Below the pieces are notes generated by a model. It was given only the letters and a program-made list of their open reading frames with translations. It did no database searches and was not told the DNA's origin. This document shows positions 1 to 64,000 of a DNA stretch of 64,000 nt, in pieces (within the stretch, counting starts at the first letter, position 1; every line of letters starts with the position of its first letter). A program made the translations under genes and the position numbers. Origin of the DNA: Ignavibacteria bacterium (GTDB lineage: Bacteria; Bacteroidota; Ignavibacteria; Kapaibacteriales; UBA4661); the NCBI GenBank assembly GCA_014654705.1, contig JACVZY010000111.1, positions 54,785 to 118,784 on the forward strand, written 5' to 3'.

Positions 1-864
1 ACGCAGAGAAATAAAGAAAACAGTGCTTTGATTCAAACTTGGACGACTGATGCTGATTTTGTGCGTACGATGAAAATGAATATTGTCAGGGGACGAGACT
101 TTGATGCAACGATGCATTCAGATTCTAGTGCCATTATCATTAACGAGTCCTTGGCGCGTGAGTTTTTTGGGCAGCAAGAGCCACTTGGAAAGCAAATCTA
201 TACTCTTGCCAATTCGGATGACGTGAACAGTGTTCTTACCTTTACGGTAATCGGTGTTATACAAGATTTTCATTTTTCATCATTGCGAGAAAATATTCAA
301 AGTGTTGCCCTCGTGATGGGGCATTACAACGGTAAAGTCGCAATTCGGTTTAGTGGAGCGCAGGCAAGCAGTATTGTCAATCAATGTCAAGCGATTTGGA
401 AGCGGATTGCTCCCGGCAAGCCTTTTTCGTATTCGTTTATGGATGAGAATTTTAATGCAATGTATCGTACTGAACAGCGCACGACAAAGGTATTAAGTAT
501 TTTCACAGGTTTAGCAATTATGGTTGCTTGTTTAGGGCTATTTGCGCTTGCTTCTTTCACTACCGAGCAGCGTATGAAAGAAATCGGCATACGTAAGGTG
601 CTGGGTGCGTCAGTGGCAAGTATTATTGGGCTTCTTTCTAAAGATTTCCTGAAATTGGTTGGTATCGCCATCGTCGTGGCAGTGCCGCTCGCTTGGTACG
701 GTATGAGTGCGTGGCTTCGGGACTTTGCATACAGAGTAGAGTTGTCGTGGTGGATGTTCGCGCTTGCTGCTGCTGCGTCGGTGGTGATAGCATTTCTGAC
801 AGTGGCAGGGCAGTCATGGCGAGCTGCTCAATCGAATCCGGTGCAGTCACTCAGGAGCGAGTAA
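1..864 (+). CDS. FtsX/MacB-like ABC transporter permease, C-terminal part (5' end outside window)
   Basis: The frame is open from base 1. The C-terminal motif EIGIRKVLGASVASIIGLLSKDFLKLV...DFAYRVEL...NPVQSLRSE is nearly identical in three downstream paralogs, and hydrophobic TM segments are present. Confidence 0.8.
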   Translation, partial: TQRNKENSALIQTWTTDADFVRTMKMNIVRGRDFDATMHSDSSAIIINESLAREFFGQQEPLGKQIYTLANSDDVNSVLTFTVIGVIQDFHFSSLRENIQSVALVMGHYNGKVAIRFSGAQASSIVNQCQAIWKRIAPGKPFSYSFMDENFNAMYRTEQRTTKVLSIFTGLAIMVACLGLFALASFTTEQRMKEIGIRKVLGASVASIIGLLSKDFLKLVGIAIVVAVPLAWYGMSAWLRDFAYRVELSWWMFALAAAASVVIAFLTVAGQSWRAAQSNPVQSLRSE

Positions 865-896
865 TTTCACATTCTATTCATTTCATTTGCAGCACT

Positions 897-3281
897 ATGT
901 TCACCAATTACCTCAAAATCGCATTCCGAAGCCTTCTTCGGCAAAAATCATACGCTGTTATCAATATTGTGGGGCTTGCTTTGGGTATTGTTTGCTCACT
1001 ATTGATGGTTTTGCACATCGCCGATGACCTTGCGTACGACCGTTTTCATTCCAAGCGTGATCGTATCTACCGTTTTACGCAGTGGAATAACGATGGTCAA
1101 GTGCCTGCAAATACTGCTCCCGCTTGGGCAGAAGCTCTGACGTCGGATATTCCGCAAATTGAAGCAGCAGTACGATTCTATGAAAATTCTACTGAAACGC
1201 TGATGAGCGTCGGCGAAACAAAGTTTTACGAAAAGCGCCTGAAATTTGCTGATGCGAATGTTTTTGAAGTTTTTGATTTTCCACTTGTAGAGGGCGATGC
1301 GCGTACGGCGCTGGTGGAGCCTTTCACTATCGTTCTTTCCGAATCAGCAGCAAAGCGATATTTTGGCAAGGAAAATCCAGTAGGAAAATTTATTCGGTAT
1401 GATAACAAACGTGATTTTAGAGTGACCGGCGTGATACGCGATGTTCCTTCAGCATCTCATTTACAATTTGATATGCTGGGTTCGATGGAAACTGTCAAGC
1501 GAGATATAGCCTTACCCGACGGTTTCAAAAGTTTTTTCTGGAACCCTTTCCTAACGTACATTCTTGTGCGAGAAGAAGCCTCATCAGATGAGATAATGCC
1601 ACTCCTCTGGCAAATGAAAAATAAATACATGAAAGATGTGCCTGTTGTGCCGGGTTTGCAAGCCCTCACGGACATCCACCTTATCCACGAAAAAGCATTT
1701 TCTACCATTTCGTTTTTGGCGGCAATTGCTTTCATAATTATACTGCTGGCTTGTATCAATTACACCAATCTTGCTACGGCACGCTTTAGCACTCGAGCGC
1801 GGGAGGTGGGCATACGCAAGACGCTGGGAGCGAGCCGCTTCCAAGTTGCAGGACAATTCTGGAGTGAATCTCTGCTTCTGACTATCGTCGCGCTCATCAT
1901 TGCATTATTTGCCGCAGAGCTTGCGTTGCCTGCATTTAATTCCCTGACTAATAAGCAACTGAGTCTTTTTGGTGGAAATCCTTTTGTTTTGCCTATCGGG
2001 CTTGGAATTATCGTGGTGCTCGTAAGTATTATTGCGGGTATGTATCCTGCTGTGTTTTTGTCGTCGTTCAAGCCCGTGACAACTCTGCGAGGAGCACTAG
2101 CATCAAGCAGCAAGTCGCCCCGTATCTCTTTGCGCTCGCTTTTGGTGGTGCTTCAGTTTTCTTTTTCGATTGTGATGATTATCGGAACACTGGTAGTAAG
2201 CGAGCAAATGAGCTTTATCCACAATAAAAATATGGGCTTTGACCGTCAGCAAGTCGTTGTTGTCCAAATGCGCGGCACGGATGATTACGAAAAACGCGAA
2301 ACACTAAAAGCTGCCTTCCGAAATGTTTCCGATGTGCAGGAAGTTTCTCTCTCAAGTGCTGTCCCGGGCAAAAGCGACCTCCTGATGAGTATGCCAATAG
2401 AGTTCAAATATCTTTCAAGCGGCGACAAAGATCCCAACATAAAATGGCTATGCATAGATGAAGGGTTTCTCCCATTATACGGCATATCCTTGAAGGAAGG
2501 TCGTAATATCAACAACAGTGAAGCAGATGAAAGCGAAGCATTTTTGCTGAATGAAGCAGCCGTACGGAAGTTGAAATGGGAGCAGAACGCCATCGGACAT
2601 GAAATAGGGTATTCGGTAGGTGAAAAAGCAAGTAATTGGTGGATTCACAAGCAAGGGCGAGTGGTGGGGGTGGTGAAAGATTTCCACGTCGGAACATTGC
2701 GCAAAGAAATCGAACCGCTTCTCATCCATGTCAACAAACAATTTTCTGGTACATTGAGTGTGAAATTACATTCGGGAGATCCACGTAATGCGCTTACAGC
2801 ATTGGAGGCTGCTTGGAAACAAATTGTTCCAGCTCGACCATTTGAGTACGCTTTTCTTGACGAAGACTTCAGTAGTGTTTACAAGCGCGAAGAGCAGCTA
2901 CGAGCGATTGTAACAGTTTTTGCCGCCTTAGCAATTGTTATTTCTTGTTTAGGACTTTTGGGATTGACAGCATTTGCCGCCGAAGTTCGGACAAAAGAAA
3001 TCGGCATTCGCAAAGTACTCGGTGCGACAATAGCTAGTATTGTAGGGCTTCTCAGCAAAGACTTTTTGAAACTTGTTCTTGCAGCAATTCTACTCGCTTC
3101 TCCAGCGGCGTATTGGCTCGCAGGAAAATGGCTTCAAGACTTTGCGTACAGAATAGAGCTTCGTGCGGGATTGTTTGTCGCAGCAGGCGCAATTGCTATG
3201 TTGATTGCTTTTGCGACGGTTGCTGCTCAAGCAATAAGCGCTGCGCGAGCAAATCCTGTGCAATCGCTCAGGAGCGAGTAG
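897..3281 (+). CDS. ABC transporter permease with two MacB_PCD+FtsX modules (794 aa)
   Basis: ATG at 897 gives the family-typical N-terminus MFTNYLKIAFRSLLRQK. The tracked ORF start at 693 overlaps the upstream gene. Both halves carry an (R/K)E(V/I)GIRK(T/V)LGA FtsX motif, and the protein ends NPVQSLRSE. Confidence 0.85.
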   Translation: MFTNYLKIAFRSLLRQKSYAVINIVGLALGIVCSLLMVLHIADDLAYDRFHSKRDRIYRFTQWNNDGQVPANTAPAWAEALTSDIPQIEAAVRFYENSTETLMSVGETKFYEKRLKFADANVFEVFDFPLVEGDARTALVEPFTIVLSESAAKRYFGKENPVGKFIRYDNKRDFRVTGVIRDVPSASHLQFDMLGSMETVKRDIALPDGFKSFFWNPFLTYILVREEASSDEIMPLLWQMKNKYMKDVPVVPGLQALTDIHLIHEKAFSTISFLAAIAFIIILLACINYTNLATARFSTRAREVGIRKTLGASRFQVAGQFWSESLLLTIVALIIALFAAELALPAFNSLTNKQLSLFGGNPFVLPIGLGIIVVLVSIIAGMYPAVFLSSFKPVTTLRGALASSSKSPRISLRSLLVVLQFSFSIVMIIGTLVVSEQMSFIHNKNMGFDRQQVVVVQMRGTDDYEKRETLKAAFRNVSDVQEVSLSSAVPGKSDLLMSMPIEFKYLSSGDKDPNIKWLCIDEGFLPLYGISLKEGRNINNSEADESEAFLLNEAAVRKLKWEQNAIGHEIGYSVGEKASNWWIHKQGRVVGVVKDFHVGTLRKEIEPLLIHVNKQFSGTLSVKLHSGDPRNALTALEAAWKQIVPARPFEYAFLDEDFSSVYKREEQLRAIVTVFAALAIVISCLGLLGLTAFAAEVRTKEIGIRKVLGATIASIVGLLSKDFLKLVLAAILLASPAAYWLAGKWLQDFAYRIELRAGLFVAAGAIAMLIAFATVAAQAISAARANPVQSLRSE

Positions 3282-3348
3282 GATAACTTTATCTTGTGAA
3301 TATTTTTCTACAAATTTTTTTCTCACAAAACTACTTGGAGCCTGTACA

Positions 3349-3606
3349 ATGAACGCTTTTTCTGTCCATCTGCCAAGCCCAACCGAAAATCAGAATGTTG
3401 AAATTTCGGTGAAGGTCAACGGCGCTACGCTTGATTTTCAGTACCCTGTGGAATTTTTTAATCTACATGACCACGGTTTTCCCAAAATTTCGCGGGCAAA
3501 TTGCATTCGCGATATACTTGCGGAATACGACGCGAATTGGGATACTTTTCAAGATTCGCCCGTGGATGAAGACCGCATCGCTATTACGTTTCGTAAGAAA
3601 CGGTAG
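3349..3606 (+). CDS. hypothetical protein (85 aa)
   Basis: ORF with a GGAG about 8 nt upstream of the ATG, lying in the gap between two permease paralogs. No recognisable motif. Confidence 0.4.
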   Translation: MNAFSVHLPSPTENQNVEISVKVNGATLDFQYPVEFFNLHDHGFPKISRANCIRDILAEYDANWDTFQDSPVDEDRIAITFRKKR

Positions 3607-3684
3607 GTATGGAATTCATACGGCACAGAATTTCCCCTCACTGACAAGAGAACAAATCAATTCACCACTAAACAGCATCGTGCT

Positions 3685-6456
3685 ATGATACAGCAATATC
3701 TTACCTATACCCTCCGAAACTTGCGCCGCCGTCCGCTCATCACGTTTATTATGCTTTTTGGGCTGACCATTAGCTTGGCGACGGCTCTTGTTATCGGCTT
3801 GTACGTGCGCTATGACGCGCATTACGACGACTTTCATCAAAACGCCGAGCGTATTTTTCGAGTGAATGAAGAGCGATTTGTCAATGGAGAATCCCAATAC
3901 AAAACCGCCGCCACATATCCGGCAATAGCACCGCAACTAAAAGCCGAAGCCCACGACCAAGTCCAAGATGCTGCGCGAATGTTCCACCGAAGCGGTATCG
4001 TAACGGTGGTCAAAGTCGTGAAGCAAGATTCTATGCTTGCTCCAAAAACTGCTGAAGCCGTGACCGTTCGCTTGAAGGGTTTTGAAAACGCCCAAAAGGT
4101 CATGCTTGCCGGAACATTTAATAATTGGAAAGCCAATGAAATCGCGCTTGTCAGCAATAGTAAAAGCGGTGAAGCGCATGAATGGTCGCATACATTTGCT
4201 AATCTTGCAAAAGGAAAATATGAGTATAAATTCATCGTTGACGGCGAGTGGATGACCGACCCCGGAAATATGCGTCGGGTAAACGATGGTAAAGGCAATA
4301 CCAATTCGGAGCTTTGGGTAGGTATTCCGCAACCCAAAATCACGCTTCAACCCGTGAAATTCCGAGAAGAGAACATTTTTTATACCGATGCTTCGTTTCT
4401 AACGATGTTCTCGTTTCCGATGCTGAGTGGCAAAAGCTCGGATGCTCTTGTGCGCCCCAATACCGTTGTGCTGACAGCCTCCATGGCGCATAAATACTTC
4501 GGTTCGGAAAATCCTGTCGGGCAGTTTCTTGATTTCGAGCGTGATGAAATGTGGGAAGTAACAGGTGTCGTCCAAGACCCGCCTCCGAACTCGCGTTTGC
4601 GGTTTGATTTCCTTGTTTCCTTCGCAACGTGCGAAGCCGCCAAACCTGACTTACGGACAAATTGGCATCGGTACGCCTACCAAACATACCTTTTGCTCAA
4701 GCCCAATGCCTCGCCCGAAGCCGTTGCTACGACTATCGGTAAACTCTGCGACCGCAGTGAAGGCGAGAATCTCCGCCGTGCTAACGCACGTGAGGTGTTT
4801 TCGCTCCAATCTATTCGCTCGCTGGAAATTACGTCCAATACGAAAACCGACCCGGAAACCAGTGCTGAAGCAGTATGGGCGTTGGGTGTGATTGCGCTCT
4901 TGCTGGTGATAATTGTATATGTGAATTACATCAATCTCACCACAGCACGGTTTTCGGAGCGTGCCAAAAACATGAGCATCCGTAAAATCATGGGCGCAAG
5001 CCGTGCTTCGCTCATTCGTGAGTTTCTTGCCGAGCCATTTTTGCTGGGCGGTGTGGCTTTTTTATTAGCGTTGGGATTGGTGGAACTTTGCCTACCGCTT
5101 TTGAACTCCTTTACAGAACGCTCATTGACGCTGGCTCTGTCGGATACATTTTTCTGGAGTCTTGTCCTTGGCGTGATTCTTTTGGGTGCGGTTGTTTCGG
5201 GTCTCTATCCGGCTTTAGTCTTTTCCTCATCCAATCCCACGCTTGCTCTGAAAGGCAATCTTCGTGCGGGTTTCACGATGCAATTTGTACGCAAGGCTTT
5301 GGTGGTCGGGCAGTTTGCGGTTTCTATTGCGCTTATTGGTGGAGCGCTCGTGATGAATCGCCAACTGCGCTTTGTTGCCGAGAAAGATTTAGGATTCGAT
5401 GTGACCAAGACCATGATTATTACCGCCCCGACACTAACGAGCGGCGATTACACGATGAATTATACTGCGTTTAAGAATGCCGTGTTGCAGTTGCCTGCAG
5501 TCCGCTCTGTTGCCGCATCCACCGCAGTTCCGGGAACACAGGTAGGCAGCTTTGGCGGTGGGCAAATTAAGCGCTTGTACGACAATGACCCCGCGCACTC
5601 GTATTCCTACGACGTTGGAGGAGTGGATTACGATTACTTGCCGAGTTATGGGATGACCTTTCTTGCGGGTCGGAACTTCCGGCAAGAGGAGTTTTCGCCG
5701 AACTCGCAAACATTGATTATTAACGAAACAGCGTTGAAACTCCTTGGCTTTCGTAGTCCAAACGAGGCTATTGGCGAAAGTCTAAAATTTCCTTGGACAA
5801 AAACGGCGAAAATTATCGGTGTGGTGCGAGATTTCCATCAAGCGTCGCTCCACGAGCGTATCAAGCCGCTTATCTTTACGGTCTTTCCCGGGCGGGGATT
5901 TTTCTCGGTTAAATTGCAACAGCACGTGGGCGGGAATGTCTCCAACGACGCTTCGATGCAGCAAACTCTCAAGCAAATACAAGCCGTTTACGACCGCGTA
6001 TTTGCGGGCAATCCTTTTGAAGTCGTCTTTTTGGATGATTTTTTCCAACGCCAGTACCGCAGAGATTTTGAGTTTGCCGCTTTGTTAAACGGCTTAACAA
6101 TTCTGACGGTCATTATTGCTTGCTTGGGGCTTATTGGCTTGGCGGCATTCACTACCGAGCAGCGCACAAAAGAAATTGGTATTCGCAAAGTGCTAGGCGC
6201 GTCGGTAGCGAGTGTTATCGGATTACTTTCCAAAGACTTTTTGAAACTTGTTTTGCTTGCCATTGGTATAGCCACTCCTCTTGCATACTGGCTGGCTGGC
6301 AAATGGTTAGAAGACTTTGCGTACAGGATTGAACGCTCGTGGTGGGTCTTTGCACTTGCTGGAGCAGTGGCGGTGGTTATTGCCTTTGTGACGGTGGCAT
6401 CTCAAGCATGGCGCACGGCACGCTCCAATCCCGTGAATGCGCTTCGGAGTGAGTAA
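3685..6456 (+). CDS. FtsX/MacB-like permease with inserted CBM48/AMPK-beta-type carbohydrate-binding domain (923 aa)
   Basis: Same architecture and C-terminal motifs as its neighbours. It carries about 90 extra residues (aa 124-213) reading VTVRLKGF..KVMLAGTFNNW...GKYEYKFIVDGEWMTDPGN inside the first periplasmic domain. Confidence 0.85.
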   Translation: MIQQYLTYTLRNLRRRPLITFIMLFGLTISLATALVIGLYVRYDAHYDDFHQNAERIFRVNEERFVNGESQYKTAATYPAIAPQLKAEAHDQVQDAARMFHRSGIVTVVKVVKQDSMLAPKTAEAVTVRLKGFENAQKVMLAGTFNNWKANEIALVSNSKSGEAHEWSHTFANLAKGKYEYKFIVDGEWMTDPGNMRRVNDGKGNTNSELWVGIPQPKITLQPVKFREENIFYTDASFLTMFSFPMLSGKSSDALVRPNTVVLTASMAHKYFGSENPVGQFLDFERDEMWEVTGVVQDPPPNSRLRFDFLVSFATCEAAKPDLRTNWHRYAYQTYLLLKPNASPEAVATTIGKLCDRSEGENLRRANAREVFSLQSIRSLEITSNTKTDPETSAEAVWALGVIALLLVIIVYVNYINLTTARFSERAKNMSIRKIMGASRASLIREFLAEPFLLGGVAFLLALGLVELCLPLLNSFTERSLTLALSDTFFWSLVLGVILLGAVVSGLYPALVFSSSNPTLALKGNLRAGFTMQFVRKALVVGQFAVSIALIGGALVMNRQLRFVAEKDLGFDVTKTMIITAPTLTSGDYTMNYTAFKNAVLQLPAVRSVAASTAVPGTQVGSFGGGQIKRLYDNDPAHSYSYDVGGVDYDYLPSYGMTFLAGRNFRQEEFSPNSQTLIINETALKLLGFRSPNEAIGESLKFPWTKTAKIIGVVRDFHQASLHERIKPLIFTVFPGRGFFSVKLQQHVGGNVSNDASMQQTLKQIQAVYDRVFAGNPFEVVFLDDFFQRQYRRDFEFAALLNGLTILTVIIACLGLIGLAAFTTEQRTKEIGIRKVLGASVASVIGLLSKDFLKLVLLAIGIATPLAYWLAGKWLEDFAYRIERSWWVFALAGAVAVVIAFVTVASQAWRTARSNPVNALRSE

Positions 6457-6465
6457 TGATACAAC

Positions 6466-6894
6466 TCAAAGCAATGCAGCTAAATCAAGATTGATTGCTT
6501 CGCAAAAGGAAGGTCGGTCGGTGATAGCGCCTACACCGCGCTTATACTTATACCATTCATTGCGTTTGTAATTGTACACAAATCCTTCTTTTATACCATA
6601 TTCAGTTTCATCAATAAGTTGACGAACTTTTTGAATATCATTTTTAACACCGTTGGTATGAGTTATTTCGATAATGACAGGTGTTTCTTCTAAGATGTTG
6701 TCGTATAAGATAATATCGGGCGTAGCGCTAGTTTGACTTTCATCTAACATCGTTTCGGGAAGTGGCTCAAGTGCTATTGAACCGACGATGTAATATTGAT
6801 AGCCTAAATGTGTCAAAAGGCGACTAATGACGCGCTGATGCGGCTTGGGGGCGTTTGTTCCTATAAGTAAAAGTGCTTCTTCTCGAGTTATCAT
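6466..6894 (-). CDS. PD-(D/E)XK nuclease-like protein (Uma2/DUF820-like)
   Basis: ATG at 6894 gives MITREEALLL. The pattern H(QRVISRLL)...PDIILYD...IIEITHT..D..K resembles Uma2-family endonucleases. An alternative TTG start lies at 6921. Confidence 0.45.
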   Translation of the reverse strand: MITREEALLLIGTNAPKPHQRVISRLLTHLGYQYYIVGSIALEPLPETMLDESQTSATPDIILYDNILEETPVIIEITHTNGVKNDIQKVRQLIDETEYGIKEGFVYNYKRNEWYKYKRGVGAITDRPSFCEAINLDLAALL

Positions 6895-6967
6895 AAATTT
6901 TTTCAAAAAAATGTTGGACAACAGTGACAGTAAACTACACTTTTCCCTCCATTTTTCAAAGTGAGCT

Positions 6968-9523
6968 ATGCTCCAAAACTATCTCAAAATCGCTCTTCGT
7001 TCACTCCGAGCGAACCTCATGTACACTGCCATCAACGTAGGCGGCTTGTCGGTCGGCGTAGCGGCTTGTCTGCTGATGCTTCTCTATGTTCACCATGAGT
7101 ATTCCTTCGATGCGTTTCATCAAGACGCAGAGAGAGTGTATCGCATCATTGGCAATGTGAAGGTCAGTCAAAGCGAGCATATCACAACGCAAGCTCTCCC
7201 GGCAAAAATGGCAGACGAGCTTCGATTAGCCTTCCCAAATGATATTGAGTCGAGTGCTCGCTTTGAAGATGGAAAAACTGCTTTTGTCCGCAAAGGCTCC
7301 ACGGTGTTTTGTGAAGAAAAGCGCATTGCTCATGCCGACAGCGGATTCCTCACCATGTTCCATTTTCCTGTCCTTGCGGGTCGTGCCGATGCGCTTTCTG
7401 AGCCAAGCAATATTGTGCTGACGGCTTCGGCGGCACAAAAGTATTTTGGCAAAACGGATGTGGTAGGGGAGACTCTGAGCGTAAAAATGGAAAAGTTTGG
7501 CAATCCACTGGAAGACGAATTTACCGATTATCGCATTGGTGCTGTTGTGGAAGACTTTCCAAGCAATACCTTTGCTCAGGCGGATTTTATTATTCCACTT
7601 GAATCTGTTCTTCAAAAGGAGAGAAAAGTTTATCCTGAAGCTGTTTTGTGGAACTCCGTGTATGCTCAAACGTTCCTCAAAGTGCGTGGTAGTGCTAGTG
7701 GAGCCGACACTGTGCTTCCGAAAGTCGTGCGGGCTATGGAAGAAAAAGCTCGGCACATCGCAAATTCCTACACAGACAAAAACTCGCACCTCTACGATAC
7801 CGAAACGTTTCGCTTACAGCCCTTAACCGATATTCACTTGAATACGCTTGGCATGGCAGAGAACGTGCGGCGTGAAGTTGCTGAAACCTATCGCAGTGGT
7901 AACGTGCAGCAGCTTCTCATTCTGTCTGCCATTGCTGTTGTAATGCTGTTTGTTGGCTGTATCAATTACATCAATATGCAGACCGCACGGGCAAGCACTC
8001 GCTCGCGGGAGATAGGCGTACGAAAAACGCTCGGTGCTCGTCGTTCGCACATCATCGGGCAGTTTTTCATTGAAACGATATTATTCACCTTTGCCGCACT
8101 CGTGCTTGCCTTGGCTCTCGTGGAACTTTCTTTGCCGCAGTTCAATGCACTTTTGGGTTTGCGCTTGTCGTTAGTAATGGTTGCTGCCTCCTCACCATAT
8201 TTTTTTGTTGGTGTCATTGCCGCCTTGTTTGGTGTGTTGGTCTTGCTGTGTGGTTTGTATCCGGCGCTTTATCTGTCGCGCTTCTCGCCCATGACGGTCT
8301 TGCGAACGCATCTGCCGTTTCTGAGCAGTTCGTCGCCCATTCGGAGCATCTTTTCTGCGAACGTCTTCCGAAAATTGTTGGTCATGGCACAGTTTAGCGT
8401 TTCAATTGTTTTGATGATTGGCATTATTGTCATGGCGCAGCAACTCTGGTTCATTCGCGCTAAAAATTTGGGCTTCGATAAAGAGCATTTAGTGATGGTA
8501 AAACTGCGGAGCAATACAGTCGGGAAAAACGCCGAACCTCTGCAGTCCGCCTTCAAACAAGTGCGGGGCGTTGCTGCTGTTGGAAGTTGCACAAGCAAAC
8601 TTTCTCAGGATGTCTCCGGTTACTTTTTACCGACAAAATCTCCACAAGACAAAATTTCAATTCAGTGGGAGATGTACATTGACGAAGAGTATCTTGCTGC
8701 AATGGGTCTGCATCTGACGAAGGGGCGATGGATAACTAATAAGCCCACTGAGAATATTAGGAAAATTGTCGTCAATCAAGCATTTGTGCGGCGCTGGAAC
8801 TTGAAAGAGCCAATTGGCACAGTAAAAGCAGGGCGAGAAATTATCGGTGTCGTGGATGATTTTCATTTTAACTCCGTCCATGAACCTATCGAACCCATCA
8901 TGTTTCGGTCGGCTTTTGAGGAAAATGGTGCGGGCGGCATAGTGGGCGAAATCCCTTTTCAGTATTTGGCGGTACGGCTTGCTGCAGGAAGTGATTATTC
9001 CCGTACTCTCGCTGAGATGGAACGTGTTTGGAATGGAGTAGCTGCCGAAATGGACAAAGGCTCGTCATTAGGCGGATTGCCGTTTGAATATACATTTTTA
9101 GAAGACGACTTGAATGCGCTCTATCGCAAAGAGCAGCGTATGTTGGCTTTCGTCGGCGTGTTTGGCGGCTTGACGCTTCTCATTGCGTGCTTGGGATTGC
9201 TTAGTTTGACGGCGTTTACCGTCGAGCGCCGCACAAAAGAAATCGGTATTCGCAAAGTGCTGGGCGCGACAGTCGCAAACATCATCGCGCTACTCAGCAA
9301 AGATTTCTTGAAACTTGTCGTAATCGCAATTCTTATCGCTTCGCCGTTAGCGTATTGGTTGGCGGGAAAATGGCTTCAGGACTTTGCGTATCGGGTGGAA
9401 TTGGGTGTCGGAGTTTTTGCGATTTCTGCTTCGATGGCGCTATTGATTGCCCTCGGAACTGTTACTGCTCAGTCATGGCGGGCAGCGAAGGCGAATCCGG
9501 TGCATTCGCTCAGGAGCGAGTGA
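6968..9523 (+). CDS. ABC transporter permease with two MacB_PCD+FtsX modules (851 aa)
   Basis: N-terminus MLQNYLKIALRSLRANL. Two (R/K)EIGVRKTLGA/EIGIRKVLGA motifs are present, and the C-terminus ends NPVHSLRSE. Confidence 0.85.
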   Translation: MLQNYLKIALRSLRANLMYTAINVGGLSVGVAACLLMLLYVHHEYSFDAFHQDAERVYRIIGNVKVSQSEHITTQALPAKMADELRLAFPNDIESSARFEDGKTAFVRKGSTVFCEEKRIAHADSGFLTMFHFPVLAGRADALSEPSNIVLTASAAQKYFGKTDVVGETLSVKMEKFGNPLEDEFTDYRIGAVVEDFPSNTFAQADFIIPLESVLQKERKVYPEAVLWNSVYAQTFLKVRGSASGADTVLPKVVRAMEEKARHIANSYTDKNSHLYDTETFRLQPLTDIHLNTLGMAENVRREVAETYRSGNVQQLLILSAIAVVMLFVGCINYINMQTARASTRSREIGVRKTLGARRSHIIGQFFIETILFTFAALVLALALVELSLPQFNALLGLRLSLVMVAASSPYFFVGVIAALFGVLVLLCGLYPALYLSRFSPMTVLRTHLPFLSSSSPIRSIFSANVFRKLLVMAQFSVSIVLMIGIIVMAQQLWFIRAKNLGFDKEHLVMVKLRSNTVGKNAEPLQSAFKQVRGVAAVGSCTSKLSQDVSGYFLPTKSPQDKISIQWEMYIDEEYLAAMGLHLTKGRWITNKPTENIRKIVVNQAFVRRWNLKEPIGTVKAGREIIGVVDDFHFNSVHEPIEPIMFRSAFEENGAGGIVGEIPFQYLAVRLAAGSDYSRTLAEMERVWNGVAAEMDKGSSLGGLPFEYTFLEDDLNALYRKEQRMLAFVGVFGGLTLLIACLGLLSLTAFTVERRTKEIGIRKVLGATVANIIALLSKDFLKLVVIAILIASPLAYWLAGKWLQDFAYRVELGVGVFAISASMALLIALGTVTAQSWRAAKANPVHSLRSE

Positions 9524-9666
9524 AGCAGCCATTAACAGCAGCATCGCACAATTCTGAACATCCTAAAATCATCGTCTCCCCCTCCGATGTTCCTCGCTTC
9601 GTATCATCAACCCTATTTCGGCTAGCACGCGGTAAAAATATCCCGATAACAAATCTGAAGAAATTG

Positions 9667-9674
9667 TAGATTTG
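9667..9674 (+). promoter_or_regulatory. candidate Bacteroidota-type -7 promoter element TAGATTTG
   Basis: Perfect TAnnTTTG match 39 bp upstream of the proB ATG. No clear -33 TTTG element. Confidence 0.3.
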
Positions 9675-9712
9675 TAGTTCTTTTCAAACCGTAGCAACTA
9701 GCCGAATTCTTT

Positions 9713-10807
9713 ATGCAAGCGCTCTATCAAAAAATCGTTATCAAAGTCGGAACAAATGTTCTTTCCGAGGACAACGGACTTCTCGACCCCGCCGTCATGG
9801 AGAGGCTCGTGGCAGATATTGCTGCACTCAAGGCGCAGGGAATACAGGTTGTGTTGGTCTCATCCGGGGCAGTTGGCTCAGGGCGTTCAGTAGTGCGGCT
9901 ACCCGAAAAAACGCCGACGGTTACTTCGCGGCAGGTTCTCGCTGCCGTCGGGCAAGTGCGGCTTATGAACATTTACGCAGATCTTTTTGAGAAGCATAAT
10001 CTCCTGTGCGCTCAGGTGCTCGTTACCAAAGAAGATTTCCGTGATCGTCGTCATTACTTGAATATGCAAAACTGTCTGGAGGGTTTGCTTGCGCAAGGAA
10101 TTGTGCCGATTGTGAACGAAAATGACGTGGTGTCGGTAACAGAGCTGATGTTCACCGACAACGATGAGCTTTCGGGGCTACTCTCCTCCATGATTCAAGC
10201 AAATGCTTTAGTTATCTTGACCAATGTGGATGGTGTTTTTGACGGTAATCCAAGTAATCCCTCATCAAAACTCATTTCTACCATTGACACGCGCAAGCTG
10301 AAGGTAGAAAGTTTTATTGCACCCGAAAAATCGTCTTTCGGGCGTGGCGGTATGCTCACCAAAGCCGGAATTGCTCATAAACTCTCACTGGTGGGCATTA
10401 CGGTTCGTATTGCCAATGGCAAAACGCCTCATATTTTGATGGATATTGCAGGCGGTAAATCCGTCGGCACAACGTTTCTTCCACAAAAGAGTGCTTCGAG
10501 TATCAAGCGCTGGGTTGCCCACGCCGAAGGGTATGAAAAAGGAACGGTTTTTATCAATGACGGCGCTGCCAGTGCGCTTGGTGCTTCGGATAAAGCGGTA
10601 AGCGTTCTGCCTGTTGGCGTAACGCGCATCGATGGTGATTTTGAAAAGGGTGATATTGTGCGCCTCGTTCGTGACGACGGTTCGGCTTCAGGGCAAGCAC
10701 TCGGCTACGGGATGGCACAGTACAACGACACTCGCGCACGAGAGCTTATCGGGCAAACAAACCAAAAGCCGCTTATCCATTACGATTATCTGTTTTTGAA
10801 GCAGTAG
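9713..10807 (+). CDS. proB: glutamate 5-kinase
   Basis: Amino-acid kinase motifs KVGTNVL and VSSGAVGSG, plus a C-terminal PUA-like segment. Immediately followed by proA. Confidence 0.9.
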   Translation: MQALYQKIVIKVGTNVLSEDNGLLDPAVMERLVADIAALKAQGIQVVLVSSGAVGSGRSVVRLPEKTPTVTSRQVLAAVGQVRLMNIYADLFEKHNLLCAQVLVTKEDFRDRRHYLNMQNCLEGLLAQGIVPIVNENDVVSVTELMFTDNDELSGLLSSMIQANALVILTNVDGVFDGNPSNPSSKLISTIDTRKLKVESFIAPEKSSFGRGGMLTKAGIAHKLSLVGITVRIANGKTPHILMDIAGGKSVGTTFLPQKSASSIKRWVAHAEGYEKGTVFINDGAASALGASDKAVSVLPVGVTRIDGDFEKGDIVRLVRDDGSASGQALGYGMAQYNDTRARELIGQTNQKPLIHYDYLFLKQ

Positions 10808-10876
10808 TTTCTCAAGCAATAGTTTTGAAAAAAATTTTTGAAGCACTATTTTTCGATCCAACTAATCTCCCCCATA

Positions 10877-12127
10877 ATGACTGATATTTATAGCCGTCTC
10901 CGCAAAGCACAAGCTGCAAGCGCTGCCATTGCTCAACTCTCCGATGCGGAACGTGCGGCGATTATTCTTGAAATGGCTGACCGTGTTGAAGATTCTGCAA
11001 GTGCGCTGGTACAAGAAAACAAACGCGATTTGGAAAGAATGGACACGAGCAACCCAAAATATGACCGCCTCATGCTCACCGAAAGCCGCATTACATCTAT
11101 TGCCCACGATATGCGCTCGGTAGCACGGCTGCCCTCACCGCTTGGTATTGTCAGTGAAGAGAAAGTGCTGGCAAATGGTATTGCCTTGAAAAAAATTTCT
11201 GTGCCGATGGGAGTTATCGGAATCATATACGAAGCGCGACCAAATGTTACGCTGGATGCACTCGCACTCTGCTTCAAAGCCGGAAGCGCTTGCGTTCTCA
11301 AAGGAGGAAGCGATGCACAATTTTCCAACATTGCGCTGGAAGAAACTGTTCGCTCAGTGCTGACTGCTCACGGTCTGCCCGAAGAAGCGCTTGTACTCAT
11401 GCCGCCCGACCGTGAATCCACCACCCAGATACTGAATGCTGTGGGCTTGATCGATGTTATCATTCCTCGCGGGTCGCAGGGATTGATTGATTTTGTGCGA
11501 CAAAATTCACGAGTACCTGTCATCGAAACCGGTGCAGGCATTGTACACACGTACTTCGACGCAAGCGGCAACCTTGAGAAAGGGTCTGCAATAATCTTTA
11601 ATGCAAAGACACGCCGCGTGAGTGTTTGCAACGCGCTCGACACGCTCCTTGTCCACAAAGACCGACTTGCAGACCTTCCTCGTTTAGTCGAGAAACTTAT
11701 CTCAAAAAATGTTCAAATTTTTGCTGATAGCCAAGCATTTGAGAGCCTTGTGAGACATTACCCCGAAACGTTGCTTGCACAGGCAGAAGAGAAGCATTTC
11801 GGTACGGAATTTCTGGATTACAAAATGAGTATCAAAACAGTAAGTGGCTTGAAATCAGCATTAGAACACATAGCAACGTACAGTTCCAAACATAGTGAAG
11901 CCATCATTGCTGAAGATGAAGCGGTTTGCGATGAGTTTTTACGCCGCGTGGATGCTGCTGTTGTCTATGCCAATGCTTCGACTGCGTTCACGGATGGCGG
12001 ACAATTTGAGATGGGAGCAGAAATCGGAATTTCTACCCAAAAACTCCACGCACGAGGTCCGATGGCACTGCGAGAAATCACAAGCTACAAATGGATTGCT
12101 CGCGGAAACGGACAAGTACGCGACTAA
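10877..12127 (+). CDS. proA: gamma-glutamyl phosphate reductase
   Basis: Aldehyde-dehydrogenase-like sequence with the catalytic Cys context [13 protein letters not shown] and [12 protein letters not shown] at 10877 is preferred over the TTG at 10838. Confidence 0.9.
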
Positions 12128-12192
12128 CAAATCAAGCAAATACTCTCCTTCGCACTTAAACTCAACCTTCTAAACTCAACACTTCCTTCGCT

Positions 12193-13059
12193 ATGCTGCC
12201 AGATTTTTCTGCTATTGTTCCAATTATTGTTCAAAAGGCACTGGAATACCAAAATACACTTCCCACACGCGGGGATGCAAAAATGTTTGCAGAGGGCATA
12301 TTGCAAGCACTTTTCCCGCATTTTGCTTCTTCTGAGGAGGATTGCTGCGAGGAAAATTCAGAAGCGCAACTTGCATCAATGTATCATTTGCTCATTCGCA
12401 TCTTGAGTCCGTACCAAAAGCAGATAGCATCAAAAGTGGAGGATGTTGCGGCGATTTTTTTTCACCGTCTGCCGCAGATTTACGATATGCTCTGGCTTGA
12501 TGCTGAGTCCATTTTTCAAGGCGACCCCGCCGCAGAGAGCATCGAAGAAGTGATTCTGGCATATCCGGGCTTTCATGCCACAGCGGTCTATCGGATTGCA
12601 CACGAATTTTATCGGCAAAACATTCCTCTTTTCCCGCGCTTGCTGGCAGAATATGCGCACAGCACAACCAGCATTGACATTCACCCCGGGGCAATCATTG
12701 GCGAGCGGTTTTGCATTGACCACGGAACGGGAATTGTCATTGGCGAAACAACAAAGATTGGGAACAATGTGAAAATCTATCAGGGCGTAACGTTGGGTGC
12801 GCTCAGTGTCAAAAAATCCCTTGCCGAGACCAAGCGCCATCCGACGATTGAAGATAATGTTGTGATTTATTCCAACGCAACTATTCTTGGCGGGCAAACA
12901 GTCATCGGAGCAAACAGTGTTATCGGCGGCAACGTCTGGCTCACGCAGAGTATTCCGGCTCATTCTCTCGTCTATCATACCAGCCAAATTCGTATTCAGT
13001 CTGCCGAAGGGAAGGGCTACGAAATGCAGGAATCCGACGCATTTGACTTTGTGATATGA
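12193..13059 (+). CDS. cysE: serine O-acetyltransferase
   Basis: Left-handed beta-helix hexapeptide repeats (IDIHPGAIIGERFCIDHGTGIVIGETTKIGNNVKIYQGVTLG). Adjacent to cysK. Confidence 0.85.
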   Translation: MLPDFSAIVPIIVQKALEYQNTLPTRGDAKMFAEGILQALFPHFASSEEDCCEENSEAQLASMYHLLIRILSPYQKQIASKVEDVAAIFFHRLPQIYDMLWLDAESIFQGDPAAESIEEVILAYPGFHATAVYRIAHEFYRQNIPLFPRLLAEYAHSTTSIDIHPGAIIGERFCIDHGTGIVIGETTKIGNNVKIYQGVTLGALSVKKSLAETKRHPTIEDNVVIYSNATILGGQTVIGANSVIGGNVWLTQSIPAHSLVYHTSQIRIQSAEGKGYEMQESDAFDFVI

Positions 13060-13155
13060 AGCGCTTCAGATTATGGTTGAAATTCAATTCGGCTTATTCA
13101 GAAAATTCAGTAAATTAAACTCTCAACATTTTTCCTCACACATTTTGCGTCTCAA

Positions 13156-14073
13156 ATGAAAGCACAATCCATCCTTGAAACCATCGGCAACACGCCACAC
13201 GTGCGCATTCGCAATCTTTTCGCTCCACCGGCAGAAGTCTGGATGAAATTGGAACGTGCCAATCCGGGCGGTAGCATCAAAGACCGCATCGCGCTGTCCA
13301 TGATTGAAGATGCGGAGGAACGAGGGCTACTCACCAACGATAGCGTTATTATTGAACCAACCTCCGGCAATACAGGCATTGGTCTGGCTATGGTGGCTGC
13401 GGTAAAGGGCTATAAATTGATTTTGGTGATGCCGGAGTCCATGTCTATTGAGCGCCGACGCATCATGGCGGCATATGGAGCAACTTTCGAGCTGACACCT
13501 CGCGAAAAAGGAATGAAAGGCGCAATTGCCAAAGCAGAAGAACTTGTGCGCGACCTTCCGAAAGCATGGATGCCGTCGCAGTTTGAAAACGAAGCCAATA
13601 TCCGCGTTCACGCCAAAACAACTGCACAAGAAATCATCACCGATTTTCCTGATGGACTTGATTACTTGATTACCGGCGTTGGCACGGGCGGTCACATTAC
13701 CGGTTGTGCCGGAGCGCTTAAGGCAAAATTTCCTCAATTAAAAGTATTCGCCGTCGAACCAGCGCTCTCGCCCGTCATTAGCGGTGGTCAGCCATCGCCG
13801 CACCCGATTCAAGGTATTGGTGCAGGGTTTATACCGAAAAATTTGCACACTGAAGCACTTGACGGCATCATACAAGTCTCGAAAGATGCTGCCTTTGAAT
13901 ACGCCGTGCGTACTGCAAAAGAAGAAGGAATTTTTGTTGGCATTTCGTCTGGCGCTTCGCTTGCGGCTGTGGCACAGAAATTACCCGAAGTAGCAAAAGG
14001 CGCACGAGTGCTGACGTTCTGCTATGATACCGGCGAACGGTATTTGTCTATTGATGGTTTGTTTGCGGCGTAA
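13156..14073 (+). CDS. cysK: cysteine synthase A (O-acetylserine sulfhydrylase)
   Basis: PLP-lysine motif NPGGSIKDR, together with TSGNTG and [10 protein letters not shown]. Confidence 0.9.
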
Positions 14074-14085
14074 AAGAGCGCTTCA

Positions 14086-14805
14086 TTGTCACATTTATTT
14101 TTTGCTATCGTGCAAACAACCGAGTCAATACGTCTTTTTATTGTGGACGACCACGAACTTATTCGCTACGCCATGGAATCGTGGATGGCACAAGATACTG
14201 CGTCGTCCACGCTGCCGCCTGAGCCTGCTATTAGGGTTGTCGGGACAGCTTCAAACGGGCAGGACGCACTTTCAGGGGTGCGTTCGCTGCAAAAAACCGA
14301 TACTGCTCCTAATTTCTTGCTCATTGATTTCCAATTACCCGATATGCTCGGCTCTGAGGTGATACAAACGCTACGCGCAGAAGGAATCACAAGCGAACAA
14401 ATGCGGGCACTCGTGATGACCGGCATGGAAAATGCTCCGGTCAAAAGCATTTTGTCAAGTGGGGCGAACGGTTACCTTTCCAAAAAAGAATCAAGCACCA
14501 CTTTTCTGTCAGCTATGCGCCAAGTCTTCTTGAAGCCCGACGACCTCTGGCTTAATCCCGCCGAAGCAAAACGGATGCTGAACGCAGAGCGCTCACTGAC
14601 AACCGCCGGAATTACTTCTGCCGAAAAAAATGTCTTACGCTTGCTGTACCTGTCCAATGAAGAAATAGCCGAAGCGCTCAACATCAGTCGGGGAACGGTG
14701 AAAAATCACCTGAACAATATGTATTCAAAGCTCGGCATTAACTCACGCCCCGAAGCAGTTCAGTTTGCATTAAAAGTGGGTCTTCTCCCAAAACATCACA
14801 GCTAG
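14086..14805 (+). CDS. response regulator, REC + LuxR-type HTH
   Basis: Receiver motifs (IVDDHELIR, LLIDFQLPDMLG) and a C-terminal LuxR HTH (LSNEEIAEALNISRGTVKNHLNNMYSKLGI). The start is uncertain: TTG 14086 or GTG 14110. Confidence 0.8.
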   Translation: MSHLFFAIVQTTESIRLFIVDDHELIRYAMESWMAQDTASSTLPPEPAIRVVGTASNGQDALSGVRSLQKTDTAPNFLLIDFQLPDMLGSEVIQTLRAEGITSEQMRALVMTGMENAPVKSILSSGANGYLSKKESSTTFLSAMRQVFLKPDDLWLNPAEAKRMLNAERSLTTAGITSAEKNVLRLLYLSNEEIAEALNISRGTVKNHLNNMYSKLGINSRPEAVQFALKVGLLPKHHS

Positions 14806-14848
14806 AGACTACCTAATCTCCCAACGCCTTACCTACCATTTCAGCAGT

Positions 14849-16096
14849 ATGAATGTTTCCAACACCGATTCTTCAGTAGCAGCACCGTCAAATCTTTCCG
14901 AGCGTTCACCGTGCATTTTGATTGTGGACGATATGATGGAAAATTTGCAGGCACTTCGGGGACGCTTGCGTTTGAAACATTACTCACTCAGTGAGGCAAC
15001 AAGCGGTTCGGAGGCACTTGACTATCTCCAAAAATGTATTGCGGATAATGCACCTTTGCCCGATCTCATTTTGCTGGACGTTCAGATGCCGGAAATGGAT
15101 GGATTTGAGGTGTGTCGCATTTTGAAGGCAGACGAAAACTTGCGCGAAATCCCAGTTATTTTCATTACCGCTCGGAGCGAAATGGATTTTATTGTGGAGG
15201 GTTTTAATGCCGGAGCAGTGGATTATGTCATCAAACCATTCCACGCAACCGAGCTTCTGACGCGCGTTAAGACACATCTGGATCTCAAGTTCTCACGCGA
15301 TTCGCTGCGCAATAACAATGAGCTTTTGGAAAAACTTAACCGTGAGAAGAGCGAATTCATGGGTATCGCAGCGCACGACCTCAAAAATCCTCTCGCCACA
15401 GTGCGCTGGCTTACAGACTCTCTCAAATCGGGCACACTTCCGCCGGAAAAATCTGCTGAAACATTGGACAACATAACGCTTGCCGTTGAAAGAATGTTTC
15501 GACTGGTTAAAAATCTTTTAGACGTAAATGCAATCGAAGAAGGTGCGGTACTATCTGGCAGCGATAACCACGACGATTCTCCTTTGCATCTTCCCGCCGA
15601 AAACATCAATCTTGTTTTTGCGGCTGCCGATGTACTGGCGAACTACGAAGCGCAGGCGGCGCAAAAGAGCATCAGCACAACCTTTGCCAATAACGCCCCG
15701 AATGCAACCATTCGCATCAACGCAGAAATTCTCAGCCAAATTTTGGACAATCTTATTTCCAATGCGTTGAAGTATTCGCCACGCGAAACAACCGTTTCAG
15801 TGAACGTGAGCGGCAATGAAGACTTCGCACGGGTTTCAGTTCAGGACGAAGGCGTAGGCATTCCGCCGGAAGAGGCTTCGCGGCTTTTTACTAAATTCGG
15901 CACGCTTTCGGCAAAGCCCACAGGTGGCGAGGATTCCACAGGCTTAGGGCTATTCATTGTTAAAAAGCTCACCGAAGCAGCTGGAGGAAGTGTACACTTT
16001 GCGCCAGCAGACAAACGAGGTTCAATCTTTAGTGTACAATTTCCGGTTGTAAAGCGAGTACGAAGCGCCGACAACGAAAGCGAGGATGACGAATGA
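14849..16096 (+). CDS. hybrid response-regulator/histidine kinase (REC-HisKA-HATPase)
   Basis: REC motifs ILIVDD...LILLDVQMPEMDGFEV, H-box FMGIAAHDLKNPL and G-box GLGLFIVKKL. Confidence 0.8.
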   Translation: MNVSNTDSSVAAPSNLSERSPCILIVDDMMENLQALRGRLRLKHYSLSEATSGSEALDYLQKCIADNAPLPDLILLDVQMPEMDGFEVCRILKADENLREIPVIFITARSEMDFIVEGFNAGAVDYVIKPFHATELLTRVKTHLDLKFSRDSLRNNNELLEKLNREKSEFMGIAAHDLKNPLATVRWLTDSLKSGTLPPEKSAETLDNITLAVERMFRLVKNLLDVNAIEEGAVLSGSDNHDDSPLHLPAENINLVFAAADVLANYEAQAAQKSISTTFANNAPNATIRINAEILSQILDNLISNALKYSPRETTVSVNVSGNEDFARVSVQDEGVGIPPEEASRLFTKFGTLSAKPTGGEDSTGLGLFIVKKLTEAAGGSVHFAPADKRGSIFSVQFPVVKRVRSADNESEDDE

Positions 16097-18411
16097 ATAT
16101 CTCGCCTCCCAATGCACCGTTAGCAGGCAAATCGTTCGGCGACTTCACAAGTCGCTTCACAGCTCGCTTCACGACGAAACTGACGCTAACAATTATGGCA
16201 GCGGCAATTCTACCGACCGCACTTGTTGGATATTTGTGCATTCAAACGGCTCTCCAAAGCCAAAAGAGTACGGCACGAGAATACTATTTCGCAACCGCCG
16301 AGCGCGTACAAGACAAGCTCATGCACCGCGTGGAAACAGCATCAAACCTGCTCTCCAGCGCTACGACTGTGCTTGCCAATCGCAAAATTGAGGAAGGCTC
16401 GGCGATAGAAGCAGTCCGCTCCATGCTTGCCACCACCGACGATGTGAATGCACTTGGCATATACGACACACAAGGGAATGCAGTGGAAATACTCGCCAAG
16501 CAGCGCAAAAACGCGCTTCCGAATAAACTACCTGAATCGTACCTACACAAAATAAGAGAATATAGCAAATCACAAATGGTCATAGTGAGTTCGCCGGAAG
16601 TACTTCTGGATGGAACTCTCCCTGTGCTGCCGATTTGCGCAGCATGGAAGTCGCAGTTGAATCAAAATGCACAAAACTCAACGTCTGCTTCGGCGATTAT
16701 CGGCTTCGTGGTTGTTGCGCTTGAAAGCGAGTACTTGTGCTCTCTGGCGGAAAATATTTCATCGCAAATGTTTGCCGGAGCGGGCGGACGAGTAACAATT
16801 GTAGATTCAACGCTCCGCGTACTGGCGCATACCGACCGCAAGCGCGTGGAGCGTGGTGAATCCTTGCGCGGCAAAGATATTTTTGCGACGACCACCTTCC
16901 AAAATGGTCTGTCGGAATACGTCGGCGCAGTGCAAGAATATACGGCTGCGAACGACGAACCAATGCTTGGTGTAGCACTCTTTATGCCGCTTTTGCGCAT
17001 GGTGATTGTTGTGGAAGAACCACAGTCGCTTGCCTATCGCGGACTGTCCGTCATGCGCCGCAATGCAATTCTCTGGACTTTGGGGTGCGCCTTTCTTGCG
17101 GGACTTGCGTGTATTATTTTGGCACGTCAATTCTCGAAACCGGTGCAACGTCTCGTGGAAGCGTCTTCTGTCCTTGCGCTGCAGGATTTCTCACTCAGGA
17201 TGCCCACTGAACGCACTGATGAATTTGGTCTGCTCTACGCCACTTTCAATCACGTTGCCACGGAGCTTGGTAAATATCAACGGCTCAACATTCATCAAAT
17301 CATTTCCGAGCGGCATAAACTCGAAACGGTAGTGCGGCAAGCAAACGACGGTATTCTGCTTTTGGACAGCGATCAAAAAATCGTGATTGTCAATAGCATT
17401 TTCGGCGCGTGGTTTGGTGTGGATAGTGCAAGCGAAGGAAGAAGTATTGATGTACTTACAACAAACGGTAGCGGCGTGGGCGAAGTGCGTAGTACCGTAC
17501 AAAAACTTGCCGCCAGCACTGACACAGTGAGTCATTGCGAGTTCACCGTCAAGACAAGCACGGAATTGAACGAGCGCATTGTTCGTGGCTCGCTCATTAA
17601 GATTTTCGCTGAAATACCTCGTCCAGATTCTCACCCCGAATATAATCCCGAAGGCGATTCGGCTCACACACAACCATCGCCAACGGCATTTCTTTTTCTA
17701 CTGAGAGATGTGACGCGCGAAGTAGAAACCGATAGGCTCAAAACGGAGCTTGTGGCAGTGGTGGCGCATGAGTTACGATCGCCGCTCAATAGTATTTATG
17801 GATTGGCAGAACTCATCGGGGAGGGGATTTTGGATGCAGAGGAGACGGTAGAATATGGGAGGACTATTGCTTCGCAGAGCCGTAAGCTAGCAGACATCAT
17901 CAATAAATTTCTTGACCTGAGCCGCTTGGAATCAGGCAAAACAGATATTCGGCACGTGCCGGTGAAGCTTGACGACGTTATTCGCACCGCAATAAAAACA
18001 AATGCCCCGCTTGCTGCTAAAAAATCCATGCGTATTGAAACTCGGCTTCCGGATGAGATTCTTACGGCAAAGGGCGACCCTGATTTGCTCGTACAAGTGT
18101 TGGTCAATCTTATCAGCAACGCAATCAAATACTCGCTGCCGGAAAAACCGATTATTGCAGAAATTCGTAACGAAAAAGGAGCTATTCGTGTTCTTGTTAC
18201 CGACGAAGGCTACGGAATCTCGGCTTCATCTCAAAAAAAACTCTTCACAAAATTTTTTCGTGCAAACGATGATAAGCGTATCAAAAATGAATCGGGCACC
18301 GGTCTGGGTCTGGCTTTTGTCAAACAGATTATTGAGCAGCACGGCGGCGAAGTAGGCGTAGAAAGCCGCTTGGGCGAAGGCTCGACGTTTTGGTTTCGGC
18401 TTCCGGTTTAA
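16093..18411 (+). CDS. sensor histidine kinase (extracytoplasmic sensor, HAMP, PAS-like, HisKA, HATPase)
   Basis: 4-bp ATGA overlap with the upstream gene. Two TM segments flank a loop of roughly 290 aa. H-box [12 protein letters not shown], plus [18 protein letters not shown]. Confidence 0.8.
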
Positions 18412-18458
18412 CTATTGTGGGACATTCTTTGTCATTCTAGGAGTTCAGGAAAATATTT

Positions 18459-19955
18459 ATGAGAATTCAGAAAACATACGACTTACCCTTGCTGGTTTTG
18501 TTATTTTCAATTGTGCTGGCGCTCCAAGTATTCGCCCAAGAAGACTACAATCTCAGTCCGGGCAAAAAAATCATTATCACCGATGCTACTTTCAAGCAAG
18601 GCAGTGCAGTCATCGAAGATTCTCAGCGCTCCGCGTTCGCACGTTTAGCGGAATTCTTGAAAAAACGTGAGCGGCTAAACATAGAAATCGGCGGTCATGC
18701 GGACAATATCGGGAGTGAGCAGCAAAACGTGGCGCTTTCGCTTGGAAGGGCAGAAGCGGTGAGAGAATTTTTGGTGATGAGCGGAATTGCTTCCAGCCGT
18801 ATGCGCACTCGAGGCTACGGCTCACAGTTGCCCATTGCAAGCAACAACGACGAAAGCGGTCGAACGAAAAATCGCCGCGTCGAAATTATCGGACTCAGCG
18901 CCTTTTCGGGAAAACTTCTTGCTTCACCCGACGGGAAAGCACTTCCACCGGAAGCACGAATCACCATGCTCAAACCGCCTGTGCGCGTCATGCCGGCATG
19001 GGAGGGCGATTGGCAAGAGGCAGTAATTGACCAGCCACTTTACGAAGCCTTTAAAGTCTCAACGCTTGAAGGCGCACGCGCAGACATTACCTTTCGGAAT
19101 AATAGCGTGCTTCACGTTTCGGACGATGCTTTGCTGATGATTTACGGTTTTGATTCTGCTCCAACCCTAGGTGGCGGAACTTCAAGCACGAAGGGGGCAG
19201 ATGCCATTGCAAAAAACATAGAGCTAACGAAAGGAAATCTTTCACTGAAACTCCGAGAAATGCGGGCGCAAGATACTTTTTCTATTCGCACAAAAGTCTC
19301 TGAAGTTGGCTTCAATACATCGTCGCAGAATGCTTCAGCAAAAGTGCGAGTGGATGCACGCGAACGCTCTATTATTTCCGTTCTGGAAGGTCGCGCGAAT
19401 GTAAAAGTAACAGCAAATGACCCTCGAACTGGACAAACTCTGGAAGTAGGCGAAGAATATGGCATTATCGTTGGGGATAGCTCAGAGGATTCCCGCACAC
19501 CGAAGCGATTACCAACCATGCCCGAACTACTTGAGCCTGCGGAGCGCATCACGCCTACCGAATCCGGAGTGGTGTCGTTTCGTTGGTCAAACGGAGGCTT
19601 AACTGCACGGCTTGAAATTGCTGCGAACATTGAATTTACGGAACTGGTCTATAACCAAATCCGCAAGACACAAAGCGCCGAGGTGAATTTACCCGAAGGA
19701 ACATACTTTATACGCCTAACAAGCATTGACAGCATCGGCTTTGAAAGCCGCAGCCGACTTCGTGGATTGGTCATTTCTCGTGAAGTCCCCGACAAGTCCG
19801 CATCAAAGCCTTTTCGCTTTCGGTATGTGGAGTTTGGTTTGCTTGTTCTGGCAGGAGGATGTTTTTGGGCGGGCTTGCTTTTCAACAAAAACATCTTGAA
19901 GCAAATTGCGGCGGGGCTTGTGGCGGTGAGTTTGGTGATGTTTTTGTTATTGTAG
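18459..19955 (+). CDS. OmpA-like / FecR-like domain protein with C-terminal TM anchor
   Basis: Signal peptide, then an OmpA_C-like motif (IGGHADNIGSEQQNVALSLGRAEAVREFL...NRRVEI). A FecR-like middle region follows, and the C-terminus has hydrophobic helices. Confidence 0.6.
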   Translation: MRIQKTYDLPLLVLLFSIVLALQVFAQEDYNLSPGKKIIITDATFKQGSAVIEDSQRSAFARLAEFLKKRERLNIEIGGHADNIGSEQQNVALSLGRAEAVREFLVMSGIASSRMRTRGYGSQLPIASNNDESGRTKNRRVEIIGLSAFSGKLLASPDGKALPPEARITMLKPPVRVMPAWEGDWQEAVIDQPLYEAFKVSTLEGARADITFRNNSVLHVSDDALLMIYGFDSAPTLGGGTSSTKGADAIAKNIELTKGNLSLKLREMRAQDTFSIRTKVSEVGFNTSSQNASAKVRVDARERSIISVLEGRANVKVTANDPRTGQTLEVGEEYGIIVGDSSEDSRTPKRLPTMPELLEPAERITPTESGVVSFRWSNGGLTARLEIAANIEFTELVYNQIRKTQSAEVNLPEGTYFIRLTSIDSIGFESRSRLRGLVISREVPDKSASKPFRFRYVEFGLLVLAGGCFWAGLLFNKNILKQIAAGLVAVSLVMFLLL

Positions 19956-19991
19956 GCTTTATGTTCTGCAATGTGACATGAGTCCAAAACG

Positions 19992-20027
19992 AAAAACGCC
20001 ACGTCTCTTGCCTGACGTAGCGTTTTT
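19992..20027. terminator. bidirectional rho-independent terminator candidate
   Basis: 12-bp stem with one mismatch (AAACGCCACGTC / GACGTAGCGTTT) and an 8-nt loop. An A-run precedes it and a T-run follows. It lies between convergent genes. Confidence 0.6.
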
Positions 20028-20050
20028 CATAGATTCTGTTTGGAGGATTA

Positions 20051-21037
20051 TTAGCTGAGTGGTGCAACCACTTTCGCGCTTGGCTTCATGAGCGCTGCGC
20101 GTACCCATTTACCTTTTTCGTGAGCCATATTGCGTACAGCAAGGCGTTCTTTATTGCACGGTCCGTCGCCGTTCACGACGCGCATAAACTCGCTCCAGTC
20201 GGGTTCGGTGTATTCCCATTTGTTTGTTTCGGTGTTCTTGCGCAGAGCGGGGTCGGGAATGGTAAGCCCAAGTTCCCAAATTTTCGGAATGTACATATTC
20301 AGAAATTGCTGGCGCATATCATCATTGCTCGCAAGTTTGACTTTCCATTTCATAAGTTTTTCAGTATGGACAGACGCTTTATCGGGCGGACCAAAAAAGT
20401 GCATCATTGGCGACCACCAGCGATTAAGCGCTTCTTGGAGCATTTGACGCTGTACTTTTGTGCCTGTGGCAAGCGTAACGGCGTTTTCGTAGCCATACTT
20501 CAAATGGAAGGATTCTTCTTGACAAATGCGTTCCAATGCCCGACAGTAGGGTCCGTACGAACCTTTAGAGTTAATCACTTGATTCACGATAGCTCCCGCA
20601 TCCACAAGCCACGCAATAACAGCAGAATCTGCCCATGTTGGCGTAGGGTAGTTGAATACATTGGAATATTTTGATTTGCCGGAGATGAGATCATTGAGCA
20701 TATCTTCACGCGATTTTCCAAGCGTTTCAGCGGCATTGTAGAGAAGTTGGGCGTGTCCTACTTCATCCTGAACTTTTGCCAAAAGAGCCAGTTTCCGCTT
20801 GAAGCCGGGAGCACGGGTAATCCAGGTGCCTTCCGGTAGAGCACCTATAATCTCAGAGTGCGCATGTTGTTCTATCATCCGAATAAGCTGACGGCGATAC
20901 TCGCAAGGCATCCAGTCGTGCGGCTCGATTTTGTCGCCGCGCTCAATTTTTGCTTCAAATTCAGCGAGAAGTATTGGGTCGTCCTGATACTGCTCAGTCG
21001 AAGTTGGCATATCGCCAACAAATGCGCTTCCGTACAT
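20051..21037 (-). CDS. paaA: 1,2-phenylacetyl-CoA epoxidase subunit A
   Basis: Ferritin-like di-iron ligand motifs ([26 protein letters not shown]), at the typical length of 328 aa. Confidence 0.85.
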
Positions 21038-21176
21038 AGTAGTTGCGTTCTGAAAGGTTGATAAATACTTGTGTTTGTTTGTACGTTGGTAAACACAAAA
21101 TTACAGAAAAAAGTTCAATTGCGTTCACTTTTTTCGCTTTAAGCGAATACGCAAGCGCAAAAATGCCTTTTACATT

Positions 21177-21815
21177 TTATTTCAATGTCCGCGTAGTATT
21201 TTTCACATAACGCAAACGGTAGTACCCAAGCGGGGTGAACTGCGTTGGCGAAGCGGCTGCATCTTTGTAGAGATTCACAAATTGAACTTTCACGTAATTT
21301 CCAGAGCGTGTCTTCAGAACCAAGGTTTTTTGTGGATTCGGAATAATAGTACGCTGCGAACTATTATAGTTGAACATGCCTTTTCCGAAAAGGTCAATCG
21401 AAACAATGCGCCGAGACGAGGCGGTGTCCTCTGTTTGGAGCTGTGAATCCATGGGCGCTGTTGTCAGGAGGTCAAAAGTAGAGTCCACAACAATTCCAAT
21501 TGTTTTTCCGTTCGGATTTACGTTACCTGAATTAAGCAAAATATCTACCGAGCGTGAAAATTCATTGAGAAAAGGCAAGCGTATATCCCACTCATCGGTT
21601 GCAGCACGACTGGCAGGTACGACGGAATCTCGGTCAAAAGAAAAGTAAATAACGGAAAGGGAATCGGGGCGTAGATTCGAGACAATGAGCGGCGTAAGAG
21701 TGCCTTGCGTACCATTTGTAACGGAATTTTGCGTGCAGCAACTTGCAACAAAAGCAATCAGACAAAGTGCCAGTGCCAGTGAGAATGTGCGAAGGGGTGA
21801 AACGTGGATTTGCAT
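21177..21815 (-). CDS. lipoprotein, HmuY-like
   Basis: Lipobox VASC. The pattern YFSF...WDIRLPF...NSGNVNPNG...YVKVQFVNLY resembles the HmuY family. Confidence 0.45.
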   Translation of the reverse strand: MQIHVSPLRTFSLALALCLIAFVASCCTQNSVTNGTQGTLTPLIVSNLRPDSLSVIYFSFDRDSVVPASRAATDEWDIRLPFLNEFSRSVDILLNSGNVNPNGKTIGIVVDSTFDLLTTAPMDSQLQTEDTASSRRIVSIDLFGKGMFNYNSSQRTIIPNPQKTLVLKTRSGNYVKVQFVNLYKDAAASPTQFTPLGYYRLRYVKNTTRTLK

Positions 21816-21944
21816 TGTGGGAAGCGAACTGTGTTAAAAAACATTGGTTAATTGTAAAAACACACGCAATGTACGTGGAGTTACACAAAAGACCAAGTTT
21901 TTTTTTTCGCTTATAGACTTCTATTATCGGTAGGAAGTCTTATT

Positions 21945-22448
21945 TTAAGGCACTTCCAAAGCAAATATTTGCCCAAAACTCTCGAATGTGTACATCTGCT
22001 CGTCGTACTGCACGAGGTACTCTGCAAATTGTAAATATGCACTACGAGTGAAACGTGCCTCGGTCTGCATACCCTTCGGTGTTTGTAGTGGTACATAGAC
22101 AATATTTTCCTTGCTCAAGCGCGGCGTATGCTCTTCGTTGATGGGAACACGTGAACCGAGGATATTCAGCGTACACCAAAGATTTCCGTCAGCATCGGCA
22201 CTAACACTAATGACAGAATACGGGACATCATCAACATCAATTTTAACATTTTCAACAGGAGTTGTCAGGCAGTAACAGCCATCAGCCTGTTTATTCAAAA
22301 TGGTATAGAAAAGCGCTACCAAATACTCCCGCTCTATCGGCTCATCTCGATAATACCACATCCCATTGCAATCTATACGAATAGCGGGTCGCTGATTTTC
22401 ATCATGGAGATATCTCCCCACAGACTGGTGTAGTTCGCTAGTCATCAT
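21945..22448 (-). CDS. DUF1285-like protein
   Basis: IRIDCNGMWYYRDEPIEREYLVALFYTILNKQADGCYCLTTPVENVKIDVDDVPY matches the DUF1285 pattern. Its start overlaps the rep stop (TAATG). Confidence 0.6.
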   Translation of the reverse strand: MMTSELHQSVGRYLHDENQRPAIRIDCNGMWYYRDEPIEREYLVALFYTILNKQADGCYCLTTPVENVKIDVDDVPYSVISVSADADGNLWCTLNILGSRVPINEEHTPRLSKENIVYVPLQTPKGMQTEARFTRSAYLQFAEYLVQYDEQMYTFESFGQIFALEVP

Positions 22449-23503
22449 TACAGAGTGACGTTAGGCATTGTTCGAGACTTGCTTGATTTTGGAGCACTTT
22501 TTCGCGGAGAACGCTCAACGTCCGTAGGCTTTATCATTTCGTCGAGGATTTTATTGCGAAATTGCCGCAAAAGAACTTCCGTTGTTTTATTTTCATAATC
22601 GGGTGCTTCAGGGCTTTGATATTCTTTTACAAAGTCCGGCAGCTCCTCAAATGCCTGACGCATAATCTTCGCTTGCAATTCCTCTCCGAGCCGATTAAAA
22701 AAGAGGTCATACTCAGCAAGCGACCGAATTTCGGTAACAATTTCGAGGCTTCCGTCGTTGAAGGGTAGAGCAATCTCTGTTTTGCGGTTAATGCAGAATT
22801 TTATTGCATCAATTTTTCGTTGAAATCTTTCATAGCGCACTGTCACAAAGAGATCGGACAATTCATTGATTTCATTCACTGCTTTTTTGATAACCTTTTC
22901 ATTGAGCCGCGCAAACGCCGGGTACTCGTCAGCATCTACGCCCATCAATTCGCGGAACTCACCGACTGAGATAAGCGGAGTTTCACCGTAAGAGCGCTCA
23001 AAATCGAAATAATCAAGGCAGAGTTCGTACAATGCAAGCGCGTGTTTGGACTGAAATTTATTTTGGAGAGAGAGGCTTATACGCGCATACATTCTTGGAT
23101 TGCGCAAGCGTTCTTTCAAAAACGGACTAAAAGCATATGTGAGAACACCTTGCTTAATCACAGCACCAGCTAAGAGCGGGAAAACCCCCCATTCACTTTT
23201 GTCCTTGCGCAGGATGTTCCAGCGCACAGCCGTTGTGGTGAGCTTTTCCAGTGCTTCTTTCAAATACGCATCGTCGTTACTGTGGTAGTCCAGCATTTCC
23301 ACAAGGTCGCGGACACGAATTTGGTAACGGTCGCTATTACCCAACTCATCAAACGCACGGGCAAGGAGAACATTCCATGCGCGGCGCTGTAAAAGAGTAA
23401 TACTGTTTGTAATCTGCACAGCCGAGCTATGCTTCATTACCTCACGTTTGCGCTTCGAAAGCCGAATCGGGGCGCTCGACATAATTGGCGTAACAGCTTC
23501 CAT
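22448..23503 (-). CDS. plasmid-type replication initiator (Rep_3 family-like)
   Basis: The pattern VQITNSITLLQRRAWNVLL...YAFSPFLKERL...SKHALALYELCLDY...ISVGEFRELMG...NEKVIKKAVNEINELSDLFV is typical of iteron-binding Rep proteins. An iteron array lies directly upstream. Confidence 0.8.
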   Translation of the reverse strand: MEAVTPIMSSAPIRLSKRKREVMKHSSAVQITNSITLLQRRAWNVLLARAFDELGNSDRYQIRVRDLVEMLDYHSNDDAYLKEALEKLTTTAVRWNILRKDKSEWGVFPLLAGAVIKQGVLTYAFSPFLKERLRNPRMYARISLSLQNKFQSKHALALYELCLDYFDFERSYGETPLISVGEFRELMGVDADEYPAFARLNEKVIKKAVNEINELSDLFVTVRYERFQRKIDAIKFCINRKTEIALPFNDGSLEIVTEIRSLAEYDLFFNRLGEELQAKIMRQAFEELPDFVKEYQSPEAPDYENKTTEVLLRQFRNKILDEMIKPTDVERSPRKSAPKSSKSRTMPNVTL

Positions 23504-23530
23504 AACATTTATTTAGCTAAATACAAACAA

Positions 23531-23539
23531 TGTGGATAA
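23531..23539 (-). promoter_or_regulatory. perfect DnaA box (TTATCCACA on minus strand)
   Basis: The plus strand reads TGTGGATAA, 28 bp upstream of the rep start codon and 79 bp from the first iteron. Confidence 0.6.
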
Positions 23540-23617
23540 CTTTTTTTCTTGGGAGTGTAATGTACACAATCATCGGAGTTAAGAAAAGAAAAAGGTTGTG
23601 GGGCATACATTTTCTCC

Positions 23618-24273
23618 CCTGTAAACGGGGATGTTTGTGCAAAATCGAGATCCGACTGTGCCGAATTCAGATAATTTTTTCCTGTAAATGGGGATGATAC
23701 CCATAGGCATTTATTCGACTGAAAAAGCGGTTTACCTTCTTGACGCTGCTGGCATAGCTTAATATTTACGCAAGTGCTATTCACGAAACAGGAAGTATCC
23801 TGTAAATGGGGATTTTTCACTGGATATTACATGGGAATAAAATTGTGCACGCGAATAATTCCCTGTAAATGGGGATATGCAAAGGTACTGCTCCAAATCT
23901 ATAGCCTGTAAACGGGGATTTTTCGTGTCCACAATATCCTGTAAATGGGGATGTGAAATCAAAAAAATCTCCTGTAAATGGGGAGGAATCGAAATATTTG
24001 AATTTCATAGCCTGTAAACGGGGAGGATAATGTACTTAGACATCCTGTAAATGGGGATGCAAGCAAGGGTTTTCCACAAAATCAAGTGTAAAATCTCATT
24101 TCAAAGCACACTGTATCTTTTCAAAAAGTACTTATCCCCGTTTACAGGCTCAGAGTCGGGACACTTTTCTCCTGTATTTGGTGATTTTACAACCTGCGAA
24201 CGATGCTTTTTCATCCTGAAAATGGGGCTGTTCACTCCTGAAAACGGGGATATTATAGCCTGTAAACGTGTAT
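23618..24273 (+). repeat. iteron array, 15-bp unit CCTGTAAAYGGGGAT (about 14 copies)
   Basis: Direct copies with 0-1 mismatch start at 23618, 23681, 23799, 23862, 23905, 23938, 23971, 24011 and 24044. One inverted perfect copy lies at 24134-24148. Degenerate copies start at 24171, 24215, 24237 and 24259. Confidence 0.85.
24070..24078 (+). promoter_or_regulatory. DnaA-box-like site TTTTCCACA (8/9 match)
   Basis: One mismatch to TTATCCACA, located between the direct and inverted iterons. Confidence 0.35.
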
Positions 24274-24289
24274 TTTCAAACACATAAGC

Positions 24290-24478
24290 ACATATTTTAC
24301 AACAACTTTGAAGCACCTAAAACTCTTAAAACAGGGAAAACTTTAAAAACTCTTAAATCCAATCATAAAATGCAATCCACAATTCAGACTTGCGTAAAAC
24401 GTTTTTTCAAGACGTATTTTCCCCGTACATTTGTAAGAATGACTACCGTTTCTTTATTTAATCACGATAAAACCTGTT
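24290..24478. other. AT-rich tract, candidate DNA-unwinding element of the origin
   Basis: Visibly AT-rich stretch just past the last iteron. It contains the 12-mer direct repeat AAAACTCTTAAA at 24319 and 24346. Confidence 0.35.
24426..24433 (+). promoter_or_regulatory. candidate -7 promoter element TACATTTG
   Basis: Perfect TAnnTTTG match 46 bp upstream of the ATG at 24479. Confidence 0.3.
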
Positions 24479-25237
24479 ATGACCACATTTCTCTTTAGAA
24501 CACTTTGTATCTTTATAACATCATTTACAATAGCAGCATGTTCTTCCTGTAACAACAAGAATCAAACTGCACAAACTAACACACCAACTAGCGGCGGTGT
24601 GCAGAGCGGCATTCAAACTCCAAACGCAACATCAGCTTCAGTAAAAGCAAATGATGCGACTAGCGGTAAAAGCGGCATGGAAAAATTCATAACAAAAGAG
24701 GCTAAAGACCCCATTGCTTTTGATGTGCGAGGGGATAAACTAGAATCTATTACAAATGATACGGAACAAGGTATCAGTTTTGGTCCTCCGCGTACATATC
24801 AAGCAATACCCTACTCAACGCTACCAATGAATGATATTTCACGAAAATTTACCGAATACTCGTCGCCGGAAATTACAATTTCTCCTCTCCATTCGTACAG
24901 TAATGGAAAAAATAGTCTTGTCGTATCATTGGTAAAGTTTAGCACTGCCCAGACGCTAGAACAGTACATTGAAAAATACGAGGCATTGAATAAGCAGCGC
25001 TTTACTCCGGCAACAATTACAACGACCTCGTTCAAAAACCGTGAAATTCCGATGACTCAGTTTTTTATACAAGAATCTGAGAGCGGTATTTTCCGAATTG
25101 TTTTTCCGGCAACGAAAAAAAATCAACTTCTGCAATTTGACTACACTATTCGGCGCAATAGTATTCAAGCTGATATGGAACGGATAGAACCTTCTATTGG
25201 TTCTATTGTACGACTTATTGCAGCTGCAAACCCATAA
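24479..25237 (+). CDS. lipoprotein, unknown function (paralog of 25887-26504)
   Basis: Lipobox IAAC. The C-terminal half aligns with the downstream paralog (LLQFDYTI / MMQCDYII; IEPSIGSIV / VESSIGSIF). Confidence 0.6.
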   Translation: MTTFLFRTLCIFITSFTIAACSSCNNKNQTAQTNTPTSGGVQSGIQTPNATSASVKANDATSGKSGMEKFITKEAKDPIAFDVRGDKLESITNDTEQGISFGPPRTYQAIPYSTLPMNDISRKFTEYSSPEITISPLHSYSNGKNSLVVSLVKFSTAQTLEQYIEKYEALNKQRFTPATITTTSFKNREIPMTQFFIQESESGIFRIVFPATKKNQLLQFDYTIRRNSIQADMERIEPSIGSIVRLIAAANP

Positions 25238-25268
25238 ATCTTGTGTTCTTAAATATCATTGTTGAACC

Positions 25269-25691
25269 ATGAAAGTTATTCAATCCCTCGACCCACGTAT
25301 TACCCGTGCGCTATTAAGCGAACAGCCTGAGATGTCCCACCTCACAAGCAATGAGCTTTTCGAGACATATGAAGTTTTTCATCAAGCAAAGACCGGAGCT
25401 CGTCATATTCATGTCGGCTCAGTCCATGCGCCAAATGCTGAAATGGCTTATTTATTCGCCAAAGAACAGTTTGGGCGACGTATGACAACAACAAGTCTCT
25501 GGGTTGCGCGAACAACAGATATTTTTACGACCAACGAAGATGCTGAATTGTACACAACAGCAAATGCTCCAGAAAAAGAATATCGTAATGCCACTATTTG
25601 GAAGGTGCGCGATAAAATTGATCGCTTCAAAAAAGAGCATTCCAGCGACTTACCTTCTCAAGAAACTGTATCTTCTCAAGAACAAGAATAA
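25269..25691 (+). CDS. paaB: 1,2-phenylacetyl-CoA epoxidase subunit B (with N- and C-terminal extensions)
   Basis: Core sequence YEVFHQAKTGARHIHVGSVHAPNAEMAYLFAKEQFGRR...LWV matches PaaB. At 140 aa it looks longer than the typical PaaB as I recall it. Confidence 0.75.
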   Translation: MKVIQSLDPRITRALLSEQPEMSHLTSNELFETYEVFHQAKTGARHIHVGSVHAPNAEMAYLFAKEQFGRRMTTTSLWVARTTDIFTTNEDAELYTTANAPEKEYRNATIWKVRDKIDRFKKEHSSDLPSQETVSSQEQE

Positions 25692-25712
25692 TTCCCTTCT
25701 TTCGGAGACGTT

Positions 25713-25856
25713 ATGATATCAATATCTATCGATATCTACCTTAGACGATTCCGAACAACAGAAGAATTACCTTTCGATGAAGCCCTATTCTATACCCCTG
25801 AAGAATATTTGCTGCGGGAACAGGCAGCGCTCAATCCCCAAGAATATCAGCTTTAA
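25713..25856 (+). pseudogene. 47-aa ORF resembling only the N-terminus of Uma2-family nucleases (possible remnant)
   Basis: GGAGA lies 5 nt upstream of the ATG. YTPEEYLLREQAALNPQEY resembles the Uma2 N-terminal motif T.EEYL..E....K.EY, and the ORF stops right after it. Confidence 0.2.
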
Positions 25857-25886
25857 ACTTGAGGTTTAATTACAACAGCAATAATT

Positions 25887-26504
25887 ATGAGCCAAATCAG
25901 AATTTTTATATTGTTATTTTGTATTTTTCTAACAAACTGCGGCAAAACAACCAAACAGAAAGAGCCTACTAGCACAGTAGAAAGAATGACATTCACGGTG
26001 AACCGTCAGTTACTCAAAGACTCGCTCAATATTATTGACGAGAAGTTGAGCGTATCTATCCCTAAGTCGTGGAAACCTCTTCCCGATAGCTTAAAAAGTT
26101 CACTAACTTCAAAAGTCGAAACCTTCAATGCAAGCAATGACTCATTAGCAATTCAACTCAATATACACTCGGTATATGTTCAGCCGGATAGCAAAGCAAG
26201 TCTAGTTATTTCTCGTCTTAGTTTTCCTAAAAATGATTCAACGGAATCGCTTCAACGCAAACACTACACTAAACAGATGAAAACAGGTATTGATAGTACA
26301 TCACTTGGAATTGCTGAGTTCAGAAAAGACGGTATATTCATAACACAATATATGATTCGGACCCAGCAAAGTGTTTCTTTCAAACTTCTTTTCAAAGCGC
26401 ATAAAAGCATGATGCAATGCGATTATATTATACCAACAAACGTTTTCCAACAAGAAATCAGGGCTGTTGAATCGTCTATCGGTTCGATATTTATTTCTCA
26501 ATAG
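25887..26504 (+). CDS. lipoprotein, unknown function (paralog of 24479-25237)
   Basis: Lipobox LTNC, with C-terminal similarity to the upstream paralog. Confidence 0.6.
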   Translation: MSQIRIFILLFCIFLTNCGKTTKQKEPTSTVERMTFTVNRQLLKDSLNIIDEKLSVSIPKSWKPLPDSLKSSLTSKVETFNASNDSLAIQLNIHSVYVQPDSKASLVISRLSFPKNDSTESLQRKHYTKQMKTGIDSTSLGIAEFRKDGIFITQYMIRTQQSVSFKLLFKAHKSMMQCDYIIPTNVFQQEIRAVESSIGSIFISQ

Positions 26505-26532
26505 ATTTATTCACTTATATTTAGGAGTTGAT

Positions 26533-26835
26533 ATGAAACATCTTCTCGTGCGCTCTGGCGCAGTAATAGCATTTTGTTTCCTTACACTTATTTGTTCTGG
26601 CTGCTATACGCAATCATTCTTAGTAGGCGGCGGAGCAAAAGGTACACAAGAAGAGACTGCGCAAACGTGGTTTGTTGCTTTTGGATTAGCAAATGTCAGT
26701 AATACAAATATCTCCGCAATGGCAAAAGGTGCAAGTAGCTACACTATTGTAACACAACGCACTTTTGTTGACGGTTTGATTTATAGTATTTTAAATGGTC
26801 TGGTAGGACCAGAAACAGTAGTCGTGCGTCGGTAG
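26533..26835 (+). CDS. Bor/Iss-family lipoprotein
   Basis: AGGAG lies 6 nt upstream of the ATG at 26533. Lipobox CSGC, followed by WFVAFGL...AKGASSY...TQRTFVDGLI, which resembles lambda Bor (FFVSGIGQ...TQQTFVNGLLGFITLG). Confidence 0.6.
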   Translation: MKHLLVRSGAVIAFCFLTLICSGCYTQSFLVGGGAKGTQEETAQTWFVAFGLANVSNTNISAMAKGASSYTIVTQRTFVDGLIYSILNGLVGPETVVVRR

Positions 26836-26880
26836 TGTATTGTAAAAATTCATTATTTCTAGCAATTATTTTCTAATCCA

Positions 26881-27213
26881 ATGAAAAATCAACATTTCAA
26901 AAGCACCTTTTTTGTGCTGTTGCTGTGCAGTGTCTTAACAATCGGTCTATCTGGTTGCTTTACCCAAAAAATCGTCGTTGGTAATGGTGCTCCGTCTCGT
27001 AGTCAAACTGAAGCAGCTCAAAACGAAGAAACCACAAAAGCATGGTTTTTTGTTTTTGGTCTTATCCCCGGACAAGGTCCGATAGATCTTGACAAAATGG
27101 CAAAAGGTGCATCAAATTATACTGCAGTATATGAAGAAACATTTCTTGATGGCTTAATTGGCTATATAACACTGAACCTTGTAACGCCACGTACAATAAC
27201 GGTTAAACGATAA
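26881..27213 (+). CDS. Bor/Iss-family lipoprotein (tandem paralog)
   Basis: Lipobox LSGC, followed by WFFVFGLIP...AKGASNY...EETFLDGLIGYITLNLVTP. Confidence 0.6.
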   Translation: MKNQHFKSTFFVLLLCSVLTIGLSGCFTQKIVVGNGAPSRSQTEAAQNEETTKAWFFVFGLIPGQGPIDLDKMAKGASNYTAVYEETFLDGLIGYITLNLVTPRTITVKR

Positions 27214-27272
27214 GACTTTTTAGCTCAACAGCCCTGATTTATTGTTATTTTGTTCTATTTTTTATTGTCATC

Positions 27273-28040
27273 ATGCCAATCAAAGACACTTCTCGCACAG
27301 CCATCAAAGACCTTCTGTTCCGAATGGCTGATGATTGCTTAATTCTTGGTCATCGTAACTCTGAGTGGGTCGGCATCGGACCGGTCTTAGAGGAAGATAT
27401 TGCCTTTGCTTCTATTGCACAGGATAAACTCGGTCATGCGCTCTCGCTCTACAGCATTTTACATGAACACTTAGGAGAGCCGGATGCCGATACGCTTGCC
27501 TTTATGCGTCCCGAAGGACAATTCAAATGTTGTCATTTAGTTGAAATTCCGACGCAAGAATATGACATAGCCCTCGTGCGGCATTTCCTCTTCGATACTG
27601 CTGACCGCCTTCGTTTTGAAATGCTTGTCGGTTCTTCGTTTGAGCCACTTGCGCAGCTTGCCCGCAAAATCAAAGGTGAAATAACATACCACACCATGCA
27701 CGCAAATGCTTTTATTCGTCAATTATCTCGTGGAAGCGAAGAGGCGCATTTCAGAATGCAATCGGCATTGAATGAGGTATATCCGCTTGCTCTGGGAATT
27801 TTCGAGCCATCTGAATTTGAAGAAGTGCTTGCGCAAGAGGGAATTTTTGCTGGAGAAGCATTGCTAGAAAAGAGTTGGTTAGAAACAATTACACCGATTC
27901 TTGAACAAGCCGGATTGACTGTAAGCGCCAATGCAGAAGCCGCTCTTGGCGGGAGAAAAGGGTATCATACCGAACATTTATCGCCACTTTTGGAAGAAAT
28001 GTCGGAGGTCTTTGCTGTTGACCCCACGGCAGAGTGGTAA
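27273..28040 (+). CDS. paaC: 1,2-phenylacetyl-CoA epoxidase subunit C
   Basis: LFRMADDCLILGHRNSEWVG...AQDKLGHALSLY is typical of PaaC. Directly followed by paaD. Confidence 0.8.
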   Translation: MPIKDTSRTAIKDLLFRMADDCLILGHRNSEWVGIGPVLEEDIAFASIAQDKLGHALSLYSILHEHLGEPDADTLAFMRPEGQFKCCHLVEIPTQEYDIALVRHFLFDTADRLRFEMLVGSSFEPLAQLARKIKGEITYHTMHANAFIRQLSRGSEEAHFRMQSALNEVYPLALGIFEPSEFEEVLAQEGIFAGEALLEKSWLETITPILEQAGLTVSANAEAALGGRKGYHTEHLSPLLEEMSEVFAVDPTAEW

Positions 28041-28060
28041 AACCATTTCAAGAAAATACT

Positions 28061-28561
28061 ATGATTACCCAAAATGAAGTACAGGAGGCAGCCATCTGGC
28101 AGGCACTCCATGACGTAGCCGACCCCGAAATACCACGTCTTTCGGTGGTTGATTTAGGAGTAATCACTCACGTCAAGGTCGATGACCAAAACAAAGCCTC
28201 TATTACGATGACACCAACGTTTTCTGGGTGTCCGGCAATACATTATATGCAAGATGCTATACGCGAACGTGTCGCATCAATGCCATTTTCAGAGGTCGAA
28301 GTAAAAGTTTCATTTGAGGAACCATGGAATTCTAACAAAATTTCAGAACGGGGAAGAGCAATTTTACATGAATCAGGATTTGCACCGCCACCCAAACATG
28401 ATGGATATATCGAACTCAGCGTCTTAGAAGATGTCCCGTGCCCATATTGCGGAAGTCATCATACAACTCTTCAATCTCCCTTTGGTCCGACCCTCTGCCG
28501 TTCAATTCATTATTGTAATGCTTGCTCACAGGCATTTGAACAATTTAAACCTGTTGCATAA
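28061..28561 (+). CDS. paaD: phenylacetate-CoA oxygenase subunit PaaD (DUF59/MIP18 domain + C-terminal Cys cluster)
   Basis: DVADPEIPRLSVVDLGVI...MTPTFSGCPA together with CPYCGS...HYCNACSQ. ATG at 28061 is preferred over the GTG at 28034. Confidence 0.8.
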   Translation: MITQNEVQEAAIWQALHDVADPEIPRLSVVDLGVITHVKVDDQNKASITMTPTFSGCPAIHYMQDAIRERVASMPFSEVEVKVSFEEPWNSNKISERGRAILHESGFAPPPKHDGYIELSVLEDVPCPYCGSHHTTLQSPFGPTLCRSIHYCNACSQAFEQFKPVA

Positions 28562-28907
28562 ACCGAAAAGAATCCCCAGACGTAGGCGTCAAGGTTCATT
28601 ATAACGAAGAAATAAAAAACCTTTCAGCCGAAAGTTGATAAAAAATTGCACTATTAATAATAATTTGATGTTTTTTTTACACTTTTAGCAAAAAATATCC
28701 TTTTATTCTGTGTCAATTTCTAATGCCTTAAAAAGTCTATCGCTTTCGTACAAATTAAAATAACAACAATACAAAATGGCGATTTTTGCTTATTTAAGTC
28801 ATTATTGAGAAAATCATTGCAGTGCTGATACGATAGTAAAGGGTCAATTGTTTCATGTGAAATTTAGTTATGTGCCGTAAAGCAAGTCTTCTTCACAAAT
28901 TGACCTC

Positions 28908-28936
28908 TTGACAAAGTGCAGGTAATTGAGTAATTT
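28908..28936 (+). promoter_or_regulatory. sigma70-like promoter candidate TTGACA-N17-TAATTT
   Basis: Perfect -35 hexamer, 17-bp spacer and a weak -10, about 200 bp upstream of the susC-like ATG. Confidence 0.25.
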
Positions 28937-29007
28937 GTGCAACTAAAATTTCTTTGAAAAAAATTTGGTGATAAATGTGTGCGGAAATTTTCCGGTACCA
29001 ATCATTT

Positions 29008-29015
29008 TAATTTTG
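29008..29015 (+). promoter_or_regulatory. candidate -7 promoter element TAATTTTG
   Basis: Perfect TAnnTTTG match 125 bp upstream of the ATG at 29140. Confidence 0.25.
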
Positions 29016-29139
29016 TACATCCTTACGGTTTATCTGTGTGTAACAGACGTGCTGAGGTAGTGCTTCGAGAGTGCTGCTTCGAGAGGCAAATAGCGACCAC
29101 AGAAACCATATTTTTTCATTTCAATCAAGGAGTTCTTTT

Positions 29140-32100
29140 ATGAACACTGTTGATACGCTTATTAAGCAATCAACATCTCGCCTCCTCATGCCGTCAGTGC
29201 GTTTTGCACGTTTGGCAGCATTGGTCGTGTTTGGTGTTATGTTTGCCTTCGCAGGAGAAATCTACGCGCAGGTCTCAGGTACGGTTAAGGACGAAGCAGG
29301 TCCATTACGTGGTGTTACCATTCGTGTAAAGGGTGGTACAAAAGGTGCTGTTTCTGATAAAGATGGTAAATATTCCATCGCAACGACCGATGCAGACAAA
29401 GTACTTGTCTTTAGCCTGATTGGTTATGCAAAAAAAGAAGTTCCCATTGCCGGTAAATCAGTAATTGATGTTGTTATGGGACTCGACGTGCAGCGACTTG
29501 AGGATGTTGTCGTTGTGGGCTATGGCTCTGCAATTAAGAAAGACCTCACGGGCAGCATCACAAAAGTGAAAGCCTCAGAGATTGCCGATGTACCAGTTCC
29601 CTCATTTGATGCCGCATTGCAAGGTAAAGCTGCCGGCGTTGTTGTAACTCAAGGCTCAGGGAAACTTGGTCAAGGGATGCAAATTCGCGTTCGTGGTGCT
29701 TCTTCTATTTCTGCAGGACAAGATCCTCTTTATGTTCTTGATGGTATTATTCTTACACCATCAGCAGGTGGTTTTGGAGGTCAAATTACTCAAACTCTGA
29801 ACCCTCTTGCAGATATCAACCCTCAGGATATTGAGTCAATTGACATTCTGAAAGATGCTGCTGCTGCTGCTATTTACGGCTCGCGTGGCGCAAACGGCGT
29901 TGTGATCGTTACAACCAAAAAAGGTAAATCCGGTAGAACTAATATCAATGTAGGAATTCAGCGCGGTTTTAGTTCGCCTACCAAGCAATTAGAATTCTTG
30001 AATACGCAGCAATATGTAGATTACTATCGTCAAGCAGCAGGTAACTCTGACAAAATTGATGGTTATGATACGCAAGATCCCGATTCCTATACGCAGTATA
30101 TGGAAAGTTATTTCAAAGATCAAAGCGCAGGTGCGTTTGATCCCAATAACATTGCCGGTTCGCCAAATACCAATTGGGGAAAAGCTGTCTTGCGCGATGA
30201 TGCTCCATCGACCCAAATTGACCTTAATGTCAGTGGTGCCAATGAAAAAACTGCATTTTTCCTTTCCGGTCAGTATCTTGACCAAGAAGGTATTATTGTT
30301 GGAAATAAACTTAGCCGTATTTCAGGTCGTTTGAATGTTGACCACACGGTTTCTGATATTTTCAAAACAGGTTTTAATTTTAATATCGCACGAACACTCA
30401 ATCAACGTCTGCCGGGTGATAATGCATTCTCAAGCCCGCTTCAGGCTGTGGCTCTTGCGCCTATGACCCCGCTCAATGATCCTACAACAGGTTTGCCCGT
30501 AGGTACGCCGCCGGGTGATATTAACATCCCGGTTTACTACAACCCTCTTATCGGTATTAATAACTCATATCGTAACTTCGTTGTAATGCGCAACCTTGGA
30601 AGTGTATTCGGCGATTTGAAAATCGTTGATGGTCTTAAATTGCGCGGTCAAGTTGGTTTTGATATTTCTACCCAAACAGAAGAGCGCTGGTACGGTTCAA
30701 ACACGCGCCGTAATAGTGGTTATCCGCTTGGTGCTGCAGAAAACTACAACCAACGTGTGGAAAACTTTACCTCCAGCTTAGTAGCGAACTACAATAAAGT
30801 TTTTGATATTCACACTATTGACATTATCGCGGGAACGGAGTTCCAGCAATCACAAACTAAAAATAGCACCCTCGTTGCTCAGGATATGCCCTCGGATGCG
30901 TTCAAACTGGCAAATGCTGCTGCAAAGCCTGTCGTAGCTACAGGTTCGCAACAAGATTTCTCATTTGTATCTTATTTTGCGCGTGCAAATTATAAGTTCA
31001 GTGAACTTGTCCTTGCATCGGTAAGTGCACGTGTTGACGGTTCATCTCGTTTCGGTACAAATAACCGCTACGGTTTCTTCCCGGCAGCATCGCTTGGTGT
31101 TGTACTTACGGAGTTGGAAGGGTTGAAAGAAAACGAAGTGTTGAGCTTCTTGAAAGCACGAGCAAGCTATGGTCGCACAGGTAATGCTGAAATTGGCAAT
31201 TTCCAATCCCGTGGTCTTGTCTCAGGAGCTGCTCCATATGCAGGTGCTCCCGGTACACGCCCCTTCCAGTTGGCAAACCCAGACCTTACATGGGAAACAA
31301 CAGACCAAATTGATGCAGGTATTGACTTCGGTTTCTTTAACAACCGCATCACCGGTGAGATTGATGTGTATCAAAAAAATACTTCCGGATTGCTTCTGAA
31401 TGTGGACGTTCCCGGTACAACCGGTTTCCGTACGCAAACTCGTAACGTCGGCAGTATGCGCAATCAAGGTATTGAGTTTGTATTGAACAGCACAAACATC
31501 ACGACCGATGATTTTACATGGAGAACAAGCCTTAACTTGGCTTCCAATAACAACCTTGTTCAAAATTTGCAAGGTCAAGTTCTTCGTGGCGGACTTGCTG
31601 ACTTGCCAAGCCGTGCAGTAGAAGGTCAACCGATTGGCATCTTCTTTACACCTGAATATGCAGGCGTTGACAAAACAAATGGCGATGCTCTCTGGTACAG
31701 AAATACCAAAGACGCGAATGGTAATATTGACCGTTCAACGACCAAAACCTATTCACAAGCAACATCAATCTATGCCGGAAGCCCACTTCCAACATTGACC
31801 GGTGCTATTACGAACACATTTACCTACGCAGGTTTTGAGCTGAGCTTCCAGTTTAATGCAGTTATTGGTAACAAAATTAACTTCTATGGCGTTGGTCGTT
31901 ACTCATCGGCAAATGGTCGCTTTGAGGATAATCAATCTGTTGATCAGCTTAATTCGTGGAGACCGGACAACACCAATACCGACATTCCGCAAGCACGCTT
32001 GTTCTTCAATAACGGAGCACAAGCATCTACGCGCTTCATTTATGACGGTTCGTTCGTTCGCCTTCGTACTGCTACTATTGCATATAGCTTCCCGAAGGCA

Positions 32101-32295
32101 TTGGTAAGCGAAATTGGTCTGAACAGCCTGCGCTTGTTTGTCAATGGTGTAAATCTCTTGACCTTTACCAGCTACAGAGGCTGGGATCCAGAGGTTAACT
32201 CTGATGACTTTGTTGGCAATATTGGTCAAGGCATTGACTTCTATACCGCTCCGCAAGCACGGACGATTCAGTTCGGAATCAATGTCGGTTTCTAA
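29140..32295 (+). CDS. SusC/RagA-family TonB-dependent outer-membrane receptor
   Basis: AAGGAG lies upstream of the ATG at 29140. Signal peptide, CarboxypepD_reg-like segment (VSGTVKDEAGPLRGVTIRVKG), plug motif (DILKDAAAAAIYGSRGANGVVIVTTKKG) and a C-terminal F. Confidence 0.9.
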   Translation: MNTVDTLIKQSTSRLLMPSVRFARLAALVVFGVMFAFAGEIYAQVSGTVKDEAGPLRGVTIRVKGGTKGAVSDKDGKYSIATTDADKVLVFSLIGYAKKEVPIAGKSVIDVVMGLDVQRLEDVVVVGYGSAIKKDLTGSITKVKASEIADVPVPSFDAALQGKAAGVVVTQGSGKLGQGMQIRVRGASSISAGQDPLYVLDGIILTPSAGGFGGQITQTLNPLADINPQDIESIDILKDAAAAAIYGSRGANGVVIVTTKKGKSGRTNINVGIQRGFSSPTKQLEFLNTQQYVDYYRQAAGNSDKIDGYDTQDPDSYTQYMESYFKDQSAGAFDPNNIAGSPNTNWGKAVLRDDAPSTQIDLNVSGANEKTAFFLSGQYLDQEGIIVGNKLSRISGRLNVDHTVSDIFKTGFNFNIARTLNQRLPGDNAFSSPLQAVALAPMTPLNDPTTGLPVGTPPGDINIPVYYNPLIGINNSYRNFVVMRNLGSVFGDLKIVDGLKLRGQVGFDISTQTEERWYGSNTRRNSGYPLGAAENYNQRVENFTSSLVANYNKVFDIHTIDIIAGTEFQQSQTKNSTLVAQDMPSDAFKLANAAAKPVVATGSQQDFSFVSYFARANYKFSELVLASVSARVDGSSRFGTNNRYGFFPAASLGVVLTELEGLKENEVLSFLKARASYGRTGNAEIGNFQSRGLVSGAAPYAGAPGTRPFQLANPDLTWETTDQIDAGIDFGFFNNRITGEIDVYQKNTSGLLLNVDVPGTTGFRTQTRNVGSMRNQGIEFVLNSTNITTDDFTWRTSLNLASNNNLVQNLQGQVLRGGLADLPSRAVEGQPIGIFFTPEYAGVDKTNGDALWYRNTKDANGNIDRSTTKTYSQATSIYAGSPLPTLTGAITNTFTYAGFELSFQFNAVIGNKINFYGVGRYSSANGRFEDNQSVDQLNSWRPDNTNTDIPQARLFFNNGAQASTRFIYDGSFVRLRTATIAYSFPKALVSEIGLNSLRLFVNGVNLLTFTSYRGWDPEVNSDDFVGNIGQGIDFYTAPQARTIQFGINVGF

Positions 32296-32362
32296 TCAAT
32301 GTTCTGCCAACTTCGGTTGATTTTCCAATAAATTAAAAATGAATCATTAAGGATTCTCAATT

Positions 32363-33733
32363 ATGAAAACTTCAAAAACGATCAAATTATGGATGAGTGC
32401 TCTCGCTGCCGGTACTACGATGTTAGTAGTATCTTCGTGCGATAGCCTTCTGAACGTCCAGCCTGTTAATCAGGTGGACGCTGCTCAATCGCTCACAACT
32501 GGGCAAGGCGTACAAGTAGCACTTACGGGTGCATATGACGGCTTGAGCAATCGGTATGTCTATGGCGGCGAGCCGTGGGTATATGCAGACCTGTTAGCTG
32601 ATGATAACGAGGTGCGCTTTTCCGGAACCTTTGCCTATATGGATGAAATTTGGCGTAAAAGCATTGTTGTATTAAGCACAGGTTCGTCCGAGCCGTGGTT
32701 GAATGGTTATGATGCGATTAACCGCGCTAATACTGTACTTTCTGCTTTGGACAAACTCACTACCGCAGAACGTCCGACAGTGGAAGGTGCAGCAAAATTC
32801 ATTCGCGCAGCAACGTATTTTGAACTTGTTCGCTCCTTTGCAAAAACATGGGGCGACGGCGATAATAACACTAATCCGGGTGTACCGCTTGTGCTCACAC
32901 CAACAAATGTTGTAACAACTGCGGATAACGTTGCTCGTGCATCAGTGGCAGCGGTATATACTCAAATTATTAATGACCTTACAAGCGCTGAGTCATTACT
33001 TCCTGCGACCAGCAATGGTACTCGTGCCAATAAAGCAGTTGCTGCTGCTTTGCTTTCGCGCGTTTATTTAATGCAAGGTAATTATGCAGCCGCGCGTGAT
33101 GCTGCAAACCGAGTAATTGCTACTAATCGTTATTCACTTGCTGCAAATTTTGGTGATGCGTTCGATGAAAGCACAGGCGCATTCGCTACGGAAGTTATTT
33201 TCCGTATTACTGTTACAGAACAAGATGGTTTGAATCAGCAAAATGTGTTTTATGCTCCTGCTGCATTTGGTGGTCGTGGTGATATTCGTATTCAAACCAA
33301 ACACACGGCATTGTATGAGGCAGATGACGTTCGCGGTAAATTTTTCTATCGCGGCGGTAGCTTTACCTACACCAGTAAACATCGTTTCCAATATGGTGAT
33401 GTGATTGCATTCCGCATCGCGGAAATGTATCTCACACGCGCAGAATGTAATGCCCGACTGGGTACCGAAGTAGGTGCAACTCCTGCTGCAGATGTCAATC
33501 GTATCCGCAAGCGTGCCGGATTAGCTGATTTGGCTACACCAACGGTTAACGATATTCTAAAAGAGCGCAAACTTGAGCTTGCATTTGAAGGACACCGTAT
33601 ACATGATTTGAAGCGCACTCGTTCTACTATCGGTGCTGATAACCTTCCTTTTAGCTCGAACCGTGTTGTCTTCCCAATACCACAGCGCGAGATTGATGTT
33701 AATAAAAACCTCGTACAAAACCCTGGCTACTAA
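32363..33733 (+). CDS. SusD/RagB-family lipoprotein
   Basis: Lipobox VSSC. The motifs MYLTRAECNARLG and ERKLELAFEGHRIHDLKR are typical of SusD-like proteins. The gene follows the SusC-like gene. Confidence 0.85.
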   Translation: MKTSKTIKLWMSALAAGTTMLVVSSCDSLLNVQPVNQVDAAQSLTTGQGVQVALTGAYDGLSNRYVYGGEPWVYADLLADDNEVRFSGTFAYMDEIWRKSIVVLSTGSSEPWLNGYDAINRANTVLSALDKLTTAERPTVEGAAKFIRAATYFELVRSFAKTWGDGDNNTNPGVPLVLTPTNVVTTADNVARASVAAVYTQIINDLTSAESLLPATSNGTRANKAVAAALLSRVYLMQGNYAAARDAANRVIATNRYSLAANFGDAFDESTGAFATEVIFRITVTEQDGLNQQNVFYAPAAFGGRGDIRIQTKHTALYEADDVRGKFFYRGGSFTYTSKHRFQYGDVIAFRIAEMYLTRAECNARLGTEVGATPAADVNRIRKRAGLADLATPTVNDILKERKLELAFEGHRIHDLKRTRSTIGADNLPFSSNRVVFPIPQREIDVNKNLVQNPGY

Positions 33734-33758
33734 GACCCAGCGTTTTGCTCGAAACCAA

Positions 33759-33789
33759 AGCCCGAAGCCTCGCCGCTTCGGGCTTTTTT
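33759..33789 (+). terminator. rho-independent terminator
   Basis: Perfect 10-bp stem AGCCCGAAGC / GCTTCGGGCT with a 6-nt loop, followed by TTTTTT. It lies 26 bp after the susD-like stop. Confidence 0.75.
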
Positions 33790-33826
33790 ATTCTGTGGGA
33801 AACTTGTTGAAACGGAGATTTTTCCG

Positions 33827-33834
33827 TAGATTTG
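33827..33834 (+). promoter_or_regulatory. candidate -7 promoter element TAGATTTG
   Basis: Perfect TAnnTTTG match 46 bp upstream of the ATG at 33880. Confidence 0.3.
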
Positions 33835-33879
33835 TAATCTGTAATGGTATTTTTTTGCCACCATTTTTTGTACACCACC

Positions 33880-34491
33880 ATGTCTATCCATCTTGTTCGC
33901 CGTGCTACTGCTGCTTTGATAATGCTCGTAGCATTTGGAGCAATCGTTATGTTCGCAACCGCTAACACCACACCGAAAGAGACAAATTCTATGACCGCCC
34001 CCTCGCCATCCGCAACATCTATCTATGAATTTTCCATGAAAGATATTGACGGCAAAACCGTCAAGCTCGAAGACTTCAAAGGAAAAGCCGTTTTGATTGT
34101 GAACGTTGCCAGCAAATGTGGTAATACACCGCAGTACGAAGGTTTGGAAAAAATCTATAAGCAATACAAAGACAAAGGCTTTGTTGTTCTCGGCTTTCCG
34201 GCAAATAATTTCATGGGGCAGGAACCCGGCTCCGAAGCCGACATCAAGCAATTTTGCACGCAGAAGTATAATGTAACCTTCCCTATGTTCTCCAAAATTT
34301 CGGTGAAGGGCGATGACATTCATCCGTTGTACAAATATCTTACGCAGGCATCTAACCCGACAGGTGATGTGCGCTGGAATTTCGGAAAGTTTTTGATTGG
34401 GAAAGACGGTAAAATTATTGCCCGCTTCGACCCCAAAACATTGCCCGAAAGCCAAGAAGTTACCTCCGCAATCGAATCAGCGTTGAAGTAA
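33880..34491 (+). CDS. glutathione peroxidase (Cys-type) with N-terminal signal/anchor
   Basis: NVASKCGNTPQY (TGT Cys, not Sec), LGFPANNFMGQEPG and WNFGKFLI. Confidence 0.85.
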   Translation: MSIHLVRRATAALIMLVAFGAIVMFATANTTPKETNSMTAPSPSATSIYEFSMKDIDGKTVKLEDFKGKAVLIVNVASKCGNTPQYEGLEKIYKQYKDKGFVVLGFPANNFMGQEPGSEADIKQFCTQKYNVTFPMFSKISVKGDDIHPLYKYLTQASNPTGDVRWNFGKFLIGKDGKIIARFDPKTLPESQEVTSAIESALK

Positions 34492-34496
34492 CAGCT

Positions 34497-34865
34497 ATGA
34501 ATAACAATCAATGGAGCATGAACGAATGTTCGTTCAAGTCAACTGTGATGCGAACATTTGTTCGTGCTTCGTTTCTGTGTTGTGTTTGTGCGTCTGTATT
34601 GCAGGGGTGCGGTGCAAATCTGCATCCCGAGACAATTACCATGAAAAAAGAGCTTGAAGATTCACTCGTGAGCTATATGCAAATCCGTAATGATGACGAA
34701 TTTTTCCGAAAGTATATCGCCTTTAATGTTCGCTTCACGCTTCGGCACAAGTGGGAATTAAATGATACCGTGATAGCGAAAGAACTCAAGAACGAACTTG
34801 CAAGTATGGCGCTCGTGCAAGCAGCGCAGCGCCGTGTGGACGCTATTCAACAAAAAATTGATTAA
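34497..34865 (+). CDS. hypothetical lipoprotein
   Basis: ORF with lipobox LQGC. An internal ATG at 34548 is a possible true start. No recognisable domain. Confidence 0.45.
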   Translation: MNNNQWSMNECSFKSTVMRTFVRASFLCCVCASVLQGCGANLHPETITMKKELEDSLVSYMQIRNDDEFFRKYIAFNVRFTLRHKWELNDTVIAKELKNELASMALVQAAQRRVDAIQQKID

Positions 34866-34894
34866 CTCTTCTTTTTCAGAGCCTTACTTCAACT

Positions 34895-35569
34895 ATGAAA
34901 TATCTTCTCGTTAGCGCGTTCTTTTTTTTCTGTGCGTTTAGTTTACAAGCGCAGACCAAGCCGTCGCCGGCAAAGCCGGCTATTCCCGTGTTCGCAAAAC
35001 CAGTGTTGATGTTTGACAACCCGTCAGCGCTCATTGTCAATGCCTCCTCTAACATCGCAAACCAAGCCATCAAACTTCTCCAGGAGCGGGGATTTCAGGA
35101 AGAAATGGTACCGATGAAAGATAAAAAGGGTTTGTGGCGCATTGCGTTTATGGCAACGGGCAACAACCAGTCAAATTGCACACCCTATGCTGATATGTAT
35201 TTCGATGCAAAAGAGCGCTGGATTTCGACAGAGGAGTTCTTTAGCGTCAAAACTGATAGCTCTTCGTTGGATCTTGTAAATTTGATGAAAAAGTTTTCTT
35301 CAGCCTTAGATGCCAAAGGATACCGCATTGGTATTTGTGAAGATGGTGGCGGGCAGTCGCTCTGGAGAATTTCAACGCCCGTGCTGGCATGGTACGAGTG
35401 TGAAATTTTTAAGAAAAACGCCGACAATCTTGCTCTTGCCATCACGCTCGACAAAGAGCCATTCCGCGCTCCAAACCAGAATATCTACGGAACGGCATAT
35501 TTCGATGCCAATGGAAATTTGGTGCGAATACAGCCGAAATCAAAAGTGAAAACAACTGCCGCGAATTGA
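34895..35569 (+). CDS. hypothetical secreted protein
   Basis: Clear signal peptide (MKYLLVSAFFFFCAFSLQAQ). No recognisable domain. Confidence 0.5.
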   Translation: MKYLLVSAFFFFCAFSLQAQTKPSPAKPAIPVFAKPVLMFDNPSALIVNASSNIANQAIKLLQERGFQEEMVPMKDKKGLWRIAFMATGNNQSNCTPYADMYFDAKERWISTEEFFSVKTDSSSLDLVNLMKKFSSALDAKGYRIGICEDGGGQSLWRISTPVLAWYECEIFKKNADNLALAITLDKEPFRAPNQNIYGTAYFDANGNLVRIQPKSKVKTTAAN

Positions 35570-35667
35570 AGAAAACTACGAATTTGAAATTCTGAATGAC
35601 GAGATAATTTCTTGTAAAAGCCTCGCAGCAAGGTTTTTACACGCCTACCAACTTTCTCTTTCTAGTT

Positions 35668-37962
35668 ATGCTTACTATCCCCGAAGTTCTTGCCAAAGAG
35701 CTTTCCCTTGCTATTGTCAATGTCCAAAATGTCCTTGAGCTTCACGAAGAAGGAGCAACCGTGCCGTTTATTGCTCGTTATCGCAAGGAGCGCACGGGCG
35801 AGATGAACGAAATTGTTCTTCGCAATCTCATTGACCGCTTTGAATACCTGACTGAGTTAGAGGAGCGAAAGCAAACGGTCTTGGAATCTATCGCAGGTCA
35901 GGGTAAATTAACCGATGACCTTAAAAATCGTATTACGGCGTGCCTTCAAAAAAATGAGTTAGAAGATTTATACTTACCCTTCAAGCCCAAGCGCCGCACA
36001 CGCGCTACGATTGCACGTGAAAAAGGCTTAGAGCCACTCGCCGAAGCAATAGCTGCGTTGAATGTGCCCAATGCACCTGCTTCCGCGCAATCGCTTACGG
36101 AAATTGCTACTGCATACATCTCCGCAGAAAAAGGTGTGGCGACGGCGCAAGAAGCATTGCAGGGCGCATCCGATATTCTCGCCGAAGGTGTTGCCGAAAA
36201 AGCGGAATTGCGCTCTGCACTTCGTTCATTCATTATGAAGAACGCTGTGATTACCTCGTCTGTGAAGCCGGAATTTCCCGAAGGTACGACCAAGTTTGAA
36301 ATGTATCGCACGTACTCAGCACCCTTGCGCGACATTCCGCCGCACAATATGCTTGCGCTCAGGCGCGGAGAAGCGGATGAAATTCTTACACTGAACATCG
36401 AATTTGACGAAGAATACGTGCAGAAGTATTTAGAAAGCAAAGAGTTACACACTGCAAACAATGAGGTTTTTACGTTTATCAAGGCAATGCTCAAGGATGC
36501 TTTTGACCGCTTAATGAAATTTACGCTTATTGGTGAGGTGCGCCTTGAGAAAAAACGGGCGGCGGACGAAGCCTCTATCGGCAATTTTGGTGAGAATATG
36601 CGTAATCTTTTGCTGGCAAGCCCTGCCGGAATGAAGCCCACGCTCGGGGTTGACCCCGGATTTCGCACGGGATGTAAAGTAGTGGCTCTGGACACGACAG
36701 GGAAATATCTTGAATACAATGCGATCTTTCCGCACCAGTCCAAACATGAACGAGAGCAAGCCGCAAAAACACTCGCGAGCATGATCGAACGCCATGGAAT
36801 TGAACTCATTGCGATTGGCAACGGCACGGCAAGCCGTGAAACAGACGAGTTCGTGGGCGAAGTCTTGAGCAGTCTTTCGATGACGAAAAAGCCGGTGAAA
36901 GTAACCGTGAGCGAGTCGGGTGCGTCGGTGTACTCAGCAAGCGAAGTTGCTGCCGAGGAATTTCCTGACCTTGACGTAACGGTTCGCGGTGCTATCAGCA
37001 TCGGACGGCGTTTGCAAGATCCACTTGCGGAATTGGTAAAGATTGACCCGAAAGCTATCGGCGTGGGGCAATATCAGCACGACGTTGACCAAAAGCTTCT
37101 CAAGAAAAAGTTGGACGAAACGGTAGAAAGTTGTGTAAACTTCGTGGGTGTGGACGTGAACACCGCATCGAAAGAGTTATTGCGATCGGTGGCAGGAATT
37201 ACCGAGACCGTTGCCAAAAATATTGTTGAGCATCGTAATCAAAACGGTGCTTTCTTGAGTCGAAAAGACCTTTTGAGCGTGGCGAAGTTTGGCGCAAAGA
37301 CCTTCGAGCAGGCTGCGGGCTTTCTTCGGATTCGCGGTGGCAAAAATGCGCTGGACAATTCGGCGGTGCATCCTGAGCGCTATGCGATTGTGCAGCAGAT
37401 GGCTCAGGACGTGGGCGTAGAGTTGGAACGTCTCGTGGCATCACCGGAGAATGTTCGAAAAATTGAACTGAAAAAATATGTAACTGCTGAAGTCGGCGAG
37501 CCGACGCTGCAAGATATTCTGAAAGAATTGGAAAAGCCTGGACGCGACCCCCGTGCCGAGTTCCGCTATGCCGAGTTTCAAAGCGGCATCAACGATATGA
37601 AGGACTTGCAGCCTGGAATGGTGCTGGAGGGCGTCGTAACAAACGTAACAAACTTCGGTGCATTTGTGGATATAGGAGTGCATCAAGACGGCTTAGTGCA
37701 TATTTCGCAGCTTGCCAACCGCTTTGTGGCAAATCCGCTGGAGGTGGTGAAAGTGGGGCAAATTGTGAAAGTGCGCGTGGTGGAGGTGAATGTAGCACTA
37801 AAGCGAGTAAGCCTCAGCATGAAAAGCGAGGAAACGAGCGGAAAAGCCCACGCCGCCAAACGCCCTGATGAGGCAGCAAAAAAATCTGCTTCGGATCGCA
37901 GCGCTCCGGCTTCGATGGATGACCAATTGGCGCAGTTGAAAGAGAAGTTTGCGAAGAGGTAG
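35668..37962 (+). CDS. tex: transcription accessory protein Tex (S1 RNA-binding)
   Basis: The N-terminus VPFIARYRKERTG, a YqgF-like core (LGVDPGFRTGCKV) and the C-terminal S1 motif GMVLEGVVTNVTNFGAFVDIGVHQDGLVHISQL. Confidence 0.9.
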   Translation: MLTIPEVLAKELSLAIVNVQNVLELHEEGATVPFIARYRKERTGEMNEIVLRNLIDRFEYLTELEERKQTVLESIAGQGKLTDDLKNRITACLQKNELEDLYLPFKPKRRTRATIAREKGLEPLAEAIAALNVPNAPASAQSLTEIATAYISAEKGVATAQEALQGASDILAEGVAEKAELRSALRSFIMKNAVITSSVKPEFPEGTTKFEMYRTYSAPLRDIPPHNMLALRRGEADEILTLNIEFDEEYVQKYLESKELHTANNEVFTFIKAMLKDAFDRLMKFTLIGEVRLEKKRAADEASIGNFGENMRNLLLASPAGMKPTLGVDPGFRTGCKVVALDTTGKYLEYNAIFPHQSKHEREQAAKTLASMIERHGIELIAIGNGTASRETDEFVGEVLSSLSMTKKPVKVTVSESGASVYSASEVAAEEFPDLDVTVRGAISIGRRLQDPLAELVKIDPKAIGVGQYQHDVDQKLLKKKLDETVESCVNFVGVDVNTASKELLRSVAGITETVAKNIVEHRNQNGAFLSRKDLLSVAKFGAKTFEQAAGFLRIRGGKNALDNSAVHPERYAIVQQMAQDVGVELERLVASPENVRKIELKKYVTAEVGEPTLQDILKELEKPGRDPRAEFRYAEFQSGINDMKDLQPGMVLEGVVTNVTNFGAFVDIGVHQDGLVHISQLANRFVANPLEVVKVGQIVKVRVVEVNVALKRVSLSMKSEETSGKAHAAKRPDEAAKKSASDRSAPASMDDQLAQLKEKFAKR

Positions 37963-38096
37963 CAAAGAAATAGCTTGTACACCTTGCGGTTTTTTCGATA
38001 TTTTGTTGAAAATTTTCTTCACGATGTCATCTCCAAATGAATGTACAAATACTCCTTTATATGTAGTCACGGTTTTCATAACATATCGGAGTTTTT

Positions 38097-38699
38097 ATGA
38101 CGAGCAAATTTTTGCTGAAATTTTGTGTCGTGTGCTTCTTGGGTCAGAGTGTGCTTAGTATCACTTATACGCAGGCTCAAGAAGTTTTACCACTGGGTCG
38201 TACTGCCGTCAATACCATATACGGCGAAGTATTTGGTAGTGCTTCAGGTGGGAATGCAACAAATTATTCGATAAACTACGAGCGGGTGGTAGAAAACGTA
38301 TTGGCTTTACGTGTTGGAGTTGGCTGTATATTGCATAATCCTAGGCAAGACGGGCTTTCTAAATATGCAGGTTCAACGTTTACAGTCCCGCTTACGGCAA
38401 GTTATCTCTATAATTTTAATGCAAGTTCGCATAATGCCGAGATTGGATTAGGTTTAGCGACAACATTTTCATTGCACACTTTTGAAGGTGTAACGGATAA
38501 TGGTCAGCGTTACAGTGGATATGGTTTTGGATATACGCCACGAGTAAGCGGAATTGTCGGCTATCGTTTTCAGCCATTGGAAAGTGGGCTGAATATTCGT
38601 GCTGTCTTCACTCCTTTGTCAATGATTTTGTCACGAAACCCCTTTCCATTTGCGCCGGTTGAAGTCTATGGTGGAATAAGCATAGGCTATACATTTTAG
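38097..38699 (+). CDS. putative outer-membrane beta-barrel protein
   Basis: Signal peptide, alternating hydrophobic beta-strand pattern rich in G/Y, and a C-terminal ...GYTF. Confidence 0.5.
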   Translation: MTSKFLLKFCVVCFLGQSVLSITYTQAQEVLPLGRTAVNTIYGEVFGSASGGNATNYSINYERVVENVLALRVGVGCILHNPRQDGLSKYAGSTFTVPLTASYLYNFNASSHNAEIGLGLATTFSLHTFEGVTDNGQRYSGYGFGYTPRVSGIVGYRFQPLESGLNIRAVFTPLSMILSRNPFPFAPVEVYGGISIGYTF

Positions 38700-38773
38700 T
38701 ATGGTGGAAACGATTTCTAAGCAACATTGTCCAAAGCACGCACGAAAGTAAACCAAACGTATTGCAAGAATCC

Positions 38774-38811
38774 AACGCCTGTACGCTTCTGAGACCGTTC
38801 AGGCGTTTTTT
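38774..38811 (+). terminator. rho-independent terminator candidate
   Basis: 8-bp stem AACGCCTG / CAGGCGTT with an 18-nt loop, followed by TTTTTT. Confidence 0.45.
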
Positions 38812-38904
38812 ATTGCTGCGTTGTGAAATTTATCTGTGGATTTCCAAAAAAAGCGTATAAATTTACAGGCTGTCTCCGCTATTGGTTGCACAGCTTCCCG
38901 TCCG

Positions 38905-38912
38905 TAATTTTG
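38905..38912 (+). promoter_or_regulatory. candidate -7 promoter element TAATTTTG
   Basis: Perfect TAnnTTTG match 20 bp upstream of the ATG at 38932. Confidence 0.25.
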
Positions 38913-38931
38913 GCAGCATTTTTCGGTTTTC

Positions 38932-39948
38932 ATGAAACTGTTTACGAATCTTCATTTCATTGGTATTGATTGGGCATATTCTACCAGATGCCTCTGTATT
39001 CTTGTGTGCCTGATGGTATTGAAAACGTTCTCCGTTGCTACGGCGCAGCAGTTTGTACCGCCCACCGAACCTGGTGTGGTGTACGCAAATGTCGGCGGTA
39101 AGGATTTGCTGCTGGATGTGTATGTGCCTGAAAATCCGCAGAAGCCCACATTTCCTGTTATTGTCTGGTTGCACGGCGGCACGTGGTTTTCGGGAAACAA
39201 AAATGGATTTGGCGTAAACTATGCCGCTTCGATGGTGAAGAGCGGCTTTGTGGTTGTTTGCGCAAATTATGTCACCAATAGCCGCTTTCCGGCACAGCTT
39301 CATAACTGCAAAGCAGTCATCAGGTGGATTCGCGCAAATGCCGGACGTTTCAAGATGGACACGACTAAAATTGGCGTGTGGGGCGAGGGCGCGGGCGGTC
39401 ATTTGGCGGCGCTGCTTGGCTGTACAGCCGACGTACAAAGCGCTACCTCCGGCGACGTGACCATTGATATTGAAGGGAATGTCGGTCCACACATTGGCTT
39501 CTCAAGCCGCGTCCATGCCGTTGTGGATTTGTATGGTCCGACCGATTTTCTCAAGATGGATGAAAACCCCGTCGAGGATTGTGCTAGTCCCATTACTCAC
39601 AACCAACCCACCTCGCCGGAAGCGCTTTTGCTTGGCGCGGCTATTACGACCATCCCCGATAAAGTAAAACTTGCCAATCCTGTTTTTTACGTTACCGCCG
39701 ACGACCCGCCCTTTCTCATTCAGCACGGAACAGCAGACTGCAATGTTCCGCCGAACCAAAGTGAGATTTTGGACGAGGCGCTGAATAAAGCCGGGGTTTC
39801 TTCGACGTTGGATTTATTGGACGGCTATCGTCATTGGGACAGTGGTTTTTATTCATTTGGTAATTTACGTCGTATTCGCACGTTTTTTGAGCAGGCTTTT
39901 TCTCCAAAGCCAGCCGCATCGAATACGCAAGAAGATAACTCCCGCTAA
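38932..39948 (+). CDS. secreted alpha/beta-hydrolase-fold protein (esterase/lipase-like) with Gly at the nucleophile position
   Basis: HGG oxyanion motif (VWLHGGTW) and HGTADCNVP. The nucleophile elbow reads GEGAGG instead of G-x-S-x-G. Confidence 0.7.
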
Positions 39949-40015
39949 TTTTCGTCGTCGGCTTGAACGTTCCCGCCATCAAGCTGTAACTTTTTCACCC
40001 CACACCTCGTTTTTT

Positions 40016-40465
40016 ATGCTATCTATTTCTATTACTCGCACCACATCAGGCTTTGACGACATTGCTTTGCCGCACTATGCCACCGAAGGCGCTGCCGGAG
40101 CAGATGTGCGTGCTGCACTCACCGCGTCTGTTACAATTCCCGCAGGCGGTGTGGCAATGATTCCCACGGCGATTGCGGTTCACATTCCAGACGGCTACGA
40201 AATGCAAGTACGCTCTCGAAGCGGCTTGGCGGCAAAACACGGTGTGTTTTGCTTGAATGCGCCCGGCACGATTGACAGCGATTACCGAGGGGAAATTAAT
40301 GTGATACTGGCAAATTTTGGAAAAGAAGCATTCACGATTGAGCGCGGCGACCGCATTGCGCAGCTTGTCGTGGCAAAGTATGAGCGAATTGTGTGGAAAG
40401 AGACCACAACCCTGAACCAAACCGAGCGCGGAAGCGGCGGCTTCGGTAGTACAGGAAAACAATAA
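40016..40465 (+). CDS. dut: dUTP diphosphatase
   Basis: [25 protein letters not shown] and a C-terminal [13 protein letters not shown] at 40016 avoids overlap with the upstream gene. Confidence 0.9.
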
Positions 40466-40491
40466 CGAAACAAAACTGACGCAGGACGACC

Positions 40492-41049
40492 ATGAGAACA
40501 CGAAGAGGAACGGCAATCGTAGAAACTGAGCAAGGAATCTTGCTCAATGCCATGCCACGAGATTCATTCTTGCTGCCCGGTGGCGGCGCGAACTTCGGCG
40601 AAAGCCGCATCGCAGCAACTGTGCGCGAACTGTATGAAGAAACGGGGCTGAAGGCTTTTCACGCAATGTTTCTTTTTTCGTTCCAATCCCGCAAGAATGA
40701 CCATAAAGTTTTTTGGGTGCAGGCAATAGGCGTACCACGTCCGCTGCATGAAATTGAGCGAATTGGCTATTATGATAACAACGTCATCACGCATATTTCC
40801 GACCGCAAGGGAACACAATACCGAAATGTCGGCATCGAACACGCCTCCGATAGCACACGTGAGATTGTGCGCCTTTTTGGGGAATATAAAATGCAGCATC
40901 AGGATTTTTTTGCTGCCATGAGCCTCTACGCACACCGTATTGAGCAGCACTATGATAAACACTCATTTCTTTCCGGAGAACCCTTGTACGCTAAAAATGG
41001 TCTATCAATGCCAGAAGATATCCCAATAACCCAAGAGCCGCAGAAATAG
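40492..41049 (+). CDS. NUDIX hydrolase
   Basis: NUDIX box GGGANFGESRIAATVRELYEETGL. Confidence 0.75.
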   Translation: MRTRRGTAIVETEQGILLNAMPRDSFLLPGGGANFGESRIAATVRELYEETGLKAFHAMFLFSFQSRKNDHKVFWVQAIGVPRPLHEIERIGYYDNNVITHISDRKGTQYRNVGIEHASDSTREIVRLFGEYKMQHQDFFAAMSLYAHRIEQHYDKHSFLSGEPLYAKNGLSMPEDIPITQEPQK

Positions 41050-41284
41050 GGTGCTTCCATGTCCACGGGCGGCTTTTCGGCATGAGCGCCAGTGCCGCTA
41101 TAGTCAGCAAAAGCGCAGGGTGGAAAGAAAAAATAGTCGTCCCAATAGCCGATGCAAAAACAATAAAGTACAAGACGTGATGCGCTGCACCAAAGTGAAA
41201 AAGCCGCAGTTGAGCAATAATGCCAACCAGACCATTCAGGCAATACAATCCGAATGCGGAATAAAAGAGAATCTCGTGTGCCAT
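40991..41284 (-). CDS. small membrane protein (97 aa, about 3 TM)
   Basis: Strongly hydrophobic ORF starting 10 nt downstream of the methyltransferase gene stop. It overlaps the convergent NUDIX gene 3' end by 59 nt. Confidence 0.45.
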   Translation of the reverse strand: MAHEILFYSAFGLYCLNGLVGIIAQLRLFHFGAAHHVLYFIVFASAIGTTIFSFHPALLLTIAALALMPKSRPWTWKHPISAALGLLGYLLALIDHF

Positions 41285-41294
41285 TTGTGAATAT

Positions 41295-41885
41295 CTATTG
41301 TTCGGGTTTTCTATCGGTCAGCACCTCTTGAAGAGCCTCGTTTTCTTTAGGAATACGAATGACAAGCAGAATAAACGCATTGGCAATACTTGCTACGAGC
41401 GCAGTTTTCCACGCACCGAAGATGAGCGGCACAAAAGCTAACTCCAAAGCGACTGCCACATAATTGGGGTGATTGAGATAACGATATGCTCCTCGGCGAA
41501 CACGCTCCGCGCCCGGCACAACCAGAATACGAGTATTCCACGCCGCGCCCAAACTCCAGATTGCCCAATATCGTAAACTCTCAGCCACGAGAAAAATCAT
41601 AATGGATGCAACGGTCAGAATAATCATTCCCACATCGCCATCTGCCCAGAGCGACGGATTATGTGCGTTGAACCAGCCTTCAATGAGCCAGCCCAGCATC
41701 CACGAGACGTGGAGAAGAACGAACAAGAAATAATGCTCCGCTCCAAATTCCTTTGCGCCCTGTGAAATTGCGATTGCACGATTCTTTTCGGCAAGGCGTA
41801 ATTCCATAATGCGCTGCACAGCAATAGTGAGGAAAATAAAAATTAAGAGGATGCTCATAGCTGTTTGATTGTTTTTGATTGACAC
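41295..41885 (-). CDS. membrane methyltransferase, isoprenylcysteine carboxyl methyltransferase (ICMT) family
   Basis: Multi-TM protein whose C-terminal motif GAYRYLNHPNYVAVALE is typical of the ICMT/PEMT fold. It starts 2 nt after the PKS stop. Confidence 0.7.
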   Translation of the reverse strand: MSIKNNQTAMSILLIFIFLTIAVQRIMELRLAEKNRAIAISQGAKEFGAEHYFLFVLLHVSWMLGWLIEGWFNAHNPSLWADGDVGMIILTVASIMIFLVAESLRYWAIWSLGAAWNTRILVVPGAERVRRGAYRYLNHPNYVAVALELAFVPLIFGAWKTALVASIANAFILLVIRIPKENEALQEVLTDRKPEQ

Positions 41886-41887
41886 AC

Positions 41888-42943
41888 TTAATGACGGAAG
41901 AGAACAAACTCAGCACTGAAGCCGGGTCCGAGTGCCATCATCACGCCCAATTCATTTGATTTTGGGGTAGAGCTAAGAAATTCTTTGAGCGCAAAGAGCA
42001 CGGACACGCTCGACATATTGCCGTGATTGCGCAAGACGGAGTGCGCCGTCTGAAGCTGTTCCTGTGCGAGGTGCAAACTGTCTGAATACGCTTGCAAAAC
42101 CTTTGCACCCCCCGCGTGAACAACGTAGTGTTTGATTTCGCTGCGCTCTATTGCCCATGCCGTGCAGGCTTCATCCAGTAGAGTCGGTAAATTGCTCCGA
42201 ATAAGCGTTGGAATATCGCGCGAGAATCGCACCTTGAGTCCGGTCTCAATAATATCCCAGCCCATAATATCTTCTGAATCGTCGAACAAGTAACTGTGCG
42301 AAGCAAGGATGGATAGGTTTTCTGAGTTGTCTTTGTTTTCCAAAATTACAGCCGCCGCGCCATCGGCAAAGAGACTGGAGGCGATGATGTTCGATTTTGA
42401 AATATCATTGCGTTGAAAGGTGAGGCTGCAGAGTTCCACCCCTACCATAAGCGCATATTTGCCCACAGGAAGTGTGCGAACAAGTTCTGATGCTCTCGCC
42501 AAGCCCGCAACGCCACCTGCGCAGCCCAAGCCCCATATTGGAACTCGCTTTGTGGTGTTTGGCAAATGAAGCGCCTGAATGAGTTTTGCGTCTAGGCTTG
42601 GCGTAGAAATTCCGGTGGTGGAGACAGCTATCACCATTGCAATATCGCTGCGGTTAATTCTCGCGCTCTTAATTGCTTGTTCTGCTGATTCGGTGATTAG
42701 GATTTGCGCGGTCTCCACAAAGGCAGCACTGGACTCTACAAAACTTTGCTGATGGGCAAACCAATCTAGTGGTTTGGAAAAATAACGGCTTTCAATTTGC
42801 GTGTTCTCAAAGACCGGAAGCAAGCGTTCAAGTCCCTTGTATTCTCCCGAAAAGAGATTTTGCACAAGGTCCCGCACGTCGGTTTGCAAGACTTTATGCT
42901 GCGGGACAGATGTGGCAATACTGATGATGTGAGCGTTTGACAT
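41888..42943 (-). CDS. type III polyketide synthase (chalcone/stilbene synthase family)
   Basis: Catalytic triad contexts GLGCAGGVAGL (Cys), YVVHAGGAKVL (His) and HGNMSSVSVL (Asn). Confidence 0.85.
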   Translation of the reverse strand: MSNAHIISIATSVPQHKVLQTDVRDLVQNLFSGEYKGLERLLPVFENTQIESRYFSKPLDWFAHQQSFVESSAAFVETAQILITESAEQAIKSARINRSDIAMVIAVSTTGISTPSLDAKLIQALHLPNTTKRVPIWGLGCAGGVAGLARASELVRTLPVGKYALMVGVELCSLTFQRNDISKSNIIASSLFADGAAAVILENKDNSENLSILASHSYLFDDSEDIMGWDIIETGLKVRFSRDIPTLIRSNLPTLLDEACTAWAIERSEIKHYVVHAGGAKVLQAYSDSLHLAQEQLQTAHSVLRNHGNMSSVSVLFALKEFLSSTPKSNELGVMMALGPGFSAEFVLFRH

Positions 42944-42973
42944 GAAAATCGGTAAGAAGGGCGAAGTATTGTT

Positions 42974-43426
42974 TTATGGTGTGCTGTTGATTGCTGTTGT
43001 TCGCTGCCATGCGCCAATGAGATACACAGTTCCTATAAAAAGCGACACGAGTGAGAACACGAGGTCTTTCGTTTCCAAGTTTGCACCTGTTTTGCCTTGC
43101 AAGAGCATGACGATTTGCACAATAATCGCTAAGCCACGCGCAGAGTAAATGCAGCCAATAAGCCACAGAGCAGGTTGTAGAAGTGGCAACGTCTTCACAT
43201 AACCCGCGCCGGAGATGGCGTACAAGCCAAACAGTGCGAAAAATACCGTTACACCAAGCGTTATGAGGGCAGGCTTGAACGAGCCTGCTTGTGCGGCATC
43301 TACCATTTCTTTGCCGGCGGCAAAGTAGCGATATGCCTCAGCACCGACGAAAATCATGACGATGTGGAGAAGTGCCAGCGCAATGCTCAATGCGGCGGCG
43401 AGAGCGAGAGTCGTGGTGTAGGTCAT
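42974..43426 (-). CDS. membrane protein (about 4 TM), unknown function
   Basis: Hydrophobic 150-aa ORF. Its ATG overlaps the upstream nitroreductase stop (ATGA). Confidence 0.55.
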
Positions 43427-44217
43427 TGATGATAATCACCTTCTTCGGGGGTTTCGCAAGTGTTTCGGAAGGCAAGCTGCGAGAGGCGTTTGCGTTGGTT
43501 ACTTGTCCAGTCAATACGCGGTCGGTCACGCTTTTCAGGCAAATAACCCAGACGATAGACCGCCATCAATTCCATATCATCGGGGACTTTGAGAAGCGTT
43601 TTGAGTTCCTGCCACGCTTCGGGAATTTCCATTGGGGTCGAAACAAACTGAATACCCATGCCGAGTTCGCCGACAGTGAGCCAGACATTCTCAATCGCCA
43701 TGCCAAGCGAAAGGATGCAGTAAAATCCCGAAAGGTCGCCCGGAATATACTCGTCTTTTTTGAGCAAAGCTGCCAAAAGAAGCGGACTTGCGCCGACAAG
43801 TTTGGTGTTGTCGGAGCCGAGTAGTTTCGGAACTCCCAAGCCGCGCATGACCTTGAGCGCTGTATCGGTAAAAATTTGCTTCACAAAAGGGCGCAGTGGT
43901 GCAGGTAATTGGTCAATCAAGATTCCCTCACGGCGCTCTTCCATTTCTTTTTCGTCGAAGCGGAAATATTTTTTGTAGCGAGAGAAAAAACGCCCCTCAT
44001 CAATAAGCTGCGTCATGGTCTCTCCGGCAATTTCCGATACGCGCTTCAGCATTGCGGGGTCGTCCACCAGCACAAAACGCCACGGCTGGGAATTAAAGTG
44101 GCTGGGAGCACGTCCTGCTGCTTCAATAAGCGTATGTTGGTCTTTCAGGGAAACGGGGTCGGGCTTGAAATAACCGTTGGTGGTGCGGCGTGAGCGAATT
44201 GCTTCGAGAAGTTCCAT
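43423..44217 (-). CDS. nitroreductase-family flavoprotein
   Basis: The N-terminus [16 protein letters not shown]...[19 protein letters not shown] is typical of the nitroreductase fold. Confidence 0.7.
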
Positions 44218-44459
44218 TAGATAGGGAAAATAAACGAAAAATTGAGATTGGTGAAATTGCGTAGCAAAATATATTCATTTTTTTGACAACCGCCTACGAA
44301 TAAAATTCATACAAGCAAGGTAAAATCACGTCTCTACGTTGAAAATACTGTTTTTGCCAATCTTGTCAACCATTTTGGGTATGCCTCCAGTCTTATACTC
44401 TGAATCATGTACACTCTTTGTTTCAATTTTTTGTTTCACTTTGTATCGTGGAGAATTTT

Positions 44460-46547
44460 ATGATGATGCAAAAATCATTTCGCCCGCTTGTTGCTCTCAC
44501 GGCGGCATTATTCCTTTGGGGAGCAGTCTATGTGTTGGCAAATTATGTATTACCTCCCGTGCCGATTGGTGTCATTCAAGGCGTGGTACTGAGTGCAAGC
44601 GATTCCAAACCGCTTTCCGGTGCTACGGTGAGTTTTGACAAAAGCCATAGCACAACAACCGACGCGCAAGGCGCATATAAGCTGAAGTCTGTGCCTGTCG
44701 GTGTACACACAGTACGAATTTCGGCAAGTGGCTTCAAAAGTGTTGTCATTGCTGATGTGCGAGTAATTGCCGATTCTACACAGCGAGTTAATGCTTGGTT
44801 ATATCCCGGCGTGGACACGGATGAGAAGGGAGAAGAAAATCAACCGACCAATGAGACCGCGCTCAGCAGTGATGTGTCGGGCGCTCCGGCTGCTCAAAAC
44901 GTCACTGCAAATCGTGCAAAAGACTTTAGTTATTATGCGAGTGAGTTGCGGAAAGCCTTTGGTGGTCGTGCAGAGAAGCAGGATGCTAAAAGTATGGGTA
45001 CGCTCCAAAGAATGAAAATGTCCACCGTTCCGCAAGGATATGCACCGCCACCCATTGAACGTGAGAATAGTGGTTTCAATACGGAGGACTATGCCCACCA
45101 TAGTGATAATGAGTTTCTGGGAGCTATACAAAACCCACTTTCTACTTTCTCTATTGATGTTGACAACGCTTCGTACAGCAATATGCGACGTTTTCTGACG
45201 ATGCAACAAATTCCGCCCAAAGACGCAGTGCGGAGCGAGGAGTTTATCAATTATTTTCGCTATGACTACCCACAACCGAAAAGTGCGGAGCCGTTTTCGG
45301 TCAATACGGAGATTTCTGCTTGTCCGTGGAATACCGCACATAAGCTCGTTCACATAGGATTGCAAGGGAAAGAAGTGCCGCTTGCGCAGCTCCCACCTAC
45401 GAATCTGGTGTTCTTGATTGACGTGTCGGGTTCGATGGATTCACCGGAAAAACTTCCACTTTTGAAAGAGGCATTTACCATGCTGACGAAGCAACTCCGT
45501 GCACAAGACCGCGTTGCTATTACGGTTTATGCTGGAAACGCAGGTGTGGTGCTGCCGCCGACGGATGGCAATGACAAAAGTCGAATTTTGGCAGCACTGG
45601 ATAAATTGAGCGCTGGTGGTTCGACCGCAGGCGGTGAGGGCATCAAATTAGCATACAGTCTTGCGAAGCAGTATTTTATCAAGGGGGGTAATAACCGTGT
45701 CATTCTTGCGACGGATGGGGATTTCAATGTTGGTGTTTCCAGCGAAGGAGATTTGGTGCGGTTGATAGAGCAAGAGCGCGAATCAGGCGTTTTCCTCACG
45801 GTCTTAGGCTTTGGTATGGGCAATTACAAAGATTCCAAAATGGAAAAGCTTGCCGACAAAGGAAACGGCAACTATGCGTACATAGACAACCTCCGCGAGG
45901 CGCAGCGCGTCTTAGTCGGGCAGATGAGCGGGACGCTCTACACGATTGCAAAAGATGTGAAAATTCAGGTGGAGTTTAATCCTGCTGCCGTGCAAGCATA
46001 TCGCTTAATCGGTTATGAAAATAGAATGTTGGCAAAAGAGGATTTTAATAATGACAAAAAAGATGCGGGTGAAATCGGTGCAGGGCACACGGTAACGGCG
46101 CTGTACGAGATTGTTCCTGTGGGTGCGGTATGGCAGAACCCAAGTGGAAACTCGTCAGTTGACCCACTCAAATATCAAACGCCACAAGCTCCTCACGAAA
46201 ACAAACGCTCCGTCAATCCCAATGCTTCCGGCGAAATGATGACCGTAAAAATACGGTACAAAGAGCCGGAGGGTGTTGTTTCCAAACTCATCGAACGTCC
46301 TGTGCCAAACGTGGATGCGCCATTGCAAGCAGCTTCCAGCAACTTTAAGTTTTCTGCTGCCGTTGCTGAATTTGCCATGATTCTCCGTGAATCGCCCTTC
46401 AAAGCTCTTTCATCGTACACCCAAGTTCTAAGCCTTGCTCGTGAATCACTTGGCAAAGACCCCGACGGCTATCGCGCAGAATTTGTGCGCCTCGTGGAAG
46501 CCGCACAAATGCTACAAACAGGCGTTGTGCGCAATCAACGTCAATAA
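44460..46547 (+). CDS. von Willebrand factor A domain protein (CarboxypepD_reg-like N-terminus, VWA, DUF3520-like C-terminus)
   Basis: GGAGA lies upstream of the ATG at 44460. TM/signal segment and MIDAS motif LIDVSGSMDS. The overall layout resembles YfbK-type proteins. Confidence 0.75.
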   Translation: MMMQKSFRPLVALTAALFLWGAVYVLANYVLPPVPIGVIQGVVLSASDSKPLSGATVSFDKSHSTTTDAQGAYKLKSVPVGVHTVRISASGFKSVVIADVRVIADSTQRVNAWLYPGVDTDEKGEENQPTNETALSSDVSGAPAAQNVTANRAKDFSYYASELRKAFGGRAEKQDAKSMGTLQRMKMSTVPQGYAPPPIERENSGFNTEDYAHHSDNEFLGAIQNPLSTFSIDVDNASYSNMRRFLTMQQIPPKDAVRSEEFINYFRYDYPQPKSAEPFSVNTEISACPWNTAHKLVHIGLQGKEVPLAQLPPTNLVFLIDVSGSMDSPEKLPLLKEAFTMLTKQLRAQDRVAITVYAGNAGVVLPPTDGNDKSRILAALDKLSAGGSTAGGEGIKLAYSLAKQYFIKGGNNRVILATDGDFNVGVSSEGDLVRLIEQERESGVFLTVLGFGMGNYKDSKMEKLADKGNGNYAYIDNLREAQRVLVGQMSGTLYTIAKDVKIQVEFNPAAVQAYRLIGYENRMLAKEDFNNDKKDAGEIGAGHTVTALYEIVPVGAVWQNPSGNSSVDPLKYQTPQAPHENKRSVNPNASGEMMTVKIRYKEPEGVVSKLIERPVPNVDAPLQAASSNFKFSAAVAEFAMILRESPFKALSSYTQVLSLARESLGKDPDGYRAEFVRLVEAAQMLQTGVVRNQRQ

Positions 46548-46570
46548 TCGTTTCGATTGCTCTTGCTTTT

Positions 46571-46605
46571 GCCGTTCTATGGCTGCGCGTCGTAGAACGG
46601 CTTTT
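46571..46605 (+). terminator. rho-independent terminator
   Basis: Perfect 9-bp stem GCCGTTCTA / TAGAACGGC with a 13-nt loop, followed by TTTT. It lies 24 bp after the VWA stop. Confidence 0.6.
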
Positions 46606-46667
46606 GATAAGTGTTCACATAAAAATTACTATTTTGCAGCGAATGTTTTATTCATAACGAGGTTTTT

Positions 46668-47336
46668 GTGAACTCTACCACCGCACAAGCCCACGACAGC
46701 ACACTTCGTGCTCACATTGAGCAATACTGCCGTGAGCGGGATGAGGCGGCGTTTCGTGCGCTGTACGACGCTTGCAAGCAGGGTGTTCTGCGCATAGCGG
46801 TACATCTTTGCGGCAAAGGAGACGGTGCAAAAGACTTATCGCAAGAAATTTGGGTGAAGCTATGGAAACATTTATGCGGGTTCCGGGGCGAATCGAAAGT
46901 TATGTCGTGGGTGTATCGTGTGGCGATGACGACGTATTTAGACAAAAAGAATAACCTTGTGGGCGGCACGGAATCAAGGCGAAACATCATTCATGCTGAA
47001 ATAAGCGAGTTGGAAAATACCGATAACAACGAGATAAGTACCTCCGCACCTCCCAATGGACACGACCCCGAAAAAAGCGTCGAAGCGGCATCAGCACACG
47101 CGCTCGTGGAGCGAGCATTGGAGCGTCTCACGCAAGGAGAGCGCACTGTTTTTGTCGCAAAGCACTTCCACGACCTCACCTTCAAGGAAATTGCCCAAGA
47201 ACTCGGCACTCACGAGGGAACGGCGAAAACACTACATTTCCGGGCGCTAAAAAAAATGCAAACACTTTTGGCAGCACATTACGCAGAACTGAGCGACTCC
47301 CCATTTCTTCCATCACCAATGGCGACAAAATCATGA
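46668..47336 (+). CDS. ECF-type RNA polymerase sigma factor
   Basis: GTG start. Region 2 (DLSQEIWVKLWK...SWVYRVAMT) and region 4 (LTFKEIAQELGTHEGTAKTLHFRALKKM). Confidence 0.8.
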   Translation: MNSTTAQAHDSTLRAHIEQYCRERDEAAFRALYDACKQGVLRIAVHLCGKGDGAKDLSQEIWVKLWKHLCGFRGESKVMSWVYRVAMTTYLDKKNNLVGGTESRRNIIHAEISELENTDNNEISTSAPPNGHDPEKSVEAASAHALVERALERLTQGERTVFVAKHFHDLTFKEIAQELGTHEGTAKTLHFRALKKMQTLLAAHYAELSDSPFLPSPMATKS

Positions 47337-48448
47337 CTATTGCGCCCAGAACTCAAGCACTCATGCTCGCTGTGCTCTATGGCGATTATACGGACGCGGA
47401 GCGCAATGAATGGGAAGAACTCTGTGCCGAAAACCCTACGCTCCGGCAAGAATTGGAGCGTCTGAGGGCAACGGTTGCGATCATCAATCAAGCGGAAAAA
47501 CCGGATGAAGAGGAAGAAAAATTTTTTGCCACGCAATGGGATGAACTTCGGAGTCTGATGAAACCTGATGATGGGCTGGTACAAATTGCGCTACCCTTGT
47601 CGGAATCAAAATCGCAGCTAAAAATACTGCGTCTGGTGTCAGCCCCGACATACCGTTGGTACTGGGCTGCTGCGACAATTCTTGTTGCGGTGGGATTAAG
47701 TTTTAGTGTGTACCGTTGGCAGGAGCGAGATTTGAAAATAGCGCAAATACAAGACTCAGAAACTATTCCACAACCCAAGACCAATGAGGAGGGCGGTACA
47801 AGCGCAGCTCCCAGTAAACAAGCATTAAACCAAGCAGAAGGACATATCCAAGGCAGGAGCGAGGACATATCAAAAGCAGCACCGCAGAAACAAGCGGAGG
47901 AATACGGTATAATGCCAACCGAGCAGCCACGTGGCGACCAAGATCAAGTAAAAAAGCTATCGCAACCATCGCTAAAGGATGAAAAAAATATCGAATCTGT
48001 GCCCAAAGGTGAATCGCAGAGCAGGGAACAAGAAAACCGACCTTTTGAAAAGGCGATAGAGTCCACTAAAGAAATTGAGCGAAAGAAAGCAGATGCACCT
48101 GATGAAAAGGATGTACTGGAAAAGAATGCGACTGAAAAATTAACAAAGGAGTTGAAAAAACAAATGGATGAAGCAAGGGAATATGCGCCCAGAAGTGCTA
48201 CTCCACAAGGCTTCGATAATCGCTTGCACTTACAAAGTGTGCCCTCTGGCGCTGCCTCAAAAGTAGCACCACAAACTGCACCACAGGTTGCGCCTGAGCG
48301 AGCACCAGAGCGTGTTCCTCTTCTTGCCCCAGCAAGTGAAAAGCCTTCTACAGTACGGGCTTTATCGAAAGTAAAATTATCGTCCACTAATGCAACTATA
48401 CGTGCGGACAGCGCACAAAAGCGTGATGCAAGCCTTCAAAAGAAGTAG
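47333..48448 (+). CDS. putative anti-sigma factor (single TM, K/E-rich extracytoplasmic tail)
   Basis: ATGA overlap with the sigma gene. One central TM (YRWYWAAATILVAVGLSFSVY), with a low-complexity C-terminal half. Confidence 0.5.
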   Translation: MTIAPRTQALMLAVLYGDYTDAERNEWEELCAENPTLRQELERLRATVAIINQAEKPDEEEEKFFATQWDELRSLMKPDDGLVQIALPLSESKSQLKILRLVSAPTYRWYWAAATILVAVGLSFSVYRWQERDLKIAQIQDSETIPQPKTNEEGGTSAAPSKQALNQAEGHIQGRSEDISKAAPQKQAEEYGIMPTEQPRGDQDQVKKLSQPSLKDEKNIESVPKGESQSREQENRPFEKAIESTKEIERKKADAPDEKDVLEKNATEKLTKELKKQMDEAREYAPRSATPQGFDNRLHLQSVPSGAASKVAPQTAPQVAPERAPERVPLLAPASEKPSTVRALSKVKLSSTNATIRADSAQKRDASLQKK

Positions 48449-48557
48449 TGTGGTCGCACTGGGGAGGTGTACCAAAAAGTCATGCTGTCTCGTCAAAAAT
48501 ATCATGCACTTCCACCTGGCGGAAAGAGCCATCATTGCTTGGACTCTAGCATTGATT

Positions 48558-50111
48558 TTAGCCTTTTAGCAATGTTGCGTCGCGTTCAATGAGGAAGGTG
48601 AGCCATTCTTGAAAATCATAACCACTGAAGACCTTTGTTTTCTCAATGTAGGTACGGGAAAGCTCGCGTTTACCAGCGTTAAAGTGGATTTCGGCAATAC
48701 GATAATAGCTCCACGGCATAATCCAGCGCTCCTCTGCAGGCTCCAGTTCTATTGCCTTCAGGTAGAGAGGAATTGCTTCGGCAGTGCGATTGCCTTCGCG
48801 CAGCGACTCGCCAAGATTGTATAGGGCTTCAGAGCGGATTTCTTTTGAAAGTGCTGGGTTGTCGGCAAGAGGTCGCAAAAGTTGCTCGGCTTCTTGCAAG
48901 CGAAGCGACTCCACGCAATTTATCCCCTTGATGAGTTGTCTCTGCGCCGCATCCAAGGGCTTTTGCACAAGCGATTTTGCGCGGCGGGCTGCAAATCGGT
49001 CGTCGGGTTCAAAGGGTGTGAGCGCGGCGCACTTGGAATAGCCTTTGACTGCTTCACCGCGATTCCCAGTCATTTCGTAGCAAAGCGCCAGACGCAGGAG
49101 TGCATTCCCGCGAAAACTCCGCTCGTAGCGTCCTTTGAAGAAGCGCTGGAACTCGGCTTTCGCTTTTTCAAAATCATTCATCCGCCAAAAACATTCGCCG
49201 ATGCGGTAATGTGCAAATGCAGAGAAGGCACGAAAATTTGTATCCGAAAGTTGGGCTACTTTTTGGTACAAGGGAAGTGCCGTTTGAGGCTTTCGCACAA
49301 AAAGCTCCACGTTCCCAAGTGAATATAGTACCGGAACATTGGTTGGGTAACGAGTGTTCAATTCGTTCAAATAGCGCAAACCAAGTGTAAAATCTCGTTT
49401 GTAGTACACGTTAATCATTGCCAGAAACATGGCGGCATCATTTTTTGCCCATATTGACTTCTCCGCCGCTTTGCGTATTTCCGCCAAACCTCCTTCCAAA
49501 TCGCCTTTTAGCCCCGCAAAATTTGCCACAGACCGCACAACGCTTGGCATGGCAGCCACGCCGAAGTGAAACATTCCCATACCCAAATAGGCATCAAATT
49601 CGGATGGGTTACTTTTGACGACTTCGTTCAGATAATTGTAGCAAGAGCGCCCATCCAGAGTGGCTTTGACGAAGTTTTCAGCACGAAAATTTGCCATTGC
49701 CCGAAAGCCATAGACCGCGCCGACTATTGTTTGCGCAAACGTGTTGTCAGGGCGCTGCTTGAGGCTGACTTCGGCGACGGATATTGCTTTGTCGCAGGCT
49801 TGCAGGAAAAGCCGGAAATCGGATTCGCTGTAATCGAAAAGAAATTTCCAGAGATGAATCTGAGAACGAAAAAAATATCCGGTCGGTTCTGTGGGGTATT
49901 TGGCAATGATGTCGTCAAAGGCGCGAGCGGCTTCAGCATAACGCATGGCATACATTGCATCAATGCCTGTTGCGATGCGCTCTTGGAGGTACGGGTCTTT
50001 CTGGGGCGAATCCGAAAATGCGCTCAAACTCCGAGGTAGAAGCAAGAGCACGAAGCAGCACACGATATTTATCACCAAAACGCGAACAGGCATTTGCTTA
50101 CAACAAATCAT
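48558..50111 (-). CDS. TPR-repeat protein with signal peptide
   Basis: Repeated TPR-like helical hairpins (for example AEAIPLYLKAIELEP). It abuts the upstream MCP-like gene stop. An alternative start lies at 50093. Confidence 0.6.
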   Translation of the reverse strand: MICCKQMPVRVLVINIVCCFVLLLLPRSLSAFSDSPQKDPYLQERIATGIDAMYAMRYAEAARAFDDIIAKYPTEPTGYFFRSQIHLWKFLFDYSESDFRLFLQACDKAISVAEVSLKQRPDNTFAQTIVGAVYGFRAMANFRAENFVKATLDGRSCYNYLNEVVKSNPSEFDAYLGMGMFHFGVAAMPSVVRSVANFAGLKGDLEGGLAEIRKAAEKSIWAKNDAAMFLAMINVYYKRDFTLGLRYLNELNTRYPTNVPVLYSLGNVELFVRKPQTALPLYQKVAQLSDTNFRAFSAFAHYRIGECFWRMNDFEKAKAEFQRFFKGRYERSFRGNALLRLALCYEMTGNRGEAVKGYSKCAALTPFEPDDRFAARRAKSLVQKPLDAAQRQLIKGINCVESLRLQEAEQLLRPLADNPALSKEIRSEALYNLGESLREGNRTAEAIPLYLKAIELEPAEERWIMPWSYYRIAEIHFNAGKRELSRTYIEKTKVFSGYDFQEWLTFLIERDATLLKG

Positions 50112-52649
50112 TTATGCTCCGGCAGATTGTTTCGCCGCTTTGCGTGTGTCGGTGAAGCGATTGGTGGTGTTGATAAGGCGCATGGCGAGCGTAAAAATGA
50201 GCTTTTTTGATATTTCGGGATTATTCCGCACGAGTTCATCAATCGTGGAATTGTAGTATGTAATTTGGGAATCTGCTTTCGCAACAATCGTAGCTGTGCG
50301 GTTTTCGTTGGTGATTTCACTCATCTCGCCGAAAATTGTTTCCGGTACGCTGAACTCGGTAATTTTGACACCATCTTTGAAGACCTCCAAAGTGCCGGAG
50401 TGCATGATGTAGAAGCCGCGCCCGCGCTCGCCTTCCTTCATTACCACATCGCCCTTTTTTGCATTGATTTTTTCCTCACGGTATTGGTGCATCTCTCCGG
50501 CTAAGTTTTTCTCTGCGGGCACGAGCAGGGAAGACATTTGTGCACCCGTTAAGAGATTCTGTGTGCTTCCTGGGAGTGGTACGGAAAAATTCTCGTTTTT
50601 GTCCAAGCGAAATCGGTTCACAAGATTATTCAGTTGTCCCGTTACAGCCGCAAGGTTGTTGATAGTTGAAGCTACGCGCTCGGTTTCCTGCGCGGATTGC
50701 GAGGCAGTCGAGGCGATATTCTCCACGCTGCTCAGAATGTGGAGGCTCGTGGCAGACTGCTCTTGGGTGGAAGAAGCAATCTGACTGATACGATCTAAGA
50801 CCGACTGCGAACTTTCCATAATGCCGCCCAGCGCTTCACCGGCTGCATCGGCAAGGGCAATACCTTCGTTCACGCGGTGGCTGCTTGCATACATAAGTGA
50901 CGTTGCGCTTTCGATGTCTTGTAAGATTTGGTCGAGCATAGCGCTGATTTGCTTTGTAGCGGTAGATGTTTGGTCGGCAAGGTGAGAAATTTCATCAGCT
51001 ACTACCGCAAAGCCCTTTCCTTGTTCACCCGCACGAGCCGCTTCAATGGCTGCATTCAGCGCCAGAAGGTTTGTTCGCTTGGCAATATTTTCAATAGTTT
51101 GAATAATTTTTCCGATGTCCTTGCTGGACGTGCCGAGGTGCTCAATGTTCACGGCAGAATTTTTTACCACATCGGCAAGCGAGCGAATATTCTCGACAGC
51201 CTGAGCAACGACGAAACCACCTTCAGCAGCTACTTTGCTGTTGTCGAAAGCAAACTTTGTGGTCTCGCTGGCATTGCGAGCGCTGTGGGTGATAGCTTTA
51301 TTCATTTCTTCCAAAGCAGTATTTACCTCATCGGACTGAACCCATTGCTTTTGCGCCCAGAAGACAAGTGCATCTTTGGATTCGTTAATTTTCACCGCGA
51401 TTTGCCGAGTAATATTCACAGCCTCAATAATTTCGACCATCATAGACCGAATGTTTCCTACGACATCGTTGAAGCCGCCGAAAAGCCGTCCAATTTGGTC
51501 AGAGCCGCTTCCGTCAAGCTGCACCGTTAAGTCACCGGCTGCGAGCGCTTGCATTTCGTGCAGTATCGCAGAAACGCTGCTGCTCAGGTAAGAGCTTTGC
51601 GCTTCGAGTTGGTGCAGCGTGGAATTGAGGTCGTTTTGCTGTTTGAGTAGATTATTTTGCTGCGTGGTGATTTTGGAATTTGATTCGCGCAACGTTGTTG
51701 CCATTGAATTGAAAGCACTTGCCAATGCGCCTATTTCATCGGTGGTGCGAACTTCTACTGTCTGTAATTGCCCGCTGGAAAGCATTTCGGTTGCGCGTTG
51801 CAGTTCTTTGACAGGTCGGACGAGGCTTCGTGCAAGGAAATACGCCATTGGTAAGCCAGTAAGAAAAGCCAGTGCGATGACAATGTACATCATGCGCTCG
51901 GCAGTCGTCGCTGCAGTGGCTTTCTCAGCAGAAAGGACTTGAACAATAGCGAGTGCTGCTACTTCGTTGTCATCAAGTTTTTGTGCCATTTCGTCCAGAC
52001 GCTTGAATATCATCGAGAGTTCGCCAAAAGTCGAGCGATATGCCCCGATAAGATTTGATGCCCTGAGCTTCGTTTCCGGCGGAAGCGCGGAAATACTGAC
52101 GGCAGTTTCCAATGCAACGCCGTCGCTATCGAACTCCTTGAGGTGCTTGTCAAGTTTGCGCATGATAAAGTTTTTTTCATCACGGCGAATTTGCATGAGG
52201 TGGAGATTCAATTCGAGTGATTGTATTTGCTCAAATAAATCTTCCAGTTCGTGTGCGCTCTTGCGAAACCGTCCTTCAATGCCCTCATTTTCTGTCAAGC
52301 CGCGCTCCGACATCATTTTTGTGTAGGTGCGCCAGAGCGTTTCGTGCTTTTGGAGTGCATCGGCAAGGACGGGCGACGGGCTTCCAAGTTTATTGAAGGC
52401 GGTTTCGGCTATTTGGGAAAGATTGTTGTTGCGCTCAATGTAGCTTGCGCTGCGCGTGGTCGTGAAATCAATGCGATTGGCGCGAAGATTCAGCAGCGCA
52501 TTTTCGATGATGTGAATAGTATCGCGCTCATCCAAAATACGTGCCTGCCGATAGCCGACAAAAGCAACAAGCGCCGTAAAGGCAGCCATCATTGCCGCCA
52601 TGCCGAGTATCTTTCCGAAGAGCGAAAGTGAGCGGAGTTTTGCCAACAT
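50112..52649 (-). CDS. methyl-accepting chemotaxis-like protein with C-terminal cyclic-nucleotide-binding domain
   Basis: Two TM segments flank a helical sensor. HAMP region ([16 protein letters not shown]...[12 protein letters not shown]) and MCP signalling hairpin ([29 protein letters not shown]). The last roughly 125 aa read [24 protein letters not shown]...FGEMS...RTATIVA, a cNMP-binding fold. Confidence 0.8.
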
Positions 52650-52784
52650 AATGTAAATACCGTGATAATGACAAAATGAATCGGTGCACTTGAAGCGCTA
52701 GCGCACCGCCAAAGGCGATACATCAAAGCACACAGGGCGAAAATACAAAACCCCTGCGTTTTTTCACTACTGTTTGCACCCGTT

Positions 52785-52802
52785 GCAAGAATTTATTCTT
52801 GC
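52785..52802. promoter_or_regulatory. 18-bp perfect palindrome GCAAGAATTTATTCTTGC (candidate operator)
   Basis: 8-bp arms around a TT centre, in the divergent intergenic region between the MCP-like and STAS genes. Confidence 0.25.
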
Positions 52803-52973
52803 TTGTGCTATCCTCAAGAACTATGCCGTTCTCCGTGCGAAGTATGTTTTGTTACCCAAAAGGATTTTACGGAAAAAATGTACGAACAATTTTGGTTAAT
52901 TGCGGAAAGATGCTAACTTCGTGGCTAGAACAAACGCAAGAACGAACACCTTCCACCTTCCGCACAAAGACGT

Positions 52974-53315
52974 ATGTACGCGCTTGAAATCTCAACATCC
53001 GAATACGCCGGAATCGGCATCGTGAGTTTACTCGGCGAAATAGACGCAAACACTGCACCGGTACTGGAATTGGAACTTCTTCCTATCGCTCGAAAATACA
53101 ATCGGATTGTGCTGGATTTATCTGCCGTGAAGTCTGTGTCGAGCGTCGGCTTGCGCAAGATACTTATGCTCTATCGCATGATAAAAGTCCACGACGGTCA
53201 GATTCTCATTGCCGGCATGAACGATGAGCTGCGCAGCATTATGTGGGCTGCCGGCTTTTTGAATTATTTTATTGTCGCCGAGTCCGTTCAAATGGGACTT
53301 GCGGCGTTTGAGTAA
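52974..53315 (+). CDS. STAS-domain protein (anti-sigma-factor antagonist-like)
   Basis: 113 aa. LDLSAVKSVSSVGLRKIL resembles the SpoIIAA/RsbV phospho-serine region. Confidence 0.7.
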   Translation: MYALEISTSEYAGIGIVSLLGEIDANTAPVLELELLPIARKYNRIVLDLSAVKSVSSVGLRKILMLYRMIKVHDGQILIAGMNDELRSIMWAAGFLNYFIVAESVQMGLAAFE

Positions 53316-53348
53316 GATTGTGATTATTTATGACATCGGAGGTGAAGT

Positions 53349-53981
53349 ATGCGTATTATAGTCATTCTTTTAGCTTTTGTGTTGTTAGTCACTGGATGCG
53401 ACCCAGGTGTGATGACAGAAAAAGTATCCTCAAAAAGCCAAATGGATAATTTCAATGCGCTCGCAAGTGATGCTGGTGGGAAAGATACTTACGAGAGGAA
53501 ACAAATAGTTCTTGATTTGGATGAGGGGCAAAATGATTATATGCCTTTAGCAGTGGGAAATAGGTGGCGTTATTTGTTGACACAAACTATTACTACCCAA
53601 ACGCCAAATGAACCTTCAACCACAAGCTATGCATATGGTTCATCAGAATGGCTGGTTATTGCTGCATCTCGTAAAAATGACACTACGGACGAATTTAAGA
53701 TAAGATTTATTGAACGATACCCCGGAATATCAACAACAACAGGTACATTTAGAATTAGGAGGTCTAGGACACTGATTTATCAAGTGTTCAATGGTCGATA
53801 CGGCGAAGAGTTGAGTAACTTCATGCCTAAAACAGGCGTTGCTGATACTCTTGATTTTAATAGTGGTTTTTTTTATTATGTTAAAGGTGTAGGTATGTGT
53901 CGTAAAACTTGGGGGTATGGTGAAAGAAGATACTCACAATTTAACGAACTTCGGCTTGTTGAGTATTCTATAAAACCGTAG
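53349..53981 (+). CDS. hypothetical lipoprotein
   Basis: GGAGGTGA lies upstream of the ATG. Lipobox LVTGC. No recognisable domain. Confidence 0.5.
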   Translation: MRIIVILLAFVLLVTGCDPGVMTEKVSSKSQMDNFNALASDAGGKDTYERKQIVLDLDEGQNDYMPLAVGNRWRYLLTQTITTQTPNEPSTTSYAYGSSEWLVIAASRKNDTTDEFKIRFIERYPGISTTTGTFRIRRSRTLIYQVFNGRYGEELSNFMPKTGVADTLDFNSGFFYYVKGVGMCRKTWGYGERRYSQFNELRLVEYSIKP

Positions 53982-54031
53982 ATTTCTCAAAAAGACATTG
54001 CACAATTTATTACCCGAACTCTCAAGAAATT

Positions 54032-56149
54032 ATGCTCGACCAGCGCATTGACTACTACCCGACGCACGAAAAAGACGGTGTGAAATACCGGATCGGCAGA
54101 CCACTTCCATTAGGCGCAACGATTGTACCGAATGGTGTGAACTTTGCCATATTTTCCAGCGCTGCCACCGCTTGTACGCTCGTTTTGTTCAAAGAGGGAG
54201 AACTTCAGCCGTACTGTGAAATTCCCATTCCGCCGGAGTTTCGTATCGGGAATATTTTTGCTGTCAATGTTTTCGATATTGACACCGAAGCGCTGGAATA
54301 CGGCTTTCGCTTTGATGGACCAAACACACCCGGAAATAAATTTGATAAAACAAAAATTGTTAACGACCCTTACGGCAAGTTGCTTTCGGGGCGTGATGAA
54401 TGGAGCAAAGAGCAGTACCCACCGGACGTGTACCCTTTTCGCTCACGGCTTATGTTCGAGGATTTCGATTGGGAAGCAGACAAACCGCTCAATGTTGCGC
54501 TGGAGGACTTGGTAATTTACGAAATGCACGTGCGTGGCTTCACGAAGCACTCCTCATCGGGCGTGGCAGAGCAGGAAGCGGGTACGTTTGCGGGGCTACG
54601 TCGTAAAATTCCGTACCTGAAAGAACTTGGGATTAACTGCGTGGAGCTCATGCCGATTTTTGAATACGACGAACTGGAATTTCCTCGTACCAATCCTTTC
54701 ACGGGCGCAAAGCTCATCAATTATTGGGGGTACAGCACGACGGCATTTTTTGCACCCAAAGCGGGATTCGCAGCGACGGGGAAATTTGGAATGCAGGGCG
54801 ATGAACTGAAAGCGCTCATCAAGGATTTGCACAAGGCGGGAATAGAAGTGATTCTGGATGTGGTCTTTAATCACACAGCCGAAGGCGACCATCGCGGAAG
54901 GACGCTTAGTTTTCGCGGCATTGACAACAAAGTTTATTATATGCTTGCACCCGACGGTTCGTATTTTAATTTTTCCGGCTGCGGCAATACCGTGAATTGT
55001 AATCATCCCGTCGTGCGCCAAATGGTGAAGCAATGCCTTCAGTATTGGGTGGCAGAATACCACATTGACGGTTTTCGCTTTGACCTCGCATCTGTACTGG
55101 GGCGTTCGCAGGACGGCAACCCACTTTCCAATCCTCCGCTTTTGGAAAGCCTTTCGTACGATCCGATTTTGGCAAATGTGAAGCTCATTGCTGAGGCATG
55201 GGACGCGGGCGGGCTGTATCAGGTTGGTTCGTTTCCGGGCTATGGTCGCTGGGCAGAGTGGAATGGGAAATACCGAGACGACGTGCGCTGTTTTCTCAAA
55301 AGCGACCCGGGCATGGTTAGCAAAATGGCGCTTCGCGTTCAGGGTTCGCCGGATTTGTACGAGTTTCGGAGCAATTCGGCAAGTATTAATTTCATTACCT
55401 GCCACGATGGTTTTACGCTGAATGACCAATTTTCGTACAACACCAAGCACAATGAGGCGAATGGGGAAAATAATAACGACGGCGCAAACGACAACCACTC
55501 GTGGAACTGCGGGGTGGAAGGTGCAACGCAAGAACCCGCTATCAATGCGCTCCGTGAGCGGCAAATCAAAAATGCTTTTGCAATTCTGCTGACGTCGCAG
55601 GGTGTTCCTATGCTCTACATGGGCGATGAAATGCGCCGCACGCAGCACGGCAACAACAACGCCTACTGCCACGATACGGAACTGAACTGGCTCGATTGGT
55701 CGCTTTTGGACAAACACGAAAATATATTTCGCTTTGTGCAGCGCTGTGTGGAATTTCGGAAATCCCATGCCGTCTTGCGCAGCAAGCACCATTTCCAGAA
55801 TAAAGACTATTTGGGAAGTGGTAAGCCCGACATTACCTTTCATGGCGCGAAGGCTTGGCAACCCGATTGGTCAGACGGCAGTCGTTCACTCGCATTTATG
55901 CTGTGCGGCGCACACGCCAAAAGCGGATTCCTGCCCGACGACGACGTATATGTGGCAATGAATATGTTCTGGGAGCCGCTCTGGTTCGAGATTCCTGAGC
56001 TTGACGGCAAGCGCAAATGGCACGTCTTTCTGAATACCGGTGCGAATGAGCCAAACGATATTTACGACGTTGGGCGCGAGCCTGTTTTGCCCGACCAACA
56101 TGGATTGTTACTAGGCTCACGGTCGGTGGTGGTATTGGTGGGGCGGTAG
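54032..56149 (+). CDS. glgX: glycogen debranching enzyme (GH13, GlgX-type)
   Basis: GH13 conserved regions VILDVVFNHT, GFRFDLASVL, IAEAWD and NFITCHDGFTLND, behind an N-terminal CBM48-like region. Confidence 0.9.
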   Translation: MLDQRIDYYPTHEKDGVKYRIGRPLPLGATIVPNGVNFAIFSSAATACTLVLFKEGELQPYCEIPIPPEFRIGNIFAVNVFDIDTEALEYGFRFDGPNTPGNKFDKTKIVNDPYGKLLSGRDEWSKEQYPPDVYPFRSRLMFEDFDWEADKPLNVALEDLVIYEMHVRGFTKHSSSGVAEQEAGTFAGLRRKIPYLKELGINCVELMPIFEYDELEFPRTNPFTGAKLINYWGYSTTAFFAPKAGFAATGKFGMQGDELKALIKDLHKAGIEVILDVVFNHTAEGDHRGRTLSFRGIDNKVYYMLAPDGSYFNFSGCGNTVNCNHPVVRQMVKQCLQYWVAEYHIDGFRFDLASVLGRSQDGNPLSNPPLLESLSYDPILANVKLIAEAWDAGGLYQVGSFPGYGRWAEWNGKYRDDVRCFLKSDPGMVSKMALRVQGSPDLYEFRSNSASINFITCHDGFTLNDQFSYNTKHNEANGENNNDGANDNHSWNCGVEGATQEPAINALRERQIKNAFAILLTSQGVPMLYMGDEMRRTQHGNNNAYCHDTELNWLDWSLLDKHENIFRFVQRCVEFRKSHAVLRSKHHFQNKDYLGSGKPDITFHGAKAWQPDWSDGSRSLAFMLCGAHAKSGFLPDDDVYVAMNMFWEPLWFEIPELDGKRKWHVFLNTGANEPNDIYDVGREPVLPDQHGLLLGSRSVVVLVGR

Positions 56150-56247
56150 TTTTTTTGCTAGAAAGGTTACTTCGCGCAATTTTCAAGGGTACAGCGTGAC
56201 TTCACCGCAGGTACTTTATTTTCTTGGCTGACTTGTTGAGGTGGAAT

Positions 56248-59200
56248 ATGGATAATGCTTCTTCGTTCCGTAATTTTTTTCGTAATTTTCTTTGCAGTTT
56301 CCTTCTGTGGGGGATTTTGTTCGCAGTGTATGTAACTACGTCGCTCAATGCGCAGATGGTTCATATTCAGCGAGGAAATGGTCCATTTAGCGGGCGTGCA
56401 AAATCGTTGGTTGCGCATAATGGTCAACTTTTTGTCGTCGTTACAGATGCCGATTCTTATACGCTTAATAGTTCGACGGGCAATAAAACGTTTGTTCAAA
56501 ATGGAATCTATCGTAGTGCCGATGATGGTTTGACGTGGGGTGTTGTCTCATCATTCCCCGTTCCCGCGCTTGCTTCATCGTTGTTTTCTCACGCAGGCAC
56601 GTTGTACGTGTTGACTTCCGGTGCCGGATTGCAGCTCTACCGAAGCAGAGATGATGGTGCTTCATGGGAGGGTATTCCGTCCGGCTCGGTCTCGGCGGTT
56701 ACACATCTCGTGGCATTTGGCGATACACTCTTTGCACGAACAGGCTTGGAAACACGCATCAGCGCGATGGTGCTGAGTGCCGACAGTGGCAAAACGTGGT
56801 CGCTCGTGAGTTCGCCGGGTTCTATCGGGTCGGTTGTGGCATCGCGTTCACGCACGGTAGCTGGGCGTTCGCTACTTTTTGGTGGTTCACCGAATGGGCT
56901 TTTGCGAAGCATAGACAGGGGAACTTCGTGGCCAATTGTCCCCACTACGCCTGCCATTTCAAGTGTTATTGTCTATGATGTTGCCACGAAAGCAAATGAT
57001 AATTTGTTTCTTGCAACCAATCAAGGCGTTCTTACGAGCAGCGACAACGGACAGACGTGGCGCAGTTTTAATAGTGGTTTGGAGACAAAAATAGCGCGAA
57101 GTCTTGCTCTGAAGGGTGAAACGCTTTTTGCTGCCACGAATGATGGACTTTATACAAGCACCGGTGCAACATGGCAGAGAGTAAATACGGGCTTTCTCAA
57201 CGTCGGTGGTGAATCTCTGACCCTATTGAACCATGAAAACAAGTTGTACGCAGGTACACAAAACGGTGTTTTCCGCGCTGAGTCTTCATCATCGGGCACC
57301 CTTGGCGTGTGGGAACAAGTAAATAGAGGCTTGCCGGGTGCTCGCGTTGAAAAGGGCGGTTTGGCGTTGTCTTCGGGAACTACGTTTTTGGCAGCAAGTC
57401 CGAACGGTGGCGTTTTCAGAACCGTGAGCGGCGGTGCGTGGAATCCGGTGAGCACAGGCTTTCCCAATACTGCCGCAACAATACTGGTCGCAGCTGCACA
57501 AACATCTTCAGCAGCAGCAGTCGCTACAAAAAATTCTGTTTTTTCGAGTGTCGATGCAGGCGCATCGTGGAGGGCAGCAAGTATTGGCGTGGGAAGTGGC
57601 GAAATTACGGCGCTCGAAAGCATCTCGTCCGTAGCGCCCGGCAATGAAAGATTTCTTGCGGGTACGCTTGCGGGAACTATTTTTCGAACCAATGACAACA
57701 CAGCACAAACGTGGTCAAGATTACTTTCAAACCCGCTTGAAGCATCGGGTGTTCGGATAAATAGTTTCCTGCAAAGTACAGCGAGTATATTTTGTGCCAC
57801 AAACGAAGGATTGATGGTCAGTAATGACGCCGCTTCGTCGTGGAGCCGTTTGGCGGAGACCGTGTTTCCGCGTGTTCCCGTGCTTTCGCTTTCTGCCTCA
57901 CAAGGGCTGCTGCTTGCAGGTTCAGCCGACGGTGTTTATCGGTCGCTTGACGGCGGGCGCTCGTGGAAAGCGCCAAGCGCAAAAATCGGCGCCGTTACGA
58001 GCCTCGTTGCAAAAAATGGACTACATTATGCAGGAACAGAGGCAGGCGTGTTTCGTTCGACGGATAATGGTGCTTCATGGCAATCAATCACGCTGCCCGA
58101 TAGCGTGGCAGTAACAGCGATGGTAGCTGATTCCACACGGTTGATGATTGGTGCTGTCAATGGAATATATGAATATCAACTTCCTTCACCGCTTGAGTTT
58201 CCACGCATCACAGCATTTCAGCCGTCTGATTCTGCGCTTGTGGGGCTGACAGATGTTATTTTGACCATTGCTGGCACAAACTTTAGCACCACGGCATCGG
58301 TTATTTTTGCCGGACAAGTTCTTACGCCGCAGTCTGCAAGCGCTACGCAAGTCGTGGTAAGGGTGCCCGTCGCGTTACTGCAAACTCTTGGCACCGTTCA
58401 AGTAGAAGTTGTCAATAGCTCTACTGCCCGCACGAGTGCTGCGTTTCGCATCGTACCTCTGCCGCAAGATTTCCCGCGATTAAGTATCTCCACCAAACTA
58501 GACGCTTTTTCGACGTTTCTTACGCAGACCTCAACGTCACAACGGTACACGTTGTCGGGTACAAACGTGCGTGATAGTGTCATTGTGCAAGCTCCGCAAG
58601 GCTTCGACCTTTCTGCGGACTCCGGTCGCACGTGGTTGCCTGTTCGCCTTGCCTTTATGCCCGCAGCACCATCGTTTTCGCGTGATGTTTTTGTTCGTTT
58701 TCGCCCCGCGCTCAGTCAGGTTGTCTCGGGCTTTATCACCCACAGTATTGGTGGGATTGTGCTTCAATCGCTTGCTATTGCGGGCAATCCCAGAAGTTTG
58801 CAGTTAGAAATCTCGCCTTTGGGAACGGTTACCTACGGCGCTACCCGTGTTGGCAGGAGTCTGCGCCAGTCTGTCTTGCTGGTGAATCCGAATCCGGTGA
58901 GCATTACGGTTGCCACAATTTTCACAGGCGCGCATGCGAGTGATTTCACGGCTTCGGTGCAGCAAATTGTTCTCCCGCCGCAAGGCAGAGCCACGGTGGA
59001 TTTGGTCTTTGCTCCGCGAGGAAGAGGGGAGCGAACGGCGGTTGTGAATTTCAGTGGTTTGGCTTCGGGGCAGATTGCATTGCAGGGGCGCGGTACCCAA
59101 GCCGTGCTGACGTTTTCTACTCCCGAAATACAATTTTCAACCTCAGCTTTTGTCGGGCAAACGCTCAAACTTCCCGCCGAGACTGTGCGGATAACCAATG

Positions 59201-61002
59201 AAGGCGATGACGAAGATGTTTTGACGGGCTTCCAAATCATTACTGAATCCTCGTTCGATGTTGCATTTCGCGTGAGAAATTTTTCTCCCGTGCGTTTGGA
59301 GCCTGGAAATTCGATTTTGCTGACGATCGAGTTCTTGCCGGATGGCGAGGGGCTGAGGCGAAATTCTATGCGAATGCAAACGCAAGATACCTTCACAAGT
59401 AGCGCCACAGTAGTCTTGCGCGGGCGCGGTCAGTCGCTTTCACCACCGACGCTTTTGTTTCCCCGCAGTGGAGGCACGGTGCCAGGAAGCACTACATTGC
59501 TCCAGTGGCAAGCTGCGCCTGCAGCAACGCACTACGAAGTGGCACTTGATGTGGCAAATAATAGCCGAAGCCTTCTGAATCGCATTGCTGCTAGCTCCGT
59601 AACACCGAGCGCATCAGTGGCGATACTGCAGAATCAAACATACTATTGGACGGTGCGCTCTCTGGCTATAAATGGCACGGATACTCTCGCTCGCAGCGCA
59701 TGGCAGCAATGGCAGTTTTTCTCAAGCGGCGTGGAATCGCGTGTTTCCGTGCCGCCTGTGCTGGATTTTGGAGTGATAATGCAAGAGCAAGGTGAAAGCC
59801 CGCCACGCGCTCAGCCTATATCAGTTTCCTCTGGCTCATGGCGTGTTCTGGATGTGAGTATTGTTCAGGAGGGTGATGCGGCGAGTAACGATTCACGCGC
59901 TTTTCGGATTCTGAATAGGGACTTACTTTTGAGTACAGGTTCTATTCTGCTTCCCTCGCCAGAATCATACACGATTGCTGCGGCTTTTCGCCCGCCGGAA
60001 CTGCGCACACGACCGTATTCAGCGATTGCAGAGATGCGAGTTCAAAATACTTCTTCTGGCGAAACGGTTATCGTCCCTTTCCAGCTTCGTGGACAGTCGG
60101 CACAATGTCCGCAAACAAGCACGAGCATTGGGAATCAGGGGTGTCCCGAAGCAGTCTTGCGGCTGCAAGTATCACCGAGCAAAGCCCTGTTTGCTCCGGG
60201 CGACGAAGTTCGCTTGCAAATTCAGCTTGTGCAACTATCGAATTTGACACCCAATCTTGAGCGCTTCCTCCGACAACTACGCCTCACGCTTGATGTGCAG
60301 AACATCACGCTTCTTTCTTTTGTCAATAGGCTCTCGTCGGGAACAGCAGTTGCGGGTGATTCAAGTGTCCGCGTCGTTTCATATACCGCCGCTTCCGGCA
60401 TACCTTTTTCACCAAGTACGCTGAGCAATACCGACGGAAAAATCCGTCTCGACCTAGTGCGCCCAGCGAATGCGGTGCAAAATGTCGTCTTGGGCGAACT
60501 CACAGGCAAGGCTGTGATTGGGCTTCGCGGCTTGGGAGCTAGTCCCGAAGAGTCTATTACCGCCGCAACCATAAGTATTGCCAACGTACAATGGCTGAGC
60601 GATACCCGCGAAACACTTGATTCGGGGCAGGTTATCACATGGGGTGATGCGCGTGGACTCCCGATTACGCTTCAGCGTGTCTCTGTGACGGTCAATACCT
60701 GCCAAACAACACAGGGGTCGCTTGTTCTAACCGCAACCTTGCCCGTCAGCATCAAACCACTTGCTCCCAATCCCGTACAGGATGAAACCACCATCACATT
60801 TTCATTACAAGAACAAGGGTGGACAGAATTGGAACTCATAAACGGCTTTGGGCAATCAGTGAAGAAAATTCTGCAATCCGCAATGCTTCCTGGCGAATAC
60901 TCCGTGCGCTTTTCAGTGACCGAGTTTCCATCGGGGTCATATTTTCTACTGCTCAGAACGCCTTTTGAATCAGCACAGCGCAGAATGGAGATTGTGCGAT
61001 GA
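56248..61002 (+). CDS. large secreted BNR/Asp-box repeat protein with IPT/TIG and Ig-like domains and a T9SS C-terminal sorting domain (1584 aa)
   Basis: At least 9 S-x-D-x-G-x-[ST]-W repeats (SADDGLTW, SRDDGASW, SSDNGQTW and others). An IPT-like segment (ITAFQP...LTIAGTNF) is present. The C-terminal roughly 80 aa (PNPVQDETTITFSL...GEYSVRFSV...GSYFLLLRT) look like a Por secretion tail. Confidence 0.8.
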   Translation: MDNASSFRNFFRNFLCSFLLWGILFAVYVTTSLNAQMVHIQRGNGPFSGRAKSLVAHNGQLFVVVTDADSYTLNSSTGNKTFVQNGIYRSADDGLTWGVVSSFPVPALASSLFSHAGTLYVLTSGAGLQLYRSRDDGASWEGIPSGSVSAVTHLVAFGDTLFARTGLETRISAMVLSADSGKTWSLVSSPGSIGSVVASRSRTVAGRSLLFGGSPNGLLRSIDRGTSWPIVPTTPAISSVIVYDVATKANDNLFLATNQGVLTSSDNGQTWRSFNSGLETKIARSLALKGETLFAATNDGLYTSTGATWQRVNTGFLNVGGESLTLLNHENKLYAGTQNGVFRAESSSSGTLGVWEQVNRGLPGARVEKGGLALSSGTTFLAASPNGGVFRTVSGGAWNPVSTGFPNTAATILVAAAQTSSAAAVATKNSVFSSVDAGASWRAASIGVGSGEITALESISSVAPGNERFLAGTLAGTIFRTNDNTAQTWSRLLSNPLEASGVRINSFLQSTASIFCATNEGLMVSNDAASSWSRLAETVFPRVPVLSLSASQGLLLAGSADGVYRSLDGGRSWKAPSAKIGAVTSLVAKNGLHYAGTEAGVFRSTDNGASWQSITLPDSVAVTAMVADSTRLMIGAVNGIYEYQLPSPLEFPRITAFQPSDSALVGLTDVILTIAGTNFSTTASVIFAGQVLTPQSASATQVVVRVPVALLQTLGTVQVEVVNSSTARTSAAFRIVPLPQDFPRLSISTKLDAFSTFLTQTSTSQRYTLSGTNVRDSVIVQAPQGFDLSADSGRTWLPVRLAFMPAAPSFSRDVFVRFRPALSQVVSGFITHSIGGIVLQSLAIAGNPRSLQLEISPLGTVTYGATRVGRSLRQSVLLVNPNPVSITVATIFTGAHASDFTASVQQIVLPPQGRATVDLVFAPRGRGERTAVVNFSGLASGQIALQGRGTQAVLTFSTPEIQFSTSAFVGQTLKLPAETVRITNEGDDEDVLTGFQIITESSFDVAFRVRNFSPVRLEPGNSILLTIEFLPDGEGLRRNSMRMQTQDTFTSSATVVLRGRGQSLSPPTLLFPRSGGTVPGSTTLLQWQAAPAATHYEVALDVANNSRSLLNRIAASSVTPSASVAILQNQTYYWTVRSLAINGTDTLARSAWQQWQFFSSGVESRVSVPPVLDFGVIMQEQGESPPRAQPISVSSGSWRVLDVSIVQEGDAASNDSRAFRILNRDLLLSTGSILLPSPESYTIAAAFRPPELRTRPYSAIAEMRVQNTSSGETVIVPFQLRGQSAQCPQTSTSIGNQGCPEAVLRLQVSPSKALFAPGDEVRLQIQLVQLSNLTPNLERFLRQLRLTLDVQNITLLSFVNRLSSGTAVAGDSSVRVVSYTAASGIPFSPSTLSNTDGKIRLDLVRPANAVQNVVLGELTGKAVIGLRGLGASPEESITAATISIANVQWLSDTRETLDSGQVITWGDARGLPITLQRVSVTVNTCQTTQGSLVLTATLPVSIKPLAPNPVQDETTITFSLQEQGWTELELINGFGQSVKKILQSAMLPGEYSVRFSVTEFPSGSYFLLLRTPFESAQRRMEIVR

Positions 61003-63260
61003 ACAGTAACATGCAATATTTAGCAAGCACATATTTAGCTAATACAATGCGGCATTACGCTAGGAATTATGTCTTGTTCAGGCATTTCTATCATTGTATT
61101 GCCGCTCTGCTTTTTGCCATACCGCAATTAGCTTGGGCGCAAGCAACCGCGCAGCCCGGCAGTACATCGCCTTGCGATACGATTCAGCGCGTGATTGTCA
61201 AGGACACCATACAGCCTTCGCAGGTCAGATTTGGCGCTGCTTTCGATGTCGCGCTTCCATTGGTGAATGCGAATTTTTCGGGGCTGCCGAGCGTTCCAAC
61301 GTGCTGCCCGGAATATCGTCCGCTCTCGGCTTTGGGTTTTGGTGTCGGGGTGTTTGGAGAAATACCATTTTCGCCGACACTGGGAGTTGGAGCGCGTCTG
61401 GGATTAAGTAGTTTTTCAATGAACTTTTCACAGCGCACGAATGTTCCTTTTGCGAACGCTACAAATATTGCTTCACCGCTTTCTGTGCCGCTTCTGTACT
61501 CGCTTACAACGTCGTTTCTGGCTCTTTCGCTTGAGCCATATCTTCTTTACCGACCGATAGCCATGCTGAGTGTTCATGCAGGCGTAGGCTTTTCAACATT
61601 ATTTTCCGGTTCGTACCGCCAAAGCGAACGATTAGATACGACGGGTTTGACCTTCAGCAATCTGCGCTCTGAGCGGAATGTTCTGTCAGGAACCATGTCC
61701 AACCTTGCATCCATCCTGCCTTCGGTTAAGGTCGGGGCAGCGTATGAAATTCCACTTGGAGCAAAAGGGCAGTGGCTCATCGCGCCGGAAGCCTCTTTTG
61801 CGCTGTCGTTTGGGAATCTTGTGAATGCTTTGCAAGGAGCAAACCCATTGTGGACAATGAGCGTTGCTCGTGTGGGAATGTCCGTGCGGTATTCGCCCGA
61901 GCGCACAACTCGCCTAAGTGCTGAGGAAATAGCGTCATTGCAAACCGTAGAAGATATTCGATACCAAAAAAAGCGTGAAGAGTGCGCACAAACAGCTCCC
62001 GTTCCGGCAAAGAAAAGTAATGTTGTTGTGGCGAAAATTACGTCTGTGAGCGGAATTAATGCGGACAGTACAGCAGTAGAAAATCCAACGGTTCGCATTG
62101 AAGAGTTTCTTGCGTCACGCTCGCGATACGTATTGAATACTATTTTCTTTGGCACTGCTTCGGCAGATATCGCGCCGCGCTACGAGCGAATTGGCGCAGC
62201 AGAAAGCGCAGGGTTTCGTTTGGAAAGTTTTGCTGAAGCTGGTGTATTGCAGATTTATTACCACGTGCTCAATATCATCGGAAAGCGGCTTTCGCTTAAC
62301 CCGAAGGCGGAAGTTACGCTTGTCGGTCATGCAGACGGCTTGTCAGAAAAAAATGATAAACGCCTTGCGCAATCCCGCGCTGAGAAAATAAAGGAGTATC
62401 TGACCACGACGTGGAGTATTTCGGAAAATCGCATTAAGACGCAAACCGCCGTCTCGCGCACTCCCACCGGCACGGATGGCGATGATGTGCTGGAAGCAGA
62501 AGAACAGCGCCGTGTGGAAATTCAATCGAACAGCCGAGCTATACTAGAAGAGTTGCGGTTTGATTATTTTGTACGTGTCATTGAGCCACCGACAATCCGC
62601 TTTACGGTAGATATTTCCTCGAACACTAAACTCAAAGAATGGTCGTTAGAAGTGAGGCAGCAAGATACGAGTAGTAATGCGGCTCGGCAAGCAGATGAGC
62701 GATTCAAAATGCTCTTTGAAAAACGTGGAACGGAGATTCCGGAAAACAAGACGTTTGTATGGGATGTCGCGAAGTCACAGAATGTACCGCAGTCCGGAGA
62801 GCCAATAGAAGCGCGACTTACGGCTTTGGAGGCGAGTTCAAATGCAGCATCGGATAAATCTATCCGCACAATTCCTGTCAGTTTGCTCAGTGTTGCCGAG
62901 AAAGAGCGTCAACGTGCTCCCGACAGGCGAACCGACAGTTACACGCTTTTTTCCTTTGCCTACGGAACAAATGCGCCCATAAGTGGTAATGCCGATGTAC
63001 AGCGCATTGTGGCTGCTATTAAGCAAACGCTGAAGCCCGGAGCGCAGGTAACTGTTTCGGGGTACACCGACACACGTGGTAATGAAATTACCAACGGTAT
63101 TCTCGCCCAACAGCGGGCAAACGCAGTCGCGGGCTTGATTGCCTTTCCCAATATGATTATCAATAGCTACGGTGCGACGAAAATCAATGACAACGCTCTG
63201 CCTGAAGGTCGCTTCTATAATCGTTTTGTGCAAGTGGATGTGCAAACACCGCTCAGGTAG
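60999..63260 (+). CDS. outer-membrane protein with N-terminal barrel-like region and two OmpA_C-like domains
   Basis: ATGA overlap with the upstream gene. OmpA-like motifs are TLVGHADGLSEKNDKRLAQSRAEKIKEYL...QRRVEI and VSGYTDTRGNEITNGILAQQRANAVAGL. Confidence 0.7.
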   Translation: MNSNMQYLASTYLANTMRHYARNYVLFRHFYHCIAALLFAIPQLAWAQATAQPGSTSPCDTIQRVIVKDTIQPSQVRFGAAFDVALPLVNANFSGLPSVPTCCPEYRPLSALGFGVGVFGEIPFSPTLGVGARLGLSSFSMNFSQRTNVPFANATNIASPLSVPLLYSLTTSFLALSLEPYLLYRPIAMLSVHAGVGFSTLFSGSYRQSERLDTTGLTFSNLRSERNVLSGTMSNLASILPSVKVGAAYEIPLGAKGQWLIAPEASFALSFGNLVNALQGANPLWTMSVARVGMSVRYSPERTTRLSAEEIASLQTVEDIRYQKKREECAQTAPVPAKKSNVVVAKITSVSGINADSTAVENPTVRIEEFLASRSRYVLNTIFFGTASADIAPRYERIGAAESAGFRLESFAEAGVLQIYYHVLNIIGKRLSLNPKAEVTLVGHADGLSEKNDKRLAQSRAEKIKEYLTTTWSISENRIKTQTAVSRTPTGTDGDDVLEAEEQRRVEIQSNSRAILEELRFDYFVRVIEPPTIRFTVDISSNTKLKEWSLEVRQQDTSSNAARQADERFKMLFEKRGTEIPENKTFVWDVAKSQNVPQSGEPIEARLTALEASSNAASDKSIRTIPVSLLSVAEKERQRAPDRRTDSYTLFSFAYGTNAPISGNADVQRIVAAIKQTLKPGAQVTVSGYTDTRGNEITNGILAQQRANAVAGLIAFPNMIINSYGATKINDNALPEGRFYNRFVQVDVQTPLR

Positions 63261-63323
63261 AAGGATGGTTCATTTTTTTTACGGCATCAATTCAGTTTTT
63301 ATCAATTCAAATTTAGGCTTACG

Positions 63324-63722
63324 ATGAAACGAGTAACCGGCATTGGTGGCATCTTTTTCAAGGTGCAGGATTTTCAACAGATGCGTTCTTGGTATAGCAA
63401 GCATTTAGGCATATCGACAGAAGAAGGTGGTTATGGCTTGTTTTGGTCGCGTGACGACGAGCGTCCGGAAGAAAGAAAATCAACAACGTGGTCTCTTTTT
63501 AAGGCTGATTCCGACTACTTCCAACCAAGCACAGCGCCATTTATGATCAATTATCGCGTCGAAAATCTCGTCGCGCTCTTGGAAGCATTGCGTAGTGAAG
63601 GAGTGAGGGTCGAAGATAAAATCGAGGAATTTGAATTTGGAAAATTCGGTTGGATTTACGACCCCGAAGGCAATAAAATAGAGTTGTGGGAGCCAATTGA
63701 TAAGCCATTTGAAGAGTCGTAA
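63324..63722 (+). CDS. VOC/glyoxalase-family protein
   Basis: 132 aa with paired beta-alpha-beta-beta-beta module motifs (GIGGIFFKVQD...; GWIYDPEGNKIELWEP). Confidence 0.7.
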   Translation: MKRVTGIGGIFFKVQDFQQMRSWYSKHLGISTEEGGYGLFWSRDDERPEERKSTTWSLFKADSDYFQPSTAPFMINYRVENLVALLEALRSEGVRVEDKIEEFEFGKFGWIYDPEGNKIELWEPIDKPFEES

Positions 63723-63800
63723 AGTATTTCACAATCCTTTTCCTACTCTTGCTTGCGCACCTTAAAAATATATTTCTGTTCAACTTTTTGAAAATAATCA

Positions 63801-64000
63801 ATGACAAATTTTCTCTTCCGCTCCGAACGGAGTAACACGGTTTTCCTTGGGACGCTATTCTTCCTTATATTTCTTTTTCAAGCCAAAGCCCAGCAAAGCC
63901 CAACAAGCGCTACCGAAGCGCAAAAGCAAGAAGTTATCGCCGTCATTCGGCAGATGTTTGAAGGGATGAAAGCGGGCGATAGTGCAAAAGTGAGCGCGAC
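63801..64000 (+). CDS. hypothetical secreted protein, 3' end outside window (possibly SnoaL/NTF2-like)
   Basis: ATG at 63801, then a hydrophobic signal-like segment, then EVIAVIRQMFEGMKAGDSAKV. The frame is open to the window end. Confidence 0.35.
   Translation, partial: MTNFLFRSERSNTVFLGTLFFLIFLFQAKAQQSPTSATEAQKQEVIAVIRQMFEGMKAGDSAKVSA

What the first reader, a model, noticed from the sequence alone, without database searches (positions are those of the whole stretch)
21945..24478. Complete iteron-type (plasmid-like) replication origin embedded among core metabolic genes
Seen in sequence: a 351-aa Rep_3-like initiator (22448-23503, minus strand). Directly upstream of its start lie a perfect DnaA box (TGTGGATAA, 23531-23539) and about 14 copies of the 15-bp CCTGTAAAYGGGGAT spread over 656 bp. 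A second 8/9 DnaA box (24070-24078) and an AT-rich tract with a 12-mer direct repeat (24319 and 24346) follow. Established knowledge: Rep plus iterons plus DnaA box plus AT-rich DUE is the canonical theta-replicating plasmid oriV layout (R6K, F, pPS10, RK2). Unusual here: no par, mob, tra, integrase or transposase genes sit next to it, and the same window carries proBA, cysEK, dut and tex. Gene orientation diverges locally from this locus (minus strand 20051-23503, plus strand 24479-40465), although 1-19955 is also plus strand. Inference: either this replicon is a chromid, secondary chromosome or megaplasmid that fires from this origin, or it is a domesticated or decaying integrated plasmid origin.
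Basis: partly seen in the sequence, partly recalled or inferred. Interest (0 to 1): 0.7.

Follow-up and report, generated by a model that had tools for sequence, protein, structure and literature searches.

The report
Plasmid-type replication origin kept in Kapabacteria
A complete plasmid-style replication start site (an initiator gene plus its repeated binding sites) is real, intact and conserved among housekeeping genes of an uncultured Kapabacteria lineage, but base-composition patterns suggest that its very large DNA molecule does not normally start copying there.

Summary
ORF 22448-23503(-) is a Rep_3 initiator (Pfam WH1 and WH2). Upstream lie 14 helically phased 15-bp iterons, two DnaA boxes and an AT-rich tract with tandem 9-mers. 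The module is not decaying: Rep dN/dS is 0.028. Against a relative whose spacers are only 44% identical, the iterons, the mid-array DnaA box and the 9-mer element stay 82-88% identical. The same module is vertically inherited, with shared synteny, across Candidatus Kapabacteria metagenome genomes whose Rep is 53-97% identical. The closest plasmid relatives (36-43% identity) are initiators of Rhodobacteraceae megaplasmids and chromids. The replicon is large: the window's contig is 140.6 kb, and a sister-lineage Rep lies on two contigs above 1 Mb (longest 1,579,175 bp). None of nine Kapabacteria-type loci shows the GC-skew minimum that three plasmid controls and several other relatives show at their rep gene. 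My best reading (0.40) is a captured plasmid or chromid origin, kept functional by selection inside a megabase replicon but not its main bidirectional origin. The main rival (0.30) is the working, perhaps unidirectional, origin of a large secondary chromosome. The full megabase contig or read-depth profiles would decide. I file it as a new member of a known kind, of moderate interest.

The parts
22448..23503 (-). rep: 351-aa Rep_3 family initiator (WH1 and WH2, plus a C-terminal extension of about 110 aa)
   Evidence: Pfam Rep3_N 8.6e-19 and Rep3_C 3.9e-16. In the AlphaFold model only residues about 150-240 are confident; that part matches mini-F RepE structures (Foldseek prob 1.00, about 90 residues at 1.4-1.7 A). 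dN/dS is 0.028 against L007.
21945..22448 (-). DUF1285 gene, overlapping the rep stop codon by one base (TAATG); a conserved partner of rep in this clade
   Evidence: Pfam DUF1285_N 1.1e-16. It lies next to rep in L007, L009, L010, L049-L051 and L137. It matches PDB entries 2re3 and 2ra9.
23504..23617 (-). rep leader and promoter region, with a perfect DnaA box (23531-23539) and a block conserved in L007 and L008
   Evidence: The rep-proximal box is shared with L007 but not with L008.
23618..24058 (+). Proximal iteron array: nine direct copies of CCTGTAAAYGGGGA(T/G), spaced 63, 118, 63, 43, 33, 33, 40 and 33 bp
   Evidence: Helical phasing. Identity is 96% to L007 and 88% to L008, against spacer identity of 74% and 44%.
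24070..24078 (+). Mid-array DnaA box TTTTCCACA (TGTGGAAAA in rep orientation)
   Evidence: The same 9-mer lies inside the arrays of L007, L008, L009, L049, L135 and L137.
24134..24148 (-). The single inverted iteron
   Evidence: An inverted copy at the equivalent place is found in L007, L008, L047, L049 and L133.
24171..24273 (+). Distal array of four degenerate iterons (1-3 mismatches), spaced 44, 22 and 22 bp
   Evidence: The same positions are conserved in L007.
24319..24357 (-).
   Evidence: It is conserved at the rep-distal end of the iteron array in L007, L008, L009, L010 and L049, and in distant Rep loci L013, L026, L028 and L037. Identity is 97% and 82% against spacer identity of 74% and 44%.
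24274..24478 (.). AT-rich intergenic tract (65-72% AT) between the last iteron and the next gene
20051..21815 (-). Context: HmuY-like gene and PaaA, co-oriented downstream of rep-DUF1285; anciently linked neighbours
   Evidence: Pfam. The order Rep-(DUF1285)-HmuY-PaaA is found in L007, L009 and L135.

Best explanation
This is a genuine, still-functional Rep_3/iteron replication module. It is of plasmid or chromid ancestry and became part of a megabase-scale replicon in the ancestor of this Candidatus Kapabacteria lineage.

Inferred mechanism, by homology with mini-F RepE, pPS10 RepA and RK2 TrfA: Rep monomers load on the 13 helically phased direct iterons. DnaA binds the conserved mid-array box. 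The adjacent tandem 9-mers in the AT-rich tract are melted and one strand is held by Rep, after which the host helicase and replisome enter. The large number of iterons and the inverted copy would keep firing rare, by handcuffing and autorepression.

Shown here: the parts, their phasing, their purifying selection, their vertical inheritance and the large replicon size.

Inferred here: the module lies inside a replichore and is copied mostly by forks that start elsewhere. On this reading it acts as an auxiliary, conditional or low-frequency origin left by an old plasmid or chromid cointegration, not as the replicon's main bidirectional origin.
For: - Family membership: Rep_3 WH1+WH2 by Pfam and a fold match to RepE.
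- Iterons: 14 copies against 2 expected, phased at 10.7 bp.
- Selection: Rep dN/dS is 0.028, the same as the enzyme PaaA at 0.023. Iterons, DUE and DnaA boxes are 82-88% identical to L008 where spacers are 44% identical. The DUE 9-mers and iteron arrays recur in relatives with Rep identity of 53-97%.
- Vertical inheritance: orthologue identities between the window and L009 are PaaA 90%, Rep 74%, HmuY 70%, OmpA 60% and DUF1285 45%. L135 keeps the inferred ancestral order Rep, HmuY, PaaA, PaaB, PaaC.
- Host-like composition: Rep GC3 is 0.47.
- Large replicon: the window's contig is 140,600 bp. Sister-lineage Rep P0241 lies on 12 contigs, two above 1 Mb, the longest 1,579,175 bp. A single-contig 2.84 Mb Kapabacteriaceae genome is published (PMC7648391).
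- Not the strand-switch point: 0 of 9 Kapabacteria-type loci have a cumulative-skew minimum at the module, against 3 of 3 plasmid controls within 1.5 kb of rep. GC3 skew split by gene strand is uniform across the locus in L133, and of the opposite sign in the window.
- Local inversion: GC3 skew in the window suggests an inverted block of about 24 kb around the module.
Against: - A silent or rarely used origin should decay, and the strength of selection on Rep, iterons, DnaA box and DUE is hard to explain without regular use.
- No bacterium is known that keeps a second, plasmid-type origin inside a chromosome over genus- or family-level divergence. The Vibrio cholerae fusions are recent (PMC6284228).
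- Divergent plasmid-like ParA and ParB genes lie 6-16 kb from rep in relatives L049, L137 and L140. This fits an autonomous replicon.
- Skew was measured on flanks of only 10-40 kb, in a region with frequent local inversions.
- I could not show that dnaA/oriC lies on the same replicon.
Confidence: 0.4

Rival explanations
1. The module is the working vegetative origin of a large secondary chromosome or chromid of these Kapabacteria (at least 1.58 Mb in one lineage). The main chromosome, with dnaA/oriC, is a separate molecule. The missing skew inflection would come from unidirectional replication, as in most Pseudoalteromonas chromids, and from frequent inversions next to the origin.
For: - All canonical origin parts are under selection.
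- The closest plasmid Reps (36-43% identity) run 0.1-1.26 Mb megaplasmids and chromids of Paracoccus, Ruegeria and Tritonibacter.
- Divergent ParA and ParB-like genes lie 6-16 kb from rep in L049, L137 and L140.
- Neighbourhood genes are mostly transport, regulation and niche functions. There is no tRNA, rRNA, ribosomal-protein or dnaA gene in the window or the Kapabacteria-type loci examined.
- Unidirectional chromids show no skew sign change and are documented (PMC7858055).
- The flanks nearest the module mostly have positive skew on the rep-sense strand.
Against: - Skew on the rep-sense strand is negative over the outer 40 kb of the window but positive in L133. The module therefore has no fixed orientation relative to fork direction.
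- A 1.58 Mb contig is about half of a typical Kapabacteria genome. One family member is a single 2.84 Mb contig that is 97% complete.
[quoted passage not shown] A unidirectional replicon of at least 1.58 Mb would run against that trend.
- No parAB lies within the 64 kb window, whereas it is adjacent to rep in the plasmid relatives.
Confidence: 0.3
2. The module is the sole origin of the main chromosome. A plasmid-type Rep/iteron origin would have replaced oriC, with DnaA kept only as an accessory factor.
For: - The sister-lineage module lies on a contig of at least 1.58 Mb.
- The module is strongly conserved and includes DnaA boxes.
- Partition genes lie in the neighbourhood in relatives, as is common near chromosomal origins.
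- No dnaA was found in any held sequence. That sequence covers only about 1.7 Mb, from many organisms.
Against: - There is no skew or gene-orientation switch at the locus in 9 of 9 loci, while controls show one.
- To my knowledge no free-living bacterium does this, so the prior is very low.
- The presence or absence of dnaA and oriC elsewhere in the genome could not be tested.
Confidence: 0.05
3. The module has a domesticated, non-replicative role. The chromosomal Rep and its iteron array would serve as an exclusion or incompatibility device against incoming plasmids of the same family (by titration and handcuffing), or as a DNA-binding regulator or architectural site.
For: - The module is conserved without any replication signature in base composition.
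- Fourteen iterons is an unusually large array, of the kind that inhibits firing in plasmids. This rests on established knowledge of P1 incA and F incC.
- Related Rep/iteron replicons are abundant in metagenomes: 1267 homologues, many on short contigs.
Against: Selection also preserves the DUE 9-mers, the AT-rich tract and the DnaA box. These matter for origin opening, not for binding or titration alone.
Confidence: 0.12
4. The module is a decaying remnant of an integrated plasmid or mobile element.
For: - The module interrupts the usual PaaABCD operon layout.
- A low-GC3 island lies next to it at 24.5-33.7 kb.
- The L133/L143 lineage has more degenerate iterons, and a transposase-like fragment in place of DUF1285.
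Against: - Rep dN/dS is 0.028, and the ORF is intact in every relative examined.
- The cis elements are conserved well above spacer level.
- There is no integrase, att repeat or tRNA flank.
- The module is inherited vertically with its neighbours.
Confidence: 0.02

Closest known systems
Rep_3-type ('RepB-type') replicons of Rhodobacteraceae megaplasmids and chromids, e.g. Ruegeria sp. TM1040 822 kb megaplasmid and Paracoccus 0.65-0.89 Mb replicons
   Same: These are the nearest Rep homologues on cultured-organism replicons (36-39% identity over about 80% of the protein). They are large replicons with plasmid-type initiators and host-like genes.
   Different: In Ruegeria, parAB sits directly beside rep and the cumulative skew minimum is at rep. 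Here there is no par gene within 64 kb and no skew minimum. A DUF1285 partner gene is present, and the host belongs to Bacteroidota/Kapabacteria.
Classical iteron plasmids: mini-F RepE/ori2, pPS10 RepA, R6K pi, RK2 TrfA/oriV
   Same: They share a WH1-WH2 initiator, with a fold match to RepE. They also share phased direct iterons, DnaA box(es), and an AT-rich DUE with short repeats that Rep can bind as single-stranded DNA (PDB 8ac8 and 8aan; PMC10602881 listed).
   Different: There is no sequence-level PDB hit. The Rep here has a C-terminal extension of about 110 aa. There are 14 iterons in one 656-bp array. No inverted-repeat operator was seen at the rep promoter. The setting is a replicon of at least 140 kb, and probably megabase scale.
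Vibrio cholerae Chr2 origin (RctB/ori2) and naturally fused single-chromosome strains NSCV1 and NSCV2
   Same: This is a plasmid-derived iteron origin on a housekeeping replicon. In the fused strains, ori2 lies inside a chromosome that also has oriC, and it is either active or silenced (PMC6284228).
   Different: RctB did not appear among the homologues found for this Rep, and from my own knowledge it is not a Rep_3 protein. From my own knowledge, no 39-mers, crtS or GATC-methylation logic is evident here. The Vibrio fusions are recent strain-level events, whereas this module persists across Rep divergence down to 53%.
Pseudoalteromonas chromid ori2/RepA
   Same: A plasmid-derived origin drives a large secondary chromosome. 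Most of these replicate unidirectionally, so the skew does not switch sign at the origin (PMC7858055).
   Different: That RepA has no detectable relatives outside the genus. parA2B2 and tus lie adjacent to ori2 there. The orientation of the module relative to skew is not constant here.
Captured extrachromosomal origins in archaeal multi-origin chromosomes (Sulfolobus oriC3/WhiP). Recalled from my own knowledge, not checked here.
   Same: The concept is the same: an origin and its initiator acquired from an extrachromosomal element and kept in a chromosome.
   Different: That is a different domain of life with different initiator families. Activity there is demonstrated by experiment, and here it is not.

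Membership tests
Rep_3 iteron-type theta replicon (initiator plus oriV) | Initiator with Rep_3 WH1 and WH2 winged-helix domains | tested here: met
   Pfam PF01051 at 68.7 bits and PF21205 at 59.5 bits, both far above their cut-offs. Foldseek's top 45 hits are all RepE or Rep structures, but only the WH2 part of the model is confident.
Rep_3 iteron-type theta replicon (initiator plus oriV) | Array of directly repeated, helically phased iterons next to rep | tested here: met
   14 copies against 2 expected. Period 10.7 bp, R=0.85, 0 of 2000 random sets. Arrays of 9-15 copies (5 detected in L135) recur in the relatives with Rep identity of 63-97%.
Rep_3 iteron-type theta replicon (initiator plus oriV) | DnaA box(es) within the origin | tested here: met
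   One perfect and one 8/9 box. The mid-array box is conserved 9/9 in L007 and L008, and the same 9-mer lies in the arrays of L009, L049, L135 and L137. None was detected in L133/L143.
Rep_3 iteron-type theta replicon (initiator plus oriV) | AT-rich DNA-unwinding element with short repeats at one end of the iterons | tested here: met
   A 65-72% AT tract. Tandem 9-mers are conserved across the clade and in distant Rep loci.
Rep_3 iteron-type theta replicon (initiator plus oriV) | Inverted (half-)iteron operator overlapping the rep promoter, for autorepression | tested here: inconclusive
   The only inverted iteron lies about 630 bp upstream of rep. No iteron-like inverted repeat was found between 23504 and 23617. 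The promoter itself is not mapped.
Rep_3 iteron-type theta replicon (initiator plus oriV) | Rep plus ori fragment replicates autonomously; Rep binds the iterons | not testable with these tools
   This needs cloning and replication assays, plus EMSA or ChIP.
Chromid or secondary-chromosome origin | Plasmid-type replication system on a replicon with host-like composition that carries core genes | tested here: met
   Rep GC3 is 0.47, against 0.45-0.55 for most window genes. proBA, cysEK, dut and tex are on the same contig. Whether those genes are unique or essential was not tested.
Chromid or secondary-chromosome origin | Replicon physically separate from the main chromosome that carries dnaA/oriC | not testable with these tools
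   Only contigs are available: 140.6 kb for the window, and up to 1,579,175 bp in a sister lineage.
Chromid or secondary-chromosome origin | Dedicated parAB next to the origin | tested here: not met
   None is present in the 64 kb window. Divergent ParA and ParB-like genes lie 6-16 kb from rep in L049, L137 and L140.
Chromid or secondary-chromosome origin | Leading/lagging-strand switch (cumulative GC-skew minimum) at the origin, for bidirectional replicons | tested here: not met
   There is no minimum at the locus in the window or in 0 of 9 Kapabacteria-type loci. Plasmid controls score 3 of 3 within 1.5 kb of rep.
Integrated mobile element or plasmid remnant | Integrase, att repeats or tRNA at the borders; variable presence among close relatives; gene decay | tested here: not met
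   There is no integrase, transposase or tRNA and no flanking direct repeats. The module is present with shared synteny in all clade members sampled. Rep dN/dS is 0.028.
Chromosomal oriC | Cluster of DnaA boxes, usually near dnaA or dnaN | tested here: not met
   Only two boxes lie in the region, and there is no window-wide enrichment. There is no dnaA homologue in the window or in any held locus.

The most novel reading that the evidence does not exclude
A free-living bacterial lineage (Candidatus Kapabacteria) has stably kept a captured plasmid-type Rep_3/iteron origin in its megabase chromosome, over genus- to family-level divergence, and actively uses it. It would work either alongside oriC, making a naturally multi-origin bacterial chromosome analogous to archaeal captured origins, or in place of oriC. 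The co-conserved DUF1285 protein would be a new accessory factor.
Probability: 0.2. Interest if true: 0.85.

Novelty: new member of a known kind. Interest (0 to 1): 0.5.

Why it matters
Plasmid-derived origins are known on chromids, and in very recent chromosome fusions. Here an intact Rep_3/iteron origin is under selection as strong as that on a neighbouring enzyme. It persists across a whole uncultured lineage on a replicon of at least 1.58 Mb, yet it leaves no replication signature in base composition.

One possibility is a first large secondary chromosome for the Kapabacteria/Ignavibacteria branch of Bacteroidota, perhaps unidirectional and larger than any known. The other is a long-lived second origin inside a bacterial chromosome, which would bear on how replicons fuse and how multi-origin chromosomes arise. 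The locus also gives a defined 2.5 kb fragment that could seed genetic tools for an uncultured group. It links DUF1285, a protein of unknown function, to replication.

Tried and rejected
- **Literature.** Searches for a Rep-type origin, chromid or dnaA status in Kapabacteria, Ignavibacteria or Poribacteria found nothing specific.
- **dnaA on the same replicon.** This is uninformative for the whole genome.
- **Fetching the 1.58 Mb contig.** Looking up ten neighbouring proteins gave the same 12 contigs and nothing longer.
- **Tex-anchored search for a closed genome.** It found no Kapabacteria-type contig above 1 Mb.
- **PaaA-anchored loci.** Other Bacteroidota keep PaaABCD contiguous with no Rep nearby. 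The module is therefore clade-specific, but these loci gave no 'empty site' within the clade.
- **Structure.** The PDB sequence search with the Rep profile had no hit. The AlphaFold model from 20 similar sequences is poor for WH1 (mean pLDDT 60).
- **Other scans.** The Rfam and tRNA scans were empty, and Tandem Repeats Finder reported only one small array outside the module, at 12157-12185.
- **DUF1285 as a general plasmid replication accessory.** Rejected: in PLSDB it occurs only on large alphaproteobacterial replicons, not beside rep.
- **DnaA boxes as evidence on their own.** Rejected because of the window-wide counts. They are accepted only because of conservation in relatives.


Full report
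**Observation.**
- ORF 22448-23503(-) encodes 351 aa. It hits Pfam Rep3_N (WH1, 68.7 bits) and Rep3_C (WH2, 59.5 bits), both far above their curated cut-offs.
- The 15-mer CCTGTAAAYGGGGAT, with up to 3 mismatches, occurs 14 times in the 64 kb window. All copies lie between 23618 and 24273. Thirteen are direct and one is inverted (24134-24148). Shuffles give 2.0 on average, and none of 100 reaches 14.
- The direct copies sit on one face of the helix: best period 10.7 bp, R=0.85, 0 of 2000 random sets.
- A perfect DnaA box lies at 23531-23539 and an 8/9 box at 24070-24078. DnaA boxes are not enriched across the window (16 against 12.6 expected), so their weight comes from conservation (see below).
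- The 12-mer repeat at 24319 and 24346 lies in a 65-72% AT tract.
- Pfam scans of about 48 ORFs confirm proB, proA, cysE, cysK, tex and dut. They find no par, mob, tra, integrase or transposase gene. There is no tRNA and no Rfam hit.

**The initiator.** Besides the Pfam hits, an AlphaFold model was built from 20 homologues. It is confident only over residues about 150-240. That part matches mini-F RepE structures in all of the top 45 Foldseek hits, with about 90 residues at 1.4-1.7 A. The hits include Rep complexes with iteron dsDNA and DUE ssDNA. A sequence profile finds no PDB entry. The family has a conserved C-terminal extension of about 110 aa. NCBIfam gives only a sub-threshold RepM match.

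**The cis elements are under selection.**
- Relatives with Rep 63-97% identical (L007, L008, L009, L010, L047, L049, L133/L143, L135) carry the same iteron consensus, ATCCCCRTTT(A/T)C(A/G)GG, upstream of rep. Most have 9-15 copies and L135 has five detected; the more distant L137 (Rep 53%) showed no match to this consensus. Most arrays include an inverted copy and at least one DnaA box.
- Between the window and L008, spacers are 44% identical. The iterons are 88%, the 9-mer element 82% and the DnaA boxes 83% identical. Against L007 the figures are 74%, 96%, 97% and 100%.
They always lie on the same strand relative to rep, at the rep-distal end of the array. The motif recurs in L007-L010 and L049. 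It also recurs in distant Rep loci from Poribacteria, Chryseolinea and Rhodothermales genome bins. This is what a DNA-unwinding element looks like.
- Rep itself has dN/dS 0.028 against L007 at dS 0.44. The neighbouring enzyme PaaA has 0.023. The module is therefore not decaying.

**Who carries it, and how it is inherited.**
- The exact Rep occurs on seven metagenome contigs, the longest 143 kb. One is from NCBI MAG GCA_016786935.1, whose PaaA is labelled Candidatus Kapabacteria bacterium. The window's own contig is 140,600 bp.
- Genome-collection relatives are Ignavibacteria and Candidatus Kapaibacterium bins (70-97% identity). Many Poribacteria, some Desulfobulbia-like bins and Caulobacterales are more distant at 40-56%, including a Litorimonas plasmid.
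- Synteny shows vertical descent. The window and L007 are colinear over at least 16 genes. The window and L009 share Rep-DUF1285-HmuY-PaaA-OmpA-kinases, with identities of 74, 45, 70, 90, 60 and 50-59%.
- Most Bacteroidota keep PaaA-B-C-D contiguous without any Rep. L135 (Rep 63%) has iterons, Rep, HmuY, PaaA, a 342-aa gene, PaaB and PaaC, all co-oriented. The window's divergent layout follows from that order by one inversion of the block from the iterons to PaaA.
- L133/L143 keep PaaA, the response regulator, Tex, glutathione peroxidase and SusC within 10 kb of rep, but rearranged. The neighbourhood is thus old, with repeated inversions that end beside the module.

**Size and nature of the replicon.**
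- The sister-lineage Rep P0241 (313 aa, in the same 90% cluster as P0019, which is 68% identical to the window Rep) lies on 12 contigs. Eight are 50-200 kb, two are 0.2-1 Mb and two exceed 1 Mb; the longest is 1,579,175 bp. Its neighbours PaaA, ParA, a ParB-like protein, Tex and others lie on the same contigs.
- Published Kapabacteria genomes include a single 2.84 Mb contig that is 97% complete (PMC7648391) and a closed circular MAG (PMC9426551). It is unknown whether either carries the module.
- The replicon is therefore megabase scale and not an ordinary plasmid. Whether it is the main chromosome or a large second one could not be determined. I could not fetch the long contig or search the genome for dnaA. 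No dnaA lies in the window or in any held locus.

- For real plasmids carrying homologous Reps, the cumulative GC-skew minimum in 5-10 kb flanks lies within 1.5 kb of rep. These are the Litorimonas plasmid L039, the Ruegeria TM1040 megaplasmid L138 and a P. aeruginosa plasmid L139. Their left flanks are negative and their right flanks positive.
- Several Poribacteria and Caulobacterales loci behave the same way, with the minimum within about 2.5 kb of rep.
- None of nine Kapabacteria-type loci does (L001, L007, L009, L010, L047, L049, L133, L135, L137). L001 and L007 are close relatives, so about eight are independent.
- When GC3 skew is split by gene strand, L133 is positive on both sides and for both gene orientations. 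The window is negative or neutral on both sides. The module thus sits inside a replichore, and in either orientation.
- In the window, skew on the + strand is positive on both sides at the 64 kb scale. GC3 skew is negative only from about 10.8 to 34.5 kb. This pattern fits an inverted block of about 24 kb around the module. A difference in glutathione peroxidase/Tex orientation between the window and L143 fits a breakpoint near 34.5 kb.
- Gene orientation does not diverge consistently from the module either.

**Partition genes and DUF1285.**
- In plasmid relatives, parAB lies directly beside rep. The window has none in 64 kb.
- L049, L140 and L137 have a generic ParA with a weak ParB-like or small partner, 6-16 kb from rep. 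The ParB-like protein scores 31 bits on TIGR00180, against a cut-off of 58.
- A DUF1285 gene accompanies rep throughout the clade. It overlaps the rep stop codon in the window and is convergent with rep in L137.
- In PLSDB, DUF1285 occurs only on large alphaproteobacterial replicons and not beside rep. Its role is unknown.

**Interpretation.** Two facts pull in opposite directions. Every part of a working iteron origin is under strong purifying selection. Yet base composition says forks normally pass through the locus and do not start there, on a replicon of at least 1.58 Mb.
- Best reading (0.40): a captured plasmid or chromid origin, kept functional inside a megabase replicon and firing rarely or conditionally. 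The mechanism is inferred by homology: Rep on phased iterons, DnaA at the conserved box, and melting and strand capture of the 9-mer DUE.
- Main rival (0.30): the working origin of a large secondary chromosome. The missing inflection would come from unidirectional replication, which is known for Pseudoalteromonas chromids (PMC7858055), and from local inversions. Against this, the orientation of the module relative to skew is inconsistent.
- Other readings: sole origin of the main chromosome (0.05), a non-replicative domesticated role such as plasmid exclusion (0.12), and decay (0.02).

**Comparison with known systems.** The module meets the sequence-level criteria of the Rep_3/iteron family. 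Its closest relatives on cultured-organism replicons are initiators of Rhodobacteraceae megaplasmids and chromids, at 36-39% identity. It fails two features usual for chromid origins: adjacent parAB and a skew inflection. The nearest precedent for a plasmid-type origin inside a chromosome is the naturally fused V. cholerae strains, where ori2 is active or silenced (PMC6284228). Those are recent events with an unrelated initiator. I file this as a new member of a known kind, of moderate interest. The unresolved tension leaves about a 0.2 chance of something much more unusual.

Noticed in passing
window 20051-21037(-) versus 25269-28561(+); L135 3422-9561: The phenylacetyl-CoA epoxidase-like operon is split. 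PaaA lies on one side of the origin module, and PaaB, PaaC and PaaD lie on the other side in divergent orientation. Most Bacteroidota keep PaaABCD contiguous. L135 preserves Rep, HmuY, PaaA, PaaB and PaaC in one direction, so the window layout follows from one inversion.
   Followed up: yes
window 24479-33733: This is a low-GC3 island (0.27-0.40, against 0.45-0.55 elsewhere) directly beyond the AT-rich end of the origin. It holds a 252-aa protein with no family match, PaaB, two Bor-like lipoprotein genes, PaaC, PaaD and a SusC/SusD pair. These genes also diverge faster than Rep between the window and L008.
   Followed up: partly
window about 10.8-34.5 kb: Third-position GC skew has the opposite sign to both outer parts of the window, as expected for an inverted block. 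The block is roughly centred on the rep/iteron module (centre about 22.6 kb). The boundaries are uncertain by a few kb, and the left one would fall inside proBA.
   Followed up: partly
window 21945-22448(-); L049 10127-10612; L137 10978-11415: A DUF1285 gene is consistently next to rep in this clade. It overlaps the rep stop codon here and is convergent with rep in L137. It evolves faster than Rep (45% against 74% identity to L009; dN/dS 0.14). It may be a new accessory of this replicon family. It is not plasmid-linked in PLSDB.
   Followed up: partly
L016 and L021 (Candidatus Poribacteria MAG IRC4_bin_27, contigs of 92 kb and 129 kb): One Poribacteria genome bin has two homologous Rep loci with different iteron sequences (ATGAGAGTTTATGG x7 and TGAACGTTTATGGG x6). 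This suggests two compatible replicons. Many Poribacteria bins carry this Rep family on 30-145 kb contigs, and several of them have a skew minimum near rep.
   Followed up: partly
L137 4276-9095: In a relative with Rep 53% identical, an ImuB-like (IMS) gene and a 1101-aa DnaE2-like polymerase gene lie directly upstream of the origin region, with ParA 8 kb away.
   Followed up: no
L133/L143, about 850 bp upstream of rep; L143 11130-11579: This is the lineage found on the >1 Mb contigs. Its iterons are more degenerate, it has no match to the DnaA box or the 9-mer element, and it has a transposase-like HTH fragment where DUF1285 sits elsewhere. The origin may be diverging or weakening there.
   Followed up: partly
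window 28-9523: There are four consecutive MacB/FtsX-type permease paralogues on the + strand. One of them carries an AMPK1_CBM/CBM48 domain.
   Followed up: no
window 41295-42943(-): A type III polyketide synthase lies next to an ICMT-family methyltransferase. This looks like a small lipid or phenolic biosynthesis pair.
   Followed up: no
window 23540-23617: A sequence block between the first iteron and the rep start (…TTTCTTTTCTTAAC…GTACATTACACT… in rep orientation) is conserved in L007 and L008, although the surrounding spacers have diverged. It may be the rep promoter or operator, or a host-factor site.
   Followed up: no
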